Counted from the first letter of the stretch, positions 1 through 64,000 are shown. The stretch: DNA of 64,000 bases from an uncultured Verrucomicrobiae bacterium (GCA_963769025.1 CAVYKI010000003.1:1317822-1381821), one strand, 5' to 3'. Notes: a model not told the origin generated them from the sequence alone. Numbers and translations: made by a program.

Positions 1-936
1 CGGCACGATCTCCTGACGGCCGTGCGGCGGCTTCCAGTGCAGTTCCACGGACGCGCTCTTCTCCTGGAATTTGAGGTGCTCCAGCGAAATCGGATACGCC
101 CGGCCGCCGAGCAGGAAGATGCTCTTCTTTTCCTCGCGCACCGTCGGGCCGGGCGTCACCCACGCATCGATCAGCGGCTCGCGCGGATTGTTCACATAGA
201 GGCGGACACCATTCTCCGTCTTCACGATGAACTCATACATGCCCGTCTCCGGGGCGAAGATGGAGCCATCCCAGCGCGTGCTGAAATCATCCGGGCGCAG
301 CCGGTAGCGGTCCGGACTCTCCGCGCCGAAATGGAATGCGATCACCTTGTCCGTCTGCTCGTAGCTCGTGCGCTCCTTCTTGTTCCGCTCGGCACGCTGC
401 GCGTCGCCCCTCGGCTGCATGATCGGGCCGACGAGCACCGGAAATCTCCCGCTGTAACGAGCCTTCAGCCCGTGCGTCTTGCCGAACGGCCGGTCGAACC
501 CGCCCTGGAAGCGCCCGATCAGGTCCGCGACGGAATTCTGATACTGCTCGACGGTGAGCCGCGACAGGTCTTCGCGGATGGGATTGTTCCGCAATTGAGC
601 GGTCGGCGAGTAGAACGCGTCGAAAATGTATGCCGCGACGTCATCCGCGTCCTTGCCGACGCACGAGCCCTCCTTGTCCTCGGGCATGGACTTCGAGATA
701 TACTTGGCGAGCGCCGGGACGTTGCGGCGCCCCACCAGCGGCTCGTCGTGCTTTCCCGCGACGCCCTCGCCCGTCTTGCCGTGGCAGCTCGCGCACATCT
801 GGCGGTAAACCTTCGCGCCGGGATGCTCCGTTTTCGCATCTTCCGCCCATGTGCCGCCGGCTCCAAAAAGAAGAACTGCGGCAGCCGCAAACGCGGCCTT
901 CGGGAAGGTCGTGGGAATACTACGGTTTTGATTCAT
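1..936 (-). CDS. Secreted cytochrome c + PA14-domain protein (DUF1592-like PVC family), 3' end beyond window
   Basis: Not in ORF track. Manual minus-strand translation from ATG 936: MNQNRSIP...signal peptide...VYRQMCASCHG (CxxCH), RLTVEQYQNSVADL, then PA14-like FSTRWDGSIFAPETGMYEFIVKTENGVRLYVN; open to base 1. Confidence 0.75.
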   Translation of the reverse strand, partial: MNQNRSIPTTFPKAAFAAAAVLLFGAGGTWAEDAKTEHPGAKVYRQMCASCHGKTGEGVAGKHDEPLVGRRNVPALAKYISKSMPEDKEGSCVGKDADDVAAYIFDAFYSPTAQLRNNPIREDLSRLTVEQYQNSVADLIGRFQGGFDRPFGKTHGLKARYSGRFPVLVGPIMQPRGDAQRAERNKKERTSYEQTDKVIAFHFGAESPDRYRLRPDDFSTRWDGSIFAPETGMYEFIVKTENGVRLYVNNPREPLIDAWVTPGPTVREEKKSIFLLGGRAYPISLEHLKFQEKSASVELHWKPPHGRQEIVP

Positions 937-1007
937 TAAATGCACGCACCGCCAACCGTGCGGCGCAGGTGATCCTTAGAGGCAAAACGCAGCTATTCCA
1001 CGACGGG

Positions 1008-1976
1008 TTACGGGCCGGTTTTTTCCAGGGCGGCGACATTCGCGGAATCGTGCAGCGCCTTCATCTCCGCATCGGTCACCGCGCGATTGAAAACCGCCAG
1101 CCCGCCGAACCGCCCGATCGTCGCCTCGCGGAGCATGGAGCCGACTGCGTAGCGCGCGCCGACGGTGAAGTCCGACCCGCCGCCCGGCTTCGTCTGTGCG
1201 TGCTTTGCCGGGTCGTAGCGGAAGATGCCGCGACCGTGAAAATACGGGTTCATTCCGCGGTCCCCTCCGTCCGGCCCCTCCTTCGTGAAATACGGATCCG
1301 TCCGCTTGTGCTTCACCGGATCGAGCTTCAGCTCATCGAGCCGGCCATTGATGTAGGCCCGGATGTATTTCGAGTCGTAGGTGAAGCCCAACGTGCACCA
1401 TTTCTCCGTCGGCACCTCGCCCGCCGTCACCGCGTAGTCCGCGCACCACGGGAACGCGCTCCCGTCCGCGCGACGCGTCACGCCGCCTTCGCTGGAAATG
1501 TGCGGCACCAGCTTGTTCGGCCCTCCGTAGGTCGGCATGTTCATCAGCATCGCATACTGTCGCGTCCCCGTGTCGTCGTTCGCCCCTTTGCCCTCGCTCC
1601 ACATCCCCGCGATGGTCCGCGACTGCTGCAGATTCACGATGCGCACCACGGCGAACATCGAGACCTGCGCATCCTTGCCGCCGATGTTCAGGTCGCCCGT
1701 CTCCGCGTAGGGAATGTGGAAATACTGCTTCCCATTCAGGTCCGCCGCGAACCCCGAATACGGCCCGCCCTCCACCCGCGCAATCGGCCCGCCCACCTCC
1801 GTCAGGCCATGCTTCTCCTTCGTCCCCGATGACACACGCGCCTTCCCGGCCTCCTCGCCGAACGTCCAGAACGCCACCAGCCCCGGCATTTTCTCCACCG
1901 CCAAGACATCCCCCGGCGGCGCCGCGATGCCGGCAGCGGAGGAAAGTGCGAGGACGAGCGCGAGCAGGGATTTCAT
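1008..1976 (-). CDS. Secreted LamG/concanavalin A-like jelly-roll protein
   Basis: Signal peptide; [17 protein letters not shown]...[24 protein letters not shown] motifs. Confidence 0.7.
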
Positions 1977-2173
1977 GGCGTGGTGAAATGACCCTCTACC
2001 CTACGTCCCCGCCGGTGTCACTTCGCCTGTCGCTTCCGCTGGCGAGAGGAAACGGAGCCGAATCATGGGAGCCCGAAAATGGCCCGGGACTTGGGTACTG
2101 GGTTTCGGGCCGAAAAAAAATCGGGCAACGTCGCGGACGGGGCAAAAGAACCGTAGTCGCGTGCTGCTGTCGG

Positions 2174-3295
2174 CTACCTCGCCCCCGGCAGCGTGTCCGC
2201 CCCGTTCCCCTCGCGCACGGCGAGCGCGGCGAGTGTTTGCTTGAGCTTCTCCTGCTCTGCGGGATTTGCGGGCAGCGCAACCTTTTGGAAGGCAGGCAGG
2301 AGTTTTTCCCAGACGAGATCCAGTTCGGTCTGCATCTGGCCGGTCTTCGCGGTGATGGCGATGACGGCGTCCTGTTCGGGCATCACGAGGCAGATCTGGC
2401 CGTCGCGTCCGTCGCCGCGGAAGGCGTTGTGCTGGCAGCGCCAGAACTGGTAGCCGTAGCCCTGCCGCCAGTCGGGATTCATTCCGCTGCGGCGCCTTGT
2501 CGTTGTCCACTTGCTTGGAGGTTGCGTCCTCGACCCATTTTTCGGGCAGCAGTTGTTTGCCGTTCCACTTTCCTTTTTGCAGATAGAGCTGGCCGAATTT
2601 TGCGATGTCCTCGGTGCGGAGGAAAAGGCCGTAGCCGCCGAAGTTGAAACCCTCGGCGGTCGCGCCCCACTCGGGGTTCTCGATGCCGAGCGGCTCGAAC
2701 AGGCGTGGTTTGAGAAAATCGAGCACGCGTCTGGCCCGTGGCCTTCGTGACGATCGCCGAGAGCATGTAAGTGCCGGGCGTGTTGTAGCGGAACCAGGTG
2801 CCGGGTACGTGCGGGACGGGATGCGCGAGGAATTGCCTTCACGGAAGGGCCGTCCTCGATTTTGAATTTCGGCTCGGTGTCGTGCCCGCCGCTCATCGAG
2901 AGCAGGTCGCGCACGCGCATCGCCTTGAGATTTTCGGACGCATCCGCCGGAGTCTCGGACGGGAAAAATTTGAGCACGGGATCATCCACTCTCAGTTTCC
3001 CCTCCGCGGCCGCGAGCCCGACGGCGGTCGAGGTGAAGCTCTTGCTGAGCGACCACAGCACGTGCGGCTTCTCCGCCGACTCCGGCTTCCACCAGCCCTC
3101 GGCAATCACGTGCCCGTGCCGAACGAGCATGAAGCTGTGCAGCGTGTGGATCGTTTTGTGCGCCGACTCGACGAACTCGCGGATCGCTGCGGAGGGAACG
3201 CCCTGCGCCTCCGGCGTGCTGCGCGGGAGCGGGGCGCCAGCGATGGCGTGGGCGGCGAGGAGAAAAAGAAGCGGGGCGAGGCGGGCAGGAGTCAT
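2174..3295 (-). CDS. Serine hydrolase, beta-lactamase class C-like (three compensating frameshifts)
   Basis: SxxK (SLSKSFTS), LLSMSGG, LFEPLGI, GYGYQFW and RGDGRDGQ are spread over ORFs 2174-3397, 2479-2766 and 2001-2726. Confidence 0.85.
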   Translation of the reverse strand: MTPARLAPLLFLLAAHAIAGAPLPRSTPEAQGVPSAAIREFVESAHKTIHTLHSFMLVRHGHVIAEGWWKPESAEKPHVLWSLSKSFTSTAVGLAAAEGKLRVDDPVLKFFPSETPADASENLKAMRVRDLLSMSGGHDTEPKFKIEDGPSVKAIPRASRPARTRHLVPLQHARHLHALGDRHEGHGPDACSIFSNHACSSRSASRTPSGARPPRVSTSAATAFSSAPRTSQNSASSICKKESGTANNCCPKNGSRTQPPSKWTTTRRRSGMNPDWRQGYGYQFWRCQHNAFRGDGRDGQICLVMPEQDAVIAITAKTGQMQTELDLVWEKLLPAFQKVALPANPAEQEKLKQTLAALAVREGNGADTLPGAR

Positions 3296-3404
3296 GCGCG
3301 CTTGATGGCCGCAAACTTCCCGCGTGTCGCGCGGAAACAGCGTGACGAGCCGCCGCAAATGCAAACCGCTCACATCGGACGCCGCGTCCCGGAACACACC
3401 CCGT

Positions 3405-3872
3405 TCACGCGCCGGGTGCTTCGACCTTCACCTCGGTCTTGATCGAATTCGCGATGAAGCACTGCTCGTGGGCGGCGTGGTGGAGGCGGTCCAGATCTGC
3501 GGGCGTCGGCAGCTTTTCGCCGCTCCATGCGATGCGCGGGCGGAGCGTGATGACGCTCACCCACGGCACGCCGCGCTCGTTTTTCGACATCACGCCCACG
3601 GCCTCGTCCTCGTAGCGGTCGGCGGTGAAGCCTTCGCGCGAGGCGAGCCAGACGAATGTCAGCATGTGGCAGCTCGAAATCGAGGCCACGAACGCCTCCT
3701 CCGGGTCCACGCCCGCGGGATTCGACCACGGCGCGGGCACGACGGATGGCGCGGGCGAGGCGGGCACGGTGACGCCGCCGTCGAACGTCCACGTGTGCTC
3801 GCGCGAGTATTTCCCTTTTGCAAAATCCGGCCCGGTGCGGGTCCAGCGGATGGTGGCGGTGTGGTTGGACAT
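3405..3872 (-). CDS. OsmC/Ohr family protein
   Basis: DPEEAFVASISSCHMLTF and AHEQCFIANS with the two conserved Cys. Confidence 0.9.
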   Translation of the reverse strand: MSNHTATIRWTRTGPDFAKGKYSREHTWTFDGGVTVPASPAPSVVPAPWSNPAGVDPEEAFVASISSCHMLTFVWLASREGFTADRYEDEAVGVMSKNERGVPWVSVITLRPRIAWSGEKLPTPADLDRLHHAAHEQCFIANSIKTEVKVEAPGA

Positions 3873-4115
3873 GGGAGGGACGATACCGGATGCCCGCTAT
3901 CGCCAAGGCTCTCCCGGGCGCGATGCGGAGCGGGGCTTGGAAGGCACGCATGCGGCGGCATGGCTCCTGCTTTCTCACCTTTGCAAATTCCAAGCAACAT
4001 CACCAACCAACCGCCCGCCGATCGGCGGGGTCGCTTCCCGCGCAGCGCTCGGAGGAGCGGCCTTCATGCGGAGACATCCGCAGTGTCTGCCCGGCTCGAT
4101 GCAACCCTGCCATTT

Positions 4116-5390
4116 ATGACACCAGCCCCGATCCCCGCCAATGAAACCGAGCGTCTTGCCGCCCTCGCGCGGTACGACATCCTCGACACGGAGGCCGAGC
4201 TGGAGTTCGACGATTTCACCTGGCTGGCTTCGCAGATCTGCGGGACGCCCATCGCGCTCATCTCTCTGGTGGATGCCGAGCGGCAGTGGTTCAAGAGCAA
4301 GGTGGGACTCGATGCCAGCGAGACTCCGCGGGAACTCGCGTTTTGCGCGCACGCCATCCATGGAACGGAGCTTTTTGAAGTCCCAAATGCGCTGGACGAC
4401 GGGCGCTTTGCCGACAATCCGCTGGTCACGGGCGCACCGGACATCCGTTTTTACGCCGGATCGCCGCTCACCACGCCGTCTGGATTGCGGCTCGGCACGC
4501 TGTGCGTCATCGACCGGGTGGCCCGGAACCTCACTGCCGAGCAGCGGGAATCCCTCGCCCGCCTCGGGCGGCAGGTGGTCGCGCAACTGGAACTGCGGCT
4601 CGCCAAGAAGGAACTCGAGGAGCGGCTGGCCTCGCAGGAAAAGGCGGAAAAGAAAATCAAGACACTGCACGCCGACTTGAAACGTCACGCGACGCAGATC
4701 GAGCAGGCCAATCGTGAACTGACGGATTTTGCCTATGTCGTGTCGCACGATCTGAAGGCGCCGCTTCGCGGAATCGCCTCGCTGGCCGGCTGGCTTTCCA
4801 CGGATTACGCCGGGAAGATCGGAGCGGAGGGACAGGAACAACTCGGATTGATGGTCGGTCGCGTGAAACGGATGAATGCGCTGATCGACGGCATCCTGAC
4901 TTACTCGCGCGCGGGACGTTCGCGGGAAGCGCGCGTGGAAATGGACCTCGCGAAGCTCGTGCCGAACGTGATCGATCTGCTCGCGGTGCCGCCGCACATT
5001 CTTGTGGAAGTGACGGGCCCGATGCCGCGCGTGATGATCGAGCCTACGAAGGCGCAGCAGGTTTTCCAAAACCTGCTCAGCAACGCGATCAAGTACATGG
5101 ACAAGCCGCAGGGCGTCGTCCGCGTGGGCTGCGAGGCGGACGGGGAGGAATTCTGGCGGTTCTCCGTGTCGGACAACGGGCCGGGCATCGAGGAGAAATA
5201 CTTCGAGAAGGTCTTCCAGCTCTTCCAGACGCTCGCTCCGCGCGACTCGGTGGAAGGCACCGGCGTCGGGCTCGCCCTCGTCAAGAAAATCGTGGAAACC
5301 GAAGGCGGCCGTGTGTGGCTGGAGTCCACCCCGGGCGAGGGCACTGCCTTCCACTTCACCCTTCCGCAAATGCCCACCTTTGCGATCTAA
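4116..5390 (+). CDS. GAF-sensor histidine kinase
   Basis: GAF (RLAALARYDILDT, AFCAHAI, IRFYAG), H-box SHDLKAPL, N/G boxes NLLSNAIKY, DNGPGI, GTGVGL; start moved to ATG 4116. Confidence 0.92.
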   Translation: MTPAPIPANETERLAALARYDILDTEAELEFDDFTWLASQICGTPIALISLVDAERQWFKSKVGLDASETPRELAFCAHAIHGTELFEVPNALDDGRFADNPLVTGAPDIRFYAGSPLTTPSGLRLGTLCVIDRVARNLTAEQRESLARLGRQVVAQLELRLAKKELEERLASQEKAEKKIKTLHADLKRHATQIEQANRELTDFAYVVSHDLKAPLRGIASLAGWLSTDYAGKIGAEGQEQLGLMVGRVKRMNALIDGILTYSRAGRSREARVEMDLAKLVPNVIDLLAVPPHILVEVTGPMPRVMIEPTKAQQVFQNLLSNAIKYMDKPQGVVRVGCEADGEEFWRFSVSDNGPGIEEKYFEKVFQLFQTLAPRDSVEGTGVGLALVKKIVETEGGRVWLESTPGEGTAFHFTLPQMPTFAI

Positions 5391-5410
5391 ACGGCTGAGA
5401 AACCACACCC

Positions 5411-5824
5411 ATGAAACCCGACCAGGCACTGCTTCTCGTGGAAGACGACAGCATCGACGCGATGACCGTCCGGCGCTCGCTGCGCGAATTGGGATCGCCC
5501 AATCCCCTGCATCACGTCACCGACGGCGAGGCAGCCCTCGCGTTTCTGCGCGACCCCGCCAATCCGCGGCCGGGGCTGATCCTGCTCGATATCAACATGC
5601 CGCGCATGAACGGCATCGAGTTCCTGGAGCATGCCAAGAAGGACCCGGACTTGTGTTCCATCCCGGTCGTCGTGCTCACCACGTCCAAGGAAGACACCGA
5701 CCGCTTCAACTCATTCAGCAAAAATGTCGCCGGCTACATGGTGAAGCCGGTGGACTACGATCAGTTCGTCGAGGTCATGCGGAAAATCCGCGACTACTGG
5801 ATGCTGAGCGAATCCGCCAACTGA
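5411..5824 (+). CDS. Single-domain response regulator (Rcp1-like)
   Basis: LLVEDD, LLDINMPRMNG, VVVLTTS, YMVKP. Confidence 0.92.
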   Translation: MKPDQALLLVEDDSIDAMTVRRSLRELGSPNPLHHVTDGEAALAFLRDPANPRPGLILLDINMPRMNGIEFLEHAKKDPDLCSIPVVVLTTSKEDTDRFNSFSKNVAGYMVKPVDYDQFVEVMRKIRDYWMLSESAN

Positions 5825-5836
5825 ACCCGCCCTGTC

Positions 5837-6844
5837 ATGTCGAACCCAATTTCCATTCTGCTCATCGAGGACGACATCGTCGATCAGATGGCATTCACCG
5901 CACTCGTCGAGAGCGAAAAGCTGCCGTATCAGGTGCAAATCGCAGGCTCGGTCGCCGAGGCCAGGCAGCTCCTGACATCCTGCCTGTTCGACCTCGTCAT
6001 CACCGACTACCGGTTGCCCGACGGCACGTCGTTTGAGCTCTTCGACATACTGGAAAACAGGCTGGTGATCTTCGCCACAGGCGCAGGCGACGAGGAGACG
6101 GCCGCGAAGGCCCTGCACCTCGGAGTGCGTGACTACCTGATCAAGGATCCCGAGCGCAAATACCTGAGACTTCTTCCCCACCGGGTGAATTCCGTGATGC
6201 GCCAAGCACGCGGCGAGAAGGCCCTGCGGGAAAGCGAAGAGCGCTACCGGGAGCTTTTTGAAGGCGCGAGCGATCTGATCCAGGGCGTCGCGCTCGATGG
6301 CTCGATCCTGTTTGTGAATCGTGCGTGGAGGGAGGCATTCGGCTATAGCGAGGAGGAGGTCCGCGGGCTGAAGCTGATGGACATCATCCATCCGTCCTCG
6401 CTCGCCCATTGCATGGAGGCCTTCCACCGGGTGATCCACGGAAATCCCGCCCGCGACGTCGCAGCGACCTTTGTGACGCGGGAAGGCAAGGAGATCATCC
6501 TCGAGGGCAACGCCGACTGCCATTTCGTGGACGGCAAGCCCGCTTCGACGCGGGCGATTTTCCGCGACATCACGGAAAAGAAACGTGCGGAGGAAGCGCT
6601 CCGCCTGGCAAACGAGGAACTCACGCGCGCCCTCGCCGAGGTGAAGCAACTCGAGGGACTCCTGCCGATCTGCATGTACTGCAAAAAAATCCGCGACGAC
6701 GACAACGACTGGCAGGAGGTGGAGACGTACGTGCGGCAGCGCACGGAGGCGAAATTCACCGACGGAATCTGTCCCTGCTGCCTGGACCAATGGAAAGAGG
6801 CCTACGACTCGGGTGCGACGACGTTCGGAGCGCGCACGATTTAA
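5837..6844 (+). CDS. Receiver + PAS protein with Cys-rich C-terminal module
   Basis: LLIEDD...ITDYRLPDG receiver; PAS FVNRAW...RDITE; tail LLPICMYCKKIR...GICPCC. Confidence 0.85.
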   Translation: MSNPISILLIEDDIVDQMAFTALVESEKLPYQVQIAGSVAEARQLLTSCLFDLVITDYRLPDGTSFELFDILENRLVIFATGAGDEETAAKALHLGVRDYLIKDPERKYLRLLPHRVNSVMRQARGEKALRESEERYRELFEGASDLIQGVALDGSILFVNRAWREAFGYSEEEVRGLKLMDIIHPSSLAHCMEAFHRVIHGNPARDVAATFVTREGKEIILEGNADCHFVDGKPASTRAIFRDITEKKRAEEALRLANEELTRALAEVKQLEGLLPICMYCKKIRDDDNDWQEVETYVRQRTEAKFTDGICPCCLDQWKEAYDSGATTFGARTI

Positions 6845-6882
6845 CTTCGATAGGTGAGCGGCGCTGAGATCGCTCGGCCTGG

Positions 6883-7422
6883 TCACGGCAGCAGACGTTT
6901 GCTCATCCGGACGACAGGCAATTTCAATCCGCCGCGCATCGGCACCTCGTAGCGCTCGACGACCGCGTAGGCAGAGCTGGCATACAGCGGTTCGCCGGCG
7001 AGGGTGGCGACGAGTTCGGCGGAGCGGAAACCGTTCTTCACGACTGCTTCCTCGCACGCCGCAAGGATCGCGCGTCCGATCCCGCGCCTCGCAAAATCCG
7101 GATGCACGAAAAAGGCGCGGATCCGTGCCGGGTCGCGCGCCGGATCGATCAATCCGTCCTCGCCGGAACGAGCGCGATCGCCGCCGAAGACCGCCTTGCG
7201 CCGGCTCCATCCGCCGCAGCCGACGATGTGCCCCGCATCTTCCACGACAAAGTAAGTGCCGTCCGTGATGAGCTGCCGATCCACGCCGAAGACCGGCCCG
7301 AGCGCGGCCTCCATCTGCGCGGGCGAGTAATGCGCGGCCTGGAGCGCACGGACCGAGAGCGGGATGAGTTCCTCCAGCGCGGGAACGTCGTCCATCCGGG
7401 CCGGGCGCAACGTCCAGTTCAC
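6883..7422 (-). CDS. GNAT N-acetyltransferase
   Basis: [33 protein letters not shown]; own GTG start at 7422. Confidence 0.85.
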
Positions 7423-7436
7423 CGGGCAGCGGTCCT

Positions 7437-8712
7437 TTAAACGGGGAGGCTCTTCCGCAGCATCGCCGTCATTTCCTGCTGGCGCTGCTCCACAAACTGC
7501 GCGGGCCTTCGCCGCCTTCGCCTTTGCGGCGGCGGGATCCTTTGCGAGCGCGAGCACGGTGTCGGCGACGCGCGCAAGTTCGTCGTCCTTGTCCAGATCG
7601 AAGAGCCAGTCACCGAGCCCGATGTCGCGCCACATGATGCCCTTGCTCGTCTGCTCCGCCCAGCGGCAGACGATGGCGGGGATGCCGTTGCCGATGCACA
7701 TGATGGGCGAATGCATCTCGTGCCCGAACAGGCCCGCGCTGCGGCGGTACGTGCTGAGCGCCTCGTCGGTGAGCCAGTAATTTTCGCGCCAGACGCAACG
7801 CGCGCGGATGTCATCGGGCAGTTTGTCGAAGAGGTTCTCCTTGTTCACCGCCATCTGCGTCTCGTCCTCGGGGCAGAGCAAAATCTTGAGGTCGGTGTTC
7901 TTGATCACGGCGGTGATCGCATCGCGCAGCGGCTTGCAATCGTGCTCCTTCATCTCCTCGTTCCGCGCGTGCTTCTTCTCGTCGAATGCGGCCTTCTTGC
8001 TCGCGACCTTCCAGTACGGCGTGTAGCGCAGGCGCGGGATGCAGCAGAGGAATTTCCCCTCCTCCAGTCCGTTTGCTTTCAGGAATGCATCGGCCTTCGC
8101 GTCGTCGCGCAGGTCCGTGGCAAATGCACCGTCCGGCCCGAACTCCATCACGGGGCTCGTGCAGCCGCGCTTCTTCGCGAGGTCGAGCGAGACCGAGTCG
8201 CGGAAGTACACGAACTTCGCGCCGCTGAGCAATTGGACCGTCTGCGAAATGACACCGTCGGGCGTCGCCTTTGTGGATGAGGAACTGGTCACCGGCAGCG
8301 TGATGCCGAAGACGCCGTACGGCTTGCCGGTTTCCTTGGCCCACTTCGCGAGTTCCCGCTCGCCGACGAGCGACGGGCCCGATCCGTGGAGCATGAAGTC
8401 GCATTCCGCGAACGCGGTCTTCTTCTCCTCCGCGTCCTTGAGGATGATCAGCTTCGGAAAGCGCGCGCGCAGCATTTCCTCGACGCCGTTGCCCACGCTG
8501 CTCGGCCAGAGGCGCACCTCGGCCTCCGGCAGATGCTTTTCCAAGATCGCGAGCACGCCCGGCGTGTGCGCGATGTCGCCGATGTTCACCGTCTGCCACG
8601 ACGAGCGGAGCAGGATGCGCGGCGCGCGCTTTTCGGCGGAGAATAGATTCGGGGCGAGCGCGGCGGCCGTGATCGCTGTGGCGGATTGGGTGAGGAAGGT
8701 CCTGCGGTTCAT
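7437..8712 (-). CDS. Tat-exported polysaccharide pyruvyl transferase family protein (frameshift near 7495)
   Basis: RRTFL Tat signal, NIGDIAH, YFRDSVS, FGPDGAF, EMHSPI; true C-terminus [19 protein letters not shown] lies in another frame. Confidence 0.75.
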
Positions 8713-10010
8713 TTGGTGAGGGATGGCAGTTTGTCGCTGATTGGGGTTTCGCCGCGAAGCAATTTTCCACCCGCGCCGGTCAGGCGGAGGTAGAAGTCGG
8801 AGGGCAGCGATTCGTAGGTGATGAAATGAGACTGATCACTGACGGGCGCGTCGTTCGTGCATTTGAAAATGGCGGTGCCCTCGTCCACCTCGTCGAACAT
8901 CGCGACGTAGATCATCTCCGCGCCGGCGCGTTTCGCGGCGGTGAATTGCGACCAGAGGAATTCGCCCTTGCGCCGCGGGATGGAGTCGGGCGGGCCCCCG
9001 TGCATGTTGTGCCAACTGAAGCCCGGGAAGACGACGGGGAGGTAGTCGAGCTTTGCCTCCGCGCACCACGCGAGGTCGGGCTTCAGGAATTTCTCCTCGT
9101 GCCGCGCCACGCCCGCGGCGTCGCGATAGCGGCCGACGGTCCACGGGCTGACGACATCGGCGAGCTTCAGCACGTCGTGCAGCGCAGGATCGGCGAGCGC
9201 GTCGTTCTTCAGCTCGCGCCAGTGCGTCGGCACGCCGAGCATTACGGAGCAGCCGTCCTTTTTCAAAAACTCCACGAGCTGCCTTGTCTCGGCCAATGTG
9301 TATTTCCGATCGTCGCTGAAGCCGACGCCCCACACGGCGACGAGCGGCTTGCCGCGATGGCGCAGGTACGCGGGGCTGTCGGTCACGTGCAGTTCGGCGC
9401 GCAGCGAACGCCAGTCGTCCATCACCTGCTGCATGCGATCCGCGCGGAGACCGCTGAGGTCGTACATCACGACGAAAGCGCGCCCGGCCTCCTCGGCACC
9501 GTCGCGGCAGTGGGAGAGCACGGTGTTGTTGTGCCGGAGAACTTTCGGATCGCGGAGATCCGCGGCAAAGCGCTGCACGAATGCGCCATCGATCCCGTAA
9601 TCGCGCATCCATTCAAAATGCCGGAGCACGGTTTTCCTTTTGAACGAGCTGAACACCTCGGCAACGCGCCCGTCCGCATGCTTGAAGCCGGTGGCGAAAC
9701 GCTCGTCCGCATCGAGGTCGGAGACATCGGGCCACAGATCGATCTTCGCGTTGCCCGGCGCGAACGGCCCGCGGCCTTTGGTCCAATGCACCCAGCCGCG
9801 CTCCGCGCCGTCGCCTTCGCAGTTGAACCAGCCCTGATAGCCGCACATCACTTTCCCGGCGAGAGTGCCCGCATCCACGCGCGGCGCGGCGGCAGTCGCG
9901 ATGTGGCCGAGCGGGAGGACGAGAAAAAGAAGTGCCAACAGCACCCGCAGAAAGCTGCGCGATCCGCAGGCGACTTTTCCGTGGCTCGCTAGGCCTTCGC
10001 CGGCCCGCAT
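8709..10010 (-). CDS. Glycoside hydrolase, GH71/GH99-like (start uncertain)
   Basis: [45 protein letters not shown]. Confidence 0.75.
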
Positions 10011-11125
10011 GACTCGCGCTCGATGAGATGGGGACCGACGGTCATCCGGATCGAATCAGTCGGGACTCCCTCGCGGATCTGGCGGTCGGCCTCTTTCACG
10101 GCCAAAGAGGCGAGGGCATCCACGGGCAGCACGACGGCGCTCACCGGGATGCAGGCGTCGATCGGCCCCGAGTGATCCGCGAAAGTAATGACGCTCAGCG
10201 CACCCGGCACTTCGATGCCGTGTCGCTGGGCTGCGGCGAGCGCACCGGAGGCCGCATTTTCCGAGAGGCAAAGCAACGCAGTCGGCGGGGATGGGCGGGT
10301 GCGCAGCTGCTCCACGGCTGCTACGCCGGCTTCAAAATTCAGGTTTCCTGCAAAGACGTTCTCCGGCGCGATGGTGAGACCGAGATGCCCGGCAGTGTCG
10401 CTGATGGCCTGGCTCATCTCCATGAGCCGCGGATCGTGGCTGCCAAACGGGCCGCTGACGATTCCGATGCTGCGGTGCCCATGCCGGGCGAGCAGGCCAA
10501 TCGCGAGATCGGCGGCAGCGTTGTAATCCGGCAGCAGGCAGGTCGTCCCAGGGAGGTGTGCGGTGTGCCCGAGAAGGATGGCGGGGAGGCCCCGCGCATG
10601 CACGACACGGCAGATCGAGTCATTGCCGCTGCCGACACAAAGGATCTTGGACGCGGTGCCGTGTTTCAGCGGGGCGGGAAGGTCGGTCTCGATGGAATAC
10701 TCGTGCGCTTCGGAATACAGGATCACCCCGATGCTTGCCGGCTGGACCGGGATTTGGGCCATCAACGCCGCTGTGAGACGCGCGACGAACGGATTTGCGA
10801 TTCCACCGGGGATCTTGTCGGAGACGAGCAGGCAGGTTTCCCCGAGTTCGGGGTAAATGCGGACGACAGCGCGGAGGTCGTTCGGCACGTAGCCAAGGTC
10901 GCGGCAAATCTTGAAGACGCGCTCGCGTGTCTTCGGGCTGACGCGGATGCCGTAGTCGCGATCATTGAGGAGCGAGGATATCGCTCCTTGGGAAATACCG
11001 GACGCGCGTGCAATGTGGGCCATCGTCACGGACTTGGCACCGCCATTGCCACGCGAAATGGAACCTCGGTTCTGTGGCTCCCCCCGGGCGCTGTCGCCGG
11101 TGAAACCCTCGCTGGGCACGCTCAT
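9989..11125 (-). CDS. LacI family transcriptional regulator
   Basis: TMAHIARASGISQGAISSLLN HTH; C-terminal VPGALSVITF...LIERES. Confidence 0.85.
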   Translation of the reverse strand: MSVPSEGFTGDSARGEPQNRGSISRGNGGAKSVTMAHIARASGISQGAISSLLNDRDYGIRVSPKTRERVFKICRDLGYVPNDLRAVVRIYPELGETCLLVSDKIPGGIANPFVARLTAALMAQIPVQPASIGVILYSEAHEYSIETDLPAPLKHGTASKILCVGSGNDSICRVVHARGLPAILLGHTAHLPGTTCLLPDYNAAADLAIGLLARHGHRSIGIVSGPFGSHDPRLMEMSQAISDTAGHLGLTIAPENVFAGNLNFEAGVAAVEQLRTRPSPPTALLCLSENAASGALAAAQRHGIEVPGALSVITFADHSGPIDACIPVSAVVLPVDALASLAVKEADRQIREGVPTDSIRMTVGPHLIERESCGPAKA

Positions 11126-11261
11126 GTGTTATTATTAAGCCCACAGCCGCCGCCTTACAAAGACAAATAATGACCCAATCTTGACAGTTTGCGGCATCTC
11201 CAAAATCCCGGGCTGCGAATTACCGTTTCGCGCACGGACTACCGTGCGGCGAAAACAGCCG

Positions 11262-13145
11262 CTATTCGTCCGGCAGCACCTGCTTCACGAGCCGCGCCAC
11301 GCCGTCCCGGGCAAAATCGCTCGCGGGGTACATCTTCTGGGCCTTGAGGTAGTGGGCAAGGCTGGAGCCGACCTGGTCGCGCTTTTCGAGGTCCTCCGCG
11401 CTCCGGATGACTTTCACAAAGTCGCTCGCACGCGTGGTCATGTCCGCCCGCTGCTGGTTAAGCTTTGCGTCATCAGGGAATTCCGTCCACGCGCGCTCGA
11501 GGCCCTCCCACGCGCCGGCGTTGTTGCCCGTGCGCGACATCTCCTCGGCACGCATCAGCGAAGCCTCGATGGTCTCCATGTTCTTCATCACCTTTTCGAG
11601 CGTCTGCTTGCGGTCGGGATTCACCGCCACGGCCGCGATGAAGCGCACCTTGTCGTTCCAAACCTGCCGGAAATTCCGCTGGCTGATGAGCTGGTCGAAC
11701 TCGCCCAGCGCCTTCTGCACGATGTCACTCTGGCTAAAAAGTTTTTCAGTCGCCTCCTTGAATTCCGGATTGTTCGGCCACACCTCGGCGGCGTCGGTGA
11801 GCGCCTTTTCCAGCGTCGGCTTGTCGTTGTTCAGCGCGGCGTCGCGCGCCTTGGCGATGAGCATCCGCGCCTGCACGCGCGCGCCCTCGATGGCCTGCGT
11901 GGGCTTCGAATCGTCAAAGTCATTTGCAACCTTCTTCAGGTCCTTCACGAGTTGCTCCGCGCGGCCGTAGTCGCGCACGTCGATCGCCGACACGAGCTGG
12001 TAGCTCTTCTGCGCAAAATCGAGGCACTTCCGTTTCTTGTCGCGCAGCACGAGCCGCACCTCGGGCATGTACTCGCCGGTCACGAAGACCTCCTGCATCC
12101 GCATCGTCGCGCCATGCATTTCATTTTTCTCGAGCAGGTAATCGAACGCCTTCACGCCCTCGCGCACGTCGCGGATCATCTCGTTCGCCATCGAGTCGAT
12201 GATGCTCACCGTCGGCGGCATGCCCGTGCTCTTGGCAAAAAGATCCGTCGCGTCCTTGCCGAGGTTCAGCTTCGTGTCGCCGTCCGTGAAAAGCGCCCGG
12301 TAGAAGCGCGTCGCCATGAGCACATGCTGGAAGCGCCGCTGGAGGAAGAACTGGACCATCATCGCCTGGAACTCGACCTTCGCCTGCAGCTCCGAGAGCT
12401 CCTTTTTCACCTGGTTGGCCTTGATGCTCGCGAGGCTCTCCGTGAGCCGCCGCGTGTAGCTGGCCGTCTGCGCATCGGTCTGGTTCGCGGGGTTGATCGC
12501 GGAGCCCGTCTTCGGCGCCGCAGCGCCGCCCTTGCCGGTCTGCGGCGTCGCGGGCTTCATCCCCTTTTCCGCATTCACGACGCCGATGTTCCATTCGAGC
12601 TTTCGCGCAGCTTCCTCGAGCGCGTCGTTCGCGGTCGCCAGCCGCGCCACGTTCCGCTGCGCCTGCCAGACCGAGTACACGGCGTCGGCGAGCGAATTGC
12701 ACAGCCGCGCATCGATGTCGTACTGCCCTGCGTACGGCAGCAGCCGGAAAGCCGCGTCGATATTCTTCACCGTGGCCTGCCCCGGCGCGAGCAGTCCCAG
12801 CACCCGGTCGATGATCTGCCGGTACGCCGCCTCTTCCGCATTCGTGGCCTCGGGCGCGTTCAGGAATTTTTCGAACCGCGCCTGAAAGATCCGGTTGTTC
12901 GTCACATTCCAGTTCTTGCCGTTGAAAGTCATCACCTCCGTGCCGGGGTCGAGCACGGGAATCTCCTGGCCAAAAGGCGACCCCGGACCGGGCTTTTTTG
13001 CGCCAGCGGGAGAGCCGCCGCCAGCCGGTGCAGCGGCGGGCTGGCCTCCGCCGCCGGGCGCGGGAGCATCCGGCACCTGCGCGAAGGCCGTGCAGGCGGT
13101 CAGGATCGAAAGGGCGAGGATGCGGCGGGATGCTGGGGTAGCCAT
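11262..13145 (-). CDS. Secreted alpha-helical (TPR-like) hypothetical protein
   Basis: Long ORF, signal peptide from MATPAS, Pro/Gly linker, helical repeats. Confidence 0.65.
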   Translation of the reverse strand: MATPASRRILALSILTACTAFAQVPDAPAPGGGGQPAAAPAGGGSPAGAKKPGPGSPFGQEIPVLDPGTEVMTFNGKNWNVTNNRIFQARFEKFLNAPEATNAEEAAYRQIIDRVLGLLAPGQATVKNIDAAFRLLPYAGQYDIDARLCNSLADAVYSVWQAQRNVARLATANDALEEAARKLEWNIGVVNAEKGMKPATPQTGKGGAAAPKTGSAINPANQTDAQTASYTRRLTESLASIKANQVKKELSELQAKVEFQAMMVQFFLQRRFQHVLMATRFYRALFTDGDTKLNLGKDATDLFAKSTGMPPTVSIIDSMANEMIRDVREGVKAFDYLLEKNEMHGATMRMQEVFVTGEYMPEVRLVLRDKKRKCLDFAQKSYQLVSAIDVRDYGRAEQLVKDLKKVANDFDDSKPTQAIEGARVQARMLIAKARDAALNNDKPTLEKALTDAAEVWPNNPEFKEATEKLFSQSDIVQKALGEFDQLISQRNFRQVWNDKVRFIAAVAVNPDRKQTLEKVMKNMETIEASLMRAEEMSRTGNNAGAWEGLERAWTEFPDDAKLNQQRADMTTRASDFVKVIRSAEDLEKRDQVGSSLAHYLKAQKMYPASDFARDGVARLVKQVLPDE

Positions 13146-13206
13146 AGGAGGAGGAGCTCGCGGAAGATACCCAACCTCCGCCCTGATGCAACGACCGCGC
13201 GGCTCA

Positions 13207-14098
13207 GAGACTGTGCAAAAAGTCTGCACTATGGTCATTTTAGTACTTGTACGAATTGGAGGAATGGGGTGGAAAGCTTGGGATGCCGAACCAAGAACCG
13301 TATCCGAGTGACCTCAATGAAGTGGAATGGGAGCTGTTGCGCCCGCTGGTGAACGTGCCGGCGAAGCTTGGGCGGCCACCGCGCCACGACCGGAGGCTGG
13401 TGCTCAATGCCATCTTCTACGTGGTGCGCAGCGGGTGCGCGTGGCGGCTCTTGCCGCATGACCTGCCGCCGTGGCGGCTGTGCTACTACTACTTTGCCAA
13501 GTGGCGGGAGAACGGGCTCTGGGTGCAAATCAACGATCAGCTGCGCGAGGCCGTGCGCGGGAAAGGCGCGAAAAAAAAGCCCCCAGCGCTGCGATCTTCG
13601 ACGCGCAGAGTGTTAAAGTGGCTAACCACCCCGGAGTGCGAGGCTACGATGCGGGCAAGAAGATCCGAGGGCGAAAACGGCATCTGGTGGTAGACACCCT
13701 GGGGCTCATCCTGGGCGTCGTGGTCACCGGTGCCGATGTCTCCGATCGCGCCGGATCCCTGCAGGTGCTCCCGCCCGTGCTGCGCACCCAGCCACGGCTC
13801 GGACAGCTGTGGGCGGACGCAGGCTACGCGGGCGGCACGCTCGCCGCAGACTTGCGCGCGCACGCCGCCCATCCGGACCTGCGCCTGGACATCATCAAAC
13901 GCAGCGACCCCGCCCCCAAAGGCTTCCAAGTCCAGCCCAAGCGGTGGATCGTCGAACGCACTTTGGGATGGCTCATGCAGGCGCGCAGACTTGCCCGCGA
14001 CTACGAAACCAAAACCGCCTCCAGCCAGGCGATGATCCTCATTCAAGCCTCCCGCATCATGCTGCGCAGACTCGCCAAGTGACTTTTTACACAGTCTC
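13207..14098 (+). mobile_element. IS5-family insertion sequence (IS1031-like), 892 bp
   Basis: 18-bp terminal IRs GAGACTGTGCAAAAAGTC (13207-13224) and GACTTTTTACACAGTCTC (14081-14098), one mismatch; TCA direct repeat at 13204-13206 and 14099-14101. Confidence 0.93.
13283..14082 (+). CDS. IS5 transposase in two ORFs joined by a probable -1 frameshift
   Basis: YPSDL, NAIFYVVRSGCAWRLLPHDLPPW; A8 run at 13571-13578; DAQSVK, GRKRHLVVDTLG, WADAGY, RWIVERTLGW. Confidence 0.92.
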
Positions 14099-14488
14099 TC
14101 AGACCTTTTTCACGCCGAGCGCCTTCAGCACACCCTTGTCGCCGACCTCCACCTTGAACAGCAGCCGCTGGCCTTTCTGGATGTTCACGTCGCGCAATTC
14201 CGCCGGCACGATGAGGCTCACGGGCTCCCCGTCGATCTCGACGGCAATGAGGCGCGCGCTTTTCGAATAGTGAAGCTGTTCTGCGACGACGCCCTCGAGC
14301 CGGTACACGTTTCCGCGGAGCGAATTCGAGTTCTGCATGTAGTCCGCCGCCGGAAATGGCGCGAGCGCGCGAAACGGATCCGACACCGTTCCCTTCAGAG
14401 CCCAGCCGCCCACGATCGCCGCGACGGCGACGGCCGCCGCGATGGCGAACCACGCGGGATTGACGGATGAGCTGGCTCTGCGACCCAT
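14099..14488 (-). CDS. Membrane-anchored hypothetical protein (possible OB fold)
   Basis: N-terminal TM helix then beta-rich domain; its stop codon is the IS target duplication. Confidence 0.65.
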   Translation of the reverse strand: MGRRASSSVNPAWFAIAAAVAVAAIVGGWALKGTVSDPFRALAPFPAADYMQNSNSLRGNVYRLEGVVAEQLHYSKSARLIAVEIDGEPVSLIVPAELRDVNIQKGQRLLFKVEVGDKGVLKALGVKKV

Positions 14489-14581
14489 CCGCGGACGCTA
14501 GGAAACGACATCCGCATTGGCAAAAGGATTCGCGAACCGCGCAATCCTAGACAGGCGGCCATCGGCGGATATCGTTTCGGT

Positions 14582-15145
14582 GTGCGTGAACCGGACACAA
14601 CGTCAACCACCCTCGCGGGCAGCATTCTGATCGCCCATCCGGGGCTGCTGGACCCGAATTTTCACCGATCCGTGATCATCCTGCCGGACCACTCGGTGAC
14701 GGACGGCAGCTTCGGCTTCATCTTGAACCGCCCGACCGGCCGCGTCATTGGCGACCTGCTCGCGGACAAGCCGCTCGGCCAGCTCGCGCGCGTGCCGGTC
14801 CTCAACGGCGGCCCGGTGAGTCCGGACCAGCTCGTCTTGGCGGCGTTCCGATGGCACCCGGGGACGAATGTGCTCGAATGCCGCCACCACATCGCGCTCG
14901 AGGAAGCCGAGCAGCTCGTCACCAAGCAGCACCACACCGTGCGCGCATTTGCGGGCTGCGCAGGCTGGTCCGGCGGGCAGATCGAGGCCGAGCTGGCGCA
15001 ACGTTCGTGGCTCGTGAAAAAGGCGGACCAAGAGGACGTGCTGGAAGTCTCCCGCGCGCCGCTCGTCTGGCGCGACCTCGCGAGCAGCTTCGGCCCGTGG
15101 TTCAAGATGGTCGCCGAGGCCCCCGACGATCCTTCACTGAACTGA
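14582..15145 (+). CDS. YqgE/AlgH family protein
   Basis: LLDPNFHRSVI, GFILNRP, GGPV, AGWSGGQIEAE, PSLN end. Confidence 0.9.
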   Translation: MREPDTTSTTLAGSILIAHPGLLDPNFHRSVIILPDHSVTDGSFGFILNRPTGRVIGDLLADKPLGQLARVPVLNGGPVSPDQLVLAAFRWHPGTNVLECRHHIALEEAEQLVTKQHHTVRAFAGCAGWSGGQIEAELAQRSWLVKKADQEDVLEVSRAPLVWRDLASSFGPWFKMVAEAPDDPSLN

Positions 15146-15172
15146 CCGCGCGGGCACCCGCCGCTGTCTGCG

Positions 15173-18100
15173 CTACGGCGTCACCTGCACGCGATAGAAG
15201 CGCTGGGGACCCGTCGCACCCGCATCGAGGAACGCCCGCACGGTTCCATCGCCCGCCTGTGCCGTGCCGATGTTCGTCCACACCGGCGCGCTGAGCGAAT
15301 CGGCGCGCTGGAGTTGATACGAATGTCCCGCGTACGTCCGGGCCGACAGGGTGAATGTAGTCCCGCTCATGCTCGCCTGCGCTTGCGACAGCGAACTGGA
15401 GTCGATCACCACGCCGTTGTTTTCAAAATCCGCCGGCAGCACCTGCGCGCCCGTGAGCAGGTCGATGACGCCGTTGTTCACGAAGTGCCCGCCCGCGTTC
15501 AGCGTGGCGCCGCCGGTGAAACGCATCGTGCCGTTGTTCACCACTTCTCCCGTGACGCTCAACGTGCCGCTCGTGCAGGTGATCGTGCCCGCGTTCGTCA
15601 GATCGCCGGTGATCGTGCCGCGGCCGGTGAGTGTCGCGGCCGCACTCACTGTCACCTCGGAAGTGGTGATGCTTCCGTTGGCGAGATCGAGCCTCGCGCC
15701 GGCGAGCACCTGGAAGACCGCGCCGCCATTCGCCAGCGAACCGCTGATGCGCAGCGTGCCCTGCTCGACCGTCGTCCCACCATTCCAGGTGCATGCACCG
15801 CTGAGCGTCCACGTGCCCGCTCCGGTCTTCACATAGTTCGTCGTCGTCGCGGTGTTTTGCTCGGCGACGGTGCCTGCGAAAATCACGTCGCCGCCCAACG
15901 GTGTCTTGGCGCCAATCCGATAGGTGAAGTTGCGCCCGCCGGTGACGCCGCCCATGAGCACAGACGAGGAGGTGCCCGCAAGTTCGCCAATCTCGATCGT
16001 CGTGCCGGCACCGCCATTGAGGATGCCGGTGTAGCAGGCATACACTTTGTCGCCGAGGTTGACCGTCGCGAGCGGGAAACCGGGAAAATTGTAATCCGTG
16101 CTCATGCGGAGATCGCCGCTCGTCGGGGTCCCGCCACCCGGCTCGGCATTCCCATCGGTCGTGACGTTGATGATGCCCGTGAAGGCCGACCAGTTGCTGT
16201 AGAGATCGGTCCGGATCCACGGCACACGGAAGTTCAGCGTGCCGCCGCCGGTGAGCGTGCCGTAGAGGTCGCAGCGCGAGTCGGCATTGAACGTGCCCGT
16301 CTGGCCTGCAGGGACGGCGAGCTTGAAGGTCGCGCCGTTGTAGGTGCTGAGGTTCGAAAACATCGAGAGGGTGCCGCCATTGAATGTGATCGCGCCGGTG
16401 CCGAGGCCGTAGGCGTTGGCCGAGTCGTTGCCGAGGAGGATCGTGCTGCCTGCGCCGATCGTGGTCCCGCCGGTGAATGTGTTTCGCCACGAGTAGGTGA
16501 ATGTCGCGGCCGAGTTCGCCGCAGTCACAGGCTGTGAAAACGTGAGCGTCGTGCCGCTGATCGCGGTGATGGTCGTTCCGACGGCGACGCCGTTGCCACT
16601 GACGGACATGCCCGCGGCTAGCCCGGTCGCATCCGTGACGGTCACGGAGGTGCTGTCCGCCGAGTTCGTGGAAGCGATGCCCACCGACGCGGGCAGCGTG
16701 ATCGTGAGCGTGCCCGTGCCGCTCTTTGCGAGGACTGCGTCGCCCGTGATCGCCCCGTTGCCGCTGAAGGTGTAGTTCTTCGCGCTGCTGTTGCTGACGT
16801 TGATTGTCCGGGGCTGGACAAGGCCGGAAATCGCGACCGCCGCACTCGGCGCAGCATCGTCAAACGTGACGGCGTCGACGTTGAGAAAATTCGGCTCCGC
16901 CAGCGTTCCACCCGTCCACCCGTTCGCGGTGGCCGAGGTGTCCACCTGCCAGAGATTGCCCGCGCTGCCGCTCCACGTGAGCGCGACGGCGCTGCCGGTG
17001 ACCTCCAGCCACACGTCGCCGCCCGCTGTGCCTCCCGCGTTGCGTTTCACGGTAAACTTCTGACGGGTGCCGGTCGTTGGCATGTTCGACGCCAGGCTCA
17101 CGCTGGTGATGTTGAGCGGCCCCGTGCCGGGGTTGTCGATGAGCATGTAGTTGCCGGCTCCGAGCACGCCGTCCACCAGGTTGATTTGAAAGTATTGACT
17201 GCCGGAAAGGGCCGCCGTGCCGTTATTGGCGATCACGATCTTGTCGTTCGTGCCAACGGGATTGCTCGTGAGGTCCAACGTGTAGGTCGCGGCTGCTGCC
17301 GTGAGGCCATTGACGGTCAGCGCACCGGGTGACGCGCCGGCATTTGCTCCCGGGGCGATAATTCCACCCGAGGCGACTGTGAGGGTGTTTCCAAGAGCGC
17401 CGTTGAGGGACAAGGTCGCGCCGGATTGGACTGTCACCGGCGTGTTGCCAAGCACACCGTCCACCGCCAGCCGTCCTGCGCTGACGGTCGTCGCGCCCGT
17501 GTAGGTGCTCGTGCCGGCGAGCGCGAGCGTGCCGGTGCCGACCTTGTTGATGTTCGTGACGCTGCCCGAGCCGCCATTGACGATGGCGCCGGAGAAGGTC
17601 GTGTTCGTGTTCAGCCCGCCGATGTTGTAGGTGCTGTTCGTGGTCCCGGTTTGCGTTCCCTGAAGCTGAGTCGCCGTGCCGGTGGCTGAAAGCGAGCCGA
17701 TTTCGATGGGTGTGCTCGTGGTCCCGTTGCGGTTCATGAACTGGCTGCTGCCGCTGCCGAGATCAACCGCCACGGAAGCGCCGCCGAACATCGTGTTCGA
17801 ACTGCCGCCGTTGAGCCGGATTTTGACGTTCCCCGTTCCGAGTTTGATCGATCCGGCGAAGCCGGTCCACGTGCCCGAGAGACTCCACAGATGCGACGAT
17901 GTGCCATTGACGGTGACCTCCTGCGTTCCCGTCCAGTTCCCCGTCATGGTCTGTTGCGACCCCACCGAAATGATGGTCGGAGCATTGAATTCCAACGCAT
18001 TCGCGGTGCCGCTGGCCAGAGTCAGCGATCCACCATTCATGGACATTTTCCCGGTCCCGCCCGCCGAGAAGTTGCTCAACGAGAGCCAGCCCTCGTCCAC

Positions 18101-20113
18101 GGAAACGGACGAAAAGCTGTTCGGCCCCGCATCGCTGAGCGTCAGCGTTCCGGCCCCGCGTTTGATCAGCTCCCCGGTGCTCGCGATCGCTCCCCCGGGG
18201 CCGCTCAATACATAATCGCCAGCCGTCACTGTGACGCTCCCGGGCTGCTGGCCGCCGCTGACGGTGACCGCCTGCTGCGCCACGCCAGTCTCGTCGAACG
18301 TGACGCGGTCGCCGGACGAAAACTCCACGGTCGCGCCGGTTGATTGTTGGATCCAGTTGGATGCGGTGCCGTCCCACAGGTTGCCCGCGCCCTTCCAGAC
18401 GAGGTCGCGCGGCAGCGCGTTGGCCGCCACCACCATCGCAAATGTCTGCGTCCATGTGCTGCCCTCCGAATCCGTGACGGTGAACTCGAAGCGCGCACGG
18501 CCCGGAGTCGTCCCCGCGGTGAAGGTCGCGATGGCGTTGCCCGCGCCGCTCAGGATGACGGAGCCCCCGACGACATTTGCCACCGTAAAAGCCGGCGACG
18601 ACGAAAACCCGCTGGAAAATTTCCGCAGATCGATCGTGAGCACGCTCGGCGAGCCGGTGAGGCTCTTCGGCAAAGTCCCGTGCGGGATCGCGAGGAAGTG
18701 CAGATACTCTTCGAGCCGCGTGTAACCGGCCGGCGTGGCCGCGGGGAAAAACGTCGTCCCGGTGATGAAGCCGCCGCTGCTCGCGAGCGCCGTCGCGTGG
18801 TCGTCCGTGCTGACACTCCATCCCAGCGCCGTCTCGTAGTAATCCGGCATCCCGTCCCGATCCGTGTCGGCCGGAGCAGCCGCCGTCTTCAGCGTGCCGA
18901 AGCCGCTGTTGCTCGCGCCGGTGTCGCTTTCGCGGGTGATATGGAAGCGGGTTCGAGTGACGAGCTTGGTGAGAAGAATGGTGTCCACCTCGTCACGGAG
19001 CGTGCCGGTGTAGCCCGCATCCAGCCGCAACGCGCCGGCATTCGAGACGATTTTTTTGTAAGCAGTCAGCGCGTTGTCGGTCGAGACGCCCGCTGTGGAG
19101 CCCGCGATCGCCGACGCGGACTGCGTGTAGGAAGATCCCTCCACGATGGTGTAGCCCTTGTCAGTGCCGTTGAGGATTCCGTCGCCGTTGTTGTCGGTCA
19201 GATTGCCGCTGAGATGGACGGTGAAGTTCGGCAGTCCGTTCGTCGCGAGCGACGCCTTCTCGAGCGCCTTGCTGCGGATATTTCCCGGCGGGCAGATGAA
19301 GTAGTTCCCGATGACGTTCGCCTTGTAGTTCTGGACGCTCGTCGTGTCCCCCATGATGAAGCCGATGTCCCAGTCAAAGGTCACATTGTTGATCCATTCG
19401 AGCAGCCCGGTCGGGCGCGACTTCGGATTGCGCGTGTGATTGTGCGCCCAGAGGTTGTGATGCGCTGTCGCGTGGTTTTGATCCCAGAGGCCGCCGCACG
19501 AGTGGCTCTCCAGCCCCCACGCATTCAGCGAATATTGCAGCGTCACGTTTTCCGGCGGACTGCCAAAGCTGGACATGTTCTCGTCCGTGCTGAACTGCAT
19601 CGAAACGTGGTCGAGAATTGAGTTCAACGAGCCGCTGTCGAGGTCCACGCAATCGCCGCTCGCGCTCTGTTTCCCGTAGCGGAATCGCACGTGGCGGATC
19701 ACGATGTCGTCGCCGGAGATGCGGAAGAAGTTGTTGTAAAAACCAATCCCGTCTCCCGGCGCGGTCTGGCCGGCGATGGTGACTTTCGAAGCGGTCATGC
19801 GCGTGCCGTTCGATCCGCTTGGAAACCGGATGTAGCCGCTCACGTCGAACACAATCGTGCGTCCCGCGCTCGGCACCGTGGCGATGCCCTCCGCAAACGA
19901 TCCCGTGCCCGAAGCGTTCAGGTTCGTCACATGATACACGTCCCCGTTGCGCCCGCCGACTGCGTAAGCACCGTAGCCCTCTGCGCCGGGGAACGCCGGG
20001 ATCGCGCCGTGCGCGCCGGCGGCGCACGCGAACAGGACCGCGATGAAAAGGCGCGCAACGCGCCGGCTGTTGCGCAGAGGGGAAAAATGGCTGCTGTCGT
20101 CTTGGGGAGGCAT
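15173..20113 (-). CDS. Large secreted pectate lyase (PL1-like) with autotransporter-associated beta-strand repeats
   Basis: AFPGAEGYG, TIAGQTAPGDG, HNHTRNPK, DTDRDGMPD; repeats KVGTGTLAL/KTGAGTWTL; C-terminal RFYRVQVTP. Confidence 0.85.
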   Translation of the reverse strand: MPPQDDSSHFSPLRNSRRVARLFIAVLFACAAGAHGAIPAFPGAEGYGAYAVGGRNGDVYHVTNLNASGTGSFAEGIATVPSAGRTIVFDVSGYIRFPSGSNGTRMTASKVTIAGQTAPGDGIGFYNNFFRISGDDIVIRHVRFRYGKQSASGDCVDLDSGSLNSILDHVSMQFSTDENMSSFGSPPENVTLQYSLNAWGLESHSCGGLWDQNHATAHHNLWAHNHTRNPKSRPTGLLEWINNVTFDWDIGFIMGDTTSVQNYKANVIGNYFICPPGNIRSKALEKASLATNGLPNFTVHLSGNLTDNNGDGILNGTDKGYTIVEGSSYTQSASAIAGSTAGVSTDNALTAYKKIVSNAGALRLDAGYTGTLRDEVDTILLTKLVTRTRFHITRESDTGASNSGFGTLKTAAAPADTDRDGMPDYYETALGWSVSTDDHATALASSGGFITGTTFFPAATPAGYTRLEEYLHFLAIPHGTLPKSLTGSPSVLTIDLRKFSSGFSSSPAFTVANVVGGSVILSGAGNAIATFTAGTTPGRARFEFTVTDSEGSTWTQTFAMVVAANALPRDLVWKGAGNLWDGTASNWIQQSTGATVEFSSGDRVTFDETGVAQQAVTVSGGQQPGSVTVTAGDYVLSGPGGAIASTGELIKRGAGTLTLSDAGPNSFSSVSVDEGWLSLSNFSAGGTGKMSMNGGSLTLASGTANALEFNAPTIISVGSQQTMTGNWTGTQEVTVNGTSSHLWSLSGTWTGFAGSIKLGTGNVKIRLNGGSSNTMFGGASVAVDLGSGSSQFMNRNGTTSTPIEIGSLSATGTATQLQGTQTGTTNSTYNIGGLNTNTTFSGAIVNGGSGSVTNINKVGTGTLALAGTSTYTGATTVSAGRLAVDGVLGNTPVTVQSGATLSLNGALGNTLTVASGGIIAPGANAGASPGALTVNGLTAAAATYTLDLTSNPVGTNDKIVIANNGTAALSGSQYFQINLVDGVLGAGNYMLIDNPGTGPLNITSVSLASNMPTTGTRQKFTVKRNAGGTAGGDVWLEVTGSAVALTWSGSAGNLWQVDTSATANGWTGGTLAEPNFLNVDAVTFDDAAPSAAVAISGLVQPRTINVSNSSAKNYTFSGNGAITGDAVLAKSGTGTLTITLPASVGIASTNSADSTSVTVTDATGLAAGMSVSGNGVAVGTTITAISGTTLTFSQPVTAANSAATFTYSWRNTFTGGTTIGAGSTILLGNDSANAYGLGTGAITFNGGTLSMFSNLSTYNGATFKLAVPAGQTGTFNADSRCDLYGTLTGGGTLNFRVPWIRTDLYSNWSAFTGIINVTTDGNAEPGGGTPTSGDLRMSTDYNFPGFPLATVNLGDKVYACYTGILNGGAGTTIEIGELAGTSSSVLMGGVTGGRNFTYRIGAKTPLGGDVIFAGTVAEQNTATTTNYVKTGAGTWTLSGACTWNGGTTVEQGTLRISGSLANGGAVFQVLAGARLDLANGSITTSEVTVSAAATLTGRGTITGDLTNAGTITCTSGTLSVTGEVVNNGTMRFTGGATLNAGGHFVNNGVIDLLTGAQVLPADFENNGVVIDSSSLSQAQASMSGTTFTLSARTYAGHSYQLQRADSLSAPVWTNIGTAQAGDGTVRAFLDAGATGPQRFYRVQVTP

Positions 20114-20168
20114 GGACAGCCACTCATTCCAAAAACCACGCGGCGGTTAGCAAACGAAGTCAGGCCAG

Positions 20169-21797
20169 TTACGGCCGCCCCTGCTCGTAGATGTGCCGGA
20201 TTTCCTCAGCACTGAGTGCCGTCGAAAGCACCGCCATTTCATCCATGCGACCGTTGAAGTTCGATGGCGGATCCACGCGCTTGGGCGATTTCGCCCGCGC
20301 CCACTCCGGATCGCCGGGGCGCTCCAGACGGGTGCCGATGTCTGCCGCGGAAAGTTGCAGCGGCCCACGCGCGCTCATCACCTTGCTGCCCACGGGTTCA
20401 CCGTCGAGATAGTGCGTCACCGCGCCGGTCCCGCCGTCGAAGACACTGGCGACAAGAATCCACGAGCTGAAATTTTTCGGACCGACAACTGGCGGCGAGT
20501 GAAAAATGTCCCAGCCGCCTTCCGTGGTGGCCGCGGCCGGACGAATTCCCAGACCGATCGCGCCGTCGCCGTAAAGATACCAATGCACTTCGCCGGGCTG
20601 GAAACTGTGTCCCATTACGAGCGAGTTCTGCTTCGCATGAAGGCTCCCGACACGCACCCACGCGAGCAGCGTCAGCGACTCAAACTGTCCAGAAAGCGCG
20701 AACTCCAGCCGGTCTTCCTCGCGCTGGAATGTGAGCGCCTGTTTTCCCGGCCAGCGCCCCTCGGCGGGTTTGCAGCCGACGACCTTCGCGTCGGAACCAT
20801 TGGGTGCTCGCAGCGCTCGATTCGCGATTGCAGCGTTCGAGGCCTCGTCGAAATCCAGGTGCAGCACGGTGGCGGGGTGCCCATCAAGTTGCCGGCTTGC
20901 CATCCTCCATGCGCCGAGCCGGTCGCCCTTTTCGGCAAGCTCGCGGCGCGCAAGCTCGCCCTCGCTCAGGAAGGAAAATGGCCGCGCGGAGATCGTCGTG
21001 GCTGCGCCACTCTCGATGCGCACGGCCTGATTCTCGCGCAAGTGGGCGGCGGATCCCGGCGTGGCCGCGTTGAGAAAATCAACCTGCCCTGCAAAGACGT
21101 GCAGTTCGCCGATGCCAGCGAGCGCCAAGTCGCAGCCAAACTCCGTGCCGATGTCCACGGCAGTGAACTGCGGCGTCTCCACGGAAAAACCGCGCGCCGA
21201 CTGCGGGACATGCGCGCGAAGTTTGCCGGCGCGGAGCGAGCCCGCGTTGTCGCCGCGCACCTCAAACTCCGCCGGCCCTTCCAGCACGACACGCGCGCCG
21301 CGGTCAAAAACCAGGACGACCGCGCCCTTTTTGAGCCGCAGCCAGCCCGGCTTGAGGCGGGCACCGGGAGCCATCGCCCCGGCGCTCCACTTCGCGCCAG
21401 CGGCTTGCGCGAGCGTGGCGACGGCCCCTGGGTTCCATGGCCAAATCACAAGCGCGAGCAATACGACAGCAGCAGCCGCGGCGATTCCCACCGCCCATCG
21501 CACGAACGGAAAGTGGACGATCCTTTTTTCACCAGTCCTCGCTGCCGGAGTCCTCCGCACCGTGCGTGTCACCGCCCGCGGCATCGGCGCGATGCGACGT
21601 TCCGCCTCCGCCGCCTCGCGCCCTGTTTCTTCCTCACCCCATTGCCTGAAAAGCCCCTGCCACTCCGCCGTCTCCCAAAATCGCTGCCGCGCCTCCGCGT
21701 TTTCCCGCAGCACCGCCTGCAGCTCCGCCTTCTCTTCCGCGGCCAGTTCACGGTCGAAATAGCGCTCCATCAGCATGGCAAACCGCTCTTCGTTCAT
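20169..21797 (-). CDS. FecR-like anti-sigma factor with C-terminal LamG domain
   Basis: Anti-sigma N-terminus, TM helix, GARVVLEGPA, DIGTEFG, LHVFAGQV; LamG FNGRMDEMAV. Confidence 0.85.
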   Translation of the reverse strand: MNEERFAMLMERYFDRELAAEEKAELQAVLRENAEARQRFWETAEWQGLFRQWGEEETGREAAEAERRIAPMPRAVTRTVRRTPAARTGEKRIVHFPFVRWAVGIAAAAAVVLLALVIWPWNPGAVATLAQAAGAKWSAGAMAPGARLKPGWLRLKKGAVVLVFDRGARVVLEGPAEFEVRGDNAGSLRAGKLRAHVPQSARGFSVETPQFTAVDIGTEFGCDLALAGIGELHVFAGQVDFLNAATPGSAAHLRENQAVRIESGAATTISARPFSFLSEGELARRELAEKGDRLGAWRMASRQLDGHPATVLHLDFDEASNAAIANRALRAPNGSDAKVVGCKPAEGRWPGKQALTFQREEDRLEFALSGQFESLTLLAWVRVGSLHAKQNSLVMGHSFQPGEVHWYLYGDGAIGLGIRPAAATTEGGWDIFHSPPVVGPKNFSSWILVASVFDGGTGAVTHYLDGEPVGSKVMSARGPLQLSAADIGTRLERPGDPEWARAKSPKRVDPPSNFNGRMDEMAVLSTALSAEEIRHIYEQGRP

Positions 21798-22327
21798 GGC
21801 GTCGCTCCTTCCGCAGCCAGACGCCGCTCAATGCATTCGCGCAGGACAGTCCGCGCGCGCGACAGTGCCACCTTCACCGCGTTCGCCGTCCAGCCCATGA
21901 GCGGCGCGATCTCCCGCGGCGGATGCCCATGCTGATAGGCGAGTGCCATCGCGCGCCGCGCCTGAGGGGCCAGCCGGTCCATGCAGGCCGGCAGGTGGCG
22001 CGAACGCTGGTCATTCGCTGAAAATTCCGGCGCAGCCTCCGCGAGCATTTCAATGAGATCCGGATCGAATACCAGCGGTTCGCGACCGGCGTCGCGGAAC
22101 GACGCGAGCAGCCGGAAACGCGCGATCGAAAAAATCCACGCGCGAAAATTTGTGCCTTCGCGGAAGTCCCCGGCCTTTTGCAACGCGGTCAGAAAAGTCT
22201 CCTGCACCAAGTCATCCACGCGGTGAAAATCCGCCGTCAGCCCGAGCAAAAATCCACGCAGCGGCACGATGTGCTGGACAAAAAGTCGCTGCACGAGCGC
22301 GGTCTGCTCTGGAGTCGGGACAGCCAT
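21794..22327 (-). CDS. ECF sigma-70 factor
   Basis: DDLVQETFL, NFRAWIFSIAR, AVKVALSRAR; overlaps the FecR gene start. Confidence 0.9.
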   Translation of the reverse strand: MAVPTPEQTALVQRLFVQHIVPLRGFLLGLTADFHRVDDLVQETFLTALQKAGDFREGTNFRAWIFSIARFRLLASFRDAGREPLVFDPDLIEMLAEAAPEFSANDQRSRHLPACMDRLAPQARRAMALAYQHGHPPREIAPLMGWTANAVKVALSRARTVLRECIERRLAAEGATP

Positions 22328-22432
22328 TGGGTTCGCCCTTTAGTCCGGCTGCGGGCGGATCGTTAGCAAACAGAATTCCGGCCGCCGCGAGACGCGACAG
22401 CGCGGAGTGGACAGCGCCGGGAGGCGGGTTAA

Positions 22433-23014
22433 ATGAGGCGCATGCTTCTCTGGCGCGAAAAGATCCCCGATTTCTGGCTCCCGAAGGTCCGCTCGGACCT
22501 CGGCGCGGTGCTCGTGGATCACGCGCATCTCGAGCGCAAGGCCGCGACCTCCGCGCTGAACATGGAGAAATACGACGAGCTGTTCGACCGGGTCTCGGAG
22601 CTGAACGCGATCGCGATCGAGGAGCTGCAGCATTTCGAACTGGTCCTCCGGCTGCTGCGCGAACGGGGCATCCCGTTTGCCTCGGCAAAAAAGAGCCCGT
22701 GGATTTCCGGCATGATGTCGCAGGTGCGAAAGGGCCGGAAGCAGCAGGTGATCGATCATCTTGTCGCGTGCGCGCTCATCGAGGGGCGCTCATGCGAGAA
22801 ATTCCAAATCCTCGCGGAGGCCGTCCGCGATCTCGATCCTGGTCTCGCCGATTTCTACGGGAGCCTCGTGGAGAGCGAAGGCAACCACTACGCGACGTAT
22901 CTGATCATGGCGCGGCACATCGACGAGGCGGAGGCGGACCGGCGGCTGGACTTTTTTCTCGATCTCGACGCGCAGCTCATCCGCCAGCCAAACCCGCTGC
23001 CGATGCTGCACTGA
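22433..23014 (+). CDS. miaE: tRNA-(ms2io6A) hydroxylase
   Basis: DHAHLERKAA, EELQHFE, LIEGRSCEKF, SEGNHY diiron motifs. Confidence 0.88.
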   Translation: MRRMLLWREKIPDFWLPKVRSDLGAVLVDHAHLERKAATSALNMEKYDELFDRVSELNAIAIEELQHFELVLRLLRERGIPFASAKKSPWISGMMSQVRKGRKQQVIDHLVACALIEGRSCEKFQILAEAVRDLDPGLADFYGSLVESEGNHYATYLIMARHIDEAEADRRLDFFLDLDAQLIRQPNPLPMLH

Positions 23015-23027
23015 AGCACCGCCGCCG

Positions 23028-24473
23028 CTACAGCACTTCCTCGATCCGGCGCTGCCGTTCGCGCGCGTCTGCGTATTCGCGGGCGGCGGCCTTCCTCGGC
23101 TTCACGGGGTTGGTGAATTTATGCGCGGCGATCGGGTAGCCGAGCTTTTCGAGGACAAAGACGGTCGCGCCGCGGAGGGCGGGGTCGCACTCGCCGTTTG
23201 AATAGACGGCGCGGCCGAGGACATTCGCGAGGCGCTCCATGCCGCTCGCGGATTTTTGCGGGCTGCCGCTGGCGATCAGTTTCGGCACGCCGGACCCGTT
23301 TTCGCTGAGCAAATCGACGATGCTCGCGATGCGGTGATACGTCGCCTCGGTGACGGCCTGGAGCAGGTCGAGCGCGGTGGTGCTCTGGCGGATGCCGTGG
23401 ATGGTCCCGGTCGCATCCCCGTTCCATGTCGGCGCGCGCTCGCCGTTCCATGATGGCAGGACGACGAGCCCGTGCTGCGGGCCGGGCCGCGTGGCGAGGG
23501 CGGCTTCGAGATCCGGGCCGTCGGCGAGGCGCAGTTCGCGCAGACACCATTCACGGAGGTTGCCGGCGTTGCGCACGGTGCCGTCGACGAGGTGGCGGCG
23601 CGCGTCCACGCGGAAGCAGCACGTCCCGAATGGCGCGACCGGCGCGCCATCCCGCGTCACGCGGACCGCGGCGCTGCCCGCCAGATGGATTGCCGCGATT
23701 CCGGGATGCGTGGCGCCGCAGCCGAGGCTGACGGCAGCGCCATCGCCGACGCCGGGATACCACGGCACGCCGCGCAGCTCGGGAAATTCCTGCGCGAACT
23801 GGCCGGCGACCGGCGTGGGCTCGTCGCTGATCGGGCGCAAATTTTCCGGCGAAAGCTCGGCGGACTTCAGCATCCCGGCGTCCCATTTCATCGCGGCGGG
23901 ATCGAACAGCCCGGTGCCGGTGGCCATGCCGATGGCGCAATTCGCATTCCCGGCGAGCCGGAGCTGGAGCCATTCGGCGGGCGACATCCATTGGCGGACC
24001 CGCGCGAAGAGGCGCGCCTCGACGCGCTGGAGCCACGCCATTTTCGCCGGCCAGAAATCCGCGCGCAGCATGCATCCGGTGTGGGCGTGGATTTTCCGTT
24101 CGTCGAATCGCTTCCGCAGCACTCCCGCCGCGTCGCGGCAGCGCGTGTCGGCCGAGGTGATGATCCGCGTGATGGCCTCGCCCTTGTCCGTGCAGCCGAC
24201 CATGCTGTGCCACATGCACGACACGCCGATTCCCGCGATGGGGCGCGTGCGCAGCGCGGCGTCCGCACGGCGTCCGTGGAGCGTCTCGGTGATGCACGCC
24301 CGCACCGCGCCGAGCATGGCGCCGGGCTCGATTTCCGACATGCCGTCGCGCGAGGTGAGGAGCGGGTAGTCGTGTTGCGCCATCGGGGCCGCGCGGCGCG
24401 CGGTGATGTCAAACCACGCGGCACGGCTCGACGAAGCGCCGATGTCGATTGCGAGGATGAGCGGCTCAGCCAT
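23028..24473 (-). CDS. FGGY carbohydrate kinase, gluconokinase-like (divergent motifs)
   Basis: ILAIDIGASS, FWPAKMAW, ATGTGLFD, GDGAA, GERAPTW. Confidence 0.8.
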   Translation of the reverse strand: MAEPLILAIDIGASSSRAAWFDITARRAAPMAQHDYPLLTSRDGMSEIEPGAMLGAVRACITETLHGRRADAALRTRPIAGIGVSCMWHSMVGCTDKGEAITRIITSADTRCRDAAGVLRKRFDERKIHAHTGCMLRADFWPAKMAWLQRVEARLFARVRQWMSPAEWLQLRLAGNANCAIGMATGTGLFDPAAMKWDAGMLKSAELSPENLRPISDEPTPVAGQFAQEFPELRGVPWYPGVGDGAAVSLGCGATHPGIAAIHLAGSAAVRVTRDGAPVAPFGTCCFRVDARRHLVDGTVRNAGNLREWCLRELRLADGPDLEAALATRPGPQHGLVVLPSWNGERAPTWNGDATGTIHGIRQSTTALDLLQAVTEATYHRIASIVDLLSENGSGVPKLIASGSPQKSASGMERLANVLGRAVYSNGECDPALRGATVFVLEKLGYPIAAHKFTNPVKPRKAAAREYADARERQRRIEEVL

Positions 24474-24597
24474 GTGCGCGGCACGATGAACCGCGGGGGC
24501 GCCACGACGAAAGCAGGAAATTTCCGGCGGCACTTCCGGCTTCCATTGCACGGGCAAGCCAGACACTTTTCCGCGAATGCCAGCCGAAGCGCGCATC

Positions 24598-25140
24598 ATG
24601 AAGACTTGGATCCAGCAGAAGGGACTCATCCCCGTCTTTCTGCTCGGGTTCTCGCTGTGGTTCCTGTGGGACGGCCTCATCGGCTATCCGCGGAGCAACG
24701 AGCGATGGGACGCCCATGAGCGGCTGAAGGACAAGTCCGGCGAGTGGGAAAAATACGCCGCCTCGCGCGGCTGGACGACCGAGCCGCCGCACCGGCGCTT
24801 CGAGAAAGGGGACATTGTCGGCCAATTCGTCTGCGCCGGGGTTGCCGGGGCGATCGGGATTTTCAGCCTCATCTTCTGGCTGCGTGCGAGAAAGCTGGTC
24901 ATCCGCTCCGATGACGAGGGGGTCTTCACGCCCTCCGGTACGCGCGTGCCATACGGGAGCATCACGCAGATCGATCGGCGGCGCTGGAAATCCAAGGGCC
25001 TCGCGACGGTGTTCTATTCGCTCAACGGCTCTAAGGGCCGCTTCGTCCTGGACGATGCGAAATACGAGCCGACCGCCCTCGACACGATCCTCGAGGACAT
25101 CCAGCAGCACACCACCGGCCAGGCGAAAGTGGACGAGTGA
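24598..25140 (+). CDS. Hypothetical membrane protein
   Basis: Two hydrophobic segments; WFLWDGLIGYP, WKSKGLA. Confidence 0.65.
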   Translation: MKTWIQQKGLIPVFLLGFSLWFLWDGLIGYPRSNERWDAHERLKDKSGEWEKYAASRGWTTEPPHRRFEKGDIVGQFVCAGVAGAIGIFSLIFWLRARKLVIRSDDEGVFTPSGTRVPYGSITQIDRRRWKSKGLATVFYSLNGSKGRFVLDDAKYEPTALDTILEDIQQHTTGQAKVDE

Positions 25141-25221
25141 GCCCAAGTGCTGAAAGCAGCACGCCCGGGACGAGTCGCGCTGATGAACTCACGTCGGCCG
25201 ATTGAGCACGCCGGGATGCAC

Positions 25222-25677
25222 TCAAGGGAAAAGCCCGCCCACCGCCTTCTCCCGGAAGGCGAAGATCTTCGCGAGCCGCGGCTTCACGAGAAATGGATGC
25301 ACGAGATCGCCCAGCGGACTGAAGGGCAGGACGTAGGTGACCCTGTCCGTGATTTCGACGCGACCGCCGTCGAGCGGCCTGAAGTGATGCTCGTGATGCC
25401 AGATGCGATACGGGCCGATGCGCTGCTCATCCACGAAGAGCCTCCCCGGTTCGACGTGCGTGATCTCCGTGAGCCATCGCACCGGGATGCGGAGCAGCGG
25501 GCGCACGCGGTACTCGATCATCATGCCCTGGTGGATGCGCTCCGGCAGCGCGCTGAGGATCGTGAAGTCGAGTTCCGGCGGGGTGATCTTCGCGAGGTTG
25601 CGCGGGTGGGAAAAAAAATCCCACGCGCGCTCGATGGTGGCCGGGATGATCTGAGTGGCGTCTAGCACGTGGATCAT
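25222..25677 (-). CDS. SRPBCC family protein
   Basis: WDFFSHPRNLAKITP, FVDEQRIGPYRIWHHEH, IFAFR. Confidence 0.9.
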   Translation of the reverse strand: MIHVLDATQIIPATIERAWDFFSHPRNLAKITPPELDFTILSALPERIHQGMMIEYRVRPLLRIPVRWLTEITHVEPGRLFVDEQRIGPYRIWHHEHHFRPLDGGRVEITDRVTYVLPFSPLGDLVHPFLVKPRLAKIFAFREKAVGGLFP

Positions 25678-25719
25678 GTTGGGGACGGAGGATTTTACGC
25701 GAGGCCGAACCTGGGAAGA

Positions 25720-25930
25720 TCAATCGCTCTGCGCGGCGATGCGGATCATCACCTCATTCCGGCGCATGAATACGGGTGTCCACGGCGGATCGTAGTAGGC
25801 AAACGTCGCATCGCCCTTTGCCGCAATCCGCTGCGACTCCAGCCATGCCCTCAGCGTTTCCTCCGCTGGCGAGCCGGAGAAAGGTCATGGCGACGGGCAG
25901 GAGGATGAGGGGCGCTTTGGGACGTTTCAT
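25720..25930 (-). pseudogene. Internally deleted SOUL heme-binding protein
   Basis: ATG 25930 overlaps the SDR stop and encodes a hydrophobic leader; another frame gives LRAWLESQ...FAYYDPPWTPVFMRRNEVMI, the SOUL C-terminal motif. Confidence 0.7.
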
Positions 25931-26784
25931 GGTGTGGTGGTAAAGTCTGTGGGCAGCCCGACGTGTCCCCATCCCGCGCGTTCCCTTTCGGCATCGGCGA
26001 TTTTCCTCAGCACCTTGTGGTGCGCATATTTTCCGAGGACGAGACGCAGCGGCGGCGACTTGGATTCGGCGGCGGCGAGAATGGCTGCGGCTGCCTTGTC
26101 CGGATCACCGGCCTCTTCGCCATCCATCGCTTCGAGCACGCGCAGGAATTTTCCACTCGTGGAATCGTAGGCGGCGATGCGGCCTCCCGCTCGCTCCAGC
26201 GAACGCGCGACGAAGCCGGTGCGGAAGGGGCCCGGCTGCACGATCGTGACTTTGATCCCGAGCGGCTTCAGCTCGGCGGCGAGCGACTCCGACGCGCCTT
26301 CGAGCGCCCACTTCGTCGCGCCGTAGATGGAAAAGCCGGGGTAGTTCGCAATGACTGCGGCTGCGGAAATATTCACGATGTGGCCGCTGCCCTGCGCACG
26401 GAGGATCGGCAGCGCCGCACGGATGACTTCCAGGGCGCCAAAGAAATTCGTCGCGAAGTTACGGGCGATCTGATCCGTGCCGAGTTCCTCGAACGCACCG
26501 ACGAGGCCGTAGCCCGCGTTGTTCACGATCACGTCGAGCCGTCCGAAAAACTCCGCCGCCTGCGGGATCGCTGTTTTCACCTGCGCGGAGTCCGCGACAT
26601 CGAGCGCGAGTGTCCGGCACGTGCCGGGGTGTGCGGTGGCGAGGTCACCGAGCCGCGCCGGATCGCGCGCGGTGGCGATGACGCGCTGTCCGCTCGCGAG
26701 CACCGCCGCGGCGAGCGCGTGTCCGATGCCGCGCGAGCAGCCCGTGATGAGCCAGACGCGTGAAGATTCCGTTCTGTCGTCCAT
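25927..26784 (-). CDS. Short-chain dehydrogenase/reductase
   Basis: ITGCSRGIG, VNNAGYG, YGATK (YxxxK), PGPFRT. Confidence 0.92.
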   Translation of the reverse strand: MDDRTESSRVWLITGCSRGIGHALAAAVLASGQRVIATARDPARLGDLATAHPGTCRTLALDVADSAQVKTAIPQAAEFFGRLDVIVNNAGYGLVGAFEELGTDQIARNFATNFFGALEVIRAALPILRAQGSGHIVNISAAAVIANYPGFSIYGATKWALEGASESLAAELKPLGIKVTIVQPGPFRTGFVARSLERAGGRIAAYDSTSGKFLRVLEAMDGEEAGDPDKAAAAILAAAESKSPPLRLVLGKYAHHKVLRKIADAERERAGWGHVGLPTDFTTTP

Positions 26785-26825
26785 TGGAAAGGAGGTGTTG
26801 CTTTTGATCTGCGGGATGAAGGGCA

Positions 26826-27041
26826 TCAGGCGGCCTTCTCCGCGTAGCGATCGAAGCGATTCGAGAGGATGAAGAACGTCGGCGCCCACAGTCCGACGAA
26901 GATGCCGAAGCGCTCGGCATGGGCCTGCGTTTCCTGCGCGGTGCCGCCGGTGAGAAACCAGATGGCGATGGAGCCGAGAATTGAAGCGAAGCCGAGGACG
27001 AAGCAGAGGTTGCTGACTTGTTTGAGTTGGGTCGTTTTCAT
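26826..27041 (-). CDS. Small two-TM membrane protein
   Basis: SILGSIAIW...AERFGIFVGLWAPTFF. Confidence 0.7.
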   Translation of the reverse strand: MKTTQLKQVSNLCFVLGFASILGSIAIWFLTGGTAQETQAHAERFGIFVGLWAPTFFILSNRFDRYAEKAA

Positions 27042-27142
27042 TGGGTGTTGTTGTTGGGTTTGGATTGGAAAATTGCCGGTGCCGCCCATGCGTGTGCCGG
27101 GCGGCGGCTCCGCACGTGATGAAGCAGGTGCGAGCTGGGCGT

Positions 27143-27640
27143 TCATTTTGGCGGAGCCCCCGAAATCACGCGGTCAATCTCGCCGAACAGCTCCTCCGCC
27201 CCGGCATCGCTGGCCGGGCCGCTCACCTGCTTCACGATGCGGCCTCCGCGGTCGATCAGGTAGATGTTCGCGACGCCCTTCTTGTACCCGAACTGCTTCA
27301 CGACATCGCCATTCCAGTCGAGCATCACCGAATAGGTCAGCTTTTTGCGGAACGCGCTGCGGAACATGTTTTGGAACGCCTTGGGAATGATCGAGACGTC
27401 CGCGATGCCATCAATGTCTATGCGCGTCTCGTAGCGGTCGCGGATGCGCTGGATCCATGACGCGAGCTGCTCGGATCCCTTGTGATCCGCGACGGTCATC
27501 ACGGTGACTTTCGCCTTTGGAAAACGGAAGCTGCGCGGCTTCGAGTCCTGGTCGGTGAGCTCGAAGTCGGCGAGCTTCACGACCGGTGCGGTGAGGGCGG
27601 CGGTGTGCAGGGCGAGGAGTGCGAGGAGCGGGAGTTTCAT
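27143..27640 (-). CDS. Exported thioredoxin-like protein (YtfJ/ATP10-like, no CxxC)
   Basis: Signal peptide; DFELTDQ, VMLDWNG, IYLIDRGGRI; ATGA overlap with the upstream gene. Confidence 0.6.
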   Translation of the reverse strand: MKLPLLALLALHTAALTAPVVKLADFELTDQDSKPRSFRFPKAKVTVMTVADHKGSEQLASWIQRIRDRYETRIDIDGIADVSIIPKAFQNMFRSAFRKKLTYSVMLDWNGDVVKQFGYKKGVANIYLIDRGGRIVKQVSGPASDAGAEELFGEIDRVISGAPPK

Positions 27641-28827
27641 GGGGCGTGTGCGGGAAAATAGGAGCGGCCCTTCCATGTGGAGGCCCGCTTGCGGAGGGAG
27701 CGGATGAAGGCGAACCACTGGATCGCGACGAGTGCGACGATGCCGAGCGGATGCAGAAGCGCGCCGAGGATGGACTGGCGGAAGCGCACGACACCGGCGA
27801 GCCGCGGCAGAAATGAAGCCGCCGTGCCGATGGCGGCGAGAGTGAGCACGGGCGGGGACGCGGCGATGGCGAGCAGCAGCAGCGGGACGACCTGGCCGCC
27901 GAGGAGCAGGAGCGTCGCAGGCAGGATGAGCCGCGGGGAGCCGAGTCCTTCGTGGGCGTTCTTGGCGAAGCCGTGCCAGACCTCCGACGCACGGCGATAC
28001 ATGCGGCAGTGGAAGGAATCGGTGGCGTCGAAGAGATCCGTCTTGAAGCCGTGCGCACGAAAATTGCGCGTGAGCGCGACGGCGTCGTGGATGCGGTCGG
28101 GGATCGCGGCGTGGCCGCCAGCGCGCTCGTAGGCATCGCGCCGCACGGCGAGGATCTGGCCGCACGCGGCGGCGAAGCGCGGGTCGGCGGACTTGCGCAT
28201 CCGGTCGATCGGCAGGAAGCCGAGCAGCACGAAATGGATCAGCGGGATGATGAGCTTCTCCGTGAAGCCGCGAGTCCATTCGCGGGGCACGCCGCTGACG
28301 AGTGCGGCATCGCTCTGCTCCGCAAATTCCGCGAGCCGCGCGAGCGAGTCGCGGCGGGCGACGCGCACATCGGCATCCATGAAGACGAGGAGCGGATGCT
28401 GCGCGAGTGCGGCGAGCTGGTGGCAGGCGAAATTCTTTCCGCACCAGCCGGCGGGGAGTGGCTGCGCGGTTTCGAGGCGCACGCGCAGGCCGGACGCCGC
28501 GAGCCGCCGGACGATGTCGGCGGTGCGATCGGTCGAGCCGTCGTCGAGGACGATGATTTCGAAATCCACTCCCACGCTCTGCAGGACGGACCGCAGCGCC
28601 GACGCGATGTTTGCCTCCTCGTTGCGGGCGGGGATGAGCACGGAGCACGCGACATGGGAAGGGCGGCTTTCCAGCCGCCCACCGTCTGAGATGGCAGGAA
28701 AGCCGCCGCTCCCAGTGCTTGCTTTCGCGGCGTCCGGCAGACGCGCGTAAAGGCGGAGGTTGCGGAGGAAAAGTGTGGCGGGAATGACGGCGAGCACGCA
28801 GCTCACGGCGGCGAGAATGGTGATCAC
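27637..28827 (-). CDS. GT2 glycosyltransferase, CrtQ-like
   Basis: LIPARNEE, LDDGSTD, GWCGKNFAC, FMDADV, CRMY, WKGR; carotenoid operon context. Confidence 0.85.
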   Translation of the reverse strand: MITILAAVSCVLAVIPATLFLRNLRLYARLPDAAKASTGSGGFPAISDGGRLESRPSHVACSVLIPARNEEANIASALRSVLQSVGVDFEIIVLDDGSTDRTADIVRRLAASGLRVRLETAQPLPAGWCGKNFACHQLAALAQHPLLVFMDADVRVARRDSLARLAEFAEQSDAALVSGVPREWTRGFTEKLIIPLIHFVLLGFLPIDRMRKSADPRFAAACGQILAVRRDAYERAGGHAAIPDRIHDAVALTRNFRAHGFKTDLFDATDSFHCRMYRRASEVWHGFAKNAHEGLGSPRLILPATLLLLGGQVVPLLLLAIAASPPVLTLAAIGTAASFLPRLAGVVRFRQSILGALLHPLGIVALVAIQWFAFIRSLRKRASTWKGRSYFPAHAP

Positions 28828-29609
28828 GACGCGGCCTCGGGTTGATGATCCGGCGCGAATTTTTCCCCGCGCAGCCGCGCGCGCAGCCAGCGCCAGGCGT
28901 CGTAGATTCCGCCAACGCCGGACTTGCCGCGATTGAGCGTGAGCCACTCACTGGCATCACGGCGGCAGGAACCGGCGGCAACTTTTTCCTGCGTGGCTTC
29001 GAGTGCGCCCGTGAAGATTCGCGTCCACTTTGCGACCGGGCGGGCAGGTTCGTTGGAGGGGATAATTGGCTCGCCGAAGGAGACGAGGATTTCCGGACGT
29101 GGTTCGGTCCAGAATGCGTATTCGATCGCGAGCGGGACGAATGCGGCATCCGGCTCGCGCGCAGCGAGCGCGCCGAGGCCGTCCTGCAGGCGGAGCGGGC
29201 GCTCGCGCACGTCGGCGAATCGGCCTTGCGGCGAGAGCCACACGGCGTTGCGCGGGTCGGCGAGGAGAGCGTGCGTGGTCCGCAGGAACGTGCGCGTGCC
29301 TCGCAGGCTTGGATCGACGCCGAAAAATCCGAGGCGCTTGAAGATGCCGTACCGCTCCAGCATGGCGGCATCGATCGGGCCGTAGGACGGGCGCGAAGGG
29401 AAAAGTTCGCGGGCGAGGAGCAGGCAGACGATCGGGTCCCACCACGACGGGTGATTGAAATAGACGATGAGCGGACGCGTGCAGTCGCGCGACGGCTGGC
29501 CGCTTTTCAAAATGCGGAGCGCGTGAAAGTCGCGGCGGATGCGGCGGCGGCAGTACGCGATGAAGAACTTCATCACGGCCGCGGAGATGTGTGGTGCGGC
29601 GGTTTTCAT
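28824..29609 (-). CDS. PlsC-family acyltransferase (probable glycosyl-carotenoid acylation)
   Basis: NHPSWWD (HxxxxD), PQGRF, VPLAIEY. Confidence 0.82.
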   Translation of the reverse strand: MKTAAPHISAAVMKFFIAYCRRRIRRDFHALRILKSGQPSRDCTRPLIVYFNHPSWWDPIVCLLLARELFPSRPSYGPIDAAMLERYGIFKRLGFFGVDPSLRGTRTFLRTTHALLADPRNAVWLSPQGRFADVRERPLRLQDGLGALAAREPDAAFVPLAIEYAFWTEPRPEILVSFGEPIIPSNEPARPVAKWTRIFTGALEATQEKVAAGSCRRDASEWLTLNRGKSGVGGIYDAWRWLRARLRGEKFAPDHQPEAAS

Positions 29610-31159
29610 CGCACGGTTTCGAATTCGCGCGCGGAAGGCGACGGCGCGGATTTTTTACCGAAGCCGTCGCGGTCGAGCGTGTCGGCGGCGATCCAGCCGG
29701 ACATGAGGACCATCGGCATGCCGGGGCCGGGATGCGCGGCGCCGCCGGCGAGGTAGAGGCCGCGCAGATCGGGGCTGCGGTTGCCGGGCTTGAATGCGCC
29801 GAGGAATTTCCCGTGGCTGGCGAGACCGTAGATCGCGCCGTCGAGCACGTGGTAGCGGTCGTGGATGTCCTGCGGCGTGAGCGCGCGCTCGAAGACGATG
29901 CGCGATTCGATGTCGGGCATTTTGCCGGTGGTCTTCAGCTTTTCCAAAATCACGCGGCGATACTCGGGGAGCATCTTTTTCCAGTCGTGATGCGGACGCA
30001 GATACGGCGTGTGGACGAGGACGTAGAGCGCTTCGCCGCCGGCGGGCGCGGTGCCGGGCTCGGTGCAGGTCGTGGCGGCGAGGTAGCACGTGGGGTCGGG
30101 CGCGGGCTCGCCCTTTTTGTAGATGAAATCGAACTCCTCGTGCGGGTCGCGGCTGAAGACGAAGCCGTGATGCGCGAGGTGTTCGTAGCGTTTGTTGAGC
30201 CCGAGGTAGAGCACGACGCCGGAGCACGCGGGCTCGTAGCCGCGGCGGCGCTCGAATTTCTCCGCGACGGGGCCCTGGATCAGCTCGCGATGCGTGCGGA
30301 CGGAATCGCAGTTCGACACGACGGAGCTGAGTGCGATCTCTTCGCCGGAGTCGGTGCGGACGCCGGTGACTTCGCCGCCGTGCGACAGGATCTTTTCGAT
30401 CTTCGTGCCGACGCGGAATTCGACGCCGAGTTCGCGCGCGAGTTTTTCCAGCGCGAGCGGGACGGCACGCGTGCCGCCCATGGGATACCACACGCCTTCG
30501 CTCGTCTGCATGTGCGCGATGCCGCAGAGCACGGCGGGCGAGCCGTAGGGTGAGGAGCCGACGTATTGCGTGAAATGATCCACCATCTGCGCGACGCGCG
30601 GGTCGGGCGTGTGCTTGCGCACGGTGCTGGCGACGGAGCGGCCCATGCGCATCGCGAGCACGTCGCTGAGCATTTTTGGATCGAAGGACGCCTTCCAGTT
30701 GAACATGTCGCGCAGGCCGCCGATCGGCTTGTAGAAAAAGTGACGCTGCGAGATGTCGTCGAGGCGCTCGCTGAACTTGATGAAGTCGCGGTAGCGTTCG
30801 CCGGAGTTTGTGCCGGGCGCGAAAGTGTCGAGCGTCGCGGCCATCGCGTCGGGATTTTGCGCGAGGTCGAGCGATGAGCCGTCGTCGAAGAAGCAGCGCC
30901 ACTGCGGATCGAGGCGCACGAGATCGAGGTAGTCCTCCAGGCGCGCGCCGGCGTCGCTGAAGATGCGCTTCAGCACCGACGGGATCGTGACGATGGTCGG
31001 GCCCATGTCGAAGCGGAAGCCGTCACCGCGGAGCGGCGCGGCCTTGCCGCCGAGCCAGGTGTTGCGCTCGAAGAGAACCACTTTGTTTCCGCGCGCGGCG
31101 AGCACGCAGGCTGCGGAGAGGCCGGCGAGTCCGCCGCCGATGATGCCGATGGGTTTCAT
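29606..31159 (-). CDS. Phytoene desaturase family, CrtP/CrtNb-like
   Basis: GGGLAG, FDMGPT, HFTQYVGSSP, GGAAHPGPGMPMVLMSG. Confidence 0.85.
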   Translation of the reverse strand: MKPIGIIGGGLAGLSAACVLAARGNKVVLFERNTWLGGKAAPLRGDGFRFDMGPTIVTIPSVLKRIFSDAGARLEDYLDLVRLDPQWRCFFDDGSSLDLAQNPDAMAATLDTFAPGTNSGERYRDFIKFSERLDDISQRHFFYKPIGGLRDMFNWKASFDPKMLSDVLAMRMGRSVASTVRKHTPDPRVAQMVDHFTQYVGSSPYGSPAVLCGIAHMQTSEGVWYPMGGTRAVPLALEKLARELGVEFRVGTKIEKILSHGGEVTGVRTDSGEEIALSSVVSNCDSVRTHRELIQGPVAEKFERRRGYEPACSGVVLYLGLNKRYEHLAHHGFVFSRDPHEEFDFIYKKGEPAPDPTCYLAATTCTEPGTAPAGGEALYVLVHTPYLRPHHDWKKMLPEYRRVILEKLKTTGKMPDIESRIVFERALTPQDIHDRYHVLDGAIYGLASHGKFLGAFKPGNRSPDLRGLYLAGGAAHPGPGMPMVLMSGWIAADTLDRDGFGKKSAPSPSAREFETVR

Positions 31160-32445
31160 GGTCGTGTCTTTCTGGTTTTGATTTTGGTGAGCAGTGCGCG
31201 GAAGAGATCGCGGATCGCGGCGAAGCGGCGCGTGCCGTGCGCGGCGCGGATGTAGGCGGAGAAAAGTCGCGCGTCGCCGGGCGCGGGTTCGTCGAAGTGC
31301 GGATGCGCGCGGCCACGGCGGACGGCGACGACATGCGGGAAGGTCATTTCAAGCAGGCCCTCGTCGCCGCGCGTGGTGCCGAAGCCGCTGGCTTTCACCC
31401 CGCCGAATGGCATGCGCGGATCGGCGGTGGGGACGATGAGATCGTTGATAAGCACGAAGCCAGTCCTGATCTGCGCGGCGAGTGCGCGGGCCTTTGCGAC
31501 ATCGCGGGAAAAGATGGATGCGCCGAGCGCGAAGTCGGCGTCATTCGCACGAGCCACCGCCGCCCGCTCGTCGCCCACGCGCTCGATGGGGAGGCGAGGG
31601 ATGCGGGCAATGGAAAGGCGCAGGAGAAGATCGTCAGCGACGGATTGCACGACGACGAGGCGGCGCGGGGCGATGCAGGTTTCGCCGCCATTCAAAATGG
31701 TGCCAAAGCGGATGGCGCGGACGACGAGATCGAGGTCGGCATCCGCGAGGACGATCACGGCATCCTTGCCGGAGAGTTCCATCACGGCGGGCGTGGCAGT
31801 CCCGGCGAGCATGGCGAGGACGTCGCGCCCATTTTCGGAGGAGCCGGTGAAGATCACCTTGTCCACGCCGTCCGCGATGGCGCCGCGGGCGGCTTCGACG
31901 CTTTCGGGCAGGATGCTGAAAAGCGCAGGAGGCACGCCGGCTTCGCTGGCGAGTTGCGCGAAGGCGAGCGCGACGTGGCGGGTGGCTGGTGCGGGCTTGA
32001 GCAGGACGGCGTTTCCCGCGGCGAGCGCGTGGAGCGAATGCACCGCGGGCAGGAACAGCGGGTAGTTTCCCGGCCCGATCACGAGCACGAGGCCGAAGGG
32101 CTGGCGCTGCACTTCAAAGGTGACGCCTCGCATCCAGAACGGGCGTCCGCGGCGTCCGCATCGCCGGAGTGCGAGCACGCGCGCGGCATTTTTCTCCAGC
32201 CACCGGCAGGCGTCGGCGAGCGGGAGGACTTCGGAGACGAGCTTCTCGGCGAGGGGACGATCGCTCACGGAGGCGGCGGCGGCGGCGAGCGAGTCGGCAT
32301 TTTCCGCAACGAGGCGGCGCAGCGCGCGGACGACAGCGAGGCGTTCGCGGATCGGAGACTGCGCCCAGCGCGACTGGGCGGCGCGGGCTTCGGGTCGGGC
32401 ACCGCTGTCCGATTGGGTGCGTTGTGTGAGGGTCGCGTTCATCAT
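31156..32445 (-). CDS. Aldehyde dehydrogenase (AldH/CrtNc-like), shortened
   Basis: GNYP, LKPA, FTGS, MELSGKD, GETCIAP, PFGGVKASGFG. Confidence 0.85.
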   Translation of the reverse strand: MMNATLTQRTQSDSGARPEARAAQSRWAQSPIRERLAVVRALRRLVAENADSLAAAAASVSDRPLAEKLVSEVLPLADACRWLEKNAARVLALRRCGRRGRPFWMRGVTFEVQRQPFGLVLVIGPGNYPLFLPAVHSLHALAAGNAVLLKPAPATRHVALAFAQLASEAGVPPALFSILPESVEAARGAIADGVDKVIFTGSSENGRDVLAMLAGTATPAVMELSGKDAVIVLADADLDLVVRAIRFGTILNGGETCIAPRRLVVVQSVADDLLLRLSIARIPRLPIERVGDERAAVARANDADFALGASIFSRDVAKARALAAQIRTGFVLINDLIVPTADPRMPFGGVKASGFGTTRGDEGLLEMTFPHVVAVRRGRAHPHFDEPAPGDARLFSAYIRAAHGTRRFAAIRDLFRALLTKIKTRKTRP

Positions 32446-33977
32446 GCGGGTTCGAGATTGGCGGGGACGATTTCAGGCAGCGGCGCGTCTGCGGATTCGA
32501 GTCCGAGGTCGGCGAGCAGCAGGCGCGAGCTGATGCGTGCGCTTTCGAAAATCACGGGCAGGCCGCTGCCGGGATGCGTGCCGCCGCCGACGAGATACAT
32601 GCCGTCCACGTCTTCGAAGCGGTTGTGCGGACGCAGGTGCAGCATCTGGCCGAGGGTGTGCGAGAGGTTGAATGTCGCGCCCTGGTGGATCTCGTATTTC
32701 GAATCCCAGTCGTCGGGCGTGACGATGCGCTCGAAGCGAATGCGCTTCTCGACATCGGTGAAGCCGGCCTTTTCGATCTGCCGCAGCATTCTTGCGCGGA
32801 AGCGCCCGCGCTCGCGCGACCAGTCCACGTTCGCGTGCTGGTGCGTGACGGGCGCGAGGACGTAGAGCGCGCTCTGGCCGCGCGGGGCTAGCGTGGGGTC
32901 GGTCACGCACGCGTTCTGCACGTAGAAGGACGGATCTTCGGAGAGCACGTGCTGGTTTTCGATTTCGTCGAGGTTGCGCGTGTAGTCTTCGGCGATGTGG
33001 ATGCTGTGGTGCGGCAGGTCGAATTCTCCCTCGACGCCGAGATACATCATGAAGGTCGAGCAGGAGAATTTCTTGCCGGCGATCTTGCGGTCGGTCCAGC
33101 GGCGGCGCAGGCGGTCGGGGACGAGGCGCTTCATCGCGCGGGCAAAGTCGGCGTTCATCACGATGGCGTCGGCCTTTTCCACGCCGGAGGCGGTGCGCAC
33201 GCCGACTGCACGGCGGCCCTCGAAGAGCACTTCCTCGACGGGCAAGCCGGTTTGGATTTCCACGCCGAGCCGCTCGGCCACGCGGGCCATCGCGACGGTC
33301 ACGGCGGCGCATCCGCCGATGGGATGGAAGACGCCGTATTCGTATTCGAGGAAGGAGAGAATCGAGAACAGGCTCGGGCAGCGGAACGGCGACATGCCGA
33401 GGTATTTTGACTGGAACGAGAACGCGAGGCGGATGCGCGGATCGCGGAAGAAACGGCCGAGATACGTGTCGAGCGACTGATGCGGACGGAGCATCGGGAG
33501 CAGCTTGAGCATCCGCATGTTGATCATGTCCTGCCATCCGAGGAAAGGCGTCTCCAGGCACGGCTCCATGCGCGCGAGCTTCGTGCGGTTTTCATCGAGG
33601 AAACGGCGGAAGCCGGGGGCGTCTCCCGGTGCTATCGCGGCGATCTGCTGCTCCATGCGCGCGATGTCGGGCGTGGCGTCGATCTGCCCGCCGCCGCCGA
33701 AGATGATGCGGTATTGCGGATCGAGCCGGACCATTTCCACCTCGGCGCGCAGCGAAGTGCCGGCGGCGGCGAAGATTTCCTCCAGGACGCGCGGGTAGAG
33801 GAAAAAGGTCGGACCAAGGTCGAACTTGAAGCCGTCCTCCTCGATGGACGAGGTGCGCCCGCCGACGGTCGGGAGGCGCTCGATGACTTTCACTTTCACC
33901 CCCGAAGCGGCGAGCAAGATGGCGGAAGCGAGGCCGCCGGGGCCTGCGCCGATGATGATGACTTCCTTTTGTTTCAT
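32442..33977 (-). CDS. Phytoene desaturase family, CrtN/CrtI-like
   Basis: GAGPGGL, FDLGPT, FQSKYLGMSP, GGGTHPGSGLPVIFESA. Confidence 0.9.
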   Translation of the reverse strand: MKQKEVIIIGAGPGGLASAILLAASGVKVKVIERLPTVGGRTSSIEEDGFKFDLGPTFFLYPRVLEEIFAAAGTSLRAEVEMVRLDPQYRIIFGGGGQIDATPDIARMEQQIAAIAPGDAPGFRRFLDENRTKLARMEPCLETPFLGWQDMINMRMLKLLPMLRPHQSLDTYLGRFFRDPRIRLAFSFQSKYLGMSPFRCPSLFSILSFLEYEYGVFHPIGGCAAVTVAMARVAERLGVEIQTGLPVEEVLFEGRRAVGVRTASGVEKADAIVMNADFARAMKRLVPDRLRRRWTDRKIAGKKFSCSTFMMYLGVEGEFDLPHHSIHIAEDYTRNLDEIENQHVLSEDPSFYVQNACVTDPTLAPRGQSALYVLAPVTHQHANVDWSRERGRFRARMLRQIEKAGFTDVEKRIRFERIVTPDDWDSKYEIHQGATFNLSHTLGQMLHLRPHNRFEDVDGMYLVGGGTHPGSGLPVIFESARISSRLLLADLGLESADAPLPEIVPANLEPA

Positions 33978-34003
33978 GGTGTGCGTGTGCGGTGAGAGTG
34001 GGG

Positions 34004-34210
34004 TCAAAATTTCGTCTTCACGCCGCAGGCCCGGGCGATGCACCAGCCGCGCGCGGCCTCGAATGCGACGAACACCGCGGACCCCGTGAGCGCGATGCCG
34101 GCGGTGCGGGAATGCGGCCAGGTGACGACCGCGGCGACACCGAGGACGAGGGCTCCGATGCCGCGGATGATGCGGCCTTTGTTGTCAAGATTTGGGCGGA
34201 GGAAGGACAT
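34004..34210 (-). CDS. Small membrane protein (YgaP/DUF2892-like)
   Basis: NLDNKGRIIR, two TM helices, GWCIARACG. Confidence 0.65.
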   Translation of the reverse strand: MSFLRPNLDNKGRIIRGIGALVLGVAAVVTWPHSRTAGIALTGSAVFVAFEAARGWCIARACGVKTKF

Positions 34211-34239
34211 GGGATTTGGGAGTGAAGGTGACGTGGCGA

Positions 34240-34340
34240 TGTCCTGTATGTCTAAGTTATGTCTCAGTTTTGTCAACACAAAGTTCGACAAATTTGCATT
34301 GTGTCGAATTTTCCGCTTGTGCATGTCGAAGTATCGTCTA
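34240..34340 (-). promoter_or_regulatory. Putative CarH/LitR operator overlapping the crt operon -35
   Basis: TGTC at 34249, 34260 and 34271 (11-bp period); minus strand reads TAGACA, GAGACA, TTGACA, the last a consensus -35. Confidence 0.7.
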
Positions 34341-34355
34341 TGTATCGGCCGTCCA

Positions 34356-35297
34356 ATGGCTGCCTCTTTTCCCATCCAAACCGTCGCTGAACGCACCGGC
34401 TTGACGCCCCACGTCATCCGCGCCTGGGAGCGGCGCTACGGCGCGATCGAGCCCGAGCGTTCCGCGGGGAAGCACCGGCTGTATTCCGAGGCCGAGATCG
34501 AGCGGATCGCGATGCTGCAACGCGCGGTGCGCAGCGGACACAGCATCGGAAAAATCGCGAAGCTGCCGGCGGAGGAATTGCTCGCGCTGATCGCCAAACA
34601 GCCGGCGGCGGCGCGCAGCGCGGCGGTGCGCGGCGACGACGATCCGGCGGCGGCCTTGCGCGATGAATCGCTGATCGCGATCGCGCGTTTCGACGGGCCC
34701 ACTTTGCAGGGCATCCTGAACCGGGCGCTGATGCGCTTCGGGCACATGGGCCTGCTGCGGCTCCTCATCGCGCCGCTCGCGGAGGAGGTCGGCGAGCGCT
34801 GGCGTTCGGGCGCGCTTACGGCGGCGCACGAACATTTCTTCACGGCGGCGGTGAAAATTTTTCTCGGCGACCTGACGCGGCAGCTTTCCGTGGGGCCGGG
34901 CGCGCCGTGCATCGTCGTCACCACGCCCGCGGGGCAGCTCCACGAACTCGGCGCGATCATGGCCGCGGCGGCCGCGGCGAATCTCGGCTGGCGCCCCATT
35001 TACCTCGGACCAAATCTGCCCGCGCACGAGATCGCCGGCGCGGCGGCGCGCAACGAAGCCGCCGCGGTCGCGCTCAGCATCGTCTATCCCGACGACGACG
35101 CGTACCTCGCCCGCGAACTCACCGAACTCGCGCGGTTGCTCCCCGAGGGCACGCGCATCCTCGCCGGCGGTCGTGCCGCGCGCGGATACTTCGAGGCGCT
35201 CATCCGCATCGGGGCGCTCTTTGCCGAGAGCATCGAGGAATTTGGCAACCAGCTCGACACCGTGCGGGGCACTCCGCCGCGAAAGGCGCGTGACTGA
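34356..35297 (+). CDS. carH: MerR-family B12-binding photoreceptor/repressor, CarH/LitR-like
   Basis: IRAWERRYG, HRLYS; W-x9-EH (WRSGALTAAHEH); LHELG, YLGPNLP; divergent from the crt operon. Confidence 0.85.
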   Translation: MAASFPIQTVAERTGLTPHVIRAWERRYGAIEPERSAGKHRLYSEAEIERIAMLQRAVRSGHSIGKIAKLPAEELLALIAKQPAAARSAAVRGDDDPAAALRDESLIAIARFDGPTLQGILNRALMRFGHMGLLRLLIAPLAEEVGERWRSGALTAAHEHFFTAAVKIFLGDLTRQLSVGPGAPCIVVTTPAGQLHELGAIMAAAAAANLGWRPIYLGPNLPAHEIAGAAARNEAAAVALSIVYPDDDAYLARELTELARLLPEGTRILAGGRAARGYFEALIRIGALFAESIEEFGNQLDTVRGTPPRKARD

Positions 35298-35334
35298 TCG
35301 CGGTGCGGGCAATGCCAGGCAACCGACAAGATTT

Positions 35335-35919
35335 ATGAACCCTGTGACCGACGCTGAAAAGGAACTCGAAGCCGAGATCGCGCTGCTGAAGCGGATCGGC
35401 CAGGGCGACCGCGTGAGCTTCGAGATGCTCTACGACCGCTTTTCGCGCGTCCTTTTTTCCACCGCCTACCGCGTGCTGAACAACCAGGAGGCCGCCGAGG
35501 ACGTGCTGCAGGATGTGTTCATCCAGATCTGGGAAAAGGCGCCGCTCTACGATCCCGCGCGCGGCAAGCCGATGACGTGGGCCATCACGCTCACGCGCAA
35601 CAAGGCCATCGACCGCCTGCGCTCCGCCGTGCGCCGCAGCCGGCTCCAGGATGACATCGAGCGCGAGGCCTCGACGTTCGAGCAGTTCGACGACCGGAGT
35701 TCCTTCGACGCGCTTGCATCCGAGGACACGGGCAGGCAGGTGCGCGAGGCGATCCAGAAGCTGACCGCGGACCAGCGCGAAGCGATCGAACTGGCGTTCT
35801 TTTCCTCGCTCACGCAGATGGAAATCGCCGAACGGCTGAACGAACCGCTCGGCACGATCAAGGCGCGCATCCGGCGCGGGATGATGCGCCTGAAGGAAGT
35901 GCTCAGGCCGGGAGCGTGA
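35335..35919 (+). CDS. ECF sigma factor (SigK/RpoE-like)
   Basis: AEDVLQDVFIQIW, RNKAIDRLRS, PLGTIKARIRRG. Confidence 0.92.
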   Translation: MNPVTDAEKELEAEIALLKRIGQGDRVSFEMLYDRFSRVLFSTAYRVLNNQEAAEDVLQDVFIQIWEKAPLYDPARGKPMTWAITLTRNKAIDRLRSAVRRSRLQDDIEREASTFEQFDDRSSFDALASEDTGRQVREAIQKLTADQREAIELAFFSSLTQMEIAERLNEPLGTIKARIRRGMMRLKEVLRPGA

Positions 35920-36502
35920 CGCGCGCTAGGCGCGCGGCGTGCCCGGTGAGTTCGCGCTCGCGGGCGACGAGCCAGAGCGGCCGGCCCGCGTCGTCGAAGA
36001 TGGGCGTGATGGCGACCTCGACCCAGTATGGCGTGCCGTTCCTGTGATAGTTGAGGATCGTCTCGCAGCACGGGCGGTGTGCATGGACCGCCTCGCGCAT
36101 CCGTGCCGCCGTCTCGCGATCCGTCTTTTCACCCTGGAGGATCGGGCCGAGTTTTTTGCCGCGCAATTCGTCGAGGCTGTAGCCGCACATCTCGCTGAAG
36201 GCGGGATTCACCCACTGCACAAGGCCGTCCGGGCCGGACACCACCATGGCCGGTTGCACGGACTGCTGCTTGCGGCCGTCCACGATGCCGGCGATGCGCG
36301 CCTTCAGTTGCGGCGAAGGCGACGGACCGCCGGGCGGATGGCTGGCCAAGGTCACGGCGGTGCCGACCTCCGCGAGCCCTGCGACGAAGTTGCGGAGTTC
36401 ATCGTGGAATTCGAGGACGAGCTCGAACGGCCCACGCTCCTGCTCGGTCATGGTGCCGGAGACATAAAGTGCTGCCTGGTCTTGCAAGAATTCGCTGAGC
36501 AT
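35903..36502 (-). CDS. Anti-sigma-like domain fused to a PAS domain
   Basis: QDQAALYVSGTM...PSPQLKARI, then WVNPAFSEMCGY, ILQGEKTD, NYHRNGTPYW, ITPIFD. Confidence 0.75.
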   Translation of the reverse strand: MLSEFLQDQAALYVSGTMTEQERGPFELVLEFHDELRNFVAGLAEVGTAVTLASHPPGGPSPSPQLKARIAGIVDGRKQQSVQPAMVVSGPDGLVQWVNPAFSEMCGYSLDELRGKKLGPILQGEKTDRETAARMREAVHAHRPCCETILNYHRNGTPYWVEVAITPIFDDAGRPLWLVARERELTGHAARLARVTLPA

Positions 36503-36762
36503 CTGGAGGCGGGTGAAGGACGGGTGTTGGGTGCCGAATCGCTCGCTATACGTCGCGAGGCCGCGGCCGGATTCATTTTGAACGTCCTTTTTGAGGTGGT
36601 GCGAAGTGTGGGGCGCTGCCGCCGTGCCTCTCATGGTCGGTCGCAGCGGGTCCGGGGCGCAATCCCGCCAACCTTTCCTCCGAACTTCTTGCCACGCACC
36701 GCTCCGGTTGCTGAAATCCGCGCCCCTTTAACTTTAACCCAACACCTCAAAACACACATCCC

Positions 36763-37846
36763 ATGAAATACGGCCTCAACATCCGCCAGGACGGCGCACT
36801 CGACTTCCTCTCGCTCGGCGCGCTCGTGCATCGCCTCGACCCCGGCGTCATCCCTTTCCGCAAGGCCTCGCACTGCGACATCCACGTGAGCGGCGGTGAA
36901 TTCAACTGCGCGGCGAATCTCTCCGACTGCTTCCGCCTGAACACCGGCGTCGCCAGCGCGATGGTGGACTACCCGATCGGCGACCTCATCGCCGAGCGCG
37001 TGCGCGCGATGGGCGTGAAGCCGTTCTACAAGAAGTTCAAGCACGACGGCGTGCGCGGGCCGAACATGGCGACCGTGTATTCCGATCGCGGCCAGGGCGT
37101 GCGCGCCCCCGTCGTTTTCTACAACCGCAGCAACGAAGCCGCCGGCCAGCTCAAGCCCGGCGACTTTGACTGGAAGGCGATCTTCGACGCAGGGCGTGCG
37201 CTGGTTCCACTCGGGCGGAATTTTCGCCGCGCTCTCCGAGACGACCGGCGAAGTGATCATCGAGGCCATGAAGGCCGCGAAGGCCTCGGGCGCGGTCACG
37301 TCGTTCGACCTCAACTACCGCCAGAAGCTCTGGGACATCTGGGGCGGCCACAGCAAGGCCGTCGAGACGCTCGCGCGCATCGTCGAGCACGTCGATGTGC
37401 TCGTGGGAAATGAGGAGGACCTGCAGAAGGGCCTCGGCATCGAGGGGCAGGACGTGGAGACGAAGGGCAAGCTCGACCCGACCGCGTTCTTCAACGTGAT
37501 CGAGAAGGCCGTGAAGAAATTCCCGAAGGTGAAAGTCGTCGCGACGACGCTGCGGGAAGTCCACTCGACGAACCGCCACACGTGGGGTGCGGTCGCGTGG
37601 ATCGACGGCAAGACTTACCAGTCGCCGATGTGCGAACTCGACGTCATCTGCCGCATCGGCGGCGGCGACGGCTACGCGGCGGGATTCTTCTACGGCCTGC
37701 TCACCGGCGCATCCGAAGAGGAAGCCGTGAAGCTCGGCTGGGCGCACGGCGCACTGCTCACCACCTTCCCGGGCGACACCACCATGGCGACCGTCGAGCA
37801 GGTGAAGGCGTTCGCCAAAGGCGGCAGCGCCCGCGTGCAGCGGTAG
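36763..37846 (+). CDS. PfkB sugar kinase, 2-keto-3-deoxygluconate kinase-like (frameshift near 37190)
   Basis: GGEFNCA, WFHSGGI, SFDLNYR, GNEED, RIGGGDGY across two frames. Confidence 0.88.
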
Positions 37847-37931
37847 GCGTCTTTTGCTCCGACGGAGCTTTTCTTGAAAGGCCGCGCAGTCCGGGCGGAG
37901 ACGCCCGTGCTCACCCGCGCTCCGCCGCATG

Positions 37932-39092
37932 CTAGCGCTGCGCGGCTTTTCCGCCTTTCAGGAAGTGCTCCAGAAACGCGCACATCTGCTCCATCGCCTC
38001 TGGCGTCGGGCCGTGGCCTTCGCGGTGTGTCATGGCCACGCGATTCGGAAAGCCGAGCAATTCATAGAGCGCCTTCGTGTGGTTCAGCGCGCGCCAGTGC
38101 CACGGGACATCCTCCGAGCCGCCGGAGACGAGGAAGGGCCGCGGCGCCATGAGCGCGTGCAGGTCCACGAGGCTTTCGCCGGACTCGAACATCGTCTTGT
38201 AGAGGCCGGTGCGCGGTTTGTCGGCGTTCGGCACGCCGCGCGGGCGGAGCGTGCCGGCCTCCCAGCCGAGATACCACGGCTCGTAGTAGTTGATGTTGCC
38301 ATTGCTCTCATCGAAGACGATCCCCGGGTCGCACCACACTGCGGCCGCGAATTTATCGTAGAGGCACGAGGCGAACATGGACCACTTTCCCCCGTATGAA
38401 TGGCCGATGATCCCGATGCGCTTGGGGTCCACATTTTCCAAGCCGGCGAGCGCGGTGTGGCAGTTGGCGGCGACGTACGCGAGGTAGGTGAGCGGCTGGA
38501 TTTTCAACTCGTTGCCCGCCGCGATGAGCAGTTCGCGCGTCTCCATGCCCGGGTGGTCGAGCGCCCCCGGCGTGCCGATGCTCAGCGCGACGAAGCCGCG
38601 CTTCACGAGTTGGTATGCAAAGTCGCGCATCTGCGACTTCGGGTTCAGACCCACGGCGGTTTCCGGTTCGTAAAAAACGGCGAGCACGGCAGGGAACGGC
38701 CCGGCGCCGTCCGGCAGGAGCAGGTAGCCGTCGCCCTGCCGAGGCCCGGGGCCGATGTCCACGCGCACCTTGTGCTGGGTGAAATTTTCGCGTCGTTCCG
38801 TCGAGCGGATTTCGATGCGCGGCTTCTCCAGCAGCGCGGGCCACGGGCCGAGGCGCTCGTGCCATGACTTCAGGATTTCCGCCCGCCGCGCCGGCCATTC
38901 GGGGGCGGTTCTCACCGTGCTGCCGTCGGCGGATTTCAGCGGCGAACGGTAGTCGCCGAAGTCGCCGGCGAACTCGGCCGGCGGCGAAAAGAACGGAGCG
39001 AGCTGGGGCGGCAGGACGGGATCGGCACGCAGCAGGGCGGGGAGCGCGCAGAGGAAAGCCGGCAGCAGTTTCGCGAGCGGGGATTTTTTCAT
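37932..39092 (-). CDS. Secreted alpha/beta hydrolase (dienelactone hydrolase/esterase-like)
   Basis: GHSYGG nucleophile elbow, APRPFLVSGGSED, terminal His. Confidence 0.82.
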   Translation of the reverse strand: MKKSPLAKLLPAFLCALPALLRADPVLPPQLAPFFSPPAEFAGDFGDYRSPLKSADGSTVRTAPEWPARRAEILKSWHERLGPWPALLEKPRIEIRSTERRENFTQHKVRVDIGPGPRQGDGYLLLPDGAGPFPAVLAVFYEPETAVGLNPKSQMRDFAYQLVKRGFVALSIGTPGALDHPGMETRELLIAAGNELKIQPLTYLAYVAANCHTALAGLENVDPKRIGIIGHSYGGKWSMFASCLYDKFAAAVWCDPGIVFDESNGNINYYEPWYLGWEAGTLRPRGVPNADKPRTGLYKTMFESGESLVDLHALMAPRPFLVSGGSEDVPWHWRALNHTKALYELLGFPNRVAMTHREGHGPTPEAMEQMCAFLEHFLKGGKAAQR

Positions 39093-39173
39093 GGGAGGGA
39101 CGGCAACTGAACGCCACGGCAGCAAAGCGGGCGAGCAGTTTGGCGGAGCTTGCGACAGAATTCGATGGGCCGC

Positions 39174-39201
39174 TTGACAAGCCGTGCCCCGTCGCTAGGC
39201 T
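39174..39201 (+). promoter_or_regulatory. Sigma-70 promoter of rpsT
   Basis: TTGACA-N16-TAGGCT ending 35 bp before the ATG. Confidence 0.6.
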
Positions 39202-39235
39202 CCGCACCCCTTTTCCAAAAGAAGACCACACTCAT

Positions 39236-39499
39236 ATGGCCAATACCAAATCCGCAGCCAAACGCGCCCGCCAGACCAAGGGCCGCACCGACGCCAACAA
39301 ACGCGTCACCACGACCGTGAAGACCCAGCTCCGCCTCATCCGCGCCGCTGTCGCTGCAGGGAAGAAGAGCGAGGCGCTCGCCTTGCTGCCGAAGGCTGCC
39401 TCCGCGCTCGATAAGGCCGCGAAGACGGGCCGGATCCACAAAAACAAGGCGGACCGCCACAAGGGCGACCTCGCCCGCCAGCTCGCCGCGCTGAAGTAA
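39236..39499 (+). CDS. rpsT: 30S ribosomal protein S20
   Basis: MANTKSAAKRARQ...LDKAAKTGRIHKNKADR. Confidence 0.97.
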   Translation: MANTKSAAKRARQTKGRTDANKRVTTTVKTQLRLIRAAVAAGKKSEALALLPKAASALDKAAKTGRIHKNKADRHKGDLARQLAALK

Positions 39500-39516
39500 C
39501 GCGGACCCATTTCACG

Positions 39517-39556
39517 AAGGGCGGTGTCCGCACGGGCACCGCCCTTTTCGTTTTTT
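39517..39556 (+). terminator. Intrinsic terminator
   Basis: AAGGGCGGTGTCC-GCAC-GGGCACCGCCCTT hairpin followed by a T-rich tract. Confidence 0.85.
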
Positions 39557-39568
39557 CGCGAGGCCTGA

Positions 39569-39799
39569 TTACTCGGCGTTCCGCTGTTTCACGATGCCGA
39601 GCACCTGGCTCGCGCGATCGATGGGCGCACGCAGCGAACCTGCGGGCTGGGCGGCTGCAGGCTGAGGTGCGGCGGGTTGGACGGCTGCGGCCTTGTGGTG
39701 CGCCTCGTCGATGCGAGATTGCGGGGTTTGTTTCTCGCCGCTCCGCCCGTAGAGGAGATAGACGATGGCGAGGACGACGATGATCGAGACGATTCTCAT
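39569..39799 (-). CDS. Small membrane-anchored hypothetical protein
   Basis: MRIVSIIVVLAIVYLLY TM segment, QPAA repeats. Confidence 0.55.
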   Translation of the reverse strand: MRIVSIIVVLAIVYLLYGRSGEKQTPQSRIDEAHHKAAAVQPAAPQPAAAQPAGSLRAPIDRASQVLGIVKQRNAE

Positions 39800-39826
39800 G
39801 CCCGCTGCCAAAGCATCGCCCGCGCC

Positions 39827-40930
39827 ATGAAAATCGCGCTGTTGCATTACACGGCGGCACCGGTTGTCGGTGGGGTCGAACGGGTGATGGAGGAGCACGC
39901 GCGCCTTTTCGCCCGCCACGGCCACCGCGTGACGGTGCTCTGCCAGCGCGGCGGCGGGCCGGATGCGGTGCGGCTCCCGGAAGAGCTCTCCGTAGATGCG
40001 CAGGCGGAGGCGCTGGCAAACGCTCTCGCCGGCCAGGATGTCGCCTTCCTCCATAACGTGCTGACGATGCCGTTTTCCCCCGGGCTGACCGAGGCCTTGT
40101 GGCGCGTGATGGACGCCCTGCCGCGCGTGCGTTTCGTCGCCTGGGTTCACGATGTCGCGGCGTGCAATCCCGACTACCCGGACACGGCGCCGATCTTTTC
40201 AAGGGCGCATCCGCGGTGTGAATACGTCGCCGTGTCGCCGCTCCGCGCGCGGCAGTTTGCGGAAGTCACGGGAACGCCGGCGGATCGTTGCGCCGTGGTG
40301 CCCAATGGGATCGATCCGGCGCGGGTGCTCGGGCTTCCGGGAAATGTCGCGGAGTTTGTGCAACGGCACGAGCTTCTCGACGGTCGCATCCTGCTCCTGC
40401 ATCCGACGCGGCTCGTGCGCCGGAAAAACGTGGAGCTGAGCATTGCGATTGGCAGGGAATTCGCGAGACGCTGCACACCGGCGACGGTGCTCGTCACCGC
40501 CGCGGATGATCCGCACAACGAGTCGTCGCATCTCCTCGGCGGGCAGCTCCGGTGCGAGGGCGGGGAGGCGGGCGGCCACCTGTTCGTGGGCGATCACCTC
40601 ACGGTGGGCGACGGGGAACTCGCCGGGCTCTACCGGCTTGCGGACGCGCTGCTCTTTCCCAGCCGGAGCGAGGGCTTCGGCCTGCCGCTGCTGGAAGCCG
40701 CGATGCACCGGCTGCCCGTTTTCTGCAGCGACATCGAACCGCTTTTCGATCGGCTTCGCGAGACAGCCGTGCTTTTCCCGCCGGACGCGGAAGCCGGGCG
40801 GGTCGCGACGATCATCGGGGAGACGCTGGCGGCTTCGCCGGCATTTCGGGAACGCAAACGCGTGCTGGCGGAGTATGGTTGGGATGCCATCTACCGGCGG
40901 CACCTCGCGGGCCTGCTAGCCGCGGGATGA
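39827..40930 (+). CDS. GT4 glycosyltransferase
   Basis: GGVE, VPNGID, RKNVE, PSRSEGFGLPLLEA. Confidence 0.9.
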   Translation: MKIALLHYTAAPVVGGVERVMEEHARLFARHGHRVTVLCQRGGGPDAVRLPEELSVDAQAEALANALAGQDVAFLHNVLTMPFSPGLTEALWRVMDALPRVRFVAWVHDVAACNPDYPDTAPIFSRAHPRCEYVAVSPLRARQFAEVTGTPADRCAVVPNGIDPARVLGLPGNVAEFVQRHELLDGRILLLHPTRLVRRKNVELSIAIGREFARRCTPATVLVTAADDPHNESSHLLGGQLRCEGGEAGGHLFVGDHLTVGDGELAGLYRLADALLFPSRSEGFGLPLLEAAMHRLPVFCSDIEPLFDRLRETAVLFPPDAEAGRVATIIGETLAASPAFRERKRVLAEYGWDAIYRRHLAGLLAAG

Positions 40931-41027
40931 GGGATTTCCCGAACGTTCGCTTGCTGCCGCTTGCTCCGCGTGGGACCATCTTTTCAGCCGCTCAAATGCC
41001 GAGCCCACCTTGTCAGGCACCCCGCCC

Positions 41028-42290
41028 ATGAAATCCGACAACATCGAACAAGAGGGCCACCTCTTCAGGTTCCTGATGGAGAACATCCCGGATCGGATTT
41101 ACTTCAAGGACCGCGAGAGCCGGTACATCTGCGTCAATGCCGCCATGGCGCACCTCTTCCATCTCACGGGGCCGGGCGAGGCGGTGGGGAAAATCGACTA
41201 CGATTTTTTCCCGCACGACGATGCGCAGCGGATGTTCGAGGACGAGCAGCGCGTCGTGAAGACAGGCGAGGCGATTCTCGGGAAGGTGGAGAAAAAGGTC
41301 CTCCCGGACGGGAGCACCGGCTGGACGCTCACGACGAAGCTCCCGTTGCGCAGCGCGGACGGGGAAATCATCGGCACGTGCGGCATGTCGCGGGATATCA
41401 CCGCGCTGATGGCGGCGGAGACCGCGCTCGAGACGGAACGCAACCGCCTCAAGGAGGTGAATTCGGACCTCGCGCGCAGCCAGGCGTTGTTGGAGCGCAA
41501 GCTCGCCGAACTCGAAAAGACGCACGACGAGCTGAAGGCCGCGCAAAAGCGGCTCATCGACGCGGAGAAGGCGCAGTCCATCGCGCGCCTCGCGCTCGGC
41601 GTCGCGCACGAGGTGAAGAACCCGCTCGCGATCCTGAAGATGGGCGTCGATTTTTTCTCCAGCCAGCCCGCCGTGCATGAGAGCGCATCCGTCGTGGCGA
41701 AGGAAATGAGCGATGCGGTGCTGCGCGCGGACAATATCATCAGCGAGATGATGGTGTTTTCGGATTCGGGGGACCTGAAGCTGACGCCCGTGAATGTCGC
41801 CGCGTTGATCGACGTGGCGCTGAAACCTTTCGAGCCCGCGCTTGGCGCGGCAAAAATCCGCGTCGAAAAACGCTACGCGGCTGACATGCCTGCGGCGCGG
41901 ATCGACGAGAATAAGATCAAGCGCGTCTTTTCCTGCCTGATTGAAAACGCGCTTCACGCAATGCCGGATGGAGGAACGCTGACGATCCGCCTGGGCCTCA
42001 CGCACATCGCCCCTCCCGGAGTCCTCCCCGACCAAGGCAACCGCTCGCTGGCGCACTCCGGCGTGCGGCGCATCGGGGTCATCGTGGAATTCGATGACAC
42101 GGGAACGGGGATCCCGGCGGACAAAGTCGCCAACATCTTCGATCCGTTTTTTACGACCAAGCCGACCGGCCAGGGCACAGGGCTCGGCCTTACCGTGAGC
42201 AGGAAGGTGGTCGAATTGCATGGCGGCACGCTCGACATCTCAAACCGCGGCACGGGCGGCGTGTCTGCGAAAGTGCTGTTGAAAGTTTAG
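41028..42290 (+). CDS. PAS-sensor histidine kinase
   Basis: IYFKDRESR PAS; AHEVKNPL, DTGTGI, FDPFFTTK, GTGLGL. Confidence 0.9.
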   Translation: MKSDNIEQEGHLFRFLMENIPDRIYFKDRESRYICVNAAMAHLFHLTGPGEAVGKIDYDFFPHDDAQRMFEDEQRVVKTGEAILGKVEKKVLPDGSTGWTLTTKLPLRSADGEIIGTCGMSRDITALMAAETALETERNRLKEVNSDLARSQALLERKLAELEKTHDELKAAQKRLIDAEKAQSIARLALGVAHEVKNPLAILKMGVDFFSSQPAVHESASVVAKEMSDAVLRADNIISEMMVFSDSGDLKLTPVNVAALIDVALKPFEPALGAAKIRVEKRYAADMPAARIDENKIKRVFSCLIENALHAMPDGGTLTIRLGLTHIAPPGVLPDQGNRSLAHSGVRRIGVIVEFDDTGTGIPADKVANIFDPFFTTKPTGQGTGLGLTVSRKVVELHGGTLDISNRGTGGVSAKVLLKV

Positions 42291-42341
42291 TGCCGTTCAC
42301 CGCGCTTGCGCCCACGGTGGCGGAGGCATAGCAAGAAGGTG

Positions 42342-44525
42342 ATGAAATCTCCATCCAAGGAAGCGATCGATTCCCTCGCACGTGCGGACCACGGCGATCC
42401 ATTTTCCATCCTCGGCATGCACGAGGCTGACGGCGGGCTGGCGGTTCACGCCTTTCGCCCGGATGTGGCGAAGCTGGAGGTCGCCGAGATCGGCGGCAGC
42501 GCGCGGATGTGGCCGGCGGAGCGCGTGACGCAGGACGGCTTTTTCAAGGCGGCGATTTCCGGGGTCACCCGACCCTTCCCCTATGCGCTCCGGTGCACGG
42601 CGCACGATGGGACCGTGTCGGAACAGCGCGATCCGTATTCGTTTGGCATCCTGATGGGCGAACTCGACCTGCACCTTTTTGCGGAAGGTTCGCACTGGGA
42701 GCTGTGGAAGAAACTCGGCGCGCACATCGAGGAGCATGATGGCGTCATCGGGACCGTTTTCCGCGTGTGGGCGCCGAATGCGAGGCGCGTCTCCATCGTT
42801 GGGGATTTCAACCAATGGGATGGCCGCATCCATCCGATGCGGAAGCTGATCCCGAGCGGCGTCTGGGAGCTGTTCCTCCCGGGGATCGGCGAGATGACCC
42901 ACTACAAGTTTGAGGTCTTCGACCTGCACGGCTTCCTGCACGTGAAGACGGACCCGTTCGCATTTTTCGGCCAGCACGGCACGCAGACCGCCGGGCTCGT
43001 GTGGAAGATGGACAAGTATCCGTGGAACGACGCGGTGTGGATGGAGAAGCGCGCACAGCGCGAGTGGAACCGCGAGCCCGTCGCCATCTACGAGGTGCAT
43101 CCCGGCTCGTGGCGCCGCAAGGACGGCAACGCCTTCCTCACATGGCACGAACTCGCCGACCAGCTCGTGGAATACGTCGTGGACATGGGCTACACGCACG
43201 TCGAGCTCATGGGCGTGGCCGAGCATCCGTTCGAGGGTTCGTGGGGCTACCAGATCACGGGCTACTTCGCGCCGACGAGCCGCTACGGAAACCCGGACGA
43301 CTTCCGCTATTTCGTGGATACCTGCCACCAGAATGGCATCGGCGTCATTCTCGACTGGGTGCCCGGCCATTTCCCGAAGGACGCGCACGGGCTCGCGCGA
43401 TTCGACGGCACCGCGCTCTACGAACACTCCGACCCGCGGCAGGGCGAGCATCAGGATTGGGGCACGCTCATCTTCAACTACGGGCGCAACGAGGTGCGGA
43501 ATTTCCTCATCGCAAACGCGCTCTTCTGGTTTGCCGAATATCACGTGGACGGCCTGCGCGTGGATGCCGTGGCGTCCATGATCTACCTCGACTACTCGCG
43601 CGAGCACGGCCAGTGGGTGCCGAACATTTACGGCGGCCGCGAAAACCTCGACGCGCTCCACTTCATCAAGCTCTGCAACGAAGTGTGCTACCAGCGGCAT
43701 CCGGGCATCATGACGATCGCCGAGGAGAGCACGGCGTGGCCCGGCGTCTCGCGGCCGACTTTCCTGGGCGGCCTCGGCTACGGCTTCAAATGGAACATGG
43801 GCTGGATGAACGACACGCTCGCCTACATGGCGCTCGATCCGATCTACCGGCGCTTCCATCACGGGAACGCGACCTTCTCGCTCGTGTACGCGTTCCACGA
43901 GCACTTCATCCTCGTGCTCAGCCACGACGAGGTCGTGCATGGAAAGGGATCAATCGTCAGCAAGATGCCCGGCGACGAATGGCAGCAGTTTGCCAACACG
44001 CGCCTGCTCTACGCGTGGATGTACGCGCATCCGGGCAAGAAGCTCCTCTTCATGGGCGGCGAATTCGGCCAGCGCGGCGAATGGAGCCACGAGCGAAGCC
44101 TCGACTGGTGGGTGCTCGAATTCGGTCACCACAGCGGCCTGCGCGAGCTCGTCCGCCACCTGAATTACCTCTACAAAAATGAGCCGGCGCTCTTCGACAA
44201 CGACGACTCGTGGGACAGCTACGAGTGGGTCGAGCTTCACGACGCCGACAACTGCGTCCTCGCATTCCTCCGCCGCGGGCGCCACGGCGCCGCAGTGGTT
44301 TTCGTCCTGAATGCGACGCCGGTCGTGCGCCACGGCTACCGCATCGGCGTGCCCTCGACCGGCTTCTGGCAGGAAATTCTGAACACCGACAGCGAGGCGT
44401 ACGGCGGCAGCAACGCCGGGAATTTCGGCGGCGTGCATTCCGAGCCGATCTCCTGGGGCGGCCGCGCGCAATCCATCTCGCTTACGCTCCCGCCGCTCGC
44501 AGTCATCGGGCTGAAGGTTTCGTAG
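42342..44525 (+). CDS. glgB: 1,4-alpha-glucan branching enzyme
   Basis: WAPNA, SWGYQ, DWVPGHF, GLRVDAVASM, AEEST, LSHDEVVHGK. Confidence 0.97.
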   Translation: MKSPSKEAIDSLARADHGDPFSILGMHEADGGLAVHAFRPDVAKLEVAEIGGSARMWPAERVTQDGFFKAAISGVTRPFPYALRCTAHDGTVSEQRDPYSFGILMGELDLHLFAEGSHWELWKKLGAHIEEHDGVIGTVFRVWAPNARRVSIVGDFNQWDGRIHPMRKLIPSGVWELFLPGIGEMTHYKFEVFDLHGFLHVKTDPFAFFGQHGTQTAGLVWKMDKYPWNDAVWMEKRAQREWNREPVAIYEVHPGSWRRKDGNAFLTWHELADQLVEYVVDMGYTHVELMGVAEHPFEGSWGYQITGYFAPTSRYGNPDDFRYFVDTCHQNGIGVILDWVPGHFPKDAHGLARFDGTALYEHSDPRQGEHQDWGTLIFNYGRNEVRNFLIANALFWFAEYHVDGLRVDAVASMIYLDYSREHGQWVPNIYGGRENLDALHFIKLCNEVCYQRHPGIMTIAEESTAWPGVSRPTFLGGLGYGFKWNMGWMNDTLAYMALDPIYRRFHHGNATFSLVYAFHEHFILVLSHDEVVHGKGSIVSKMPGDEWQQFANTRLLYAWMYAHPGKKLLFMGGEFGQRGEWSHERSLDWWVLEFGHHSGLRELVRHLNYLYKNEPALFDNDDSWDSYEWVELHDADNCVLAFLRRGRHGAAVVFVLNATPVVRHGYRIGVPSTGFWQEILNTDSEAYGGSNAGNFGGVHSEPISWGGRAQSISLTLPPLAVIGLKVS

Positions 44526-44658
44526 CCGCCGGCAAACGATAACGGAGCGGATTCCGGATCGGAAATGCAGGCGGAGCTGCGCGCCAGCCGACAACGGTAG
44601 CCGCCGACGGCAGGAGGCGGGCACGCTTCTCCGCGGGGCAGCCTTTCGCGAGCGCGCG

Positions 44659-46096
44659 TTACTTGCGCGGCTTCCGCTTCGTCTCGCTCCCTGCCTTCAG
44701 TGGCGCCACCGCACCCACGATCGAGATCACCTTCCCGTCGCGCACCCGCGTCTCCAATTCATCGCCGGCGGCGACATCGCCGGTCGAGCGGACGAACCTG
44801 CCGGCCGAGGTCGTCGTGATCGTGTATCCGCGGCCGATCGTGTGCTCCGGCGAGAGCAGCCGCAACATCGCGTCCACCCGTGCGAGCCGATCCTTCTGCC
44901 GGTGCAGGCGCTGCTGAAAGCGCGCGCCCAGCGTGTCCGCAAGACCCGCGAGCCGCTGCCGGTGAAGCGCGAGCACCTGATCGGGCCGCTGATGCCGGAC
45001 GCGCGAACCGAGCGCATCGAGCCGTTGGCGGATCTCCGCGAGCCGCGATTCGACTCCTCGTCGTAACGCCTGATCGGCAATGTCCAGACGCTGCGCGGAC
45101 TGCTCGAGCTTCCTCGCCGGCTCCCGGAAAAGCGCGCTCCGCAGCAAGCCGGCAAGATGCAGCCGGGCCGTTTCGATTCCGGCAGTGGCGCGACGATTCA
45201 GAAACGCGGCGCGCTCCGCGATCATCCGGAGCAATTCGGCGGTGTCCGGCACGATCAGTTCCGCCGCAGCGCTCGGCGTCGGCGCGCGAAGGTCCGCGAC
45301 GAAATCCGCGATCGTAAAATCAATCTCGTGGCCGACCGCCGAGACCACCGGCAGCGCGGATGCGGCGATGGCGCGTGCGAGCCGCTCGTCGTTGAACTCC
45401 CACAGGTCCTCGATGCTCCCGCCGCCGCGCGCGAGCACGATCACATCCACCGGCGCGATGCCGCGTTCGGCGAAGACTGTTCAGGTCGTCCAGCGCCGCA
45501 GCGATCTCCGCCGCCGCGCCTTCGCCCTGTACGCGCGCCGGGCTCACGATCACCCGCAGCCACGGCGCACGACGGGTGAGGACATTCAGCATGTCGCGCA
45601 GCGCAGCGCCCGTCGGCGAAGTCACGATGCCCACCGCTCGCGGGAATTGCGGCAGCTCCCGCTTCCGCTCCGCGTCGAAGAGCCCCTCCGCCGCGAGCTT
45701 CCGCTTCAGCGCCTCAAACTTCGCCTGCAGCAGTCCCGCGCCCGCCGCCTGCACGATGCTCACCGTGAGCTGATACTGCCCGCGCGCTTCGTACACGGTG
45801 AGCCGCCCCTTCGCCTGCACGAGCATCCCGTCCTGGAGCGGCACCGCCTTTCGCCATGCGCCTCCGCGGGCAAAGAGCACGCACGAGAGCTGGCAGGCCG
45901 CGTCCTTCAGCGTGAAATACTGATGACCGCTCGCCTGCTGCCGGAAATTGGATACCTCGCCTTCGATCCAGACCTCGTCGAACGCGCTCTCGATCACCCC
46001 GCGCACCGCCTTCGTGACTTCCGTCACCGAGAAAATGCGCGGCTGTGCGCGCACCGGTTCCGGTGTTCCAAAAAGGTCGGCAGTCTGATCTGGCAT
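44659..46096 (-). CDS. xseA: Exodeoxyribonuclease VII large subunit (frameshift near 45475)
   Basis: [64 protein letters not shown]. Confidence 0.93.
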
Positions 46097-46236
46097 TGCC
46101 GCAAAGCTAACGCCGCGCCGATGAATCGCGAGCAACAAGGTAGGGCGCTTTCGCCGAAAGCGCCCCATCTCCCTTCCTCCGGTCCTCGATTCGGAAGCCG
46201 GCGCGAAAAAGCATGGGCGCGCTCGGCGAGCGGGCC

Positions 46237-47589
46237 CTACCGGTTGCGATACGCCCGCGCGAGCAGCGTGATGGGGTGCACGATCTCAAGGTCGGCACCG
46301 CGGGCCCGCACGCCGGCTTCGAGCTGCACCGAGCAGCCGGGATTCCCGTTCGCGACACACTTCGCGCCGGTCTTTGCGATGTTGGCCATCTTGCGGTCGA
46401 GCAGCTTTGCGGACATCTCCGGCTGCGTGATGTTGTAAACGCCCGCGCTCCCGCAGCACCACGAGGACTCGGGCAACTCGACGAGCTTCAGGCCGGGGAT
46501 CAATTTTAGAAGTTCGCGCGGCTGTCTCGTGATTTTCTGCCCGTGGCAAAGGTGGCAGCTCTCGTGGTAGGTGACGGTTTGCTCCGCGCCTGCGCCGGTT
46601 GGCTTCACCGTGCCGATCGCAGCGAGAAATTCGTGCACATCCTTCACCTTCGCCGCCCACTTCCGCGCGCGCTCCGCGTAAAGCGGGTCGTTGTGCAGCA
46701 GGTGGTCGTAGTGCTTCAGATGCGAGCCGCAACCGCCGGCGTTGGTGATGATGGCGTCGAGATCTCCGAGCGATCCCGCGCTGCGTTCCATGGCATCGAT
46801 GTTGCGCCGCGCCATGTCGCGCGCGGTGTCCACCTCGCCGTTGTGCCCGTGCAGCGAGCCGCAGCAGTGCTGCATGCGCGGCGTGATGACTTCGCAGCCG
46901 TTGGCGAGCAGCACGTCCACCGTGTCGCGGTTTACGCTGGAATACGTGAGGTCCTGCACGCAGCCGGTGAGCATGCCCACGCGCTTCCGGGCGCCGGGCT
47001 CTGGCGTCTCGACCTCGGCGATGAGGGCGTCGGAAAAATCCGCCTCCACGCGAGGTGTGAGCGGCTCCAGTTCGCGGATGTTTTTCGGCAGCAGCCGCAG
47101 CAGCCCGAGCTTGCGCACGAGCTTCTCCAATCCGCTCGCCTGGTAGATCCGCAGCGCCCTGCCGATGGCCCGCAGCAGCCACGGCCGCGTGAAGACTCCG
47201 CGGAGCATGATGCTGCGGATCCAGTTCCGCTTTTCCGTGTTGAGGATGCCCGCGCGCTCGATGTCCGCGCGTGCCTCCTCAAACATGCGCGTGTAATCCA
47301 CGCCCGCGGGGCACGCGGTTTCGCACGCGAGGCAGCCGAGGCAGAAATACATCTCGTCGCCAAACGCCTCGGTGATATCGAGCCGGCCCTCGGCGACATT
47401 CCGCATGAGCTGGATGCGCCCGCGCGGGCTGTTTTTCTCCAGCTTCGTCGCGTCGTAGGTCGGGCAGGTCGGCAGGCACAGCCCGCAATGGATGCATTGC
47501 GAGAGCACCCCGAAATCGAGGTCCTTCAGGTAAACCGGTTTCGCGCCGGGCGAGGGCGGGAGCGGCGTTTCAATGGTCGGCGCGTGCAT
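46237..47589 (-). CDS. glcF: Glycolate oxidase Fe-S subunit
   Basis: CIHCGLCLPTCP, CLGCLACETACP, two CCG motifs. Confidence 0.88.
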   Translation of the reverse strand: MHAPTIETPLPPSPGAKPVYLKDLDFGVLSQCIHCGLCLPTCPTYDATKLEKNSPRGRIQLMRNVAEGRLDITEAFGDEMYFCLGCLACETACPAGVDYTRMFEEARADIERAGILNTEKRNWIRSIMLRGVFTRPWLLRAIGRALRIYQASGLEKLVRKLGLLRLLPKNIRELEPLTPRVEADFSDALIAEVETPEPGARKRVGMLTGCVQDLTYSSVNRDTVDVLLANGCEVITPRMQHCCGSLHGHNGEVDTARDMARRNIDAMERSAGSLGDLDAIITNAGGCGSHLKHYDHLLHNDPLYAERARKWAAKVKDVHEFLAAIGTVKPTGAGAEQTVTYHESCHLCHGQKITRQPRELLKLIPGLKLVELPESSWCCGSAGVYNITQPEMSAKLLDRKMANIAKTGAKCVANGNPGCSVQLEAGVRARGADLEIVHPITLLARAYRNR

Positions 47590-47599
47590 AAGGGGCGAC

Positions 47600-48973
47600 T
47601 CAGTCGAAAATTTTCCCCGGATTCAGGATGCCGAGCGGGTCGAGCGTGTGCTTGAGTTGCTTCATCAGGTTGAGGCTGGCGTTCCCGATGGCTCGCGGGA
47701 GAAACGGCTTCTTCGCGAGGCCGACGCCGTGTTCGCCGGTGATGGTGCCGCCGAGGCTCACGGCGTAGTCGAAGATTTCCTGCATCGCGAGTTCGACGCG
47801 CGTCATCTCGGCCGTGTTCTTTTCGTCGGTGAGGAAGGTGGGGTGGAGGTTGCCGTCGCCCATGTGACCGAACGTGCCGATCTTCAGGTTGTGCCGCGCG
47901 CCGACCTCCTGGATGAAGCGGATCATCTTCGACAGTTCGCTGCGCGGGACGGTGGCGTCTTCGAGAATCGTCGTCGGCGACATGCGCGCGAGCGCGCTGA
48001 ATGCCGAGCGGCGCGCGCTGGCGAGGCGGATGGATTCCTCGGGCGTCTGCGCGATCTGCACGTCGGTGGCGCCGCACTTTCTCGCGATTTCGACCATCTG
48101 CGCCGCCTGATCCTCGACGGCGGCGGCGTGGCCGTCGGTCTCCATGAGCAGGATCGCCTCGGCATCGAGCGGGAGGCCGATTTTTGCGAAGTCCTCGACG
48201 CACTTGATCGTGATCTTGTCGAGGAACTCCAGCGTGCAGGGGATGATCTTCGCCGCGATGATCGCCGAGACAGTGTCGCTCGCGCTGTCCATGCGGGCAA
48301 AGGTCGCGAGCATCGTCTTTTTCGCTGCGGGCTTCGGCACGAGTTTGAGGAGGACCTTCGTGATGAGCCCGAGCGTGCCTTCGCTGCCGACGAAGATGTC
48401 CTTCATCGAATACCCGGCGACGTCCTTCACGCATTTGTTGCCGAGCCAGACGACGGTGCCGTCGGCGAGCACGACTTCCATGCCCATCACGTAGTCGCGA
48501 GTGATGCCGTACTTCAGCCCGCGCAGGCCGCCGCTGTTTTCGGCGACGTTGCCGCCGATGGTCGAGATTTTCATCGAGCCCGGATCGGGCGGGTAGAGCA
48601 GGCCCACGCTGTCGGCGAGGTCGGTGACCTTCTGCGTGATGACGCCGGCCTCGACGAGGATCGTGAGATTTTTTTCGTCGAGTTCGATCACCTTGTCCAT
48701 CTGCGCCGTGCAAAGGACGATGCACCCGGCGGACGGCACGCTGCCGCCGGAGAGCCCGGTACCGCTGCCGCGCCCGACGATGGCGATGCGGTTCGCCGCC
48801 GCGTACTTCACGATGGCGACGATTTCCTCGGTGGTCCTCACCATCACCACGACCGCCGGCACGCCGCTGATCGCCGCGGTGCCGTCGTAGCCGTAGGAAA
48901 GCAGGTGCTCGCGGGAATGGAGGACGCGCGCGGGTTCGAGAAGGGGAGTCAGGTCGGCGACGAGATTCGGCAT
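47600..48973 (-). CDS. glcD: FAD-linked glycolate/D-lactate oxidase subunit
   Basis: GSGTGLSGG, PPDPGS, GSEGTLG, GHMGDGNLH, GEHGVG, LNPGKI. Confidence 0.9.
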   Translation of the reverse strand: MPNLVADLTPLLEPARVLHSREHLLSYGYDGTAAISGVPAVVVMVRTTEEIVAIVKYAAANRIAIVGRGSGTGLSGGSVPSAGCIVLCTAQMDKVIELDEKNLTILVEAGVITQKVTDLADSVGLLYPPDPGSMKISTIGGNVAENSGGLRGLKYGITRDYVMGMEVVLADGTVVWLGNKCVKDVAGYSMKDIFVGSEGTLGLITKVLLKLVPKPAAKKTMLATFARMDSASDTVSAIIAAKIIPCTLEFLDKITIKCVEDFAKIGLPLDAEAILLMETDGHAAAVEDQAAQMVEIARKCGATDVQIAQTPEESIRLASARRSAFSALARMSPTTILEDATVPRSELSKMIRFIQEVGARHNLKIGTFGHMGDGNLHPTFLTDEKNTAEMTRVELAMQEIFDYAVSLGGTITGEHGVGLAKKPFLPRAIGNASLNLMKQLKHTLDPLGILNPGKIFD

Positions 48974-49169
48974 GGCGTGAGCCTTGTTAAGTGGCATCCG
49001 TGGGGCAGGGCAAACCGTATCCTTTCACGTTTCGCCGTGGAAATGAAGGTCTTCCTCTCTTGCGCCCCCGCGTCATGGCGGCCTCTGTCCGTTCGCGCGC
49101 GTGCGTCGCCCATTTTGGCGTCGATCACGGTGCGAAATTCGGCACGCATGGTGCTGATGTGTTAACCGT

Positions 49170-49658
49170 ATGTCTGTCCGACCGATTCATGCCGTCGTGC
49201 CTTCCGAGGCGACGGGGGTTCCGGCCTTTGCCCGGAAAATGTCTGCCTTGCGCAGGCGGAAGGGATTGATCGGCCTTGCGCTGACGGAGGTGCTCGTGGG
49301 CATCGGCATCATCACGCTCACCTCGGCGACGGCGCTCTGGGCGCTCGGTGCTGCGAACCGGCTGGCGACCGTGAATCGGAATTTCACCGGCGCAAAAACG
49401 CTGATCCAAAACAAAATCGATGAAGTGCTGTCCATCCCGTATCCGTCGAGCACGGTGCCGCCGGTGCTCAACGCGGGATCCGTAAACGAACTCGTGACCG
49501 TCAATCCCGGCCCTCCGGCCATCACGGGAACGATGACAACGAACGTCCAGTTGACCGATCCCGCGCTCAACCTCCGGGAGGTCAAAATCACCGTGGCCTA
49601 CCCGTACAACGGCACGGTCTATTCGCTGTCGATGGCGACGGTGCGCTCACCCGACTAG
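49170..49658 (+). CDS. Minor pilin/pseudopilin (PilV-like)
   Basis: Class III signal G|LALTEVLV then hydrophobic helix; start may be 49239. Confidence 0.7.
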   Translation: MSVRPIHAVVPSEATGVPAFARKMSALRRRKGLIGLALTEVLVGIGIITLTSATALWALGAANRLATVNRNFTGAKTLIQNKIDEVLSIPYPSSTVPPVLNAGSVNELVTVNPGPPAITGTMTTNVQLTDPALNLREVKITVAYPYNGTVYSLSMATVRSPD

Positions 49659-49661
49659 CCC

Positions 49662-50564
49662 ATGCTCCGCAGTCTTTCCCGATTCCGCCGCGGCTTTACG
49701 ATCGTCGAAATGGCGATCGCCGCCGCATGTGTCGTCATCGCGGGCGGCACCGCCTTTGTGTTCCTCCAGTCGGCCACGACGCTTTTCCTGAGCGGCCACG
49801 CGGCCAACCGCTCGAACCAGCTCGCGTACCTGACGATGGACCGCCTGGCGCGCGACGTGCATTCGTCCATCGAGACCCCGGCGCTGGTGGATGCGGATGG
49901 CGCGACGATCACGCTGACGGGCTCCGCGCCGGTGAGCGCGGCGGGCATCCGGTTCCGGATCTATGCGGGCGGACCTTTCCAGATTCCGGCCGCGACGGCG
50001 GCCGAAGCGACGATCGTCGTCGCCAACACCCTGGCAAGTCCGCAGATGCCGAGGGCGGGGCAGCTCCTCGCGATTCCCTCGGTGCCGGTGAATGGCATTC
50101 CGCAGGACCTGTTCGCGAGAGTGGCCACGGTCGGTGCGCCGGGAGCGGCGACCACCGTCACGCTCACCGGGACGCTCGGCAGCTTTGCAAATCCGACGGT
50201 GACCTCCGGTCCGTTCGTTGCGGCAAATACGCTGGCGCACGTGGTGAATGACGTCGCCTACATCGTCGCGCCATCCGCGTCGTCGGGGATTCCCGAGCTG
50301 CGCTTTTACCCGCGCGCGATGAGCGTGGCTGCGAACGGCGGCGCGGCCTTCAATGATCCCGCCAACTTCGCCGTCGTGACCGTGAACATGGCGGCTTCCC
50401 CGCAGCCATTTTCGATGGCGCTCGGGGACAAAGGCGTGGGGATGAATCTCACCGTGCAGGACACCGAGCACTCGAACCGGGTCCAGAGCGGCTTCATGAA
50501 GAACTTCAGCATCGGAACCCCCGGAACCCCGGTGCGGATTTTCCCGCGGTCCATCGGCCTATGA
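49662..50564 (+). CDS. Minor pilin/pseudopilin (PilW-like)
   Basis: RRG|FTIVEMAI N-methylation motif. Confidence 0.8.
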   Translation: MLRSLSRFRRGFTIVEMAIAAACVVIAGGTAFVFLQSATTLFLSGHAANRSNQLAYLTMDRLARDVHSSIETPALVDADGATITLTGSAPVSAAGIRFRIYAGGPFQIPAATAAEATIVVANTLASPQMPRAGQLLAIPSVPVNGIPQDLFARVATVGAPGAATTVTLTGTLGSFANPTVTSGPFVAANTLAHVVNDVAYIVAPSASSGIPELRFYPRAMSVAANGGAAFNDPANFAVVTVNMAASPQPFSMALGDKGVGMNLTVQDTEHSNRVQSGFMKNFSIGTPGTPVRIFPRSIGL

Positions 50565-52486
50565 AATCCCACCGTCCCGGCATTCACCGTTCGCAGCGGG
50601 GCAGTGTGCTCATCACCGCCATGGCGGTCGTCATTGTCGTCGGCGTCGCGGTGGGCGCGGCGCTTTCGCTCTCCTCGAATGTGGCGCGCAACTCCTACCG
50701 CTCGCGTCAGCGTGCGGCGGCGGAAAGCGTGGCCGATGGTTCGCTGGAGGTGATGTATGGGAAATGGTGCGCCGCGGGACGGGCTGCGATTCAGGGCAAC
50801 CAGGGGCTGCCGACGACGGCGGACCTCGCCGCGATCTCCGGCACCGCCAACGCGCCCGGGCCCGGGAGCAGTCCGCCGTACGCGGATTTTGCGGGCTACA
50901 CCTTCACGTCGTACACCCTCGAGGCGCTCGATGCGGCGGGCGTCCCGGTGGGCACCGGCGTGCCGGCCAGCACGTTGATCCCGGTGGCCGGGCGGCCCGG
51001 TTGGATGTCGCGCGCGTACAACTATCTCGCGCGGGCGACGGTGAATGTGCCGGTCGTCGGCGGGACCGAGAACGTCGCCGTGGGGCGCCGTTTTCAAAAG
51101 GCGGATGCGCCGATTTTCCAGTCGGCGATCTTCTTCGAGGGGGCGCTGGAGATTCACCCCGGGCCGGACATGAACATCACCGGCCTCGTGCATACCAATA
51201 CCGACCTGTACGCGAGCACAAGCGGCTCGAACCTCACTTTCAGCCGCAACGTTTCGTTCGGCTCCTCCTACAGCGAGGGCGTGGCGCCCGGGGACTCGCG
51301 GACGACGCTCACGGTCGCGCCAAACTACCCCGGCGGGAAAAGCTCGCAGCTCAACAAAGTGGATCGCATGGAGCCGCTGGGGATCGATCCGGCGACGGCC
51401 TTCAACACGACGGACGCGAACCCGAACAACGACAACTTCCGCGAACTGATCGAGCGTCCGGGCGCCGGATTCACCGACCCGCCGGAGATCGCGAACCTTC
51501 GCTTTTACAACCAGGCGGGGCTGAAAGTCCTCCTCGATACGAGCCGGGCCGCGGCCGATCCGCTGCGCGTGCGGGTTTACAATGGCCGGGGCGTCGAACT
51601 CACGCCGGCGGGCGGCGCGTCCGTGGTGAACGTGCTCAACGCGGTGAAGGCCGCCGTGAGCGCGGGCGAAGTCATCCGCGACAACCGCGAGACGAACAAC
51701 GTGCTCCTCACGAGCTTCGACATGTCGCAGCTCTCCAACATCATCACGCAATTCGCCACGCTCTCGCCTCCTTCCAGCGGGAACCTCACCAGCCAGGCCG
51801 TCAACACGTACAACAAGGTCATCTACATCGCCGACGTGAGCGCCGACCCGAATGGCGGCACTTCCGCCGTGGACGCCACGGCCGCGCAGGCGGAAAAGGC
51901 CGTGCGTCTCCGCAACGGCGCGATCCTTCCCGACGACGTGACGGTGGCTTCGGAAAATCCCGTTTACATCCAGGGCGATTACAACAGCGGCGGGCCGACG
52001 GCCTCGGTCGTTTCCAATGCCGCCAACTCCACCAGCCCGCTCTCCGCCTTTGAAGATCCCACCGCGCCCGGCTACACGCGGAAGGCGTGCGCGGTGCTCG
52101 GCGACGCGGTGAACATCCTCTCGAACAACTGGAATGACGGGAACTCGACGGCCAGCGTCGCCTCCCGCGTCGCGACGAACACGACGGTCAACGCGGGCAT
52201 CCTCTCCGGAAACGTCCCGACGAACCACTACGGCGACGGCGCATACAGCGGCGGCGCCGAGAACTTCCCCCGCTTCCTGGAGACTTGGAGCGCGCAGTGC
52301 CTCACCTATTACGGCTCGATGGTCTGCCTCTTCGACAGCAAGCAGGCCAACGGCGCGTGGGGGGCGAGCAACGTGTACAGCCCGCCGACCCGCCGGTGGT
52401 ACTTCGACCAGAATTTCCTCCTGAATCCGCCGCCCGGCACCTTGCAATCCACGACCTATTCACGCGGGCGCTGGGTGCGTTACTGA
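50561..52486 (+). CDS. Large PilX/GspK-like pilin with extended C-terminal domain
   Basis: QRG|SVLIT without Glu5; C-terminal GGAENFPRFLETW, YSPPTRRWYFD. Confidence 0.75.
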   Translation: MKSHRPGIHRSQRGSVLITAMAVVIVVGVAVGAALSLSSNVARNSYRSRQRAAAESVADGSLEVMYGKWCAAGRAAIQGNQGLPTTADLAAISGTANAPGPGSSPPYADFAGYTFTSYTLEALDAAGVPVGTGVPASTLIPVAGRPGWMSRAYNYLARATVNVPVVGGTENVAVGRRFQKADAPIFQSAIFFEGALEIHPGPDMNITGLVHTNTDLYASTSGSNLTFSRNVSFGSSYSEGVAPGDSRTTLTVAPNYPGGKSSQLNKVDRMEPLGIDPATAFNTTDANPNNDNFRELIERPGAGFTDPPEIANLRFYNQAGLKVLLDTSRAAADPLRVRVYNGRGVELTPAGGASVVNVLNAVKAAVSAGEVIRDNRETNNVLLTSFDMSQLSNIITQFATLSPPSSGNLTSQAVNTYNKVIYIADVSADPNGGTSAVDATAAQAEKAVRLRNGAILPDDVTVASENPVYIQGDYNSGGPTASVVSNAANSTSPLSAFEDPTAPGYTRKACAVLGDAVNILSNNWNDGNSTASVASRVATNTTVNAGILSGNVPTNHYGDGAYSGGAENFPRFLETWSAQCLTYYGSMVCLFDSKQANGAWGASNVYSPPTRRWYFDQNFLLNPPPGTLQSTTYSRGRWVRY

Positions 52487-52501
52487 GTCGCCGCCATCCG
52501 G

Positions 52502-53098
52502 ATGAATCCCGCACGTCGCACCGTGAAAATCGCACTGGCCGCGCTCCTGGGCGCGTCGCTCGCGCTGCCTGCGCGGGCGATGGTCGAGTTTGTGCCCGAG
52601 TTCGTCACCACGAAGCTGGAGGACGGATTCCAGAATCTGGAAGTCATGCTCCGGGACGGAAGTTCGCGCGTCATCTATTGCCCGCCGGCCGGCTGGAAGG
52701 CGGAGCCCGGCGCGCGCTACCTGCGGTTTTACCCGCCCGGCGCGTCGCAGGCGGATCTCATGATCGAGGCGGACAAGGCGCCCGCCGGCCGGGTGCTGGA
52801 TGCGGCCGCAGCCGAGGATTGCCGCGCGCGGCTGAAGTCTTCGCTTCCCCGCGAAAGTTCCAACGTCGTCGTGGAGGCGGACGAGTCGAATCCCGGCCTG
52901 GTCGCGAACTGCCCGACCTTCGGCACGACCGTGGCCTACACGAGCGGCGGCGCGCGCTATCGCAAGCGGACCCTCTTCGTCTTCGCGCACGATTCCGAGA
53001 TCCGCTTCAGCTTCGTCGCGCGCATCGCGGACTTCGACCGCCTCTACCCCGCGGTGCGCCGGAGCCTGTTTTCCTGGCGCTGGGAAAAGGCGCGGTGA
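52502..53098 (+). CDS. Secreted hypothetical protein
   Basis: Signal peptide ending ARA; 15 bp after the pilin genes. Confidence 0.65.
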   Translation: MNPARRTVKIALAALLGASLALPARAMVEFVPEFVTTKLEDGFQNLEVMLRDGSSRVIYCPPAGWKAEPGARYLRFYPPGASQADLMIEADKAPAGRVLDAAAAEDCRARLKSSLPRESSNVVVEADESNPGLVANCPTFGTTVAYTSGGARYRKRTLFVFAHDSEIRFSFVARIADFDRLYPAVRRSLFSWRWEKAR

Positions 53099-53152
53099 CC
53101 GGCGCGGCGCGCGCACTTGCGCACGCCGGGCAAATGCGGCATCGAAGCGGCG

Positions 53153-54280
53153 ATGAACGACAGCCGCCGCATCGAAGTGAACCTCGGCCCGCGCAGCTAT
53201 TCCGTGCTGATCGGCAGCGGATTGCTCGCCGGGCTCGGCACGCTTTTGCGCGCGGAAGGCCTCCGGCAGGCCGACGCATTCGTCATCACGAACCAGGACG
53301 TCGGCGCGCATTACTTCGGGACCGTGCGCGCGTCGCTTGAGGCGGCCGGCTTCGCCCGGATCGTCCGGCACGACATCCGCGTGGGCGAGGAAGGCAAGAA
53401 CTGGGACGAATTCACGAAGACCTGCGGCGCGCTGCTTGAGAATTTCCCGGATGCCGGGTCCGCGCCGCTCGTGCTGCTGCTCGGCGGCGGCGTGGTCGGC
53501 GACCTCGGCGGGTTCGCGGCCGCGGTGTTCCGGCGCGGCGTGCCGTTCGTCCAGATCCCCACCACGCTCCTCTCGGCGGTGGATTCGAGCGTGGGCGGGA
53601 AGGTCGCCGTCAATTTCGGCGGCGTGAAAAACATCATGGGCGCATTCAGCCAGCCGCGCCTCGTCGTGTGCGACCTCGACACGCTGGGCACGCTCGGCCC
53701 GCGCGAGATTCGCAGCGGCATGGCGGAGGTCATCAAATACGGCGCGGTGTGCTCGGCGGAACTTTTCGCGAAGCTCGAACACGGCGCGCTGGAAAGGCTC
53801 CTCGCCCTCGACCGCGCGGTCCTCGCCGACATCGTCGCGCAATGCGTCCGGCTGAAGGCCGACGTCGTCGAGCAGGACGAGCACGACAGGCTCGGCATCC
53901 GCAACGTCCTCAACTTCGGCCACACCGTCGGCCACGCGCTCGAGCTTTCCGCCGACTACACGCTCACGCACGGCGAAGCCATCGCCATCGGCATGGTCGC
54001 CGCCACGCGCATGGCCGTGCGGCTCGGCACCGTCGGCGCGGAATTCCAGGAGCGGCTCCTCGCGCTGCTCGGGCGCGCCGGCCTGCCGCTCAGCTTCCGG
54101 GGCGAAGGCGATGCCCCGGCGCTCTTCGACCGCATCCTCCGCGCCCTGCAGATGGACAAGAAATTCCGCGACGGGCGGAACCTCTTCGTCCTCCCCACCG
54201 GCATCGGCTCCTGGGCCCCGCACGGCAACGTGGACTGGGCGCTCGTCCACGACTGCGTCCGCTCCGTCCTCGCGGAATAA
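53153..54280 (+). CDS. aroB: 3-dehydroquinate synthase
   Basis: GGGVVGDLGGF, PTTLLSAVDSSVGGK, LNFGHTVGHALE, HGEAIAIG, DKK. Confidence 0.96.
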   Translation: MNDSRRIEVNLGPRSYSVLIGSGLLAGLGTLLRAEGLRQADAFVITNQDVGAHYFGTVRASLEAAGFARIVRHDIRVGEEGKNWDEFTKTCGALLENFPDAGSAPLVLLLGGGVVGDLGGFAAAVFRRGVPFVQIPTTLLSAVDSSVGGKVAVNFGGVKNIMGAFSQPRLVVCDLDTLGTLGPREIRSGMAEVIKYGAVCSAELFAKLEHGALERLLALDRAVLADIVAQCVRLKADVVEQDEHDRLGIRNVLNFGHTVGHALELSADYTLTHGEAIAIGMVAATRMAVRLGTVGAEFQERLLALLGRAGLPLSFRGEGDAPALFDRILRALQMDKKFRDGRNLFVLPTGIGSWAPHGNVDWALVHDCVRSVLAE

Positions 54281-54471
54281 TCAGTCCGGCCCCTTTCACA
54301 AAAACCAAGTGCTAACCAACGCACGCATATCAGCCGACTAACCGCAGGGGACCAGACACCCGCCTGACTCGCCGCCCCACTTCCCCGGCCACGGTTCCCA
54401 GCCCTTCAAGCAACGTTACTTCCACCAAGTAATGAAGAATCCCCTTTTTCCTCTTGCCAACAAGACAGCCA

Positions 54472-54595
54472 TATCAACGACCCCAAGCTCAGCGACGGCG
54501 GAGGCTGGCGCGGCCCGTGCATGGCGGGTGGAAAGGCGGCGGCGGAAGCACGGGCCGTGACAGCCGGAGCCGTTCGCTGCAGCGCATGGTTAGGC
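54472..54595 (-). repeat. Integron attC site 1
   Basis: Minus strand: GCCTAAC (RYYYAAC)...GCTGCAGCGAAC...GCTGAGCT..GTT, about 120 bp; upstream ORF stops in TAAC. Confidence 0.8.
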
Positions 54596-54973
54596 GTTAA
54601 GGTTGGTATTTGATTCGCCTGTTTCTTGACTGCGAACTGGCGTCCGGGAAAGGGAGTGGAGCACTCCGATTGCACAAAGCGAGAAGTGCCACCGAAGGCC
54701 GAGCGATTTTGTAGAAGGGCGTCTCCTGAACTCGAAGTAGATGCCGACGGCGTCCGGCAGTCGCGGTCGACCAACGACTACGCACCGGTCGATGAGTGCA
54801 CGCCTGCGCGAAGTTGGGACGACCACGAGCGGCGGCAAAGGCAAGAAGTCACACCAACGACTGCACCGGTGATTGTCAGCGAACGAGACTGCTGAACACG
54901 AATCGTGACGGCGTACCAGCACACAGAGAAACAAGAGCAATGCAATGGCTAGGACTAGTGCTTTCGGATTCAT
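54590..54973 (-). CDS. Gene-cassette ORF, small membrane protein (possibly frameshifted)
   Basis: Fills the space between the two attC sites; ATG 14 bp after the GTT; hydrophobic N-terminus. Confidence 0.55.
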   Translation of the reverse strand: MNPKALVLAIALLLFLCVLVRRHDSCSAVSFADNHRCSRWCDFLPLPPLVVVPTSRRRALIDRCVVVGRPRLPDAVGIYFEFRRRPSTKSLGLRWHFSLCAIGVLHSLSRTPVRSQETGESNTNLNA

Positions 54974-54982
54974 AGAATAGCG

Positions 54983-55131
54983 CCTGAACGACCCCAAGCT
55001 CAGCGACCGCGGAGTGCGGCGCGGTAGCTGCATGGCGGGCGGAAAGGCGGCGGCGGAAGCAGGCGGCGTGACGCACGGAGCGAGTTCGCTGCAGCGCAGC
55101 CGGAGCCGTTCGCTGCAGCGTCTGTTTGGGT
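54983..55131 (-). repeat. Integron attC site 2 (composite)
   Basis: Shares AACGACCCCAAGCTCAGCGAC and GGAAAGGCGGCGGCGGAAGCA with site 1; GTTCGCTGCAGCG arm duplicated. Confidence 0.78.
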
Positions 55132-55290
55132 ATCCGCAGAACTTACGTAAGTCTGCGATTTCATAGAGCGTTACGCGATACATGGAATTTGGTGGTAGCG
55201 CAAGATTCCGTTAATTCACCGGGCGATTTGCATGGAATTTGTCTGGAAAGCCGCCTCAATCACAGAGGAGACGGGGAGCGGATGGGGACG

Positions 55291-56482
55291 CTAAGGTTTG
55301 CTGAGTTTTCGGAGTTCTGCAACTAGCCCGTCCTTGTGCTGTACACGTCTGATTTCCGCAAAAGGTAGTGAGCGATGTAGTGGCAATTCGGACAGAGCGT
55401 GATCAGGTCTTCAGCCCTGTTTTCTCCGGCTGCTTCCGTTCGCTCAACGGATCCAAGTGGTGGGCCTGCACAATCTGATCGTCGTAATGAAACTCACAGG
55501 CGACACAAGTGAAGCGATCTCGCTTCTTGGCGCTAAGAACCAACTTGCCGCTTCGCCGGAGTCGGTACCCTGCATCTCCATCCTCTCGCCCTCCAGTTCT
55601 CCGGCGTCTTCTTCATCCCGGAGTTCTGCCATCACGGACGCCGTGCGCTGGTCTCGCTTAGTATTCTTCCCGATCCATAATGGCTTTACATCCTCTAAAT
55701 AGAAGAACCAGCGGCGCTTCCTGTCGGAATCGTCTGTCACTCCATGGTAGTCGTAGAGTTTTTCCCGGATACGGCCGATCCGACGTTCTCGATCCAGGAT
55801 TCCCTCCTCGGCGATGACGTGGGCGAATACGGATACGATTTGCGTCTTATGATTTTCGGAAACAATGGCCTCGTATCGATCCGGAGAAGCCAGATGAAGA
55901 AGATATATGATAGATGCTGCATTTGTTTTCCGTGAAGAACTCAGACTCGGAGTCAATCTCGCCGTAGATCGCGTCGTAGGCCAGCGTCTCGATCATGAGT
56001 TTCGCTTCTTCCACGGTCTTGAGAGTGGGATTCTCCGCCACGACTTTGAAAATTCGGCAGATGGAGAGAATTTCGTGGTACTCATTTGTCAAGTGCCACA
56101 TTCCAGGATTGGCGATAGTGTGTTCCCCACTGAAGAAGTATCGGGTTCCTGAAACAATCTCGCGATCCGCGAACCAGCGTAGAGCATAGGAACGTTTTAC
56201 TTCACCCGAAATACTGCGAACTGGCATGCACCAGAGATATTCCAAGTTGGCAAACAAACGCTTCGTGTTTGAGGCCGCGCCTTGAAACTGTTGTTCCGCT
56301 TTCTCGTCAAATGACGCTTTAGACACATCGAAACCTTCGACAAACCTCGACTGGATCTCGTCGAAAGCGGCAGTGAAGTCGAGCGGCTCGTTGCTAACGG
56401 TGATGTAGCTCCTGTGATCGATAACGACGCTCTGCAGGAACTCGTCAAACACTCGGTAGGAATGATACTTCTGCCAGTTCAC
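55291..56482 (-). pseudogene. HNH endonuclease with McrB-N-terminal-like domain (several frameshifts)
   Basis: LLHLASPDRYEAIVSENHK; frames missing from the ORF track give FTCVAC...QAHHLDP...DLITLCPNCH. Confidence 0.7.
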
Positions 56483-56581
56483 AGGTTAAGGAGTTCTAGG
56501 TCCGGCAATGAATCGCGCGCCGAAATGCTCACGTGGCCATCACGCTGGAAACGAAACATGCAAAGGGCCTCCGCGCATTTA

Positions 56582-58270
56582 TCACTCACTTTCGACGGAA
56601 ACCGTGATGCAGCCATCGGGCAACTCACTGCCATCTGGCAAAGTCAGTCTCGAAAATAAGGCTTTCAGGCGCTCGACCTTCTGCGAGCGCTGGGAATGTG
56701 CACAGAAATACAAGTCGGTTCCCGGAACCTGAGTATAGCTGTAGGGTCTGTTCTGCGCGTTATTCATAAAGTCCGATGCCGGATTCGTTGACAGCGGAAA
56801 TCTCACAATTGGCATCTCCATCAGCTGATCCCGCATCGGCTTTTTAAACGTATCAAGAAGAAGTTTCAGAAGCTCAACAATCGTATCGGTATCATTGTTC
56901 TTTCTAATTGTTTGTTCCGGCCTATCGATGTCGAGAGCACCCCAATCGATCACCACCTTTATCCCCTCCCTTCCACCGTTTCGGTCTTCTTGCGACTCGC
57001 CGTATGGTTCATCCGGAAAAAGGTCACCGGTGGGAACGCGAGCATCAGCATAGATACGAGCAATATAGTCCTGAAAGTGTTGGGTCAGGTTCTGTAAGCC
57101 GGCGCGATTCACGTGGCATTCGGGACAAATTAAAACACCATTCTTGAGAGTCGTTTCTCCTCCGGCGGTATGCTCAAGGATATGGTGAATCGTCGCATCA
57201 CGGAATGCAACTCGGCGGTCCGGTCTTGAGCATCTAGGATTCTGGCATAGCCCTCGATCACGATTCCAAATCACCTCGCGCTCCAGTGAATCGAAAAGAC
57301 GATTAGGGTCCCGCAAAACAAACCTAATTTTCGGGTAAATTTCGGACAGCATGAATGAGTGCCTGATGCGAATTATCTCGGCGGTATCTGAGCCTGATCC
57401 GGACAGGAGCCGACCGAACCGCTCATGGTGAGGAAGCGATTCACGGTTTTCCCTGTGATGCAACCGCGCTGCTGCAACCTCCTGCTTGAAAGCAAGAAAG
57501 GCATCCACAACAGTCTCCTTCCATTCGTTGGTATAATTACCCTGATCAAGCGTATCCACCAGCATCGCAAAATGAAATGCCATCTGGAATGAAATGGGAC
57601 CAGCCTCCTTCAGGCTACTGAACTTCGGAAGAGCAACAACCCGATCAAGCAGATCAACAACTCGCTTCGCGCCCGGGTCGTCGAGAGGAAGATCAAGATT
57701 ATCGAGGTAGAAGTCATTGATCGTTTTGCCCTTGAGGTCGACAAAATCGATCTCCGAGCGCTCCCGAAGCATGACGGTCATCGCCAATCCCGCGAAGAAT
57801 TTGCGCATTTCGGCATGGCCGTCGACGTAGTGCTCCCCATCAGCCACTGTGAGTCGCTTGGCGCTGGCTTTCTTGAACTGATTAAAGAACGCTTTGGGGT
57901 GTGAAAGCCGATGGCCAGGCTTGCCGGCGTGTTGAATCACAAAGTTTGTGAAATCACCGGGCCAGGCGTCTCGCTTTTCTTGTGCTGTCAATGGAGTGCC
58001 CGCCTGCAAACGAATGAAAAGGTCTCTTACTTCATTCCGCTCTGCGGTGATCTCTACGACGAGCAATTCGTGATTAAGAAGTCTGTTTCGGTCTTCATGT
58101 TCGAGTTCTTGAAACTTCTTTCCGGTCCATGCTGGAAGGAGCGACGCATCGACCGGAACGATAGTGCCCGGTCGTGCTCTTTTGGGATCAGGCAAGGAAA
58201 ACTCATTCTGAGAGTAGGCTACGATTGAGGCGAGCCGCTGCTGTCCATCCACTAACACAGCGCGCTGGGA
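56582..58270 (-). pseudogene. 5'-truncated DUF262-HNH protein (GmrSD-like) with extra C-terminal domain
   Basis: VDGQQRL, LFIRLQAGTPL; HNH CQNPRC...IHHI...GGETTLKNGVLICPECH; DUF262 N-terminus absent. Confidence 0.8.
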
Positions 58271-58284
58271 TGAAAAGTTCGACG

Positions 58285-58948
58285 TCATCCTCGCCAATCC
58301 GGCACATCCACAGTGCAGCCCGAGCCGTGTGCAGCCAGTATCAGTTCCTTTGCGATCTCGTAGAACATCTCTCGCGTGGGAACGCCATGCGACGTCTCAT
58401 CACCGCTCGCGCCTTGCAGGCAGTAATATACTGGCAGCCAGCCTGGAAGTGCATCAGGAGCCAGGAGCTGTTTGAGCACTGACGTTTTGCCCACACGTCG
58501 AACACCATCGAGAATGAGCACCGTGCCGGGGCCGGTTGGTCGCAGTGAGCGGCGGATTTCGTCGAGCACATCGTTGCGACCAAAAAACAGATCGCGATCG
58601 CGTGCGGAAAGTGAAGTGCCAGTGATGTATGGCGAGACATCAAGCCGTCTCGATTTCACCTCTGTGCTGAGAGATTGCACATCCACAGCCAGCTCAAAGT
58701 TTCCACTGCAGGGCTGTTCGTCGAGCCGGACCGCCTTCCACGCGAAGTGGAAGATTTTCTGCCCTACAATTTCCGGCGTCCACAAATGCGGCCACTGGTT
58801 CGTTCCCTGCGCTGGTAGCAGAGGCCACGGGCGTGTCGCTGACGCCCCGGCGCCACTCGGCAGATCGAGCGTCACTCGTTTTAGAGGCAGCGGACCTGCG
58901 TTTCGCACGGTCACTGTGAGTTCCACAGGTTTGCCTACGGTTTCCGCG
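58285..58948 (-). pseudogene. STAND-type ATPase fragment (Ig-like domain + Walker A)
   Basis: SPYITG, FFGRND, GVRRVGKTS. Confidence 0.78.
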
Positions 58949-59619
58949 AACTGATCCATCGCCACGAAAAGGTTTCGGCGATTCTCACCGGTTCACAGTT
59001 GATGAAGACGCTCCGGCGTGAGTATTTCCATCCGCTCTTCGGCATCGGCAAGGCGATACCAATCGGCGCCCTGGACCGTCCGTCGGCTCAGCTTCTCGTG
59101 ACGCGCCCGGTTGAGGGAACCCTGACTTTTTCTGACGCCGCCCGCGATGCCATCGTGGATCTGTGCGGCTGCCAGCCGTTTCTAATCCAGCACCTTTGCA
59201 GCGCAGTCTTCGACATTGCTGCTCGCGATGGACTCGAGAGCCTCACGACGGAGCACGTTGAACAAGCGGTTACAAAGTGGCTGGAGCGCGATCAGCATTT
59301 CGCCATCGTCCTGAAAAGCGACGTAGATGATCCACGTCGGCAATGCGTGCTCTTCGTCATCGCCGAATTGGAGCGCCGAGGCGTCGCGGTCACTTTCGAG
59401 ATTTTACGCGATGCGCTCGAAGAACGCGGATTGGCCGGCGACGCGGAGCTGACGAATCATCTTCAATACCTCGCCGACGCCACGGTCGTGAGCTGTGAAG
59501 GAACGGATGATCTCAAGGTCTATCGCATCACGATTCCTCTGCTTGCGCGCTGGCTTGCCCGGCAGGATGCCGCGCTCTACCTCGCCCGTGCGCAACGGTT
59601 TGACGAAGGACGACTATGA
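58942..59619 (+). pseudogene. STAND-type ATPase C-terminal fragment
   Basis: FRELIHRHEKVSAILTGS, HPLFG, CGCQPFLIQHLC, winged-helix-like end; no Walker A or B. Confidence 0.7.
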
Positions 59620-61181
59620 GTGAAACCGCCTATCAAGTCTTCGGTTCGGGCCGACCGGCGTTGCTCGGTCGCGCTTCCGAAGTAGCGTCAATTCGCCGCC
59701 AGTGGCAAAACACCAGCATCAACGTCATTGGGCCGAAATTCTACGGAAAGACGGCAATGTTGCGACATCTCTCCGGCCTCGCCGGGCAGGATGGATTCGA
59801 CGATGTGGTTTATTGGAACGTTCGCGACCAGGTGCCGGAAACGCGCGCGCAATTCTTTGAACTGCTTCATGGGCTCATGAGCAAGCAGACGAAAAATGCC
59901 TCCGCCATGCTCGGCGAACCAAAGGAAGAAGACGGGTATTATCAGGAAATCAAAGACGCCGTGGAGGAGATGCAGAAGGACGAACAGCGCCTGCTCATCA
60001 TCATGCAATCTGTCGATGAGTTGCTGCTCCGTGGCGACAACATCAGCCCGAATCTTTGGGACAACCTCGCCCACTTTGCCGGTCAATGTGGTGTGCGTTT
60101 TGTCCTCAGCAGTAGGAAGAAGCTGATTGACTTGGTGCCATCCGAGAGCGCGAAGCTGTCCGACTTCTGGCGCAAGTTTGGGCATATTGAGCCGCTTGGA
60201 GCGTTCGATGAGCGCGATTGGGACGCTGTGATCTCTCCGCTCACCGCCCGCGGAATCTCGCTCGATACGAGCGCGCGCAAGGAACTCGTGAATTGGACTG
60301 GTGGCATTCCACCGCTCGCCATCGGGCTCTGCGCCAAGCTCGACGATAATTCGGATGGAGCGAGGCTCGGGAAAGCCGAGGTAGATAGTGCGGCGAAGGC
60401 GCTCGACCGCCGCTACCTCGATGAGTTGTGGAAGGACTTGCCCGCTGATGTGCGAGAGCGTCTCAGCGAGCTTGCGGACAAGAAGAGTTTGCCGCGAAGC
60501 CAATGCGACATCGCGCTTGCCGATGAACTCCAATCGCGCGCGCTTGCGGATGAAGACCACGGTCACTTCAAGCTCACCAGCCGACTGCTAATGGAGCACG
60601 CTCAGCGGGTCGGCAGCGTGCTACCGGAAATGCGGAGGCTGTTCGGCACTGCGGAAGTGTATCTGCCGAACGTGCGGCGCGTCATTGAGATGCGAATCGC
60701 ACAAACCGCTAGTCTGCATCCTGACATCAAATCGCACTTCAACGCCATCCTTCAGCAACTCGACGATCCCGATGCTGCGATGAAAATGCTGTGCGGCATC
60801 TACGACCGCTGTGCTGACCTGGTCATCAAATTGGATTTTCCGGAAGGCAAGATCGATGGAAGCTGGGTGAGCGACTGGGAAGCGCGCGGAAAATTGCGAC
60901 CAGAAAACCGCGATGTGGACGGCGAGATGCTTAAAGGAAGGGTCCCTAGCCATCGCGGTGCGCGGATGAAACTGCTTGGTCTTCTGCGCGACGACAAAAT
61001 ACTCGGCACCTCCAAGGCGAGGTCATCCACGCTCTGCCTGCTAAACGGTCTGCTCGATACTTCGAACTATTGCCGCCACGCCTTCGAGGTAGGTGAGACG
61101 GTGCCGCTTTCATTCGCGTGCGCGGCGTTATTCTCCGCGCTCGAACTCTGCGGGCAGCTCTCCGAGGATTTGAGGAAATAA
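59616..61181 (+). CDS. P-loop NTPase, STAND-like, degenerate Walker B
   Basis: LLGR, GPKFYGKT, LLIIMQSVD, TGGIPP; ATGA-coupled to the upstream gene. Confidence 0.75.
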   Translation: MSETAYQVFGSGRPALLGRASEVASIRRQWQNTSINVIGPKFYGKTAMLRHLSGLAGQDGFDDVVYWNVRDQVPETRAQFFELLHGLMSKQTKNASAMLGEPKEEDGYYQEIKDAVEEMQKDEQRLLIIMQSVDELLLRGDNISPNLWDNLAHFAGQCGVRFVLSSRKKLIDLVPSESAKLSDFWRKFGHIEPLGAFDERDWDAVISPLTARGISLDTSARKELVNWTGGIPPLAIGLCAKLDDNSDGARLGKAEVDSAAKALDRRYLDELWKDLPADVRERLSELADKKSLPRSQCDIALADELQSRALADEDHGHFKLTSRLLMEHAQRVGSVLPEMRRLFGTAEVYLPNVRRVIEMRIAQTASLHPDIKSHFNAILQQLDDPDAAMKMLCGIYDRCADLVIKLDFPEGKIDGSWVSDWEARGKLRPENRDVDGEMLKGRVPSHRGARMKLLGLLRDDKILGTSKARSSTLCLLNGLLDTSNYCRHAFEVGETVPLSFACAALFSALELCGQLSEDLRK

Positions 61182-61243
61182 CGGCCCACGACCATGAGCT
61201 TCGGCGAGGGCGAAGCTGCCGGAAAATAACTTTCGACGAAATT

Positions 61244-62138
61244 CTACGGCTTCACGATCCGCTTGATGCCGTCGGCGCAGCGCGACCTTGAAACCATACA
61301 GGCACTCGACGGTGACGAAGACGCGATTGCTCTGCGTCTCGGTGTAGCGCAGGTAGCCGAACGTGAGGCCGGTCTCGGGATCGGTGACGGCACCGGCTTC
61401 GTCGTATTCGGCGGCGGGCACCAGGTAGCGCATGGCGACGGCGAGGCCGCTCGGGTGCGCGGCGAAGCCGATGAGCTTCTCGCCGTTCTCCGGCAGGATC
61501 ACCGTCTCGTGCAGATCGAAGCCGGCGAGGCGGCGGATCTGCGCCTCGACGATGCCAGGCTGCGCGACCTGCGGGACGAAGCCTTTCGCGACGACATCAT
61601 CGCCGAGCAGATTCGTGTAGTAGGCGCCGTCGAGAATCAGCGCGCGGTCGGTGACGGGCATCTTCACGGCGCTGCACGCCTCACGGATCGCGAGGAGCTT
61701 TTTGTAGTCGAACGCGCTGGCCGCGAGCGCGGGGATGACGGGCGCGCCGTAGTTCGCCGCCGTGATCTCGCTGAAGATGTCCTGCAACACGTCCTGCGCG
61801 AGCTGCTTCACCGCGGCGGAGACGAGCGTGTCGAGCACGTTGAACGCGGTCTCGCTGGCCTCGCGCGCCGTGAGATGCACGGTCTTGAACTTGTGCCGCG
61901 TGAGCTGCACCGGGATCACGCTCACGGTCGAGTCGGCGTTCGCGGTGTAGTTGCCGGCGAAGTCGCTCGATTGCGTCGGCGTGCCGACGAACGGGACGCG
62001 CACGGTGTCGAGCTTCTCCGCCGGATCGGGCGAGAAGTTGGTGGAGAAGGCGCGCATCGGCGTGAGCGCGGCCGTGAACGGCTGGAGCGCGCGCTGGGCG
62101 ACCTTGATGTCTTGGACGTTGGTGAGCGTGTTGGGCAT
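61244..62138 (-). CDS. Phage major capsid protein, probable HK97 fold (frameshift near 61280)
   Basis: FSTNFS..DTVRVP, RALIL, RLAGFDLHE, AHPSGLAVAMR, TDPETGLTF, ECLYG; true end GIKRIVKP* at 61244. Confidence 0.78.
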
Positions 62139-62150
62139 GACGAGGTGCGG

Positions 62151-62523
62151 TTACTGAGCTTTGAGGATGGCGGCGCGCTGCTCGGCGGTGAGCGAGCGCC
62201 AGAACGCGGTTTGCGCGCGCGGGATCGGTGATGGCGGCGAAACGGGAGGCGAGTGCTTCCGCAGAGTCGTCGTCGCTCGGCGCATCCGTGGCCGGCGATT
62301 CTGTGACGGGCATCGAGCGCTCGGTGGCGTGCTGCGCGGCGGCGCGTGCAAATTCGCCGGGCGTCATGCAAACGAGGCCCTCGGCTTTGGCGAGGGCGCG
62401 CACGGCATCGACCAGGCGACTGTCGGCGGATTCGCCGAGCGTGAGTGGAGCGGTGAAACGCGGCTGCTCCTGCGCGGGCAAAAGAGCGACGACTGCGGCG
62501 AGACGGCTTTCGAGTGAGATCAT
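62151..62523 (-). CDS. Putative capsid scaffolding protein (frameshift near 62215)
   Basis: Acidic linker then LASRFAAITDP/QTAFWRSLTAEQRAAIL*; 12 bp before the capsid gene. Confidence 0.5.
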
Positions 62524-63091
62524 TGCCCATCCTCCGCTGTCAAATCGTTGGCTCCGCCGATCAGCACACTCGCCAGTTCCAGCGGCGGTTTGTCGCTCGT
62601 GCCATCGCTCGCCCACAGCAGACGAGTCGCGATGCTCTCGGCGCTCTCCACGGCCAGCCGCGCCTCGATGACCGAAGGGTGCGCGATCCTTGGACGACAT
62701 CACCGGCTCGGCCACTTCGCGGCGGCGGGCGTGCTCGGCGCGCAAAGCCTCCAGGGCACGGTCCATCGCGGGTCGGATGATGCGGGCGGCCTCCGCGCTG
62801 ATGCGTCCGCGCAGCGCCGCGCAGGCCCGCCGCAACGTGGCGTAGCGCGTGCCGGTCAGATCCGCGTCGGCGGTCACGAGCAACTTCTGCTCAGTCTCGG
62901 CGGTCGGATTGTCGAGGAACGCGGTGAACGCGGCTTGCTGCTCTTCGGCGACACGCGCGGCGGCGTGCTGGCGTTCGCGATTCGCTCCAGTGCTCCCATT
63001 GCTTCTGCAGGCGATGAACGGCGGCGATGTCGTCCTCGCTCAGCAGCGGGACGTTCAGGGCTTTGGTCAGGGACAGGAATTCGATGTGCAT
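62520..63091 (-). CDS. Helical hypothetical protein of the element (two frameshifts)
   Basis: MHIEFL...AFLDNPTAETEQKLL...ARLAVESAESIA...DGQ* pieced across frames; ATGA overlap downstream. Confidence 0.5.
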
Positions 63092-63111
63092 GGCGGTTTC
63101 GGGTTCGAGGT

Positions 63112-63342
63112 TCAGAGCATCGGGTTCACCGCGGGCGCGGCCTTGCGCGACGGCAGGCGCTTGAGTTCGGCCACTCGTTGCGCAAGGAAGAGCGGCTGCG
63201 GCGTGCCGCCCACGTCGAGCGTGGCGTCGGCCAGGAGTTCGGCGTCGCGCATTCGCAGGAGCAGCGTGTTGCGGGAGCGGCCCGAGAGTTCGCCGAGGCG
63301 GTGGAGCGTGACGTAGGCGGGTTTGTTGGTCGGTGTGGTCAT
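63112..63342 (-). CDS. Small putative HTH protein (AlpA/Xis-like)
   Basis: 76 aa, YVTLHRLGELSGRSRNTL; GAGGAG RBS upstream. Confidence 0.55.
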   Translation of the reverse strand: MTTPTNKPAYVTLHRLGELSGRSRNTLLLRMRDAELLADATLDVGGTPQPLFLAQRVAELKRLPSRKAAPAVNPML

Positions 63343-63537
63343 GGCGTTTTGCTCCTCGCGCTCGTGTCAACGCGAAGCACCGCCGCCCGACGGACCCGCG
63401 GCGAGAAAGTCGTGCCGGAACGACTTTCGCCATTCCGCGCCCTCGCTCATGGCGCGATGAACGGCAGTCCTGGCATCAAAACCCGGTGTCGCGAGCCTCG
63501 TTCAGCCTGCGTCTCCTGCACCACGATGCACCGTGCG

Positions 63538-63664
63538 GAAAATGGGACGCTTGGGACGCTTTTTCAGAACTCCCCCATGCACGTGTGCCTGCGCATGTGC
63601 GCGTCCGCGCCCGCGCGCGCCTAGCGCGTAGGTTCCAAAACGCCGTCCCAAGCGTCCCATTTTC
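63538..63664. repeat. Perfect 21-bp inverted repeat with tandem heptamers (origin-like)
   Basis: GAAAATGGGACGCTTGGGACG (63538-63558) and CGTCCCAAGCGTCCCATTTTC (63644-63664). Confidence 0.85.
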
Positions 63665-64000
63665 AACGTCGTTCATCTCCATGCAGGTGACAGGATGGGC
63701 CAAACGGCGGACGTGATCTTTCGAGCCGACGAATCGCCCCACGCTTTGGCCCATCCCTTCACACCCAGCATTTCCGGCAGCGCACGACGAAAAACGTCAC
63801 CGCCAGCGCCACGACGCGAGGTGTAAAGCGCGTGACGAAAAACGGGGTCACTTTACACCTGCTCTGCACCGCGATGAAGTGCCGCTGAAAGCCCGCGAAG
63901 TAAGCGTTTATCAGGCTTTGGAGGCCACGAAGGGCGCTGCGGAAGGGGATGATGGCCGTGAAAAAAGTGGGAAGTGAAAAAACAGCTTCCTCATAAGAAA

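Follow-up and report, generated by a model that had tools for sequence, protein, structure and literature searches.

A recurrent scaffold-and-capsid module beside defence-type cargo in Verrucomicrobiota, possibly part of a satellite-like element

At the end of a 64,000-nucleotide stretch of DNA from an uncultured Verrucomicrobiae bacterium (GCA_963769025.1, CAVYKI010000003.1:1317822-1381821; referred to in full as the window), a scaffold-like gene and a major capsid gene abut an island of defence-type cargo, which raises the question of what kind of element would bring a capsid and a scaffold of its own without the rest of a phage head. A reading made from the sequence alone had proposed a Verrucomicrobiota satellite that supplies only these two components and thereby hijacks or poisons a helper phage.

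A four-gene module at a contig end

The module is about 2.8 kb long and comprises four minus-strand genes at the window's end, namely an HTH-like gene (63342->63112; an intact ORF call of 76 aa and the first gene of the module), hel, which encodes a helical protein (63091->62520; 189 aa in intact copies), a short scaffold-like gene (62523->62151; 123 aa in intact copies) and the major capsid gene (62138->61244, a member of a 297-aa family, with its TAG at 61246-61244). They are preceded by a conserved non-coding leader on the same strand (63343..64000), which is truncated because contig C3 stops at window position 64000; this copy ends about 80 nt short of the module end in other loci. The genes and their order are those of the minus-strand operon described in the sequence-only reading, but three of the four genes are frame-broken in the assembled copy, the HTH-like gene being the open one. 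The 62 bp said to separate the capsid stop from the convergent ATPase gene are exact, as the ATPase ORF ends at 61181 and the spacer occupies 61182-61243. Up to the contig end, no portal, terminase or tail gene follows in the window, and in the whole assembly (83% complete) we found no TerL, portal, tail gene or head protease of the type seen in complete head operons, and no helper-type prophage. The only head-gene matches in the assembly are an S49-type peptidase at C3:427 kb (26-29%) and a small head-tail gene on C12 (29%).

Relative to four intact homologs, the window copy carries five single-base insertions. One is a window-specific extra base in the non-coding leader (63357), and the other four shift a frame: two in hel (62986 and 62681), one in the scaffold gene (62224) and one in the capsid gene (61277), past which the assembled capsid ORF runs on to 61128. 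We regard it as about an even call whether this copy is recently dead or locally mis-assembled. Real decay is favored by a host stretch (46247-48889) that, compared with three relatives of the same genus, is free of single-base indels specific to the window, and by the clustering of indels in the module and in an HNH nuclease gene of the cargo, with intervening ORFs of 571 and 521 aa that are open. An artefact or a very recent breakage is favored by the position of all five insertions outside homopolymers and by the window capsid itself, which, read in the reference frame, has a dN/dS of 0.03 against its homolog in locus L004 (L, G and C denote loci, genomes and contigs). A search for the sequencing run behind the assembly gave no match, with a best word share of 0.43. 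Contigs from four other sequencing runs are without the five inserted bases; all of them derive from relatives, so they repeat the homolog comparison.

The repeat noted upstream in the sequence-only reading is present in the leader as an inverted repeat with imperfect 60-nt arms (63511-63570 and 63632-63691, with GGGACGCTTGGGAC in each arm), and nearer the contig end lies a hairpin (63819-63828 and 63851-63860; GGTGTAAAG...CTTTACACC). The arms of the inverted repeat are kept in 7/7 aligned copies, of which L010 carries one compensatory change. The leader as a whole is conserved in seven to eight loci, and other loci carry the roughly 80 nt that would follow the window's contig end, a segment found on no other contig end of the assembly. 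The outermost ~110 nt of the module, mostly absent here, are 77-80% like the ends of phage replication blocks in two assemblies (G000:C12 and G001:C26). Rfam had no match within 54000-64000, a search of 60900-64000 gave no sigma-70-like promoter, and no tRNA was found in the window or beside any of the eight loci scanned. At the ends of L010 there were no att direct repeats, inverted repeats or target duplication. Comparison with G170, a close relative, defines the right junction alone. In a comparison concerned with the DNA past the contig end, the neighbors of the host gene aroB, which lies beyond the window's cargo, varied among relatives.

Recurrence of the module and origin of its genes

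Eighty related loci were divided into class A, with a portal or protease gene upstream (50 loci), and class B, with hel, scaffold and capsid genes and neither portal nor protease (12 loci, with the same module boundaries). Within flanks of up to 10 kb, none of the 12 class B loci gave a portal, protease, TerL, head-tail or tape-measure match, and 8 of them have at least 2 kb of sequence downstream of the capsid gene; by comparison, head-tail or tape-measure matches are present in all 37 class A loci with at least 2 kb downstream. L016, with portal, protease, scaffold, capsid and tape measure, is a complete class A example. Within their flanks, all 12 class B loci lack most phage structural and packaging genes, as a satellite does, and the usual place of a capsid gene in a head operon, preceded by portal, protease and scaffold and followed by head-tail genes, is that of the class A homologs and not that of the window's own clade. 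The four-gene order recurs in these 12 loci without portal or terminase genes in its flanks, and homologs are not confined to full head operons, a restriction that had been named in advance as fatal to the satellite proposal.

Window positions 63980..61244 align at 74-93% to L003-L010, L012, L013 and L078. All of these alignments end at the capsid stop codon (61244), and the flanks vary by locus; at the far end, the limit falls at about 63980-64000 in L006-L010 and L078, and the remaining aligned loci start further in. The 2.8-kb module is a discrete unit.

A tree of 63 rows places the 11 capsids of class B in a single clade (100/100) inside the phage capsids, and they are about 80% identical to capsids of complete lambda-like prophages from the same bacterial family. 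The tree shows a single origin, the capsid gene having apparently been captured once from lambda-like phages of Chthoniobacterales. Median dN/dS values across six intact modules are 0.09 for the capsid, 0.19 for the scaffold, 0.21 for the HTH-like protein and 0.26 for hel, by which measure all four genes are under purifying selection. The distribution of hel is patchy (15 of 151 family genomes, 6 of 29 genera); the capsid occurs in 39 of the 151, and many capsid fragments are scattered in family genomes. One genome carries three modules in differing contexts, and in G001/G146 an intact module occurs together with a class A prophage. The capsid is truncated in L078 and has been lost from L193.

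As to the proteins themselves, the small HTH gene of the earlier reading exists as a 76-aa ORF, but the designation HTH comes from a sequence pattern, and the protein gave no match in Pfam, PHROG, NCBIfam or PDB; it is 99% identical to its homolog in L004 and 96% identical to those in L006 and L007. The hel family comprises 77 clusters, all of about 189 aa, and its predicted structure is all-helical (pLDDT 82). A fold search with this model returned generic helical matches only (Foldseek best E 0.11; VIA-align best Z 7.2). DUF6918 is matched weakly and below threshold by 23 of 24 hel members, and ESM-Atlas gave a lead to Psu with a score of 0.81, which is below the tool's trust level; Psu is absent among the fold matches listed for the hel model.

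Eight class B and three class A (phage) scaffolds were aligned. The C-terminal ~35 residues of the 123-aa scaffold are common with the 162-180-aa scaffolds of complete phages, and the N-terminal part is unrelated. Invariant within the last 35 residues are F, A, I, P, Q, T, F, W, R, L and Q. The short scaffold is chimeric, and on this alignment it appears to retain solely the capsid-binding-type C terminus of a phage scaffold.

The capsid matches PHROG 283 'major head protein' (E 3.6e-25) and PHROG 267 (E 4e-12), and its homolog in L016 matches a major head protein profile at E 2.9e-27. There was no Pfam match at E 0.01, and a profile search of PDB sequences returned nothing. In ESM-Atlas, 14-20% of the members of the nearest clusters are annotated with Phage_capsid_4/2 and P22 coat families, which we take as a lead only, and a structure model of the putative HK97 fold, built from 26 close sequences, reached a pLDDT of only 41.6. 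Among 663 relatives, the best 120 are 77-94% identical and mostly 297 aa long. The identification as a capsid is supported by the profile matches together with synteny.

Cargo, neighbors and rival explanations

In the window, the module is adjoined by a cargo island (55370..61181) of lower G+C (50-59%) that consists of five pieces. Nearest to the capsid gene is a plus-strand AAA/STAND-like ATPase gene (59616-61181; 521 aa), followed by a plus-strand C-terminal ATPase piece (58999-59619; 206 aa), a minus-strand N-terminal ATPase piece (58285-58965; 226 aa), a minus-strand gene for a DUF262(GmrSD_N)+HNH protein (56582-58297; 571 aa) and a frame-broken minus-strand HNH nuclease gene (56482->55370) with four indels, at 55339, 55409, 55577 and 55903, against an intact 397-aa homolog; aroB comes after the cargo. 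The sole PADLOC match in this cargo is the DUF262+HNH protein (NsnA, E 3.3e-12). In other loci, too, variable cargo starts straight after the capsid stop, and it is made up mostly of restriction, toxin or ATPase genes: type I R-M in L005 and L006, a McrC-like gene in L004, Dcm, HATPase and Vsr in L009, HerA and Dcm in L007, PIN toxins in L008 and L010, and an AAA_14 ATPase in L013. The L008 contig stops 1.1 kb past the capsid gene. We read the site just past the capsid stop as a likely hotspot for defence cargo.

On the leader side, where the window stops at the contig end and where a complete prophage would have told against the satellite proposal, other loci carry host genes or integrase and primase genes, not head genes. 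The module of G001:C26 is preceded by an integrase, a Prim-Pol/DUF5906 primase (PHROG 1156, E 1.7e-47) and further genes. In L193 the order is integrase (frame-broken), DUF5906 protein, a 142-aa homolog, leader, HTH, hel and scaffold, and in L199 a homolog of the gene adjoining the L193 integrase and an AAA_25 helicase-like protein precede hel and scaffold. An integrase, and this alone, lies directly upstream of the module in L013. We read these loci as fuller versions of the element family that also carry an integrase and a primase or helicase. At most loci neither integrase nor replication genes adjoin the module: no integrase was found within the flanks of L007-L010, and no replication initiator, primase or helicase was found in the window or in loci besides G001:C26, L193 and L199. 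Host genes directly adjoin the leader in L008 and L009, and an AraC/PAS-type regulator does so in L010, where a single PIN gene separates the module from host trmD. After the cargo, phage early genes or terS are found in four loci (L006/G001:C26, L007, L009/G002:C109 and L012), with TerL and portal also following in L006/G001:C26 and L009/G002:C109.

Given these phage genes, the module could instead be the end module of a phage genome, an accessory module (for example, a moron or superinfection-exclusion cassette next to the attachment site) left as a stump after prophage loss. After the cargo of G001:C26 come early genes (amidoligase, ligase and DUF6011) and then terS, TerL, portal, protease and scaffold genes, with a second capsid gene last; in G002:C109 the module adjoins host kinase genes, and the same early genes, terS, TerL and portal come next. 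The same early genes follow the cargo in L007, terS lies 1.4 kb past the capsid in L012, and the L009 region is a provirus in IMG/VR. The likeness of the outer ~110 nt to phage replication-block ends points the same way, as does the fusion of hel residues 1-90 to a tape-measure C terminus in L198, L200 and L201, which implies that both were once in one genome and in the same direction. However, the downstream phage parts in G001 and G002 are without tail genes and break into host or metal-resistance genes, and beyond the cargo of L010 and of the window there are host genes, not phage genes. Furthermore, neither hel nor HTH was found within 10 kb in any of the 50 class A loci, the hel matches in G001 are limited to its three modules, a phage with two capsid genes 80% identical to each other would be unusual, and genes of integrase, primase or helicase type directly precede the module in L193 and L199. 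On balance, we consider a phage-end module unlikely.

It is also conceivable that the host keeps the module as an anti-phage cassette, in which a decoy capsid and a truncated scaffold would poison related phages, and which would sit in defence islands and spread by recombination rather than through packaging of its own. R-M, PIN toxin, ATPase or nuclease genes adjoin the module in 10 of 10 loci with downstream sequence, integrase and replication genes are missing at most loci, the module occurs in assemblies without a class A capsid (G000, G005/G148 and G092), purifying selection is strong, and the capsid (~80% identical to those of phages) and the conserved scaffold C terminus may be near enough to the phage proteins to co-assemble with them. 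PADLOC models, in contrast, match none of the four module proteins, and a mobile element is suggested by the fuller loci, which have integrase and primase. Satellites interfere with phages too, so this explanation overlaps with a satellite; as a separate account we find it rather improbable. The least probable explanation, in our estimate, is that the module is an inert leftover of a decayed prophage, functionless here and throughout the family. The state of the window copy would fit it, with four frameshifts, an adjoining HNH gene with four indels, an ATPase split across strands and an assembly without a helper, as would the truncated and missing capsids of L078 and L193 and the capsid fragments scattered through family genomes. 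Decay of this kind is nevertheless difficult to reconcile with the same boundaries in 12 loci, with capsids that form one clade, with dN/dS values of 0.09-0.26 among intact copies (and 0.03 for the window capsid against L004) or with up to three intact copies in one genome.

A satellite-like element and its known counterparts

The reading that we prefer, and to which we would give an even chance, is that the module is the capsid-morphogenesis module of a satellite-like integrative element exploiting lambda-like phages. The satellite with scaffold and capsid that had been proposed from the sequence is thereby upheld in part: recurrence in the family, the capsid clade, selection, cargo and, at some loci, integrase and primase speak for it, but the window copy is broken as assembled and no helper-type prophage was found in its assembly. 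Such an element could work as follows. A related phage, induced or infecting, would supply a gpA-type terminase, a lambda-type portal, an S49 protease and tails, and the module's operon would then be switched on. The module's capsid and short scaffold, probably aided by hel, would enter or compete in procapsid assembly, with the consequences that capsids would then fit a small element and that phage yield would drop. Finally, the phage machinery would package the element and spread it along with its cargo.

Parts of this scheme have counterparts in known satellites. In SaPI1, CpmA sits beside CpmB, and the module similarly has a second small helical protein, hel, beside its scaffold. The capsid protein is bound by a C-terminal helix-and-hook common to CpmB and the scaffold of 80alpha, with which CpmB competes (PMC5644958). 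The 123-aa scaffold may be analogous to CpmB, in that it shares just its last ~35 residues with the 162-180-aa phage scaffolds; in the sequence alignment it has the shared C terminus and different N terminus that characterize the CpmB type. Unlike in SaPI1, the module brings its own capsid gene, its proteins have no sequence relation to CpmA or CpmB, and the candidate helper type is lambda-like (gpA terminase, lambda portal, S49 protease). Helper packaging of SaPIbov5 is reportedly of the cos type. The Ccm protein of that satellite is a homolog of the helper capsid protein and is used to alter capsid geometry (PMC8569155). The module likewise encodes a homolog of a phage capsid protein; unlike Ccm, however, this homolog is ~80% identical to phage capsids, of equal length and paired with its own scaffold, and its identity and length mark it as a recent capture.

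P4-like satellites combine an integrase, a primase/helicase, a regulator and capsid-morphogenesis genes, with a defence hotspot beside the morphogenesis genes, and P4 itself has Sid and Psu and is not known to have a capsid gene. The DUF5906/Prim-Pol primases that precede the module in G001 and L193 recall this arrangement, although the module has a capsid gene and most loci are without the integrase and primase part. The cf-PICIs encode their own capsid protein and reportedly all proteins needed for capsids and packaging (bioRxiv 10.1101/2022.09.08.507074); the module shares with them the capsid protein of its own, but portal, protease, terminase and head-tail genes were found within 10 kb in none of the 12 class B loci. 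The mini HK97-fold genomes of Aguilar et al. (2026) are ~8.75 kb in size, with an integrase, RepA/helicase and regulators, with MCP and scaffold as sole structural genes and no terminase, portal or tail, and come from the human gut, with encapsulin-enriched MCPs (PMC13669383). Capsid and scaffold are the only structural genes of the present module as well; its MCP, however, closely copies the capsid of a tailed phage, in Verrucomicrobiota of soil and freshwater, and it has a phage-chimeric scaffold and a cargo hotspot. Within the phylum, marine VEIMEs are phage satellites that are also found integrated in Verrucomicrobia (Eppley et al., 2022; PMC9618062). These are capsid-less, unlike the module, and they were all that our search of the Verrucomicrobiota literature found.

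We also entertain, as a speculative variant that we think improbable, a minimal integrase-less 'capsid cassette' that would exploit related lambda-like phages for recombination and packaging via the shared end sequence. Defence genes would be inserted at its capsid stop, and its near-identical capsid and truncated scaffold would co-assemble with the phage proteins into hybrid, smaller or dead-end shells, so that a single small module would act as mobile element and defence system and would also carry other defence systems in Verrucomicrobiota.

For the window's own genome the finding is a modest one, a broken copy at a contig end. If the satellite-like reading is true, however, Verrucomicrobiota, from which very few phages have been studied, would gain their first satellite-type element that encodes a capsid. 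A capsid ~80% identical to that of the helper and a scaffold with only a helper-type C terminus would be a natural pair for studying how small changes in sequence redirect capsid assembly, and the capsid stop codon could give searches for new defence genes in these bacteria a precise starting point.

Outside the assembled genomes, the circular forms that had been anticipated in viromes did not appear: the scan of IMG/VR with hel gave nothing, and there was no small or circular viral contig bearing hel (class B) in that collection. A metagenome scan with the hel profile returned only seven loci, mostly short, and the IMG/VR capsid scan returned two class-B-like loci, both of them provirus-type pieces and one of them the L009 region.

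Recurrence and boundaries of the unit

At E <= 0.001 the window capsid matches 663 relatives. The best 120 of these show 77-94% identity to it, most measure 297 aa, and proteins of Chthoniobacter flavus and of Chthoniobacteraceae MAGs are among them. Searching species-representative genomes yielded 80 capsid loci. Fifty of the 80 carry portal and/or protease genes upstream of the capsid (class A, the capsid loci of complete lambda-like phages), with head-tail or tape-measure matches in all 37 that have at least 2 kb of downstream sequence. One of them, in a complete genome (L016), holds portal (PHROG 21), S49-type head protease (PHROG 53), a 162-aa scaffold, capsid and tape measure, and the set on contig G001:C26 adds terS (PHROG 57), a TerL of the gpA type and a portal of the lambda type. 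Twelve further loci (class B: L003-L010, L012, L013, L078 and L081) consist of hel, short scaffold and capsid, usually together with the HTH-like gene and the leader; portal and protease are absent from all 12, and head-tail or tail matches were found at none of them, eight having at least 2 kb of downstream sequence. The other 18 have upstream sequence too short for a class call; four of these encode capsids 96-98% identical to that of the window, with no tail genes downstream. The hel gene was found at none of the class A loci.

Homology of the window DNA to class B loci begins near 63980 and ends precisely at the capsid stop (61244), and among class B loci it is restricted to the same 2.8 kb; by this comparison the unit is discrete. 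What follows the capsid varies from one class B locus to another: an McrC-like nuclease (L004), type I R-M (L005, L006), HerA and Dcm (L007), Dcm, HATPase and Vsr (L009), PIN toxins (L008, L010) or an AAA_14 ATPase (L013). The window cargo, an island of lower G+C (50-59%), contains pieces of AAA/STAND-like ATPase, a DUF262+HNH protein and an HNH nuclease whose gene is broken. In class A (L014-L070) the capsid stop lies 11 to 5063 nt from the first head-tail gene, and the post-capsid site is therefore an insertion hotspot in complete phages too. At L052, L067 and G001:C26 80800-81693 the capsid is of the class A type (78-82% to the query) and non-phage genes stand after it in place of head-tail genes, in the last case metal-resistance genes.

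In a tree of 63 capsid sequences, the 11 rows from class B group as a single clade (100/100) inside the phage capsids, and the median dN/dS over six intact units is 0.09 for capsid, 0.19 for scaffold, 0.21 for HTH and 0.26 for hel. The hel gene occurs in 15 of 151 family genomes (6 of 29 genera) and the capsid in 39 of 151; one genome (G001, identical with G146) carries three units as well as three capsids of class A. The unit thus has a single origin, is maintained by selection and has spread patchily. Capsid C-terminal fragments (last 35-50 residues, 77-94% identical) are dispersed over several family genomes, for example at G038:C27, G038:C23, G161:C11, G137:C333, G145:C225 and G076:C13.

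State of the window copy

The sequence-only reading described four minus-strand genes ending 62 nt from a convergent ATPase. The genes are present, encoding an HTH-like protein of 76 aa (63342 to 63112), hel of 189 aa (63091 to 62520), a scaffold-like protein of 123 aa (62523 to 62151) and the capsid (62138 to a TAG at 61246-61244; PHROG 283 'major head protein', E 3.6e-25), and the 62-nt spacer is borne out by the 521-aa ATPase, which stops at 61181. However, the copy is broken, and it is cut by the contig end: the window spans 1317822-1381821 of contig C3, and its position 64000 is the last base of that contig. Compared with four intact homologs, it carries five single-base insertions and no deletions, at 63357 (leader), 62986 and 62681 (hel), 62224 (scaffold gene) and 61277 (capsid gene), all outside homopolymers. 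Its genes are not open as assembled, and the assembled capsid ORF extends to 61128 because of these insertions.

The frameshifts could equally reflect real decay or be an artefact or very recent breakage. Decay is suggested by the neighbouring HNH nuclease gene (55370-56482, minus strand), which has four frameshifting indels relative to an intact 397-aa homolog (L192, on G066:C60), namely one-base deletions at 55339, 55409 and 55577 in short T/C runs and an insertion at 55903, whereas the adjoining DUF262+HNH gene has none over 1.4 kb of the G066:C60 alignment. An ATPase split over both strands, and a 2.6-kb host stretch with no window-specific single-base indels relative to three relatives, point the same way. 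That all five changes in the unit are insertions argues for the other explanation, as does the capsid, which in the reference frame differs from that of L004 by 5 non-synonymous and 49 synonymous changes (dN/dS 0.03). Contigs of four other sequencing runs are without the five insertions, which shows this for relatives only.

The N-terminal half of the split STAND/AAA-like ATPase (Walker A) lies on the minus strand at 58285-58965 and a C-terminal ATPase half on the plus strand at 58999-59619; they diverge from ~58980, an arrangement suggestive of an inversion or of two truncated genes. About 4 kb (49018-53108) has no counterpart in the relative G017:C23, where aroB directly adjoins the homolog of window 46247-49018. 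The window's assembly (83% complete, 13 contigs) has a single capsid gene, and at that completeness no class A-type TerL, portal, head protease, scaffold or tail genes were found in it, only a degraded replication block on contig C12.

Mobility genes, junctions and the outer end

In fuller loci, a satellite-type core seems to lie ahead of the unit. On G001:C26 this comprises an integrase, a 247-aa gene, a Prim-Pol/DUF5906 primase and further genes, with IS66 and an Hsp70/TPR pair between core genes and unit. In L193 there are an integrase gene with a broken frame, a DUF5906 protein (45% to the G001:C26 primase) and a 142-aa homolog, followed by leader, HTH, hel and scaffold, the capsid being lost. 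At L199, hel-scaffold is preceded by a homolog of the 247-aa gene and by an AAA_25 helicase-like protein, and L013 has an integrase directly upstream of the unit. Class A prophages carry the same type of integrase (75-86% identity in the catalytic part).

Several junctions count against an independent element. Host genes directly adjoin the leader in L008 and L009, and an AraC/PAS-type regulator does so in L010, where a close relative shows that only the PIN gene separates the unit from host trmD. Beyond the cargo, G001:C26, G002:C109, L007 and L012 carry phage early genes and/or terS, joined in the first two by TerL and portal; the post-cargo phage parts in G001 and G002 are without tails. 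In three metagenome contigs (L198, L200, L201), an HTH gene, with a terS-like gene divergent upstream, precedes an in-frame fusion of hel residues 1-90 with tape-measure residues 264-526, as if a deletion had brought the unit and a phage tail module together.

The leader, 0.66 kb long and upstream of the HTH-like gene, extends some 80 nt past the window's contig end in other loci. It contains an imperfect inverted repeat with 60-nt arms (63511-63570 and 63632-63691), both bearing the motif GGGACGCTTGGGAC, which is kept in 7 of 7 aligned copies, L010 having one compensatory change. There were no Rfam matches in the leader and unit, and a tRNA search of the window found none. The outermost ~110 nt of the unit are 77-80% like phage replication-block ends on G001:C26 and on C12 of the window's genome, the latter with two copies (566874-567002 and 586961-587110), each followed by a VSR-like gene; they could be an attachment-arm or end sequence common with phages. 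Past the second copy, at 587-601 kb, a degraded phage replication block with DNA polymerase A fragments runs to the contig end. Two similar ~110-nt stretches between cargo island and aroB (~54480-54600 and ~54990-55110) have look-alike spurious ORF translations.

Unit proteins and interpretation

The last ~35 residues of the short scaffold, with invariant F, A, I, P, Q, T, F, W, R, L and Q, are common to it and the class A phage scaffolds (coiled-coil, 162-180 aa), whereas its N-terminal part of ~55 residues is unrelated to them. The same pattern of a shared C-terminus has been reported for CpmB of SaPI1 and the scaffold of 80alpha (PMC5644958). The hel family is narrow (77 clusters, all ~189 aa), and its predicted model, all-helical at pLDDT 82, gave no informative structural or family match (Foldseek best E 0.11; VIA best Z 7.2); a DUF6918 match in 23 of 24 members was sub-threshold, and an Atlas lead to P4 Psu scored 0.81, under the tool's trust level. 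The HTH-like protein had no family or PDB matches. Since the predicted capsid model is unusable (pLDDT 41.6), the HK97 fold rests on profile matches and synteny.

The reading with most support, at about even odds, is that the unit is a capsid-morphogenesis module belonging to a satellite-like integrative element, one that exploits lambda-like Chthoniobacterales phages. Its short scaffold, with a C-terminus of the type found in the helper (a class A-type phage), would compete as SaPI CpmB does, and its capsid would serve as an element-encoded homolog of the helper capsid. The island-encoded capsid homolog SaPIbov5 Ccm offers a precedent for the latter (PMC8569155), and the unit would combine the CpmB and Ccm roles.

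The junctions with host and phage genes leave room for a phage-end accessory module, which we consider unlikely beside the integrase and primase of the fuller loci. Somewhat less likely again is a domesticated decoy-capsid defence cassette, a reading that would accommodate the restriction-modification and toxin cargo but has the same core genes to account for. An inert remnant, as the broken window copy might suggest, is improbable next to the low dN/dS of the intact units. A cf-PICI is ruled out, since portal, protease, terminase and adaptors are all missing from the unit.

The layout of the satellite-like element is reminiscent of P4-like elements, in which integrase, primase, morphogenesis genes and a defence hotspot are combined. 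The earlier proposal of a capsid-only satellite-like element abutting defence cargo is partly supported, in that the four-gene module without portal or protease recurs (12 of 80 loci) and is accompanied by integrase and primase in fuller loci, but not for the window copy itself, which is broken; the family merits a bench test. A search of full-text literature brought up no account of a satellite with a capsid gene in Verrucomicrobiota. Marine VEIMEs extend to Verrucomicrobia, yet as described they are without a capsid gene (PMC9618062), unlike the unit. The nearest described kind by gene content are gut 'mini' genomes of ~8.75 kb with integrase, RepA/helicase and only MCP and scaffold, which differ in that their MCPs are encapsulin-like (PMC13669383).
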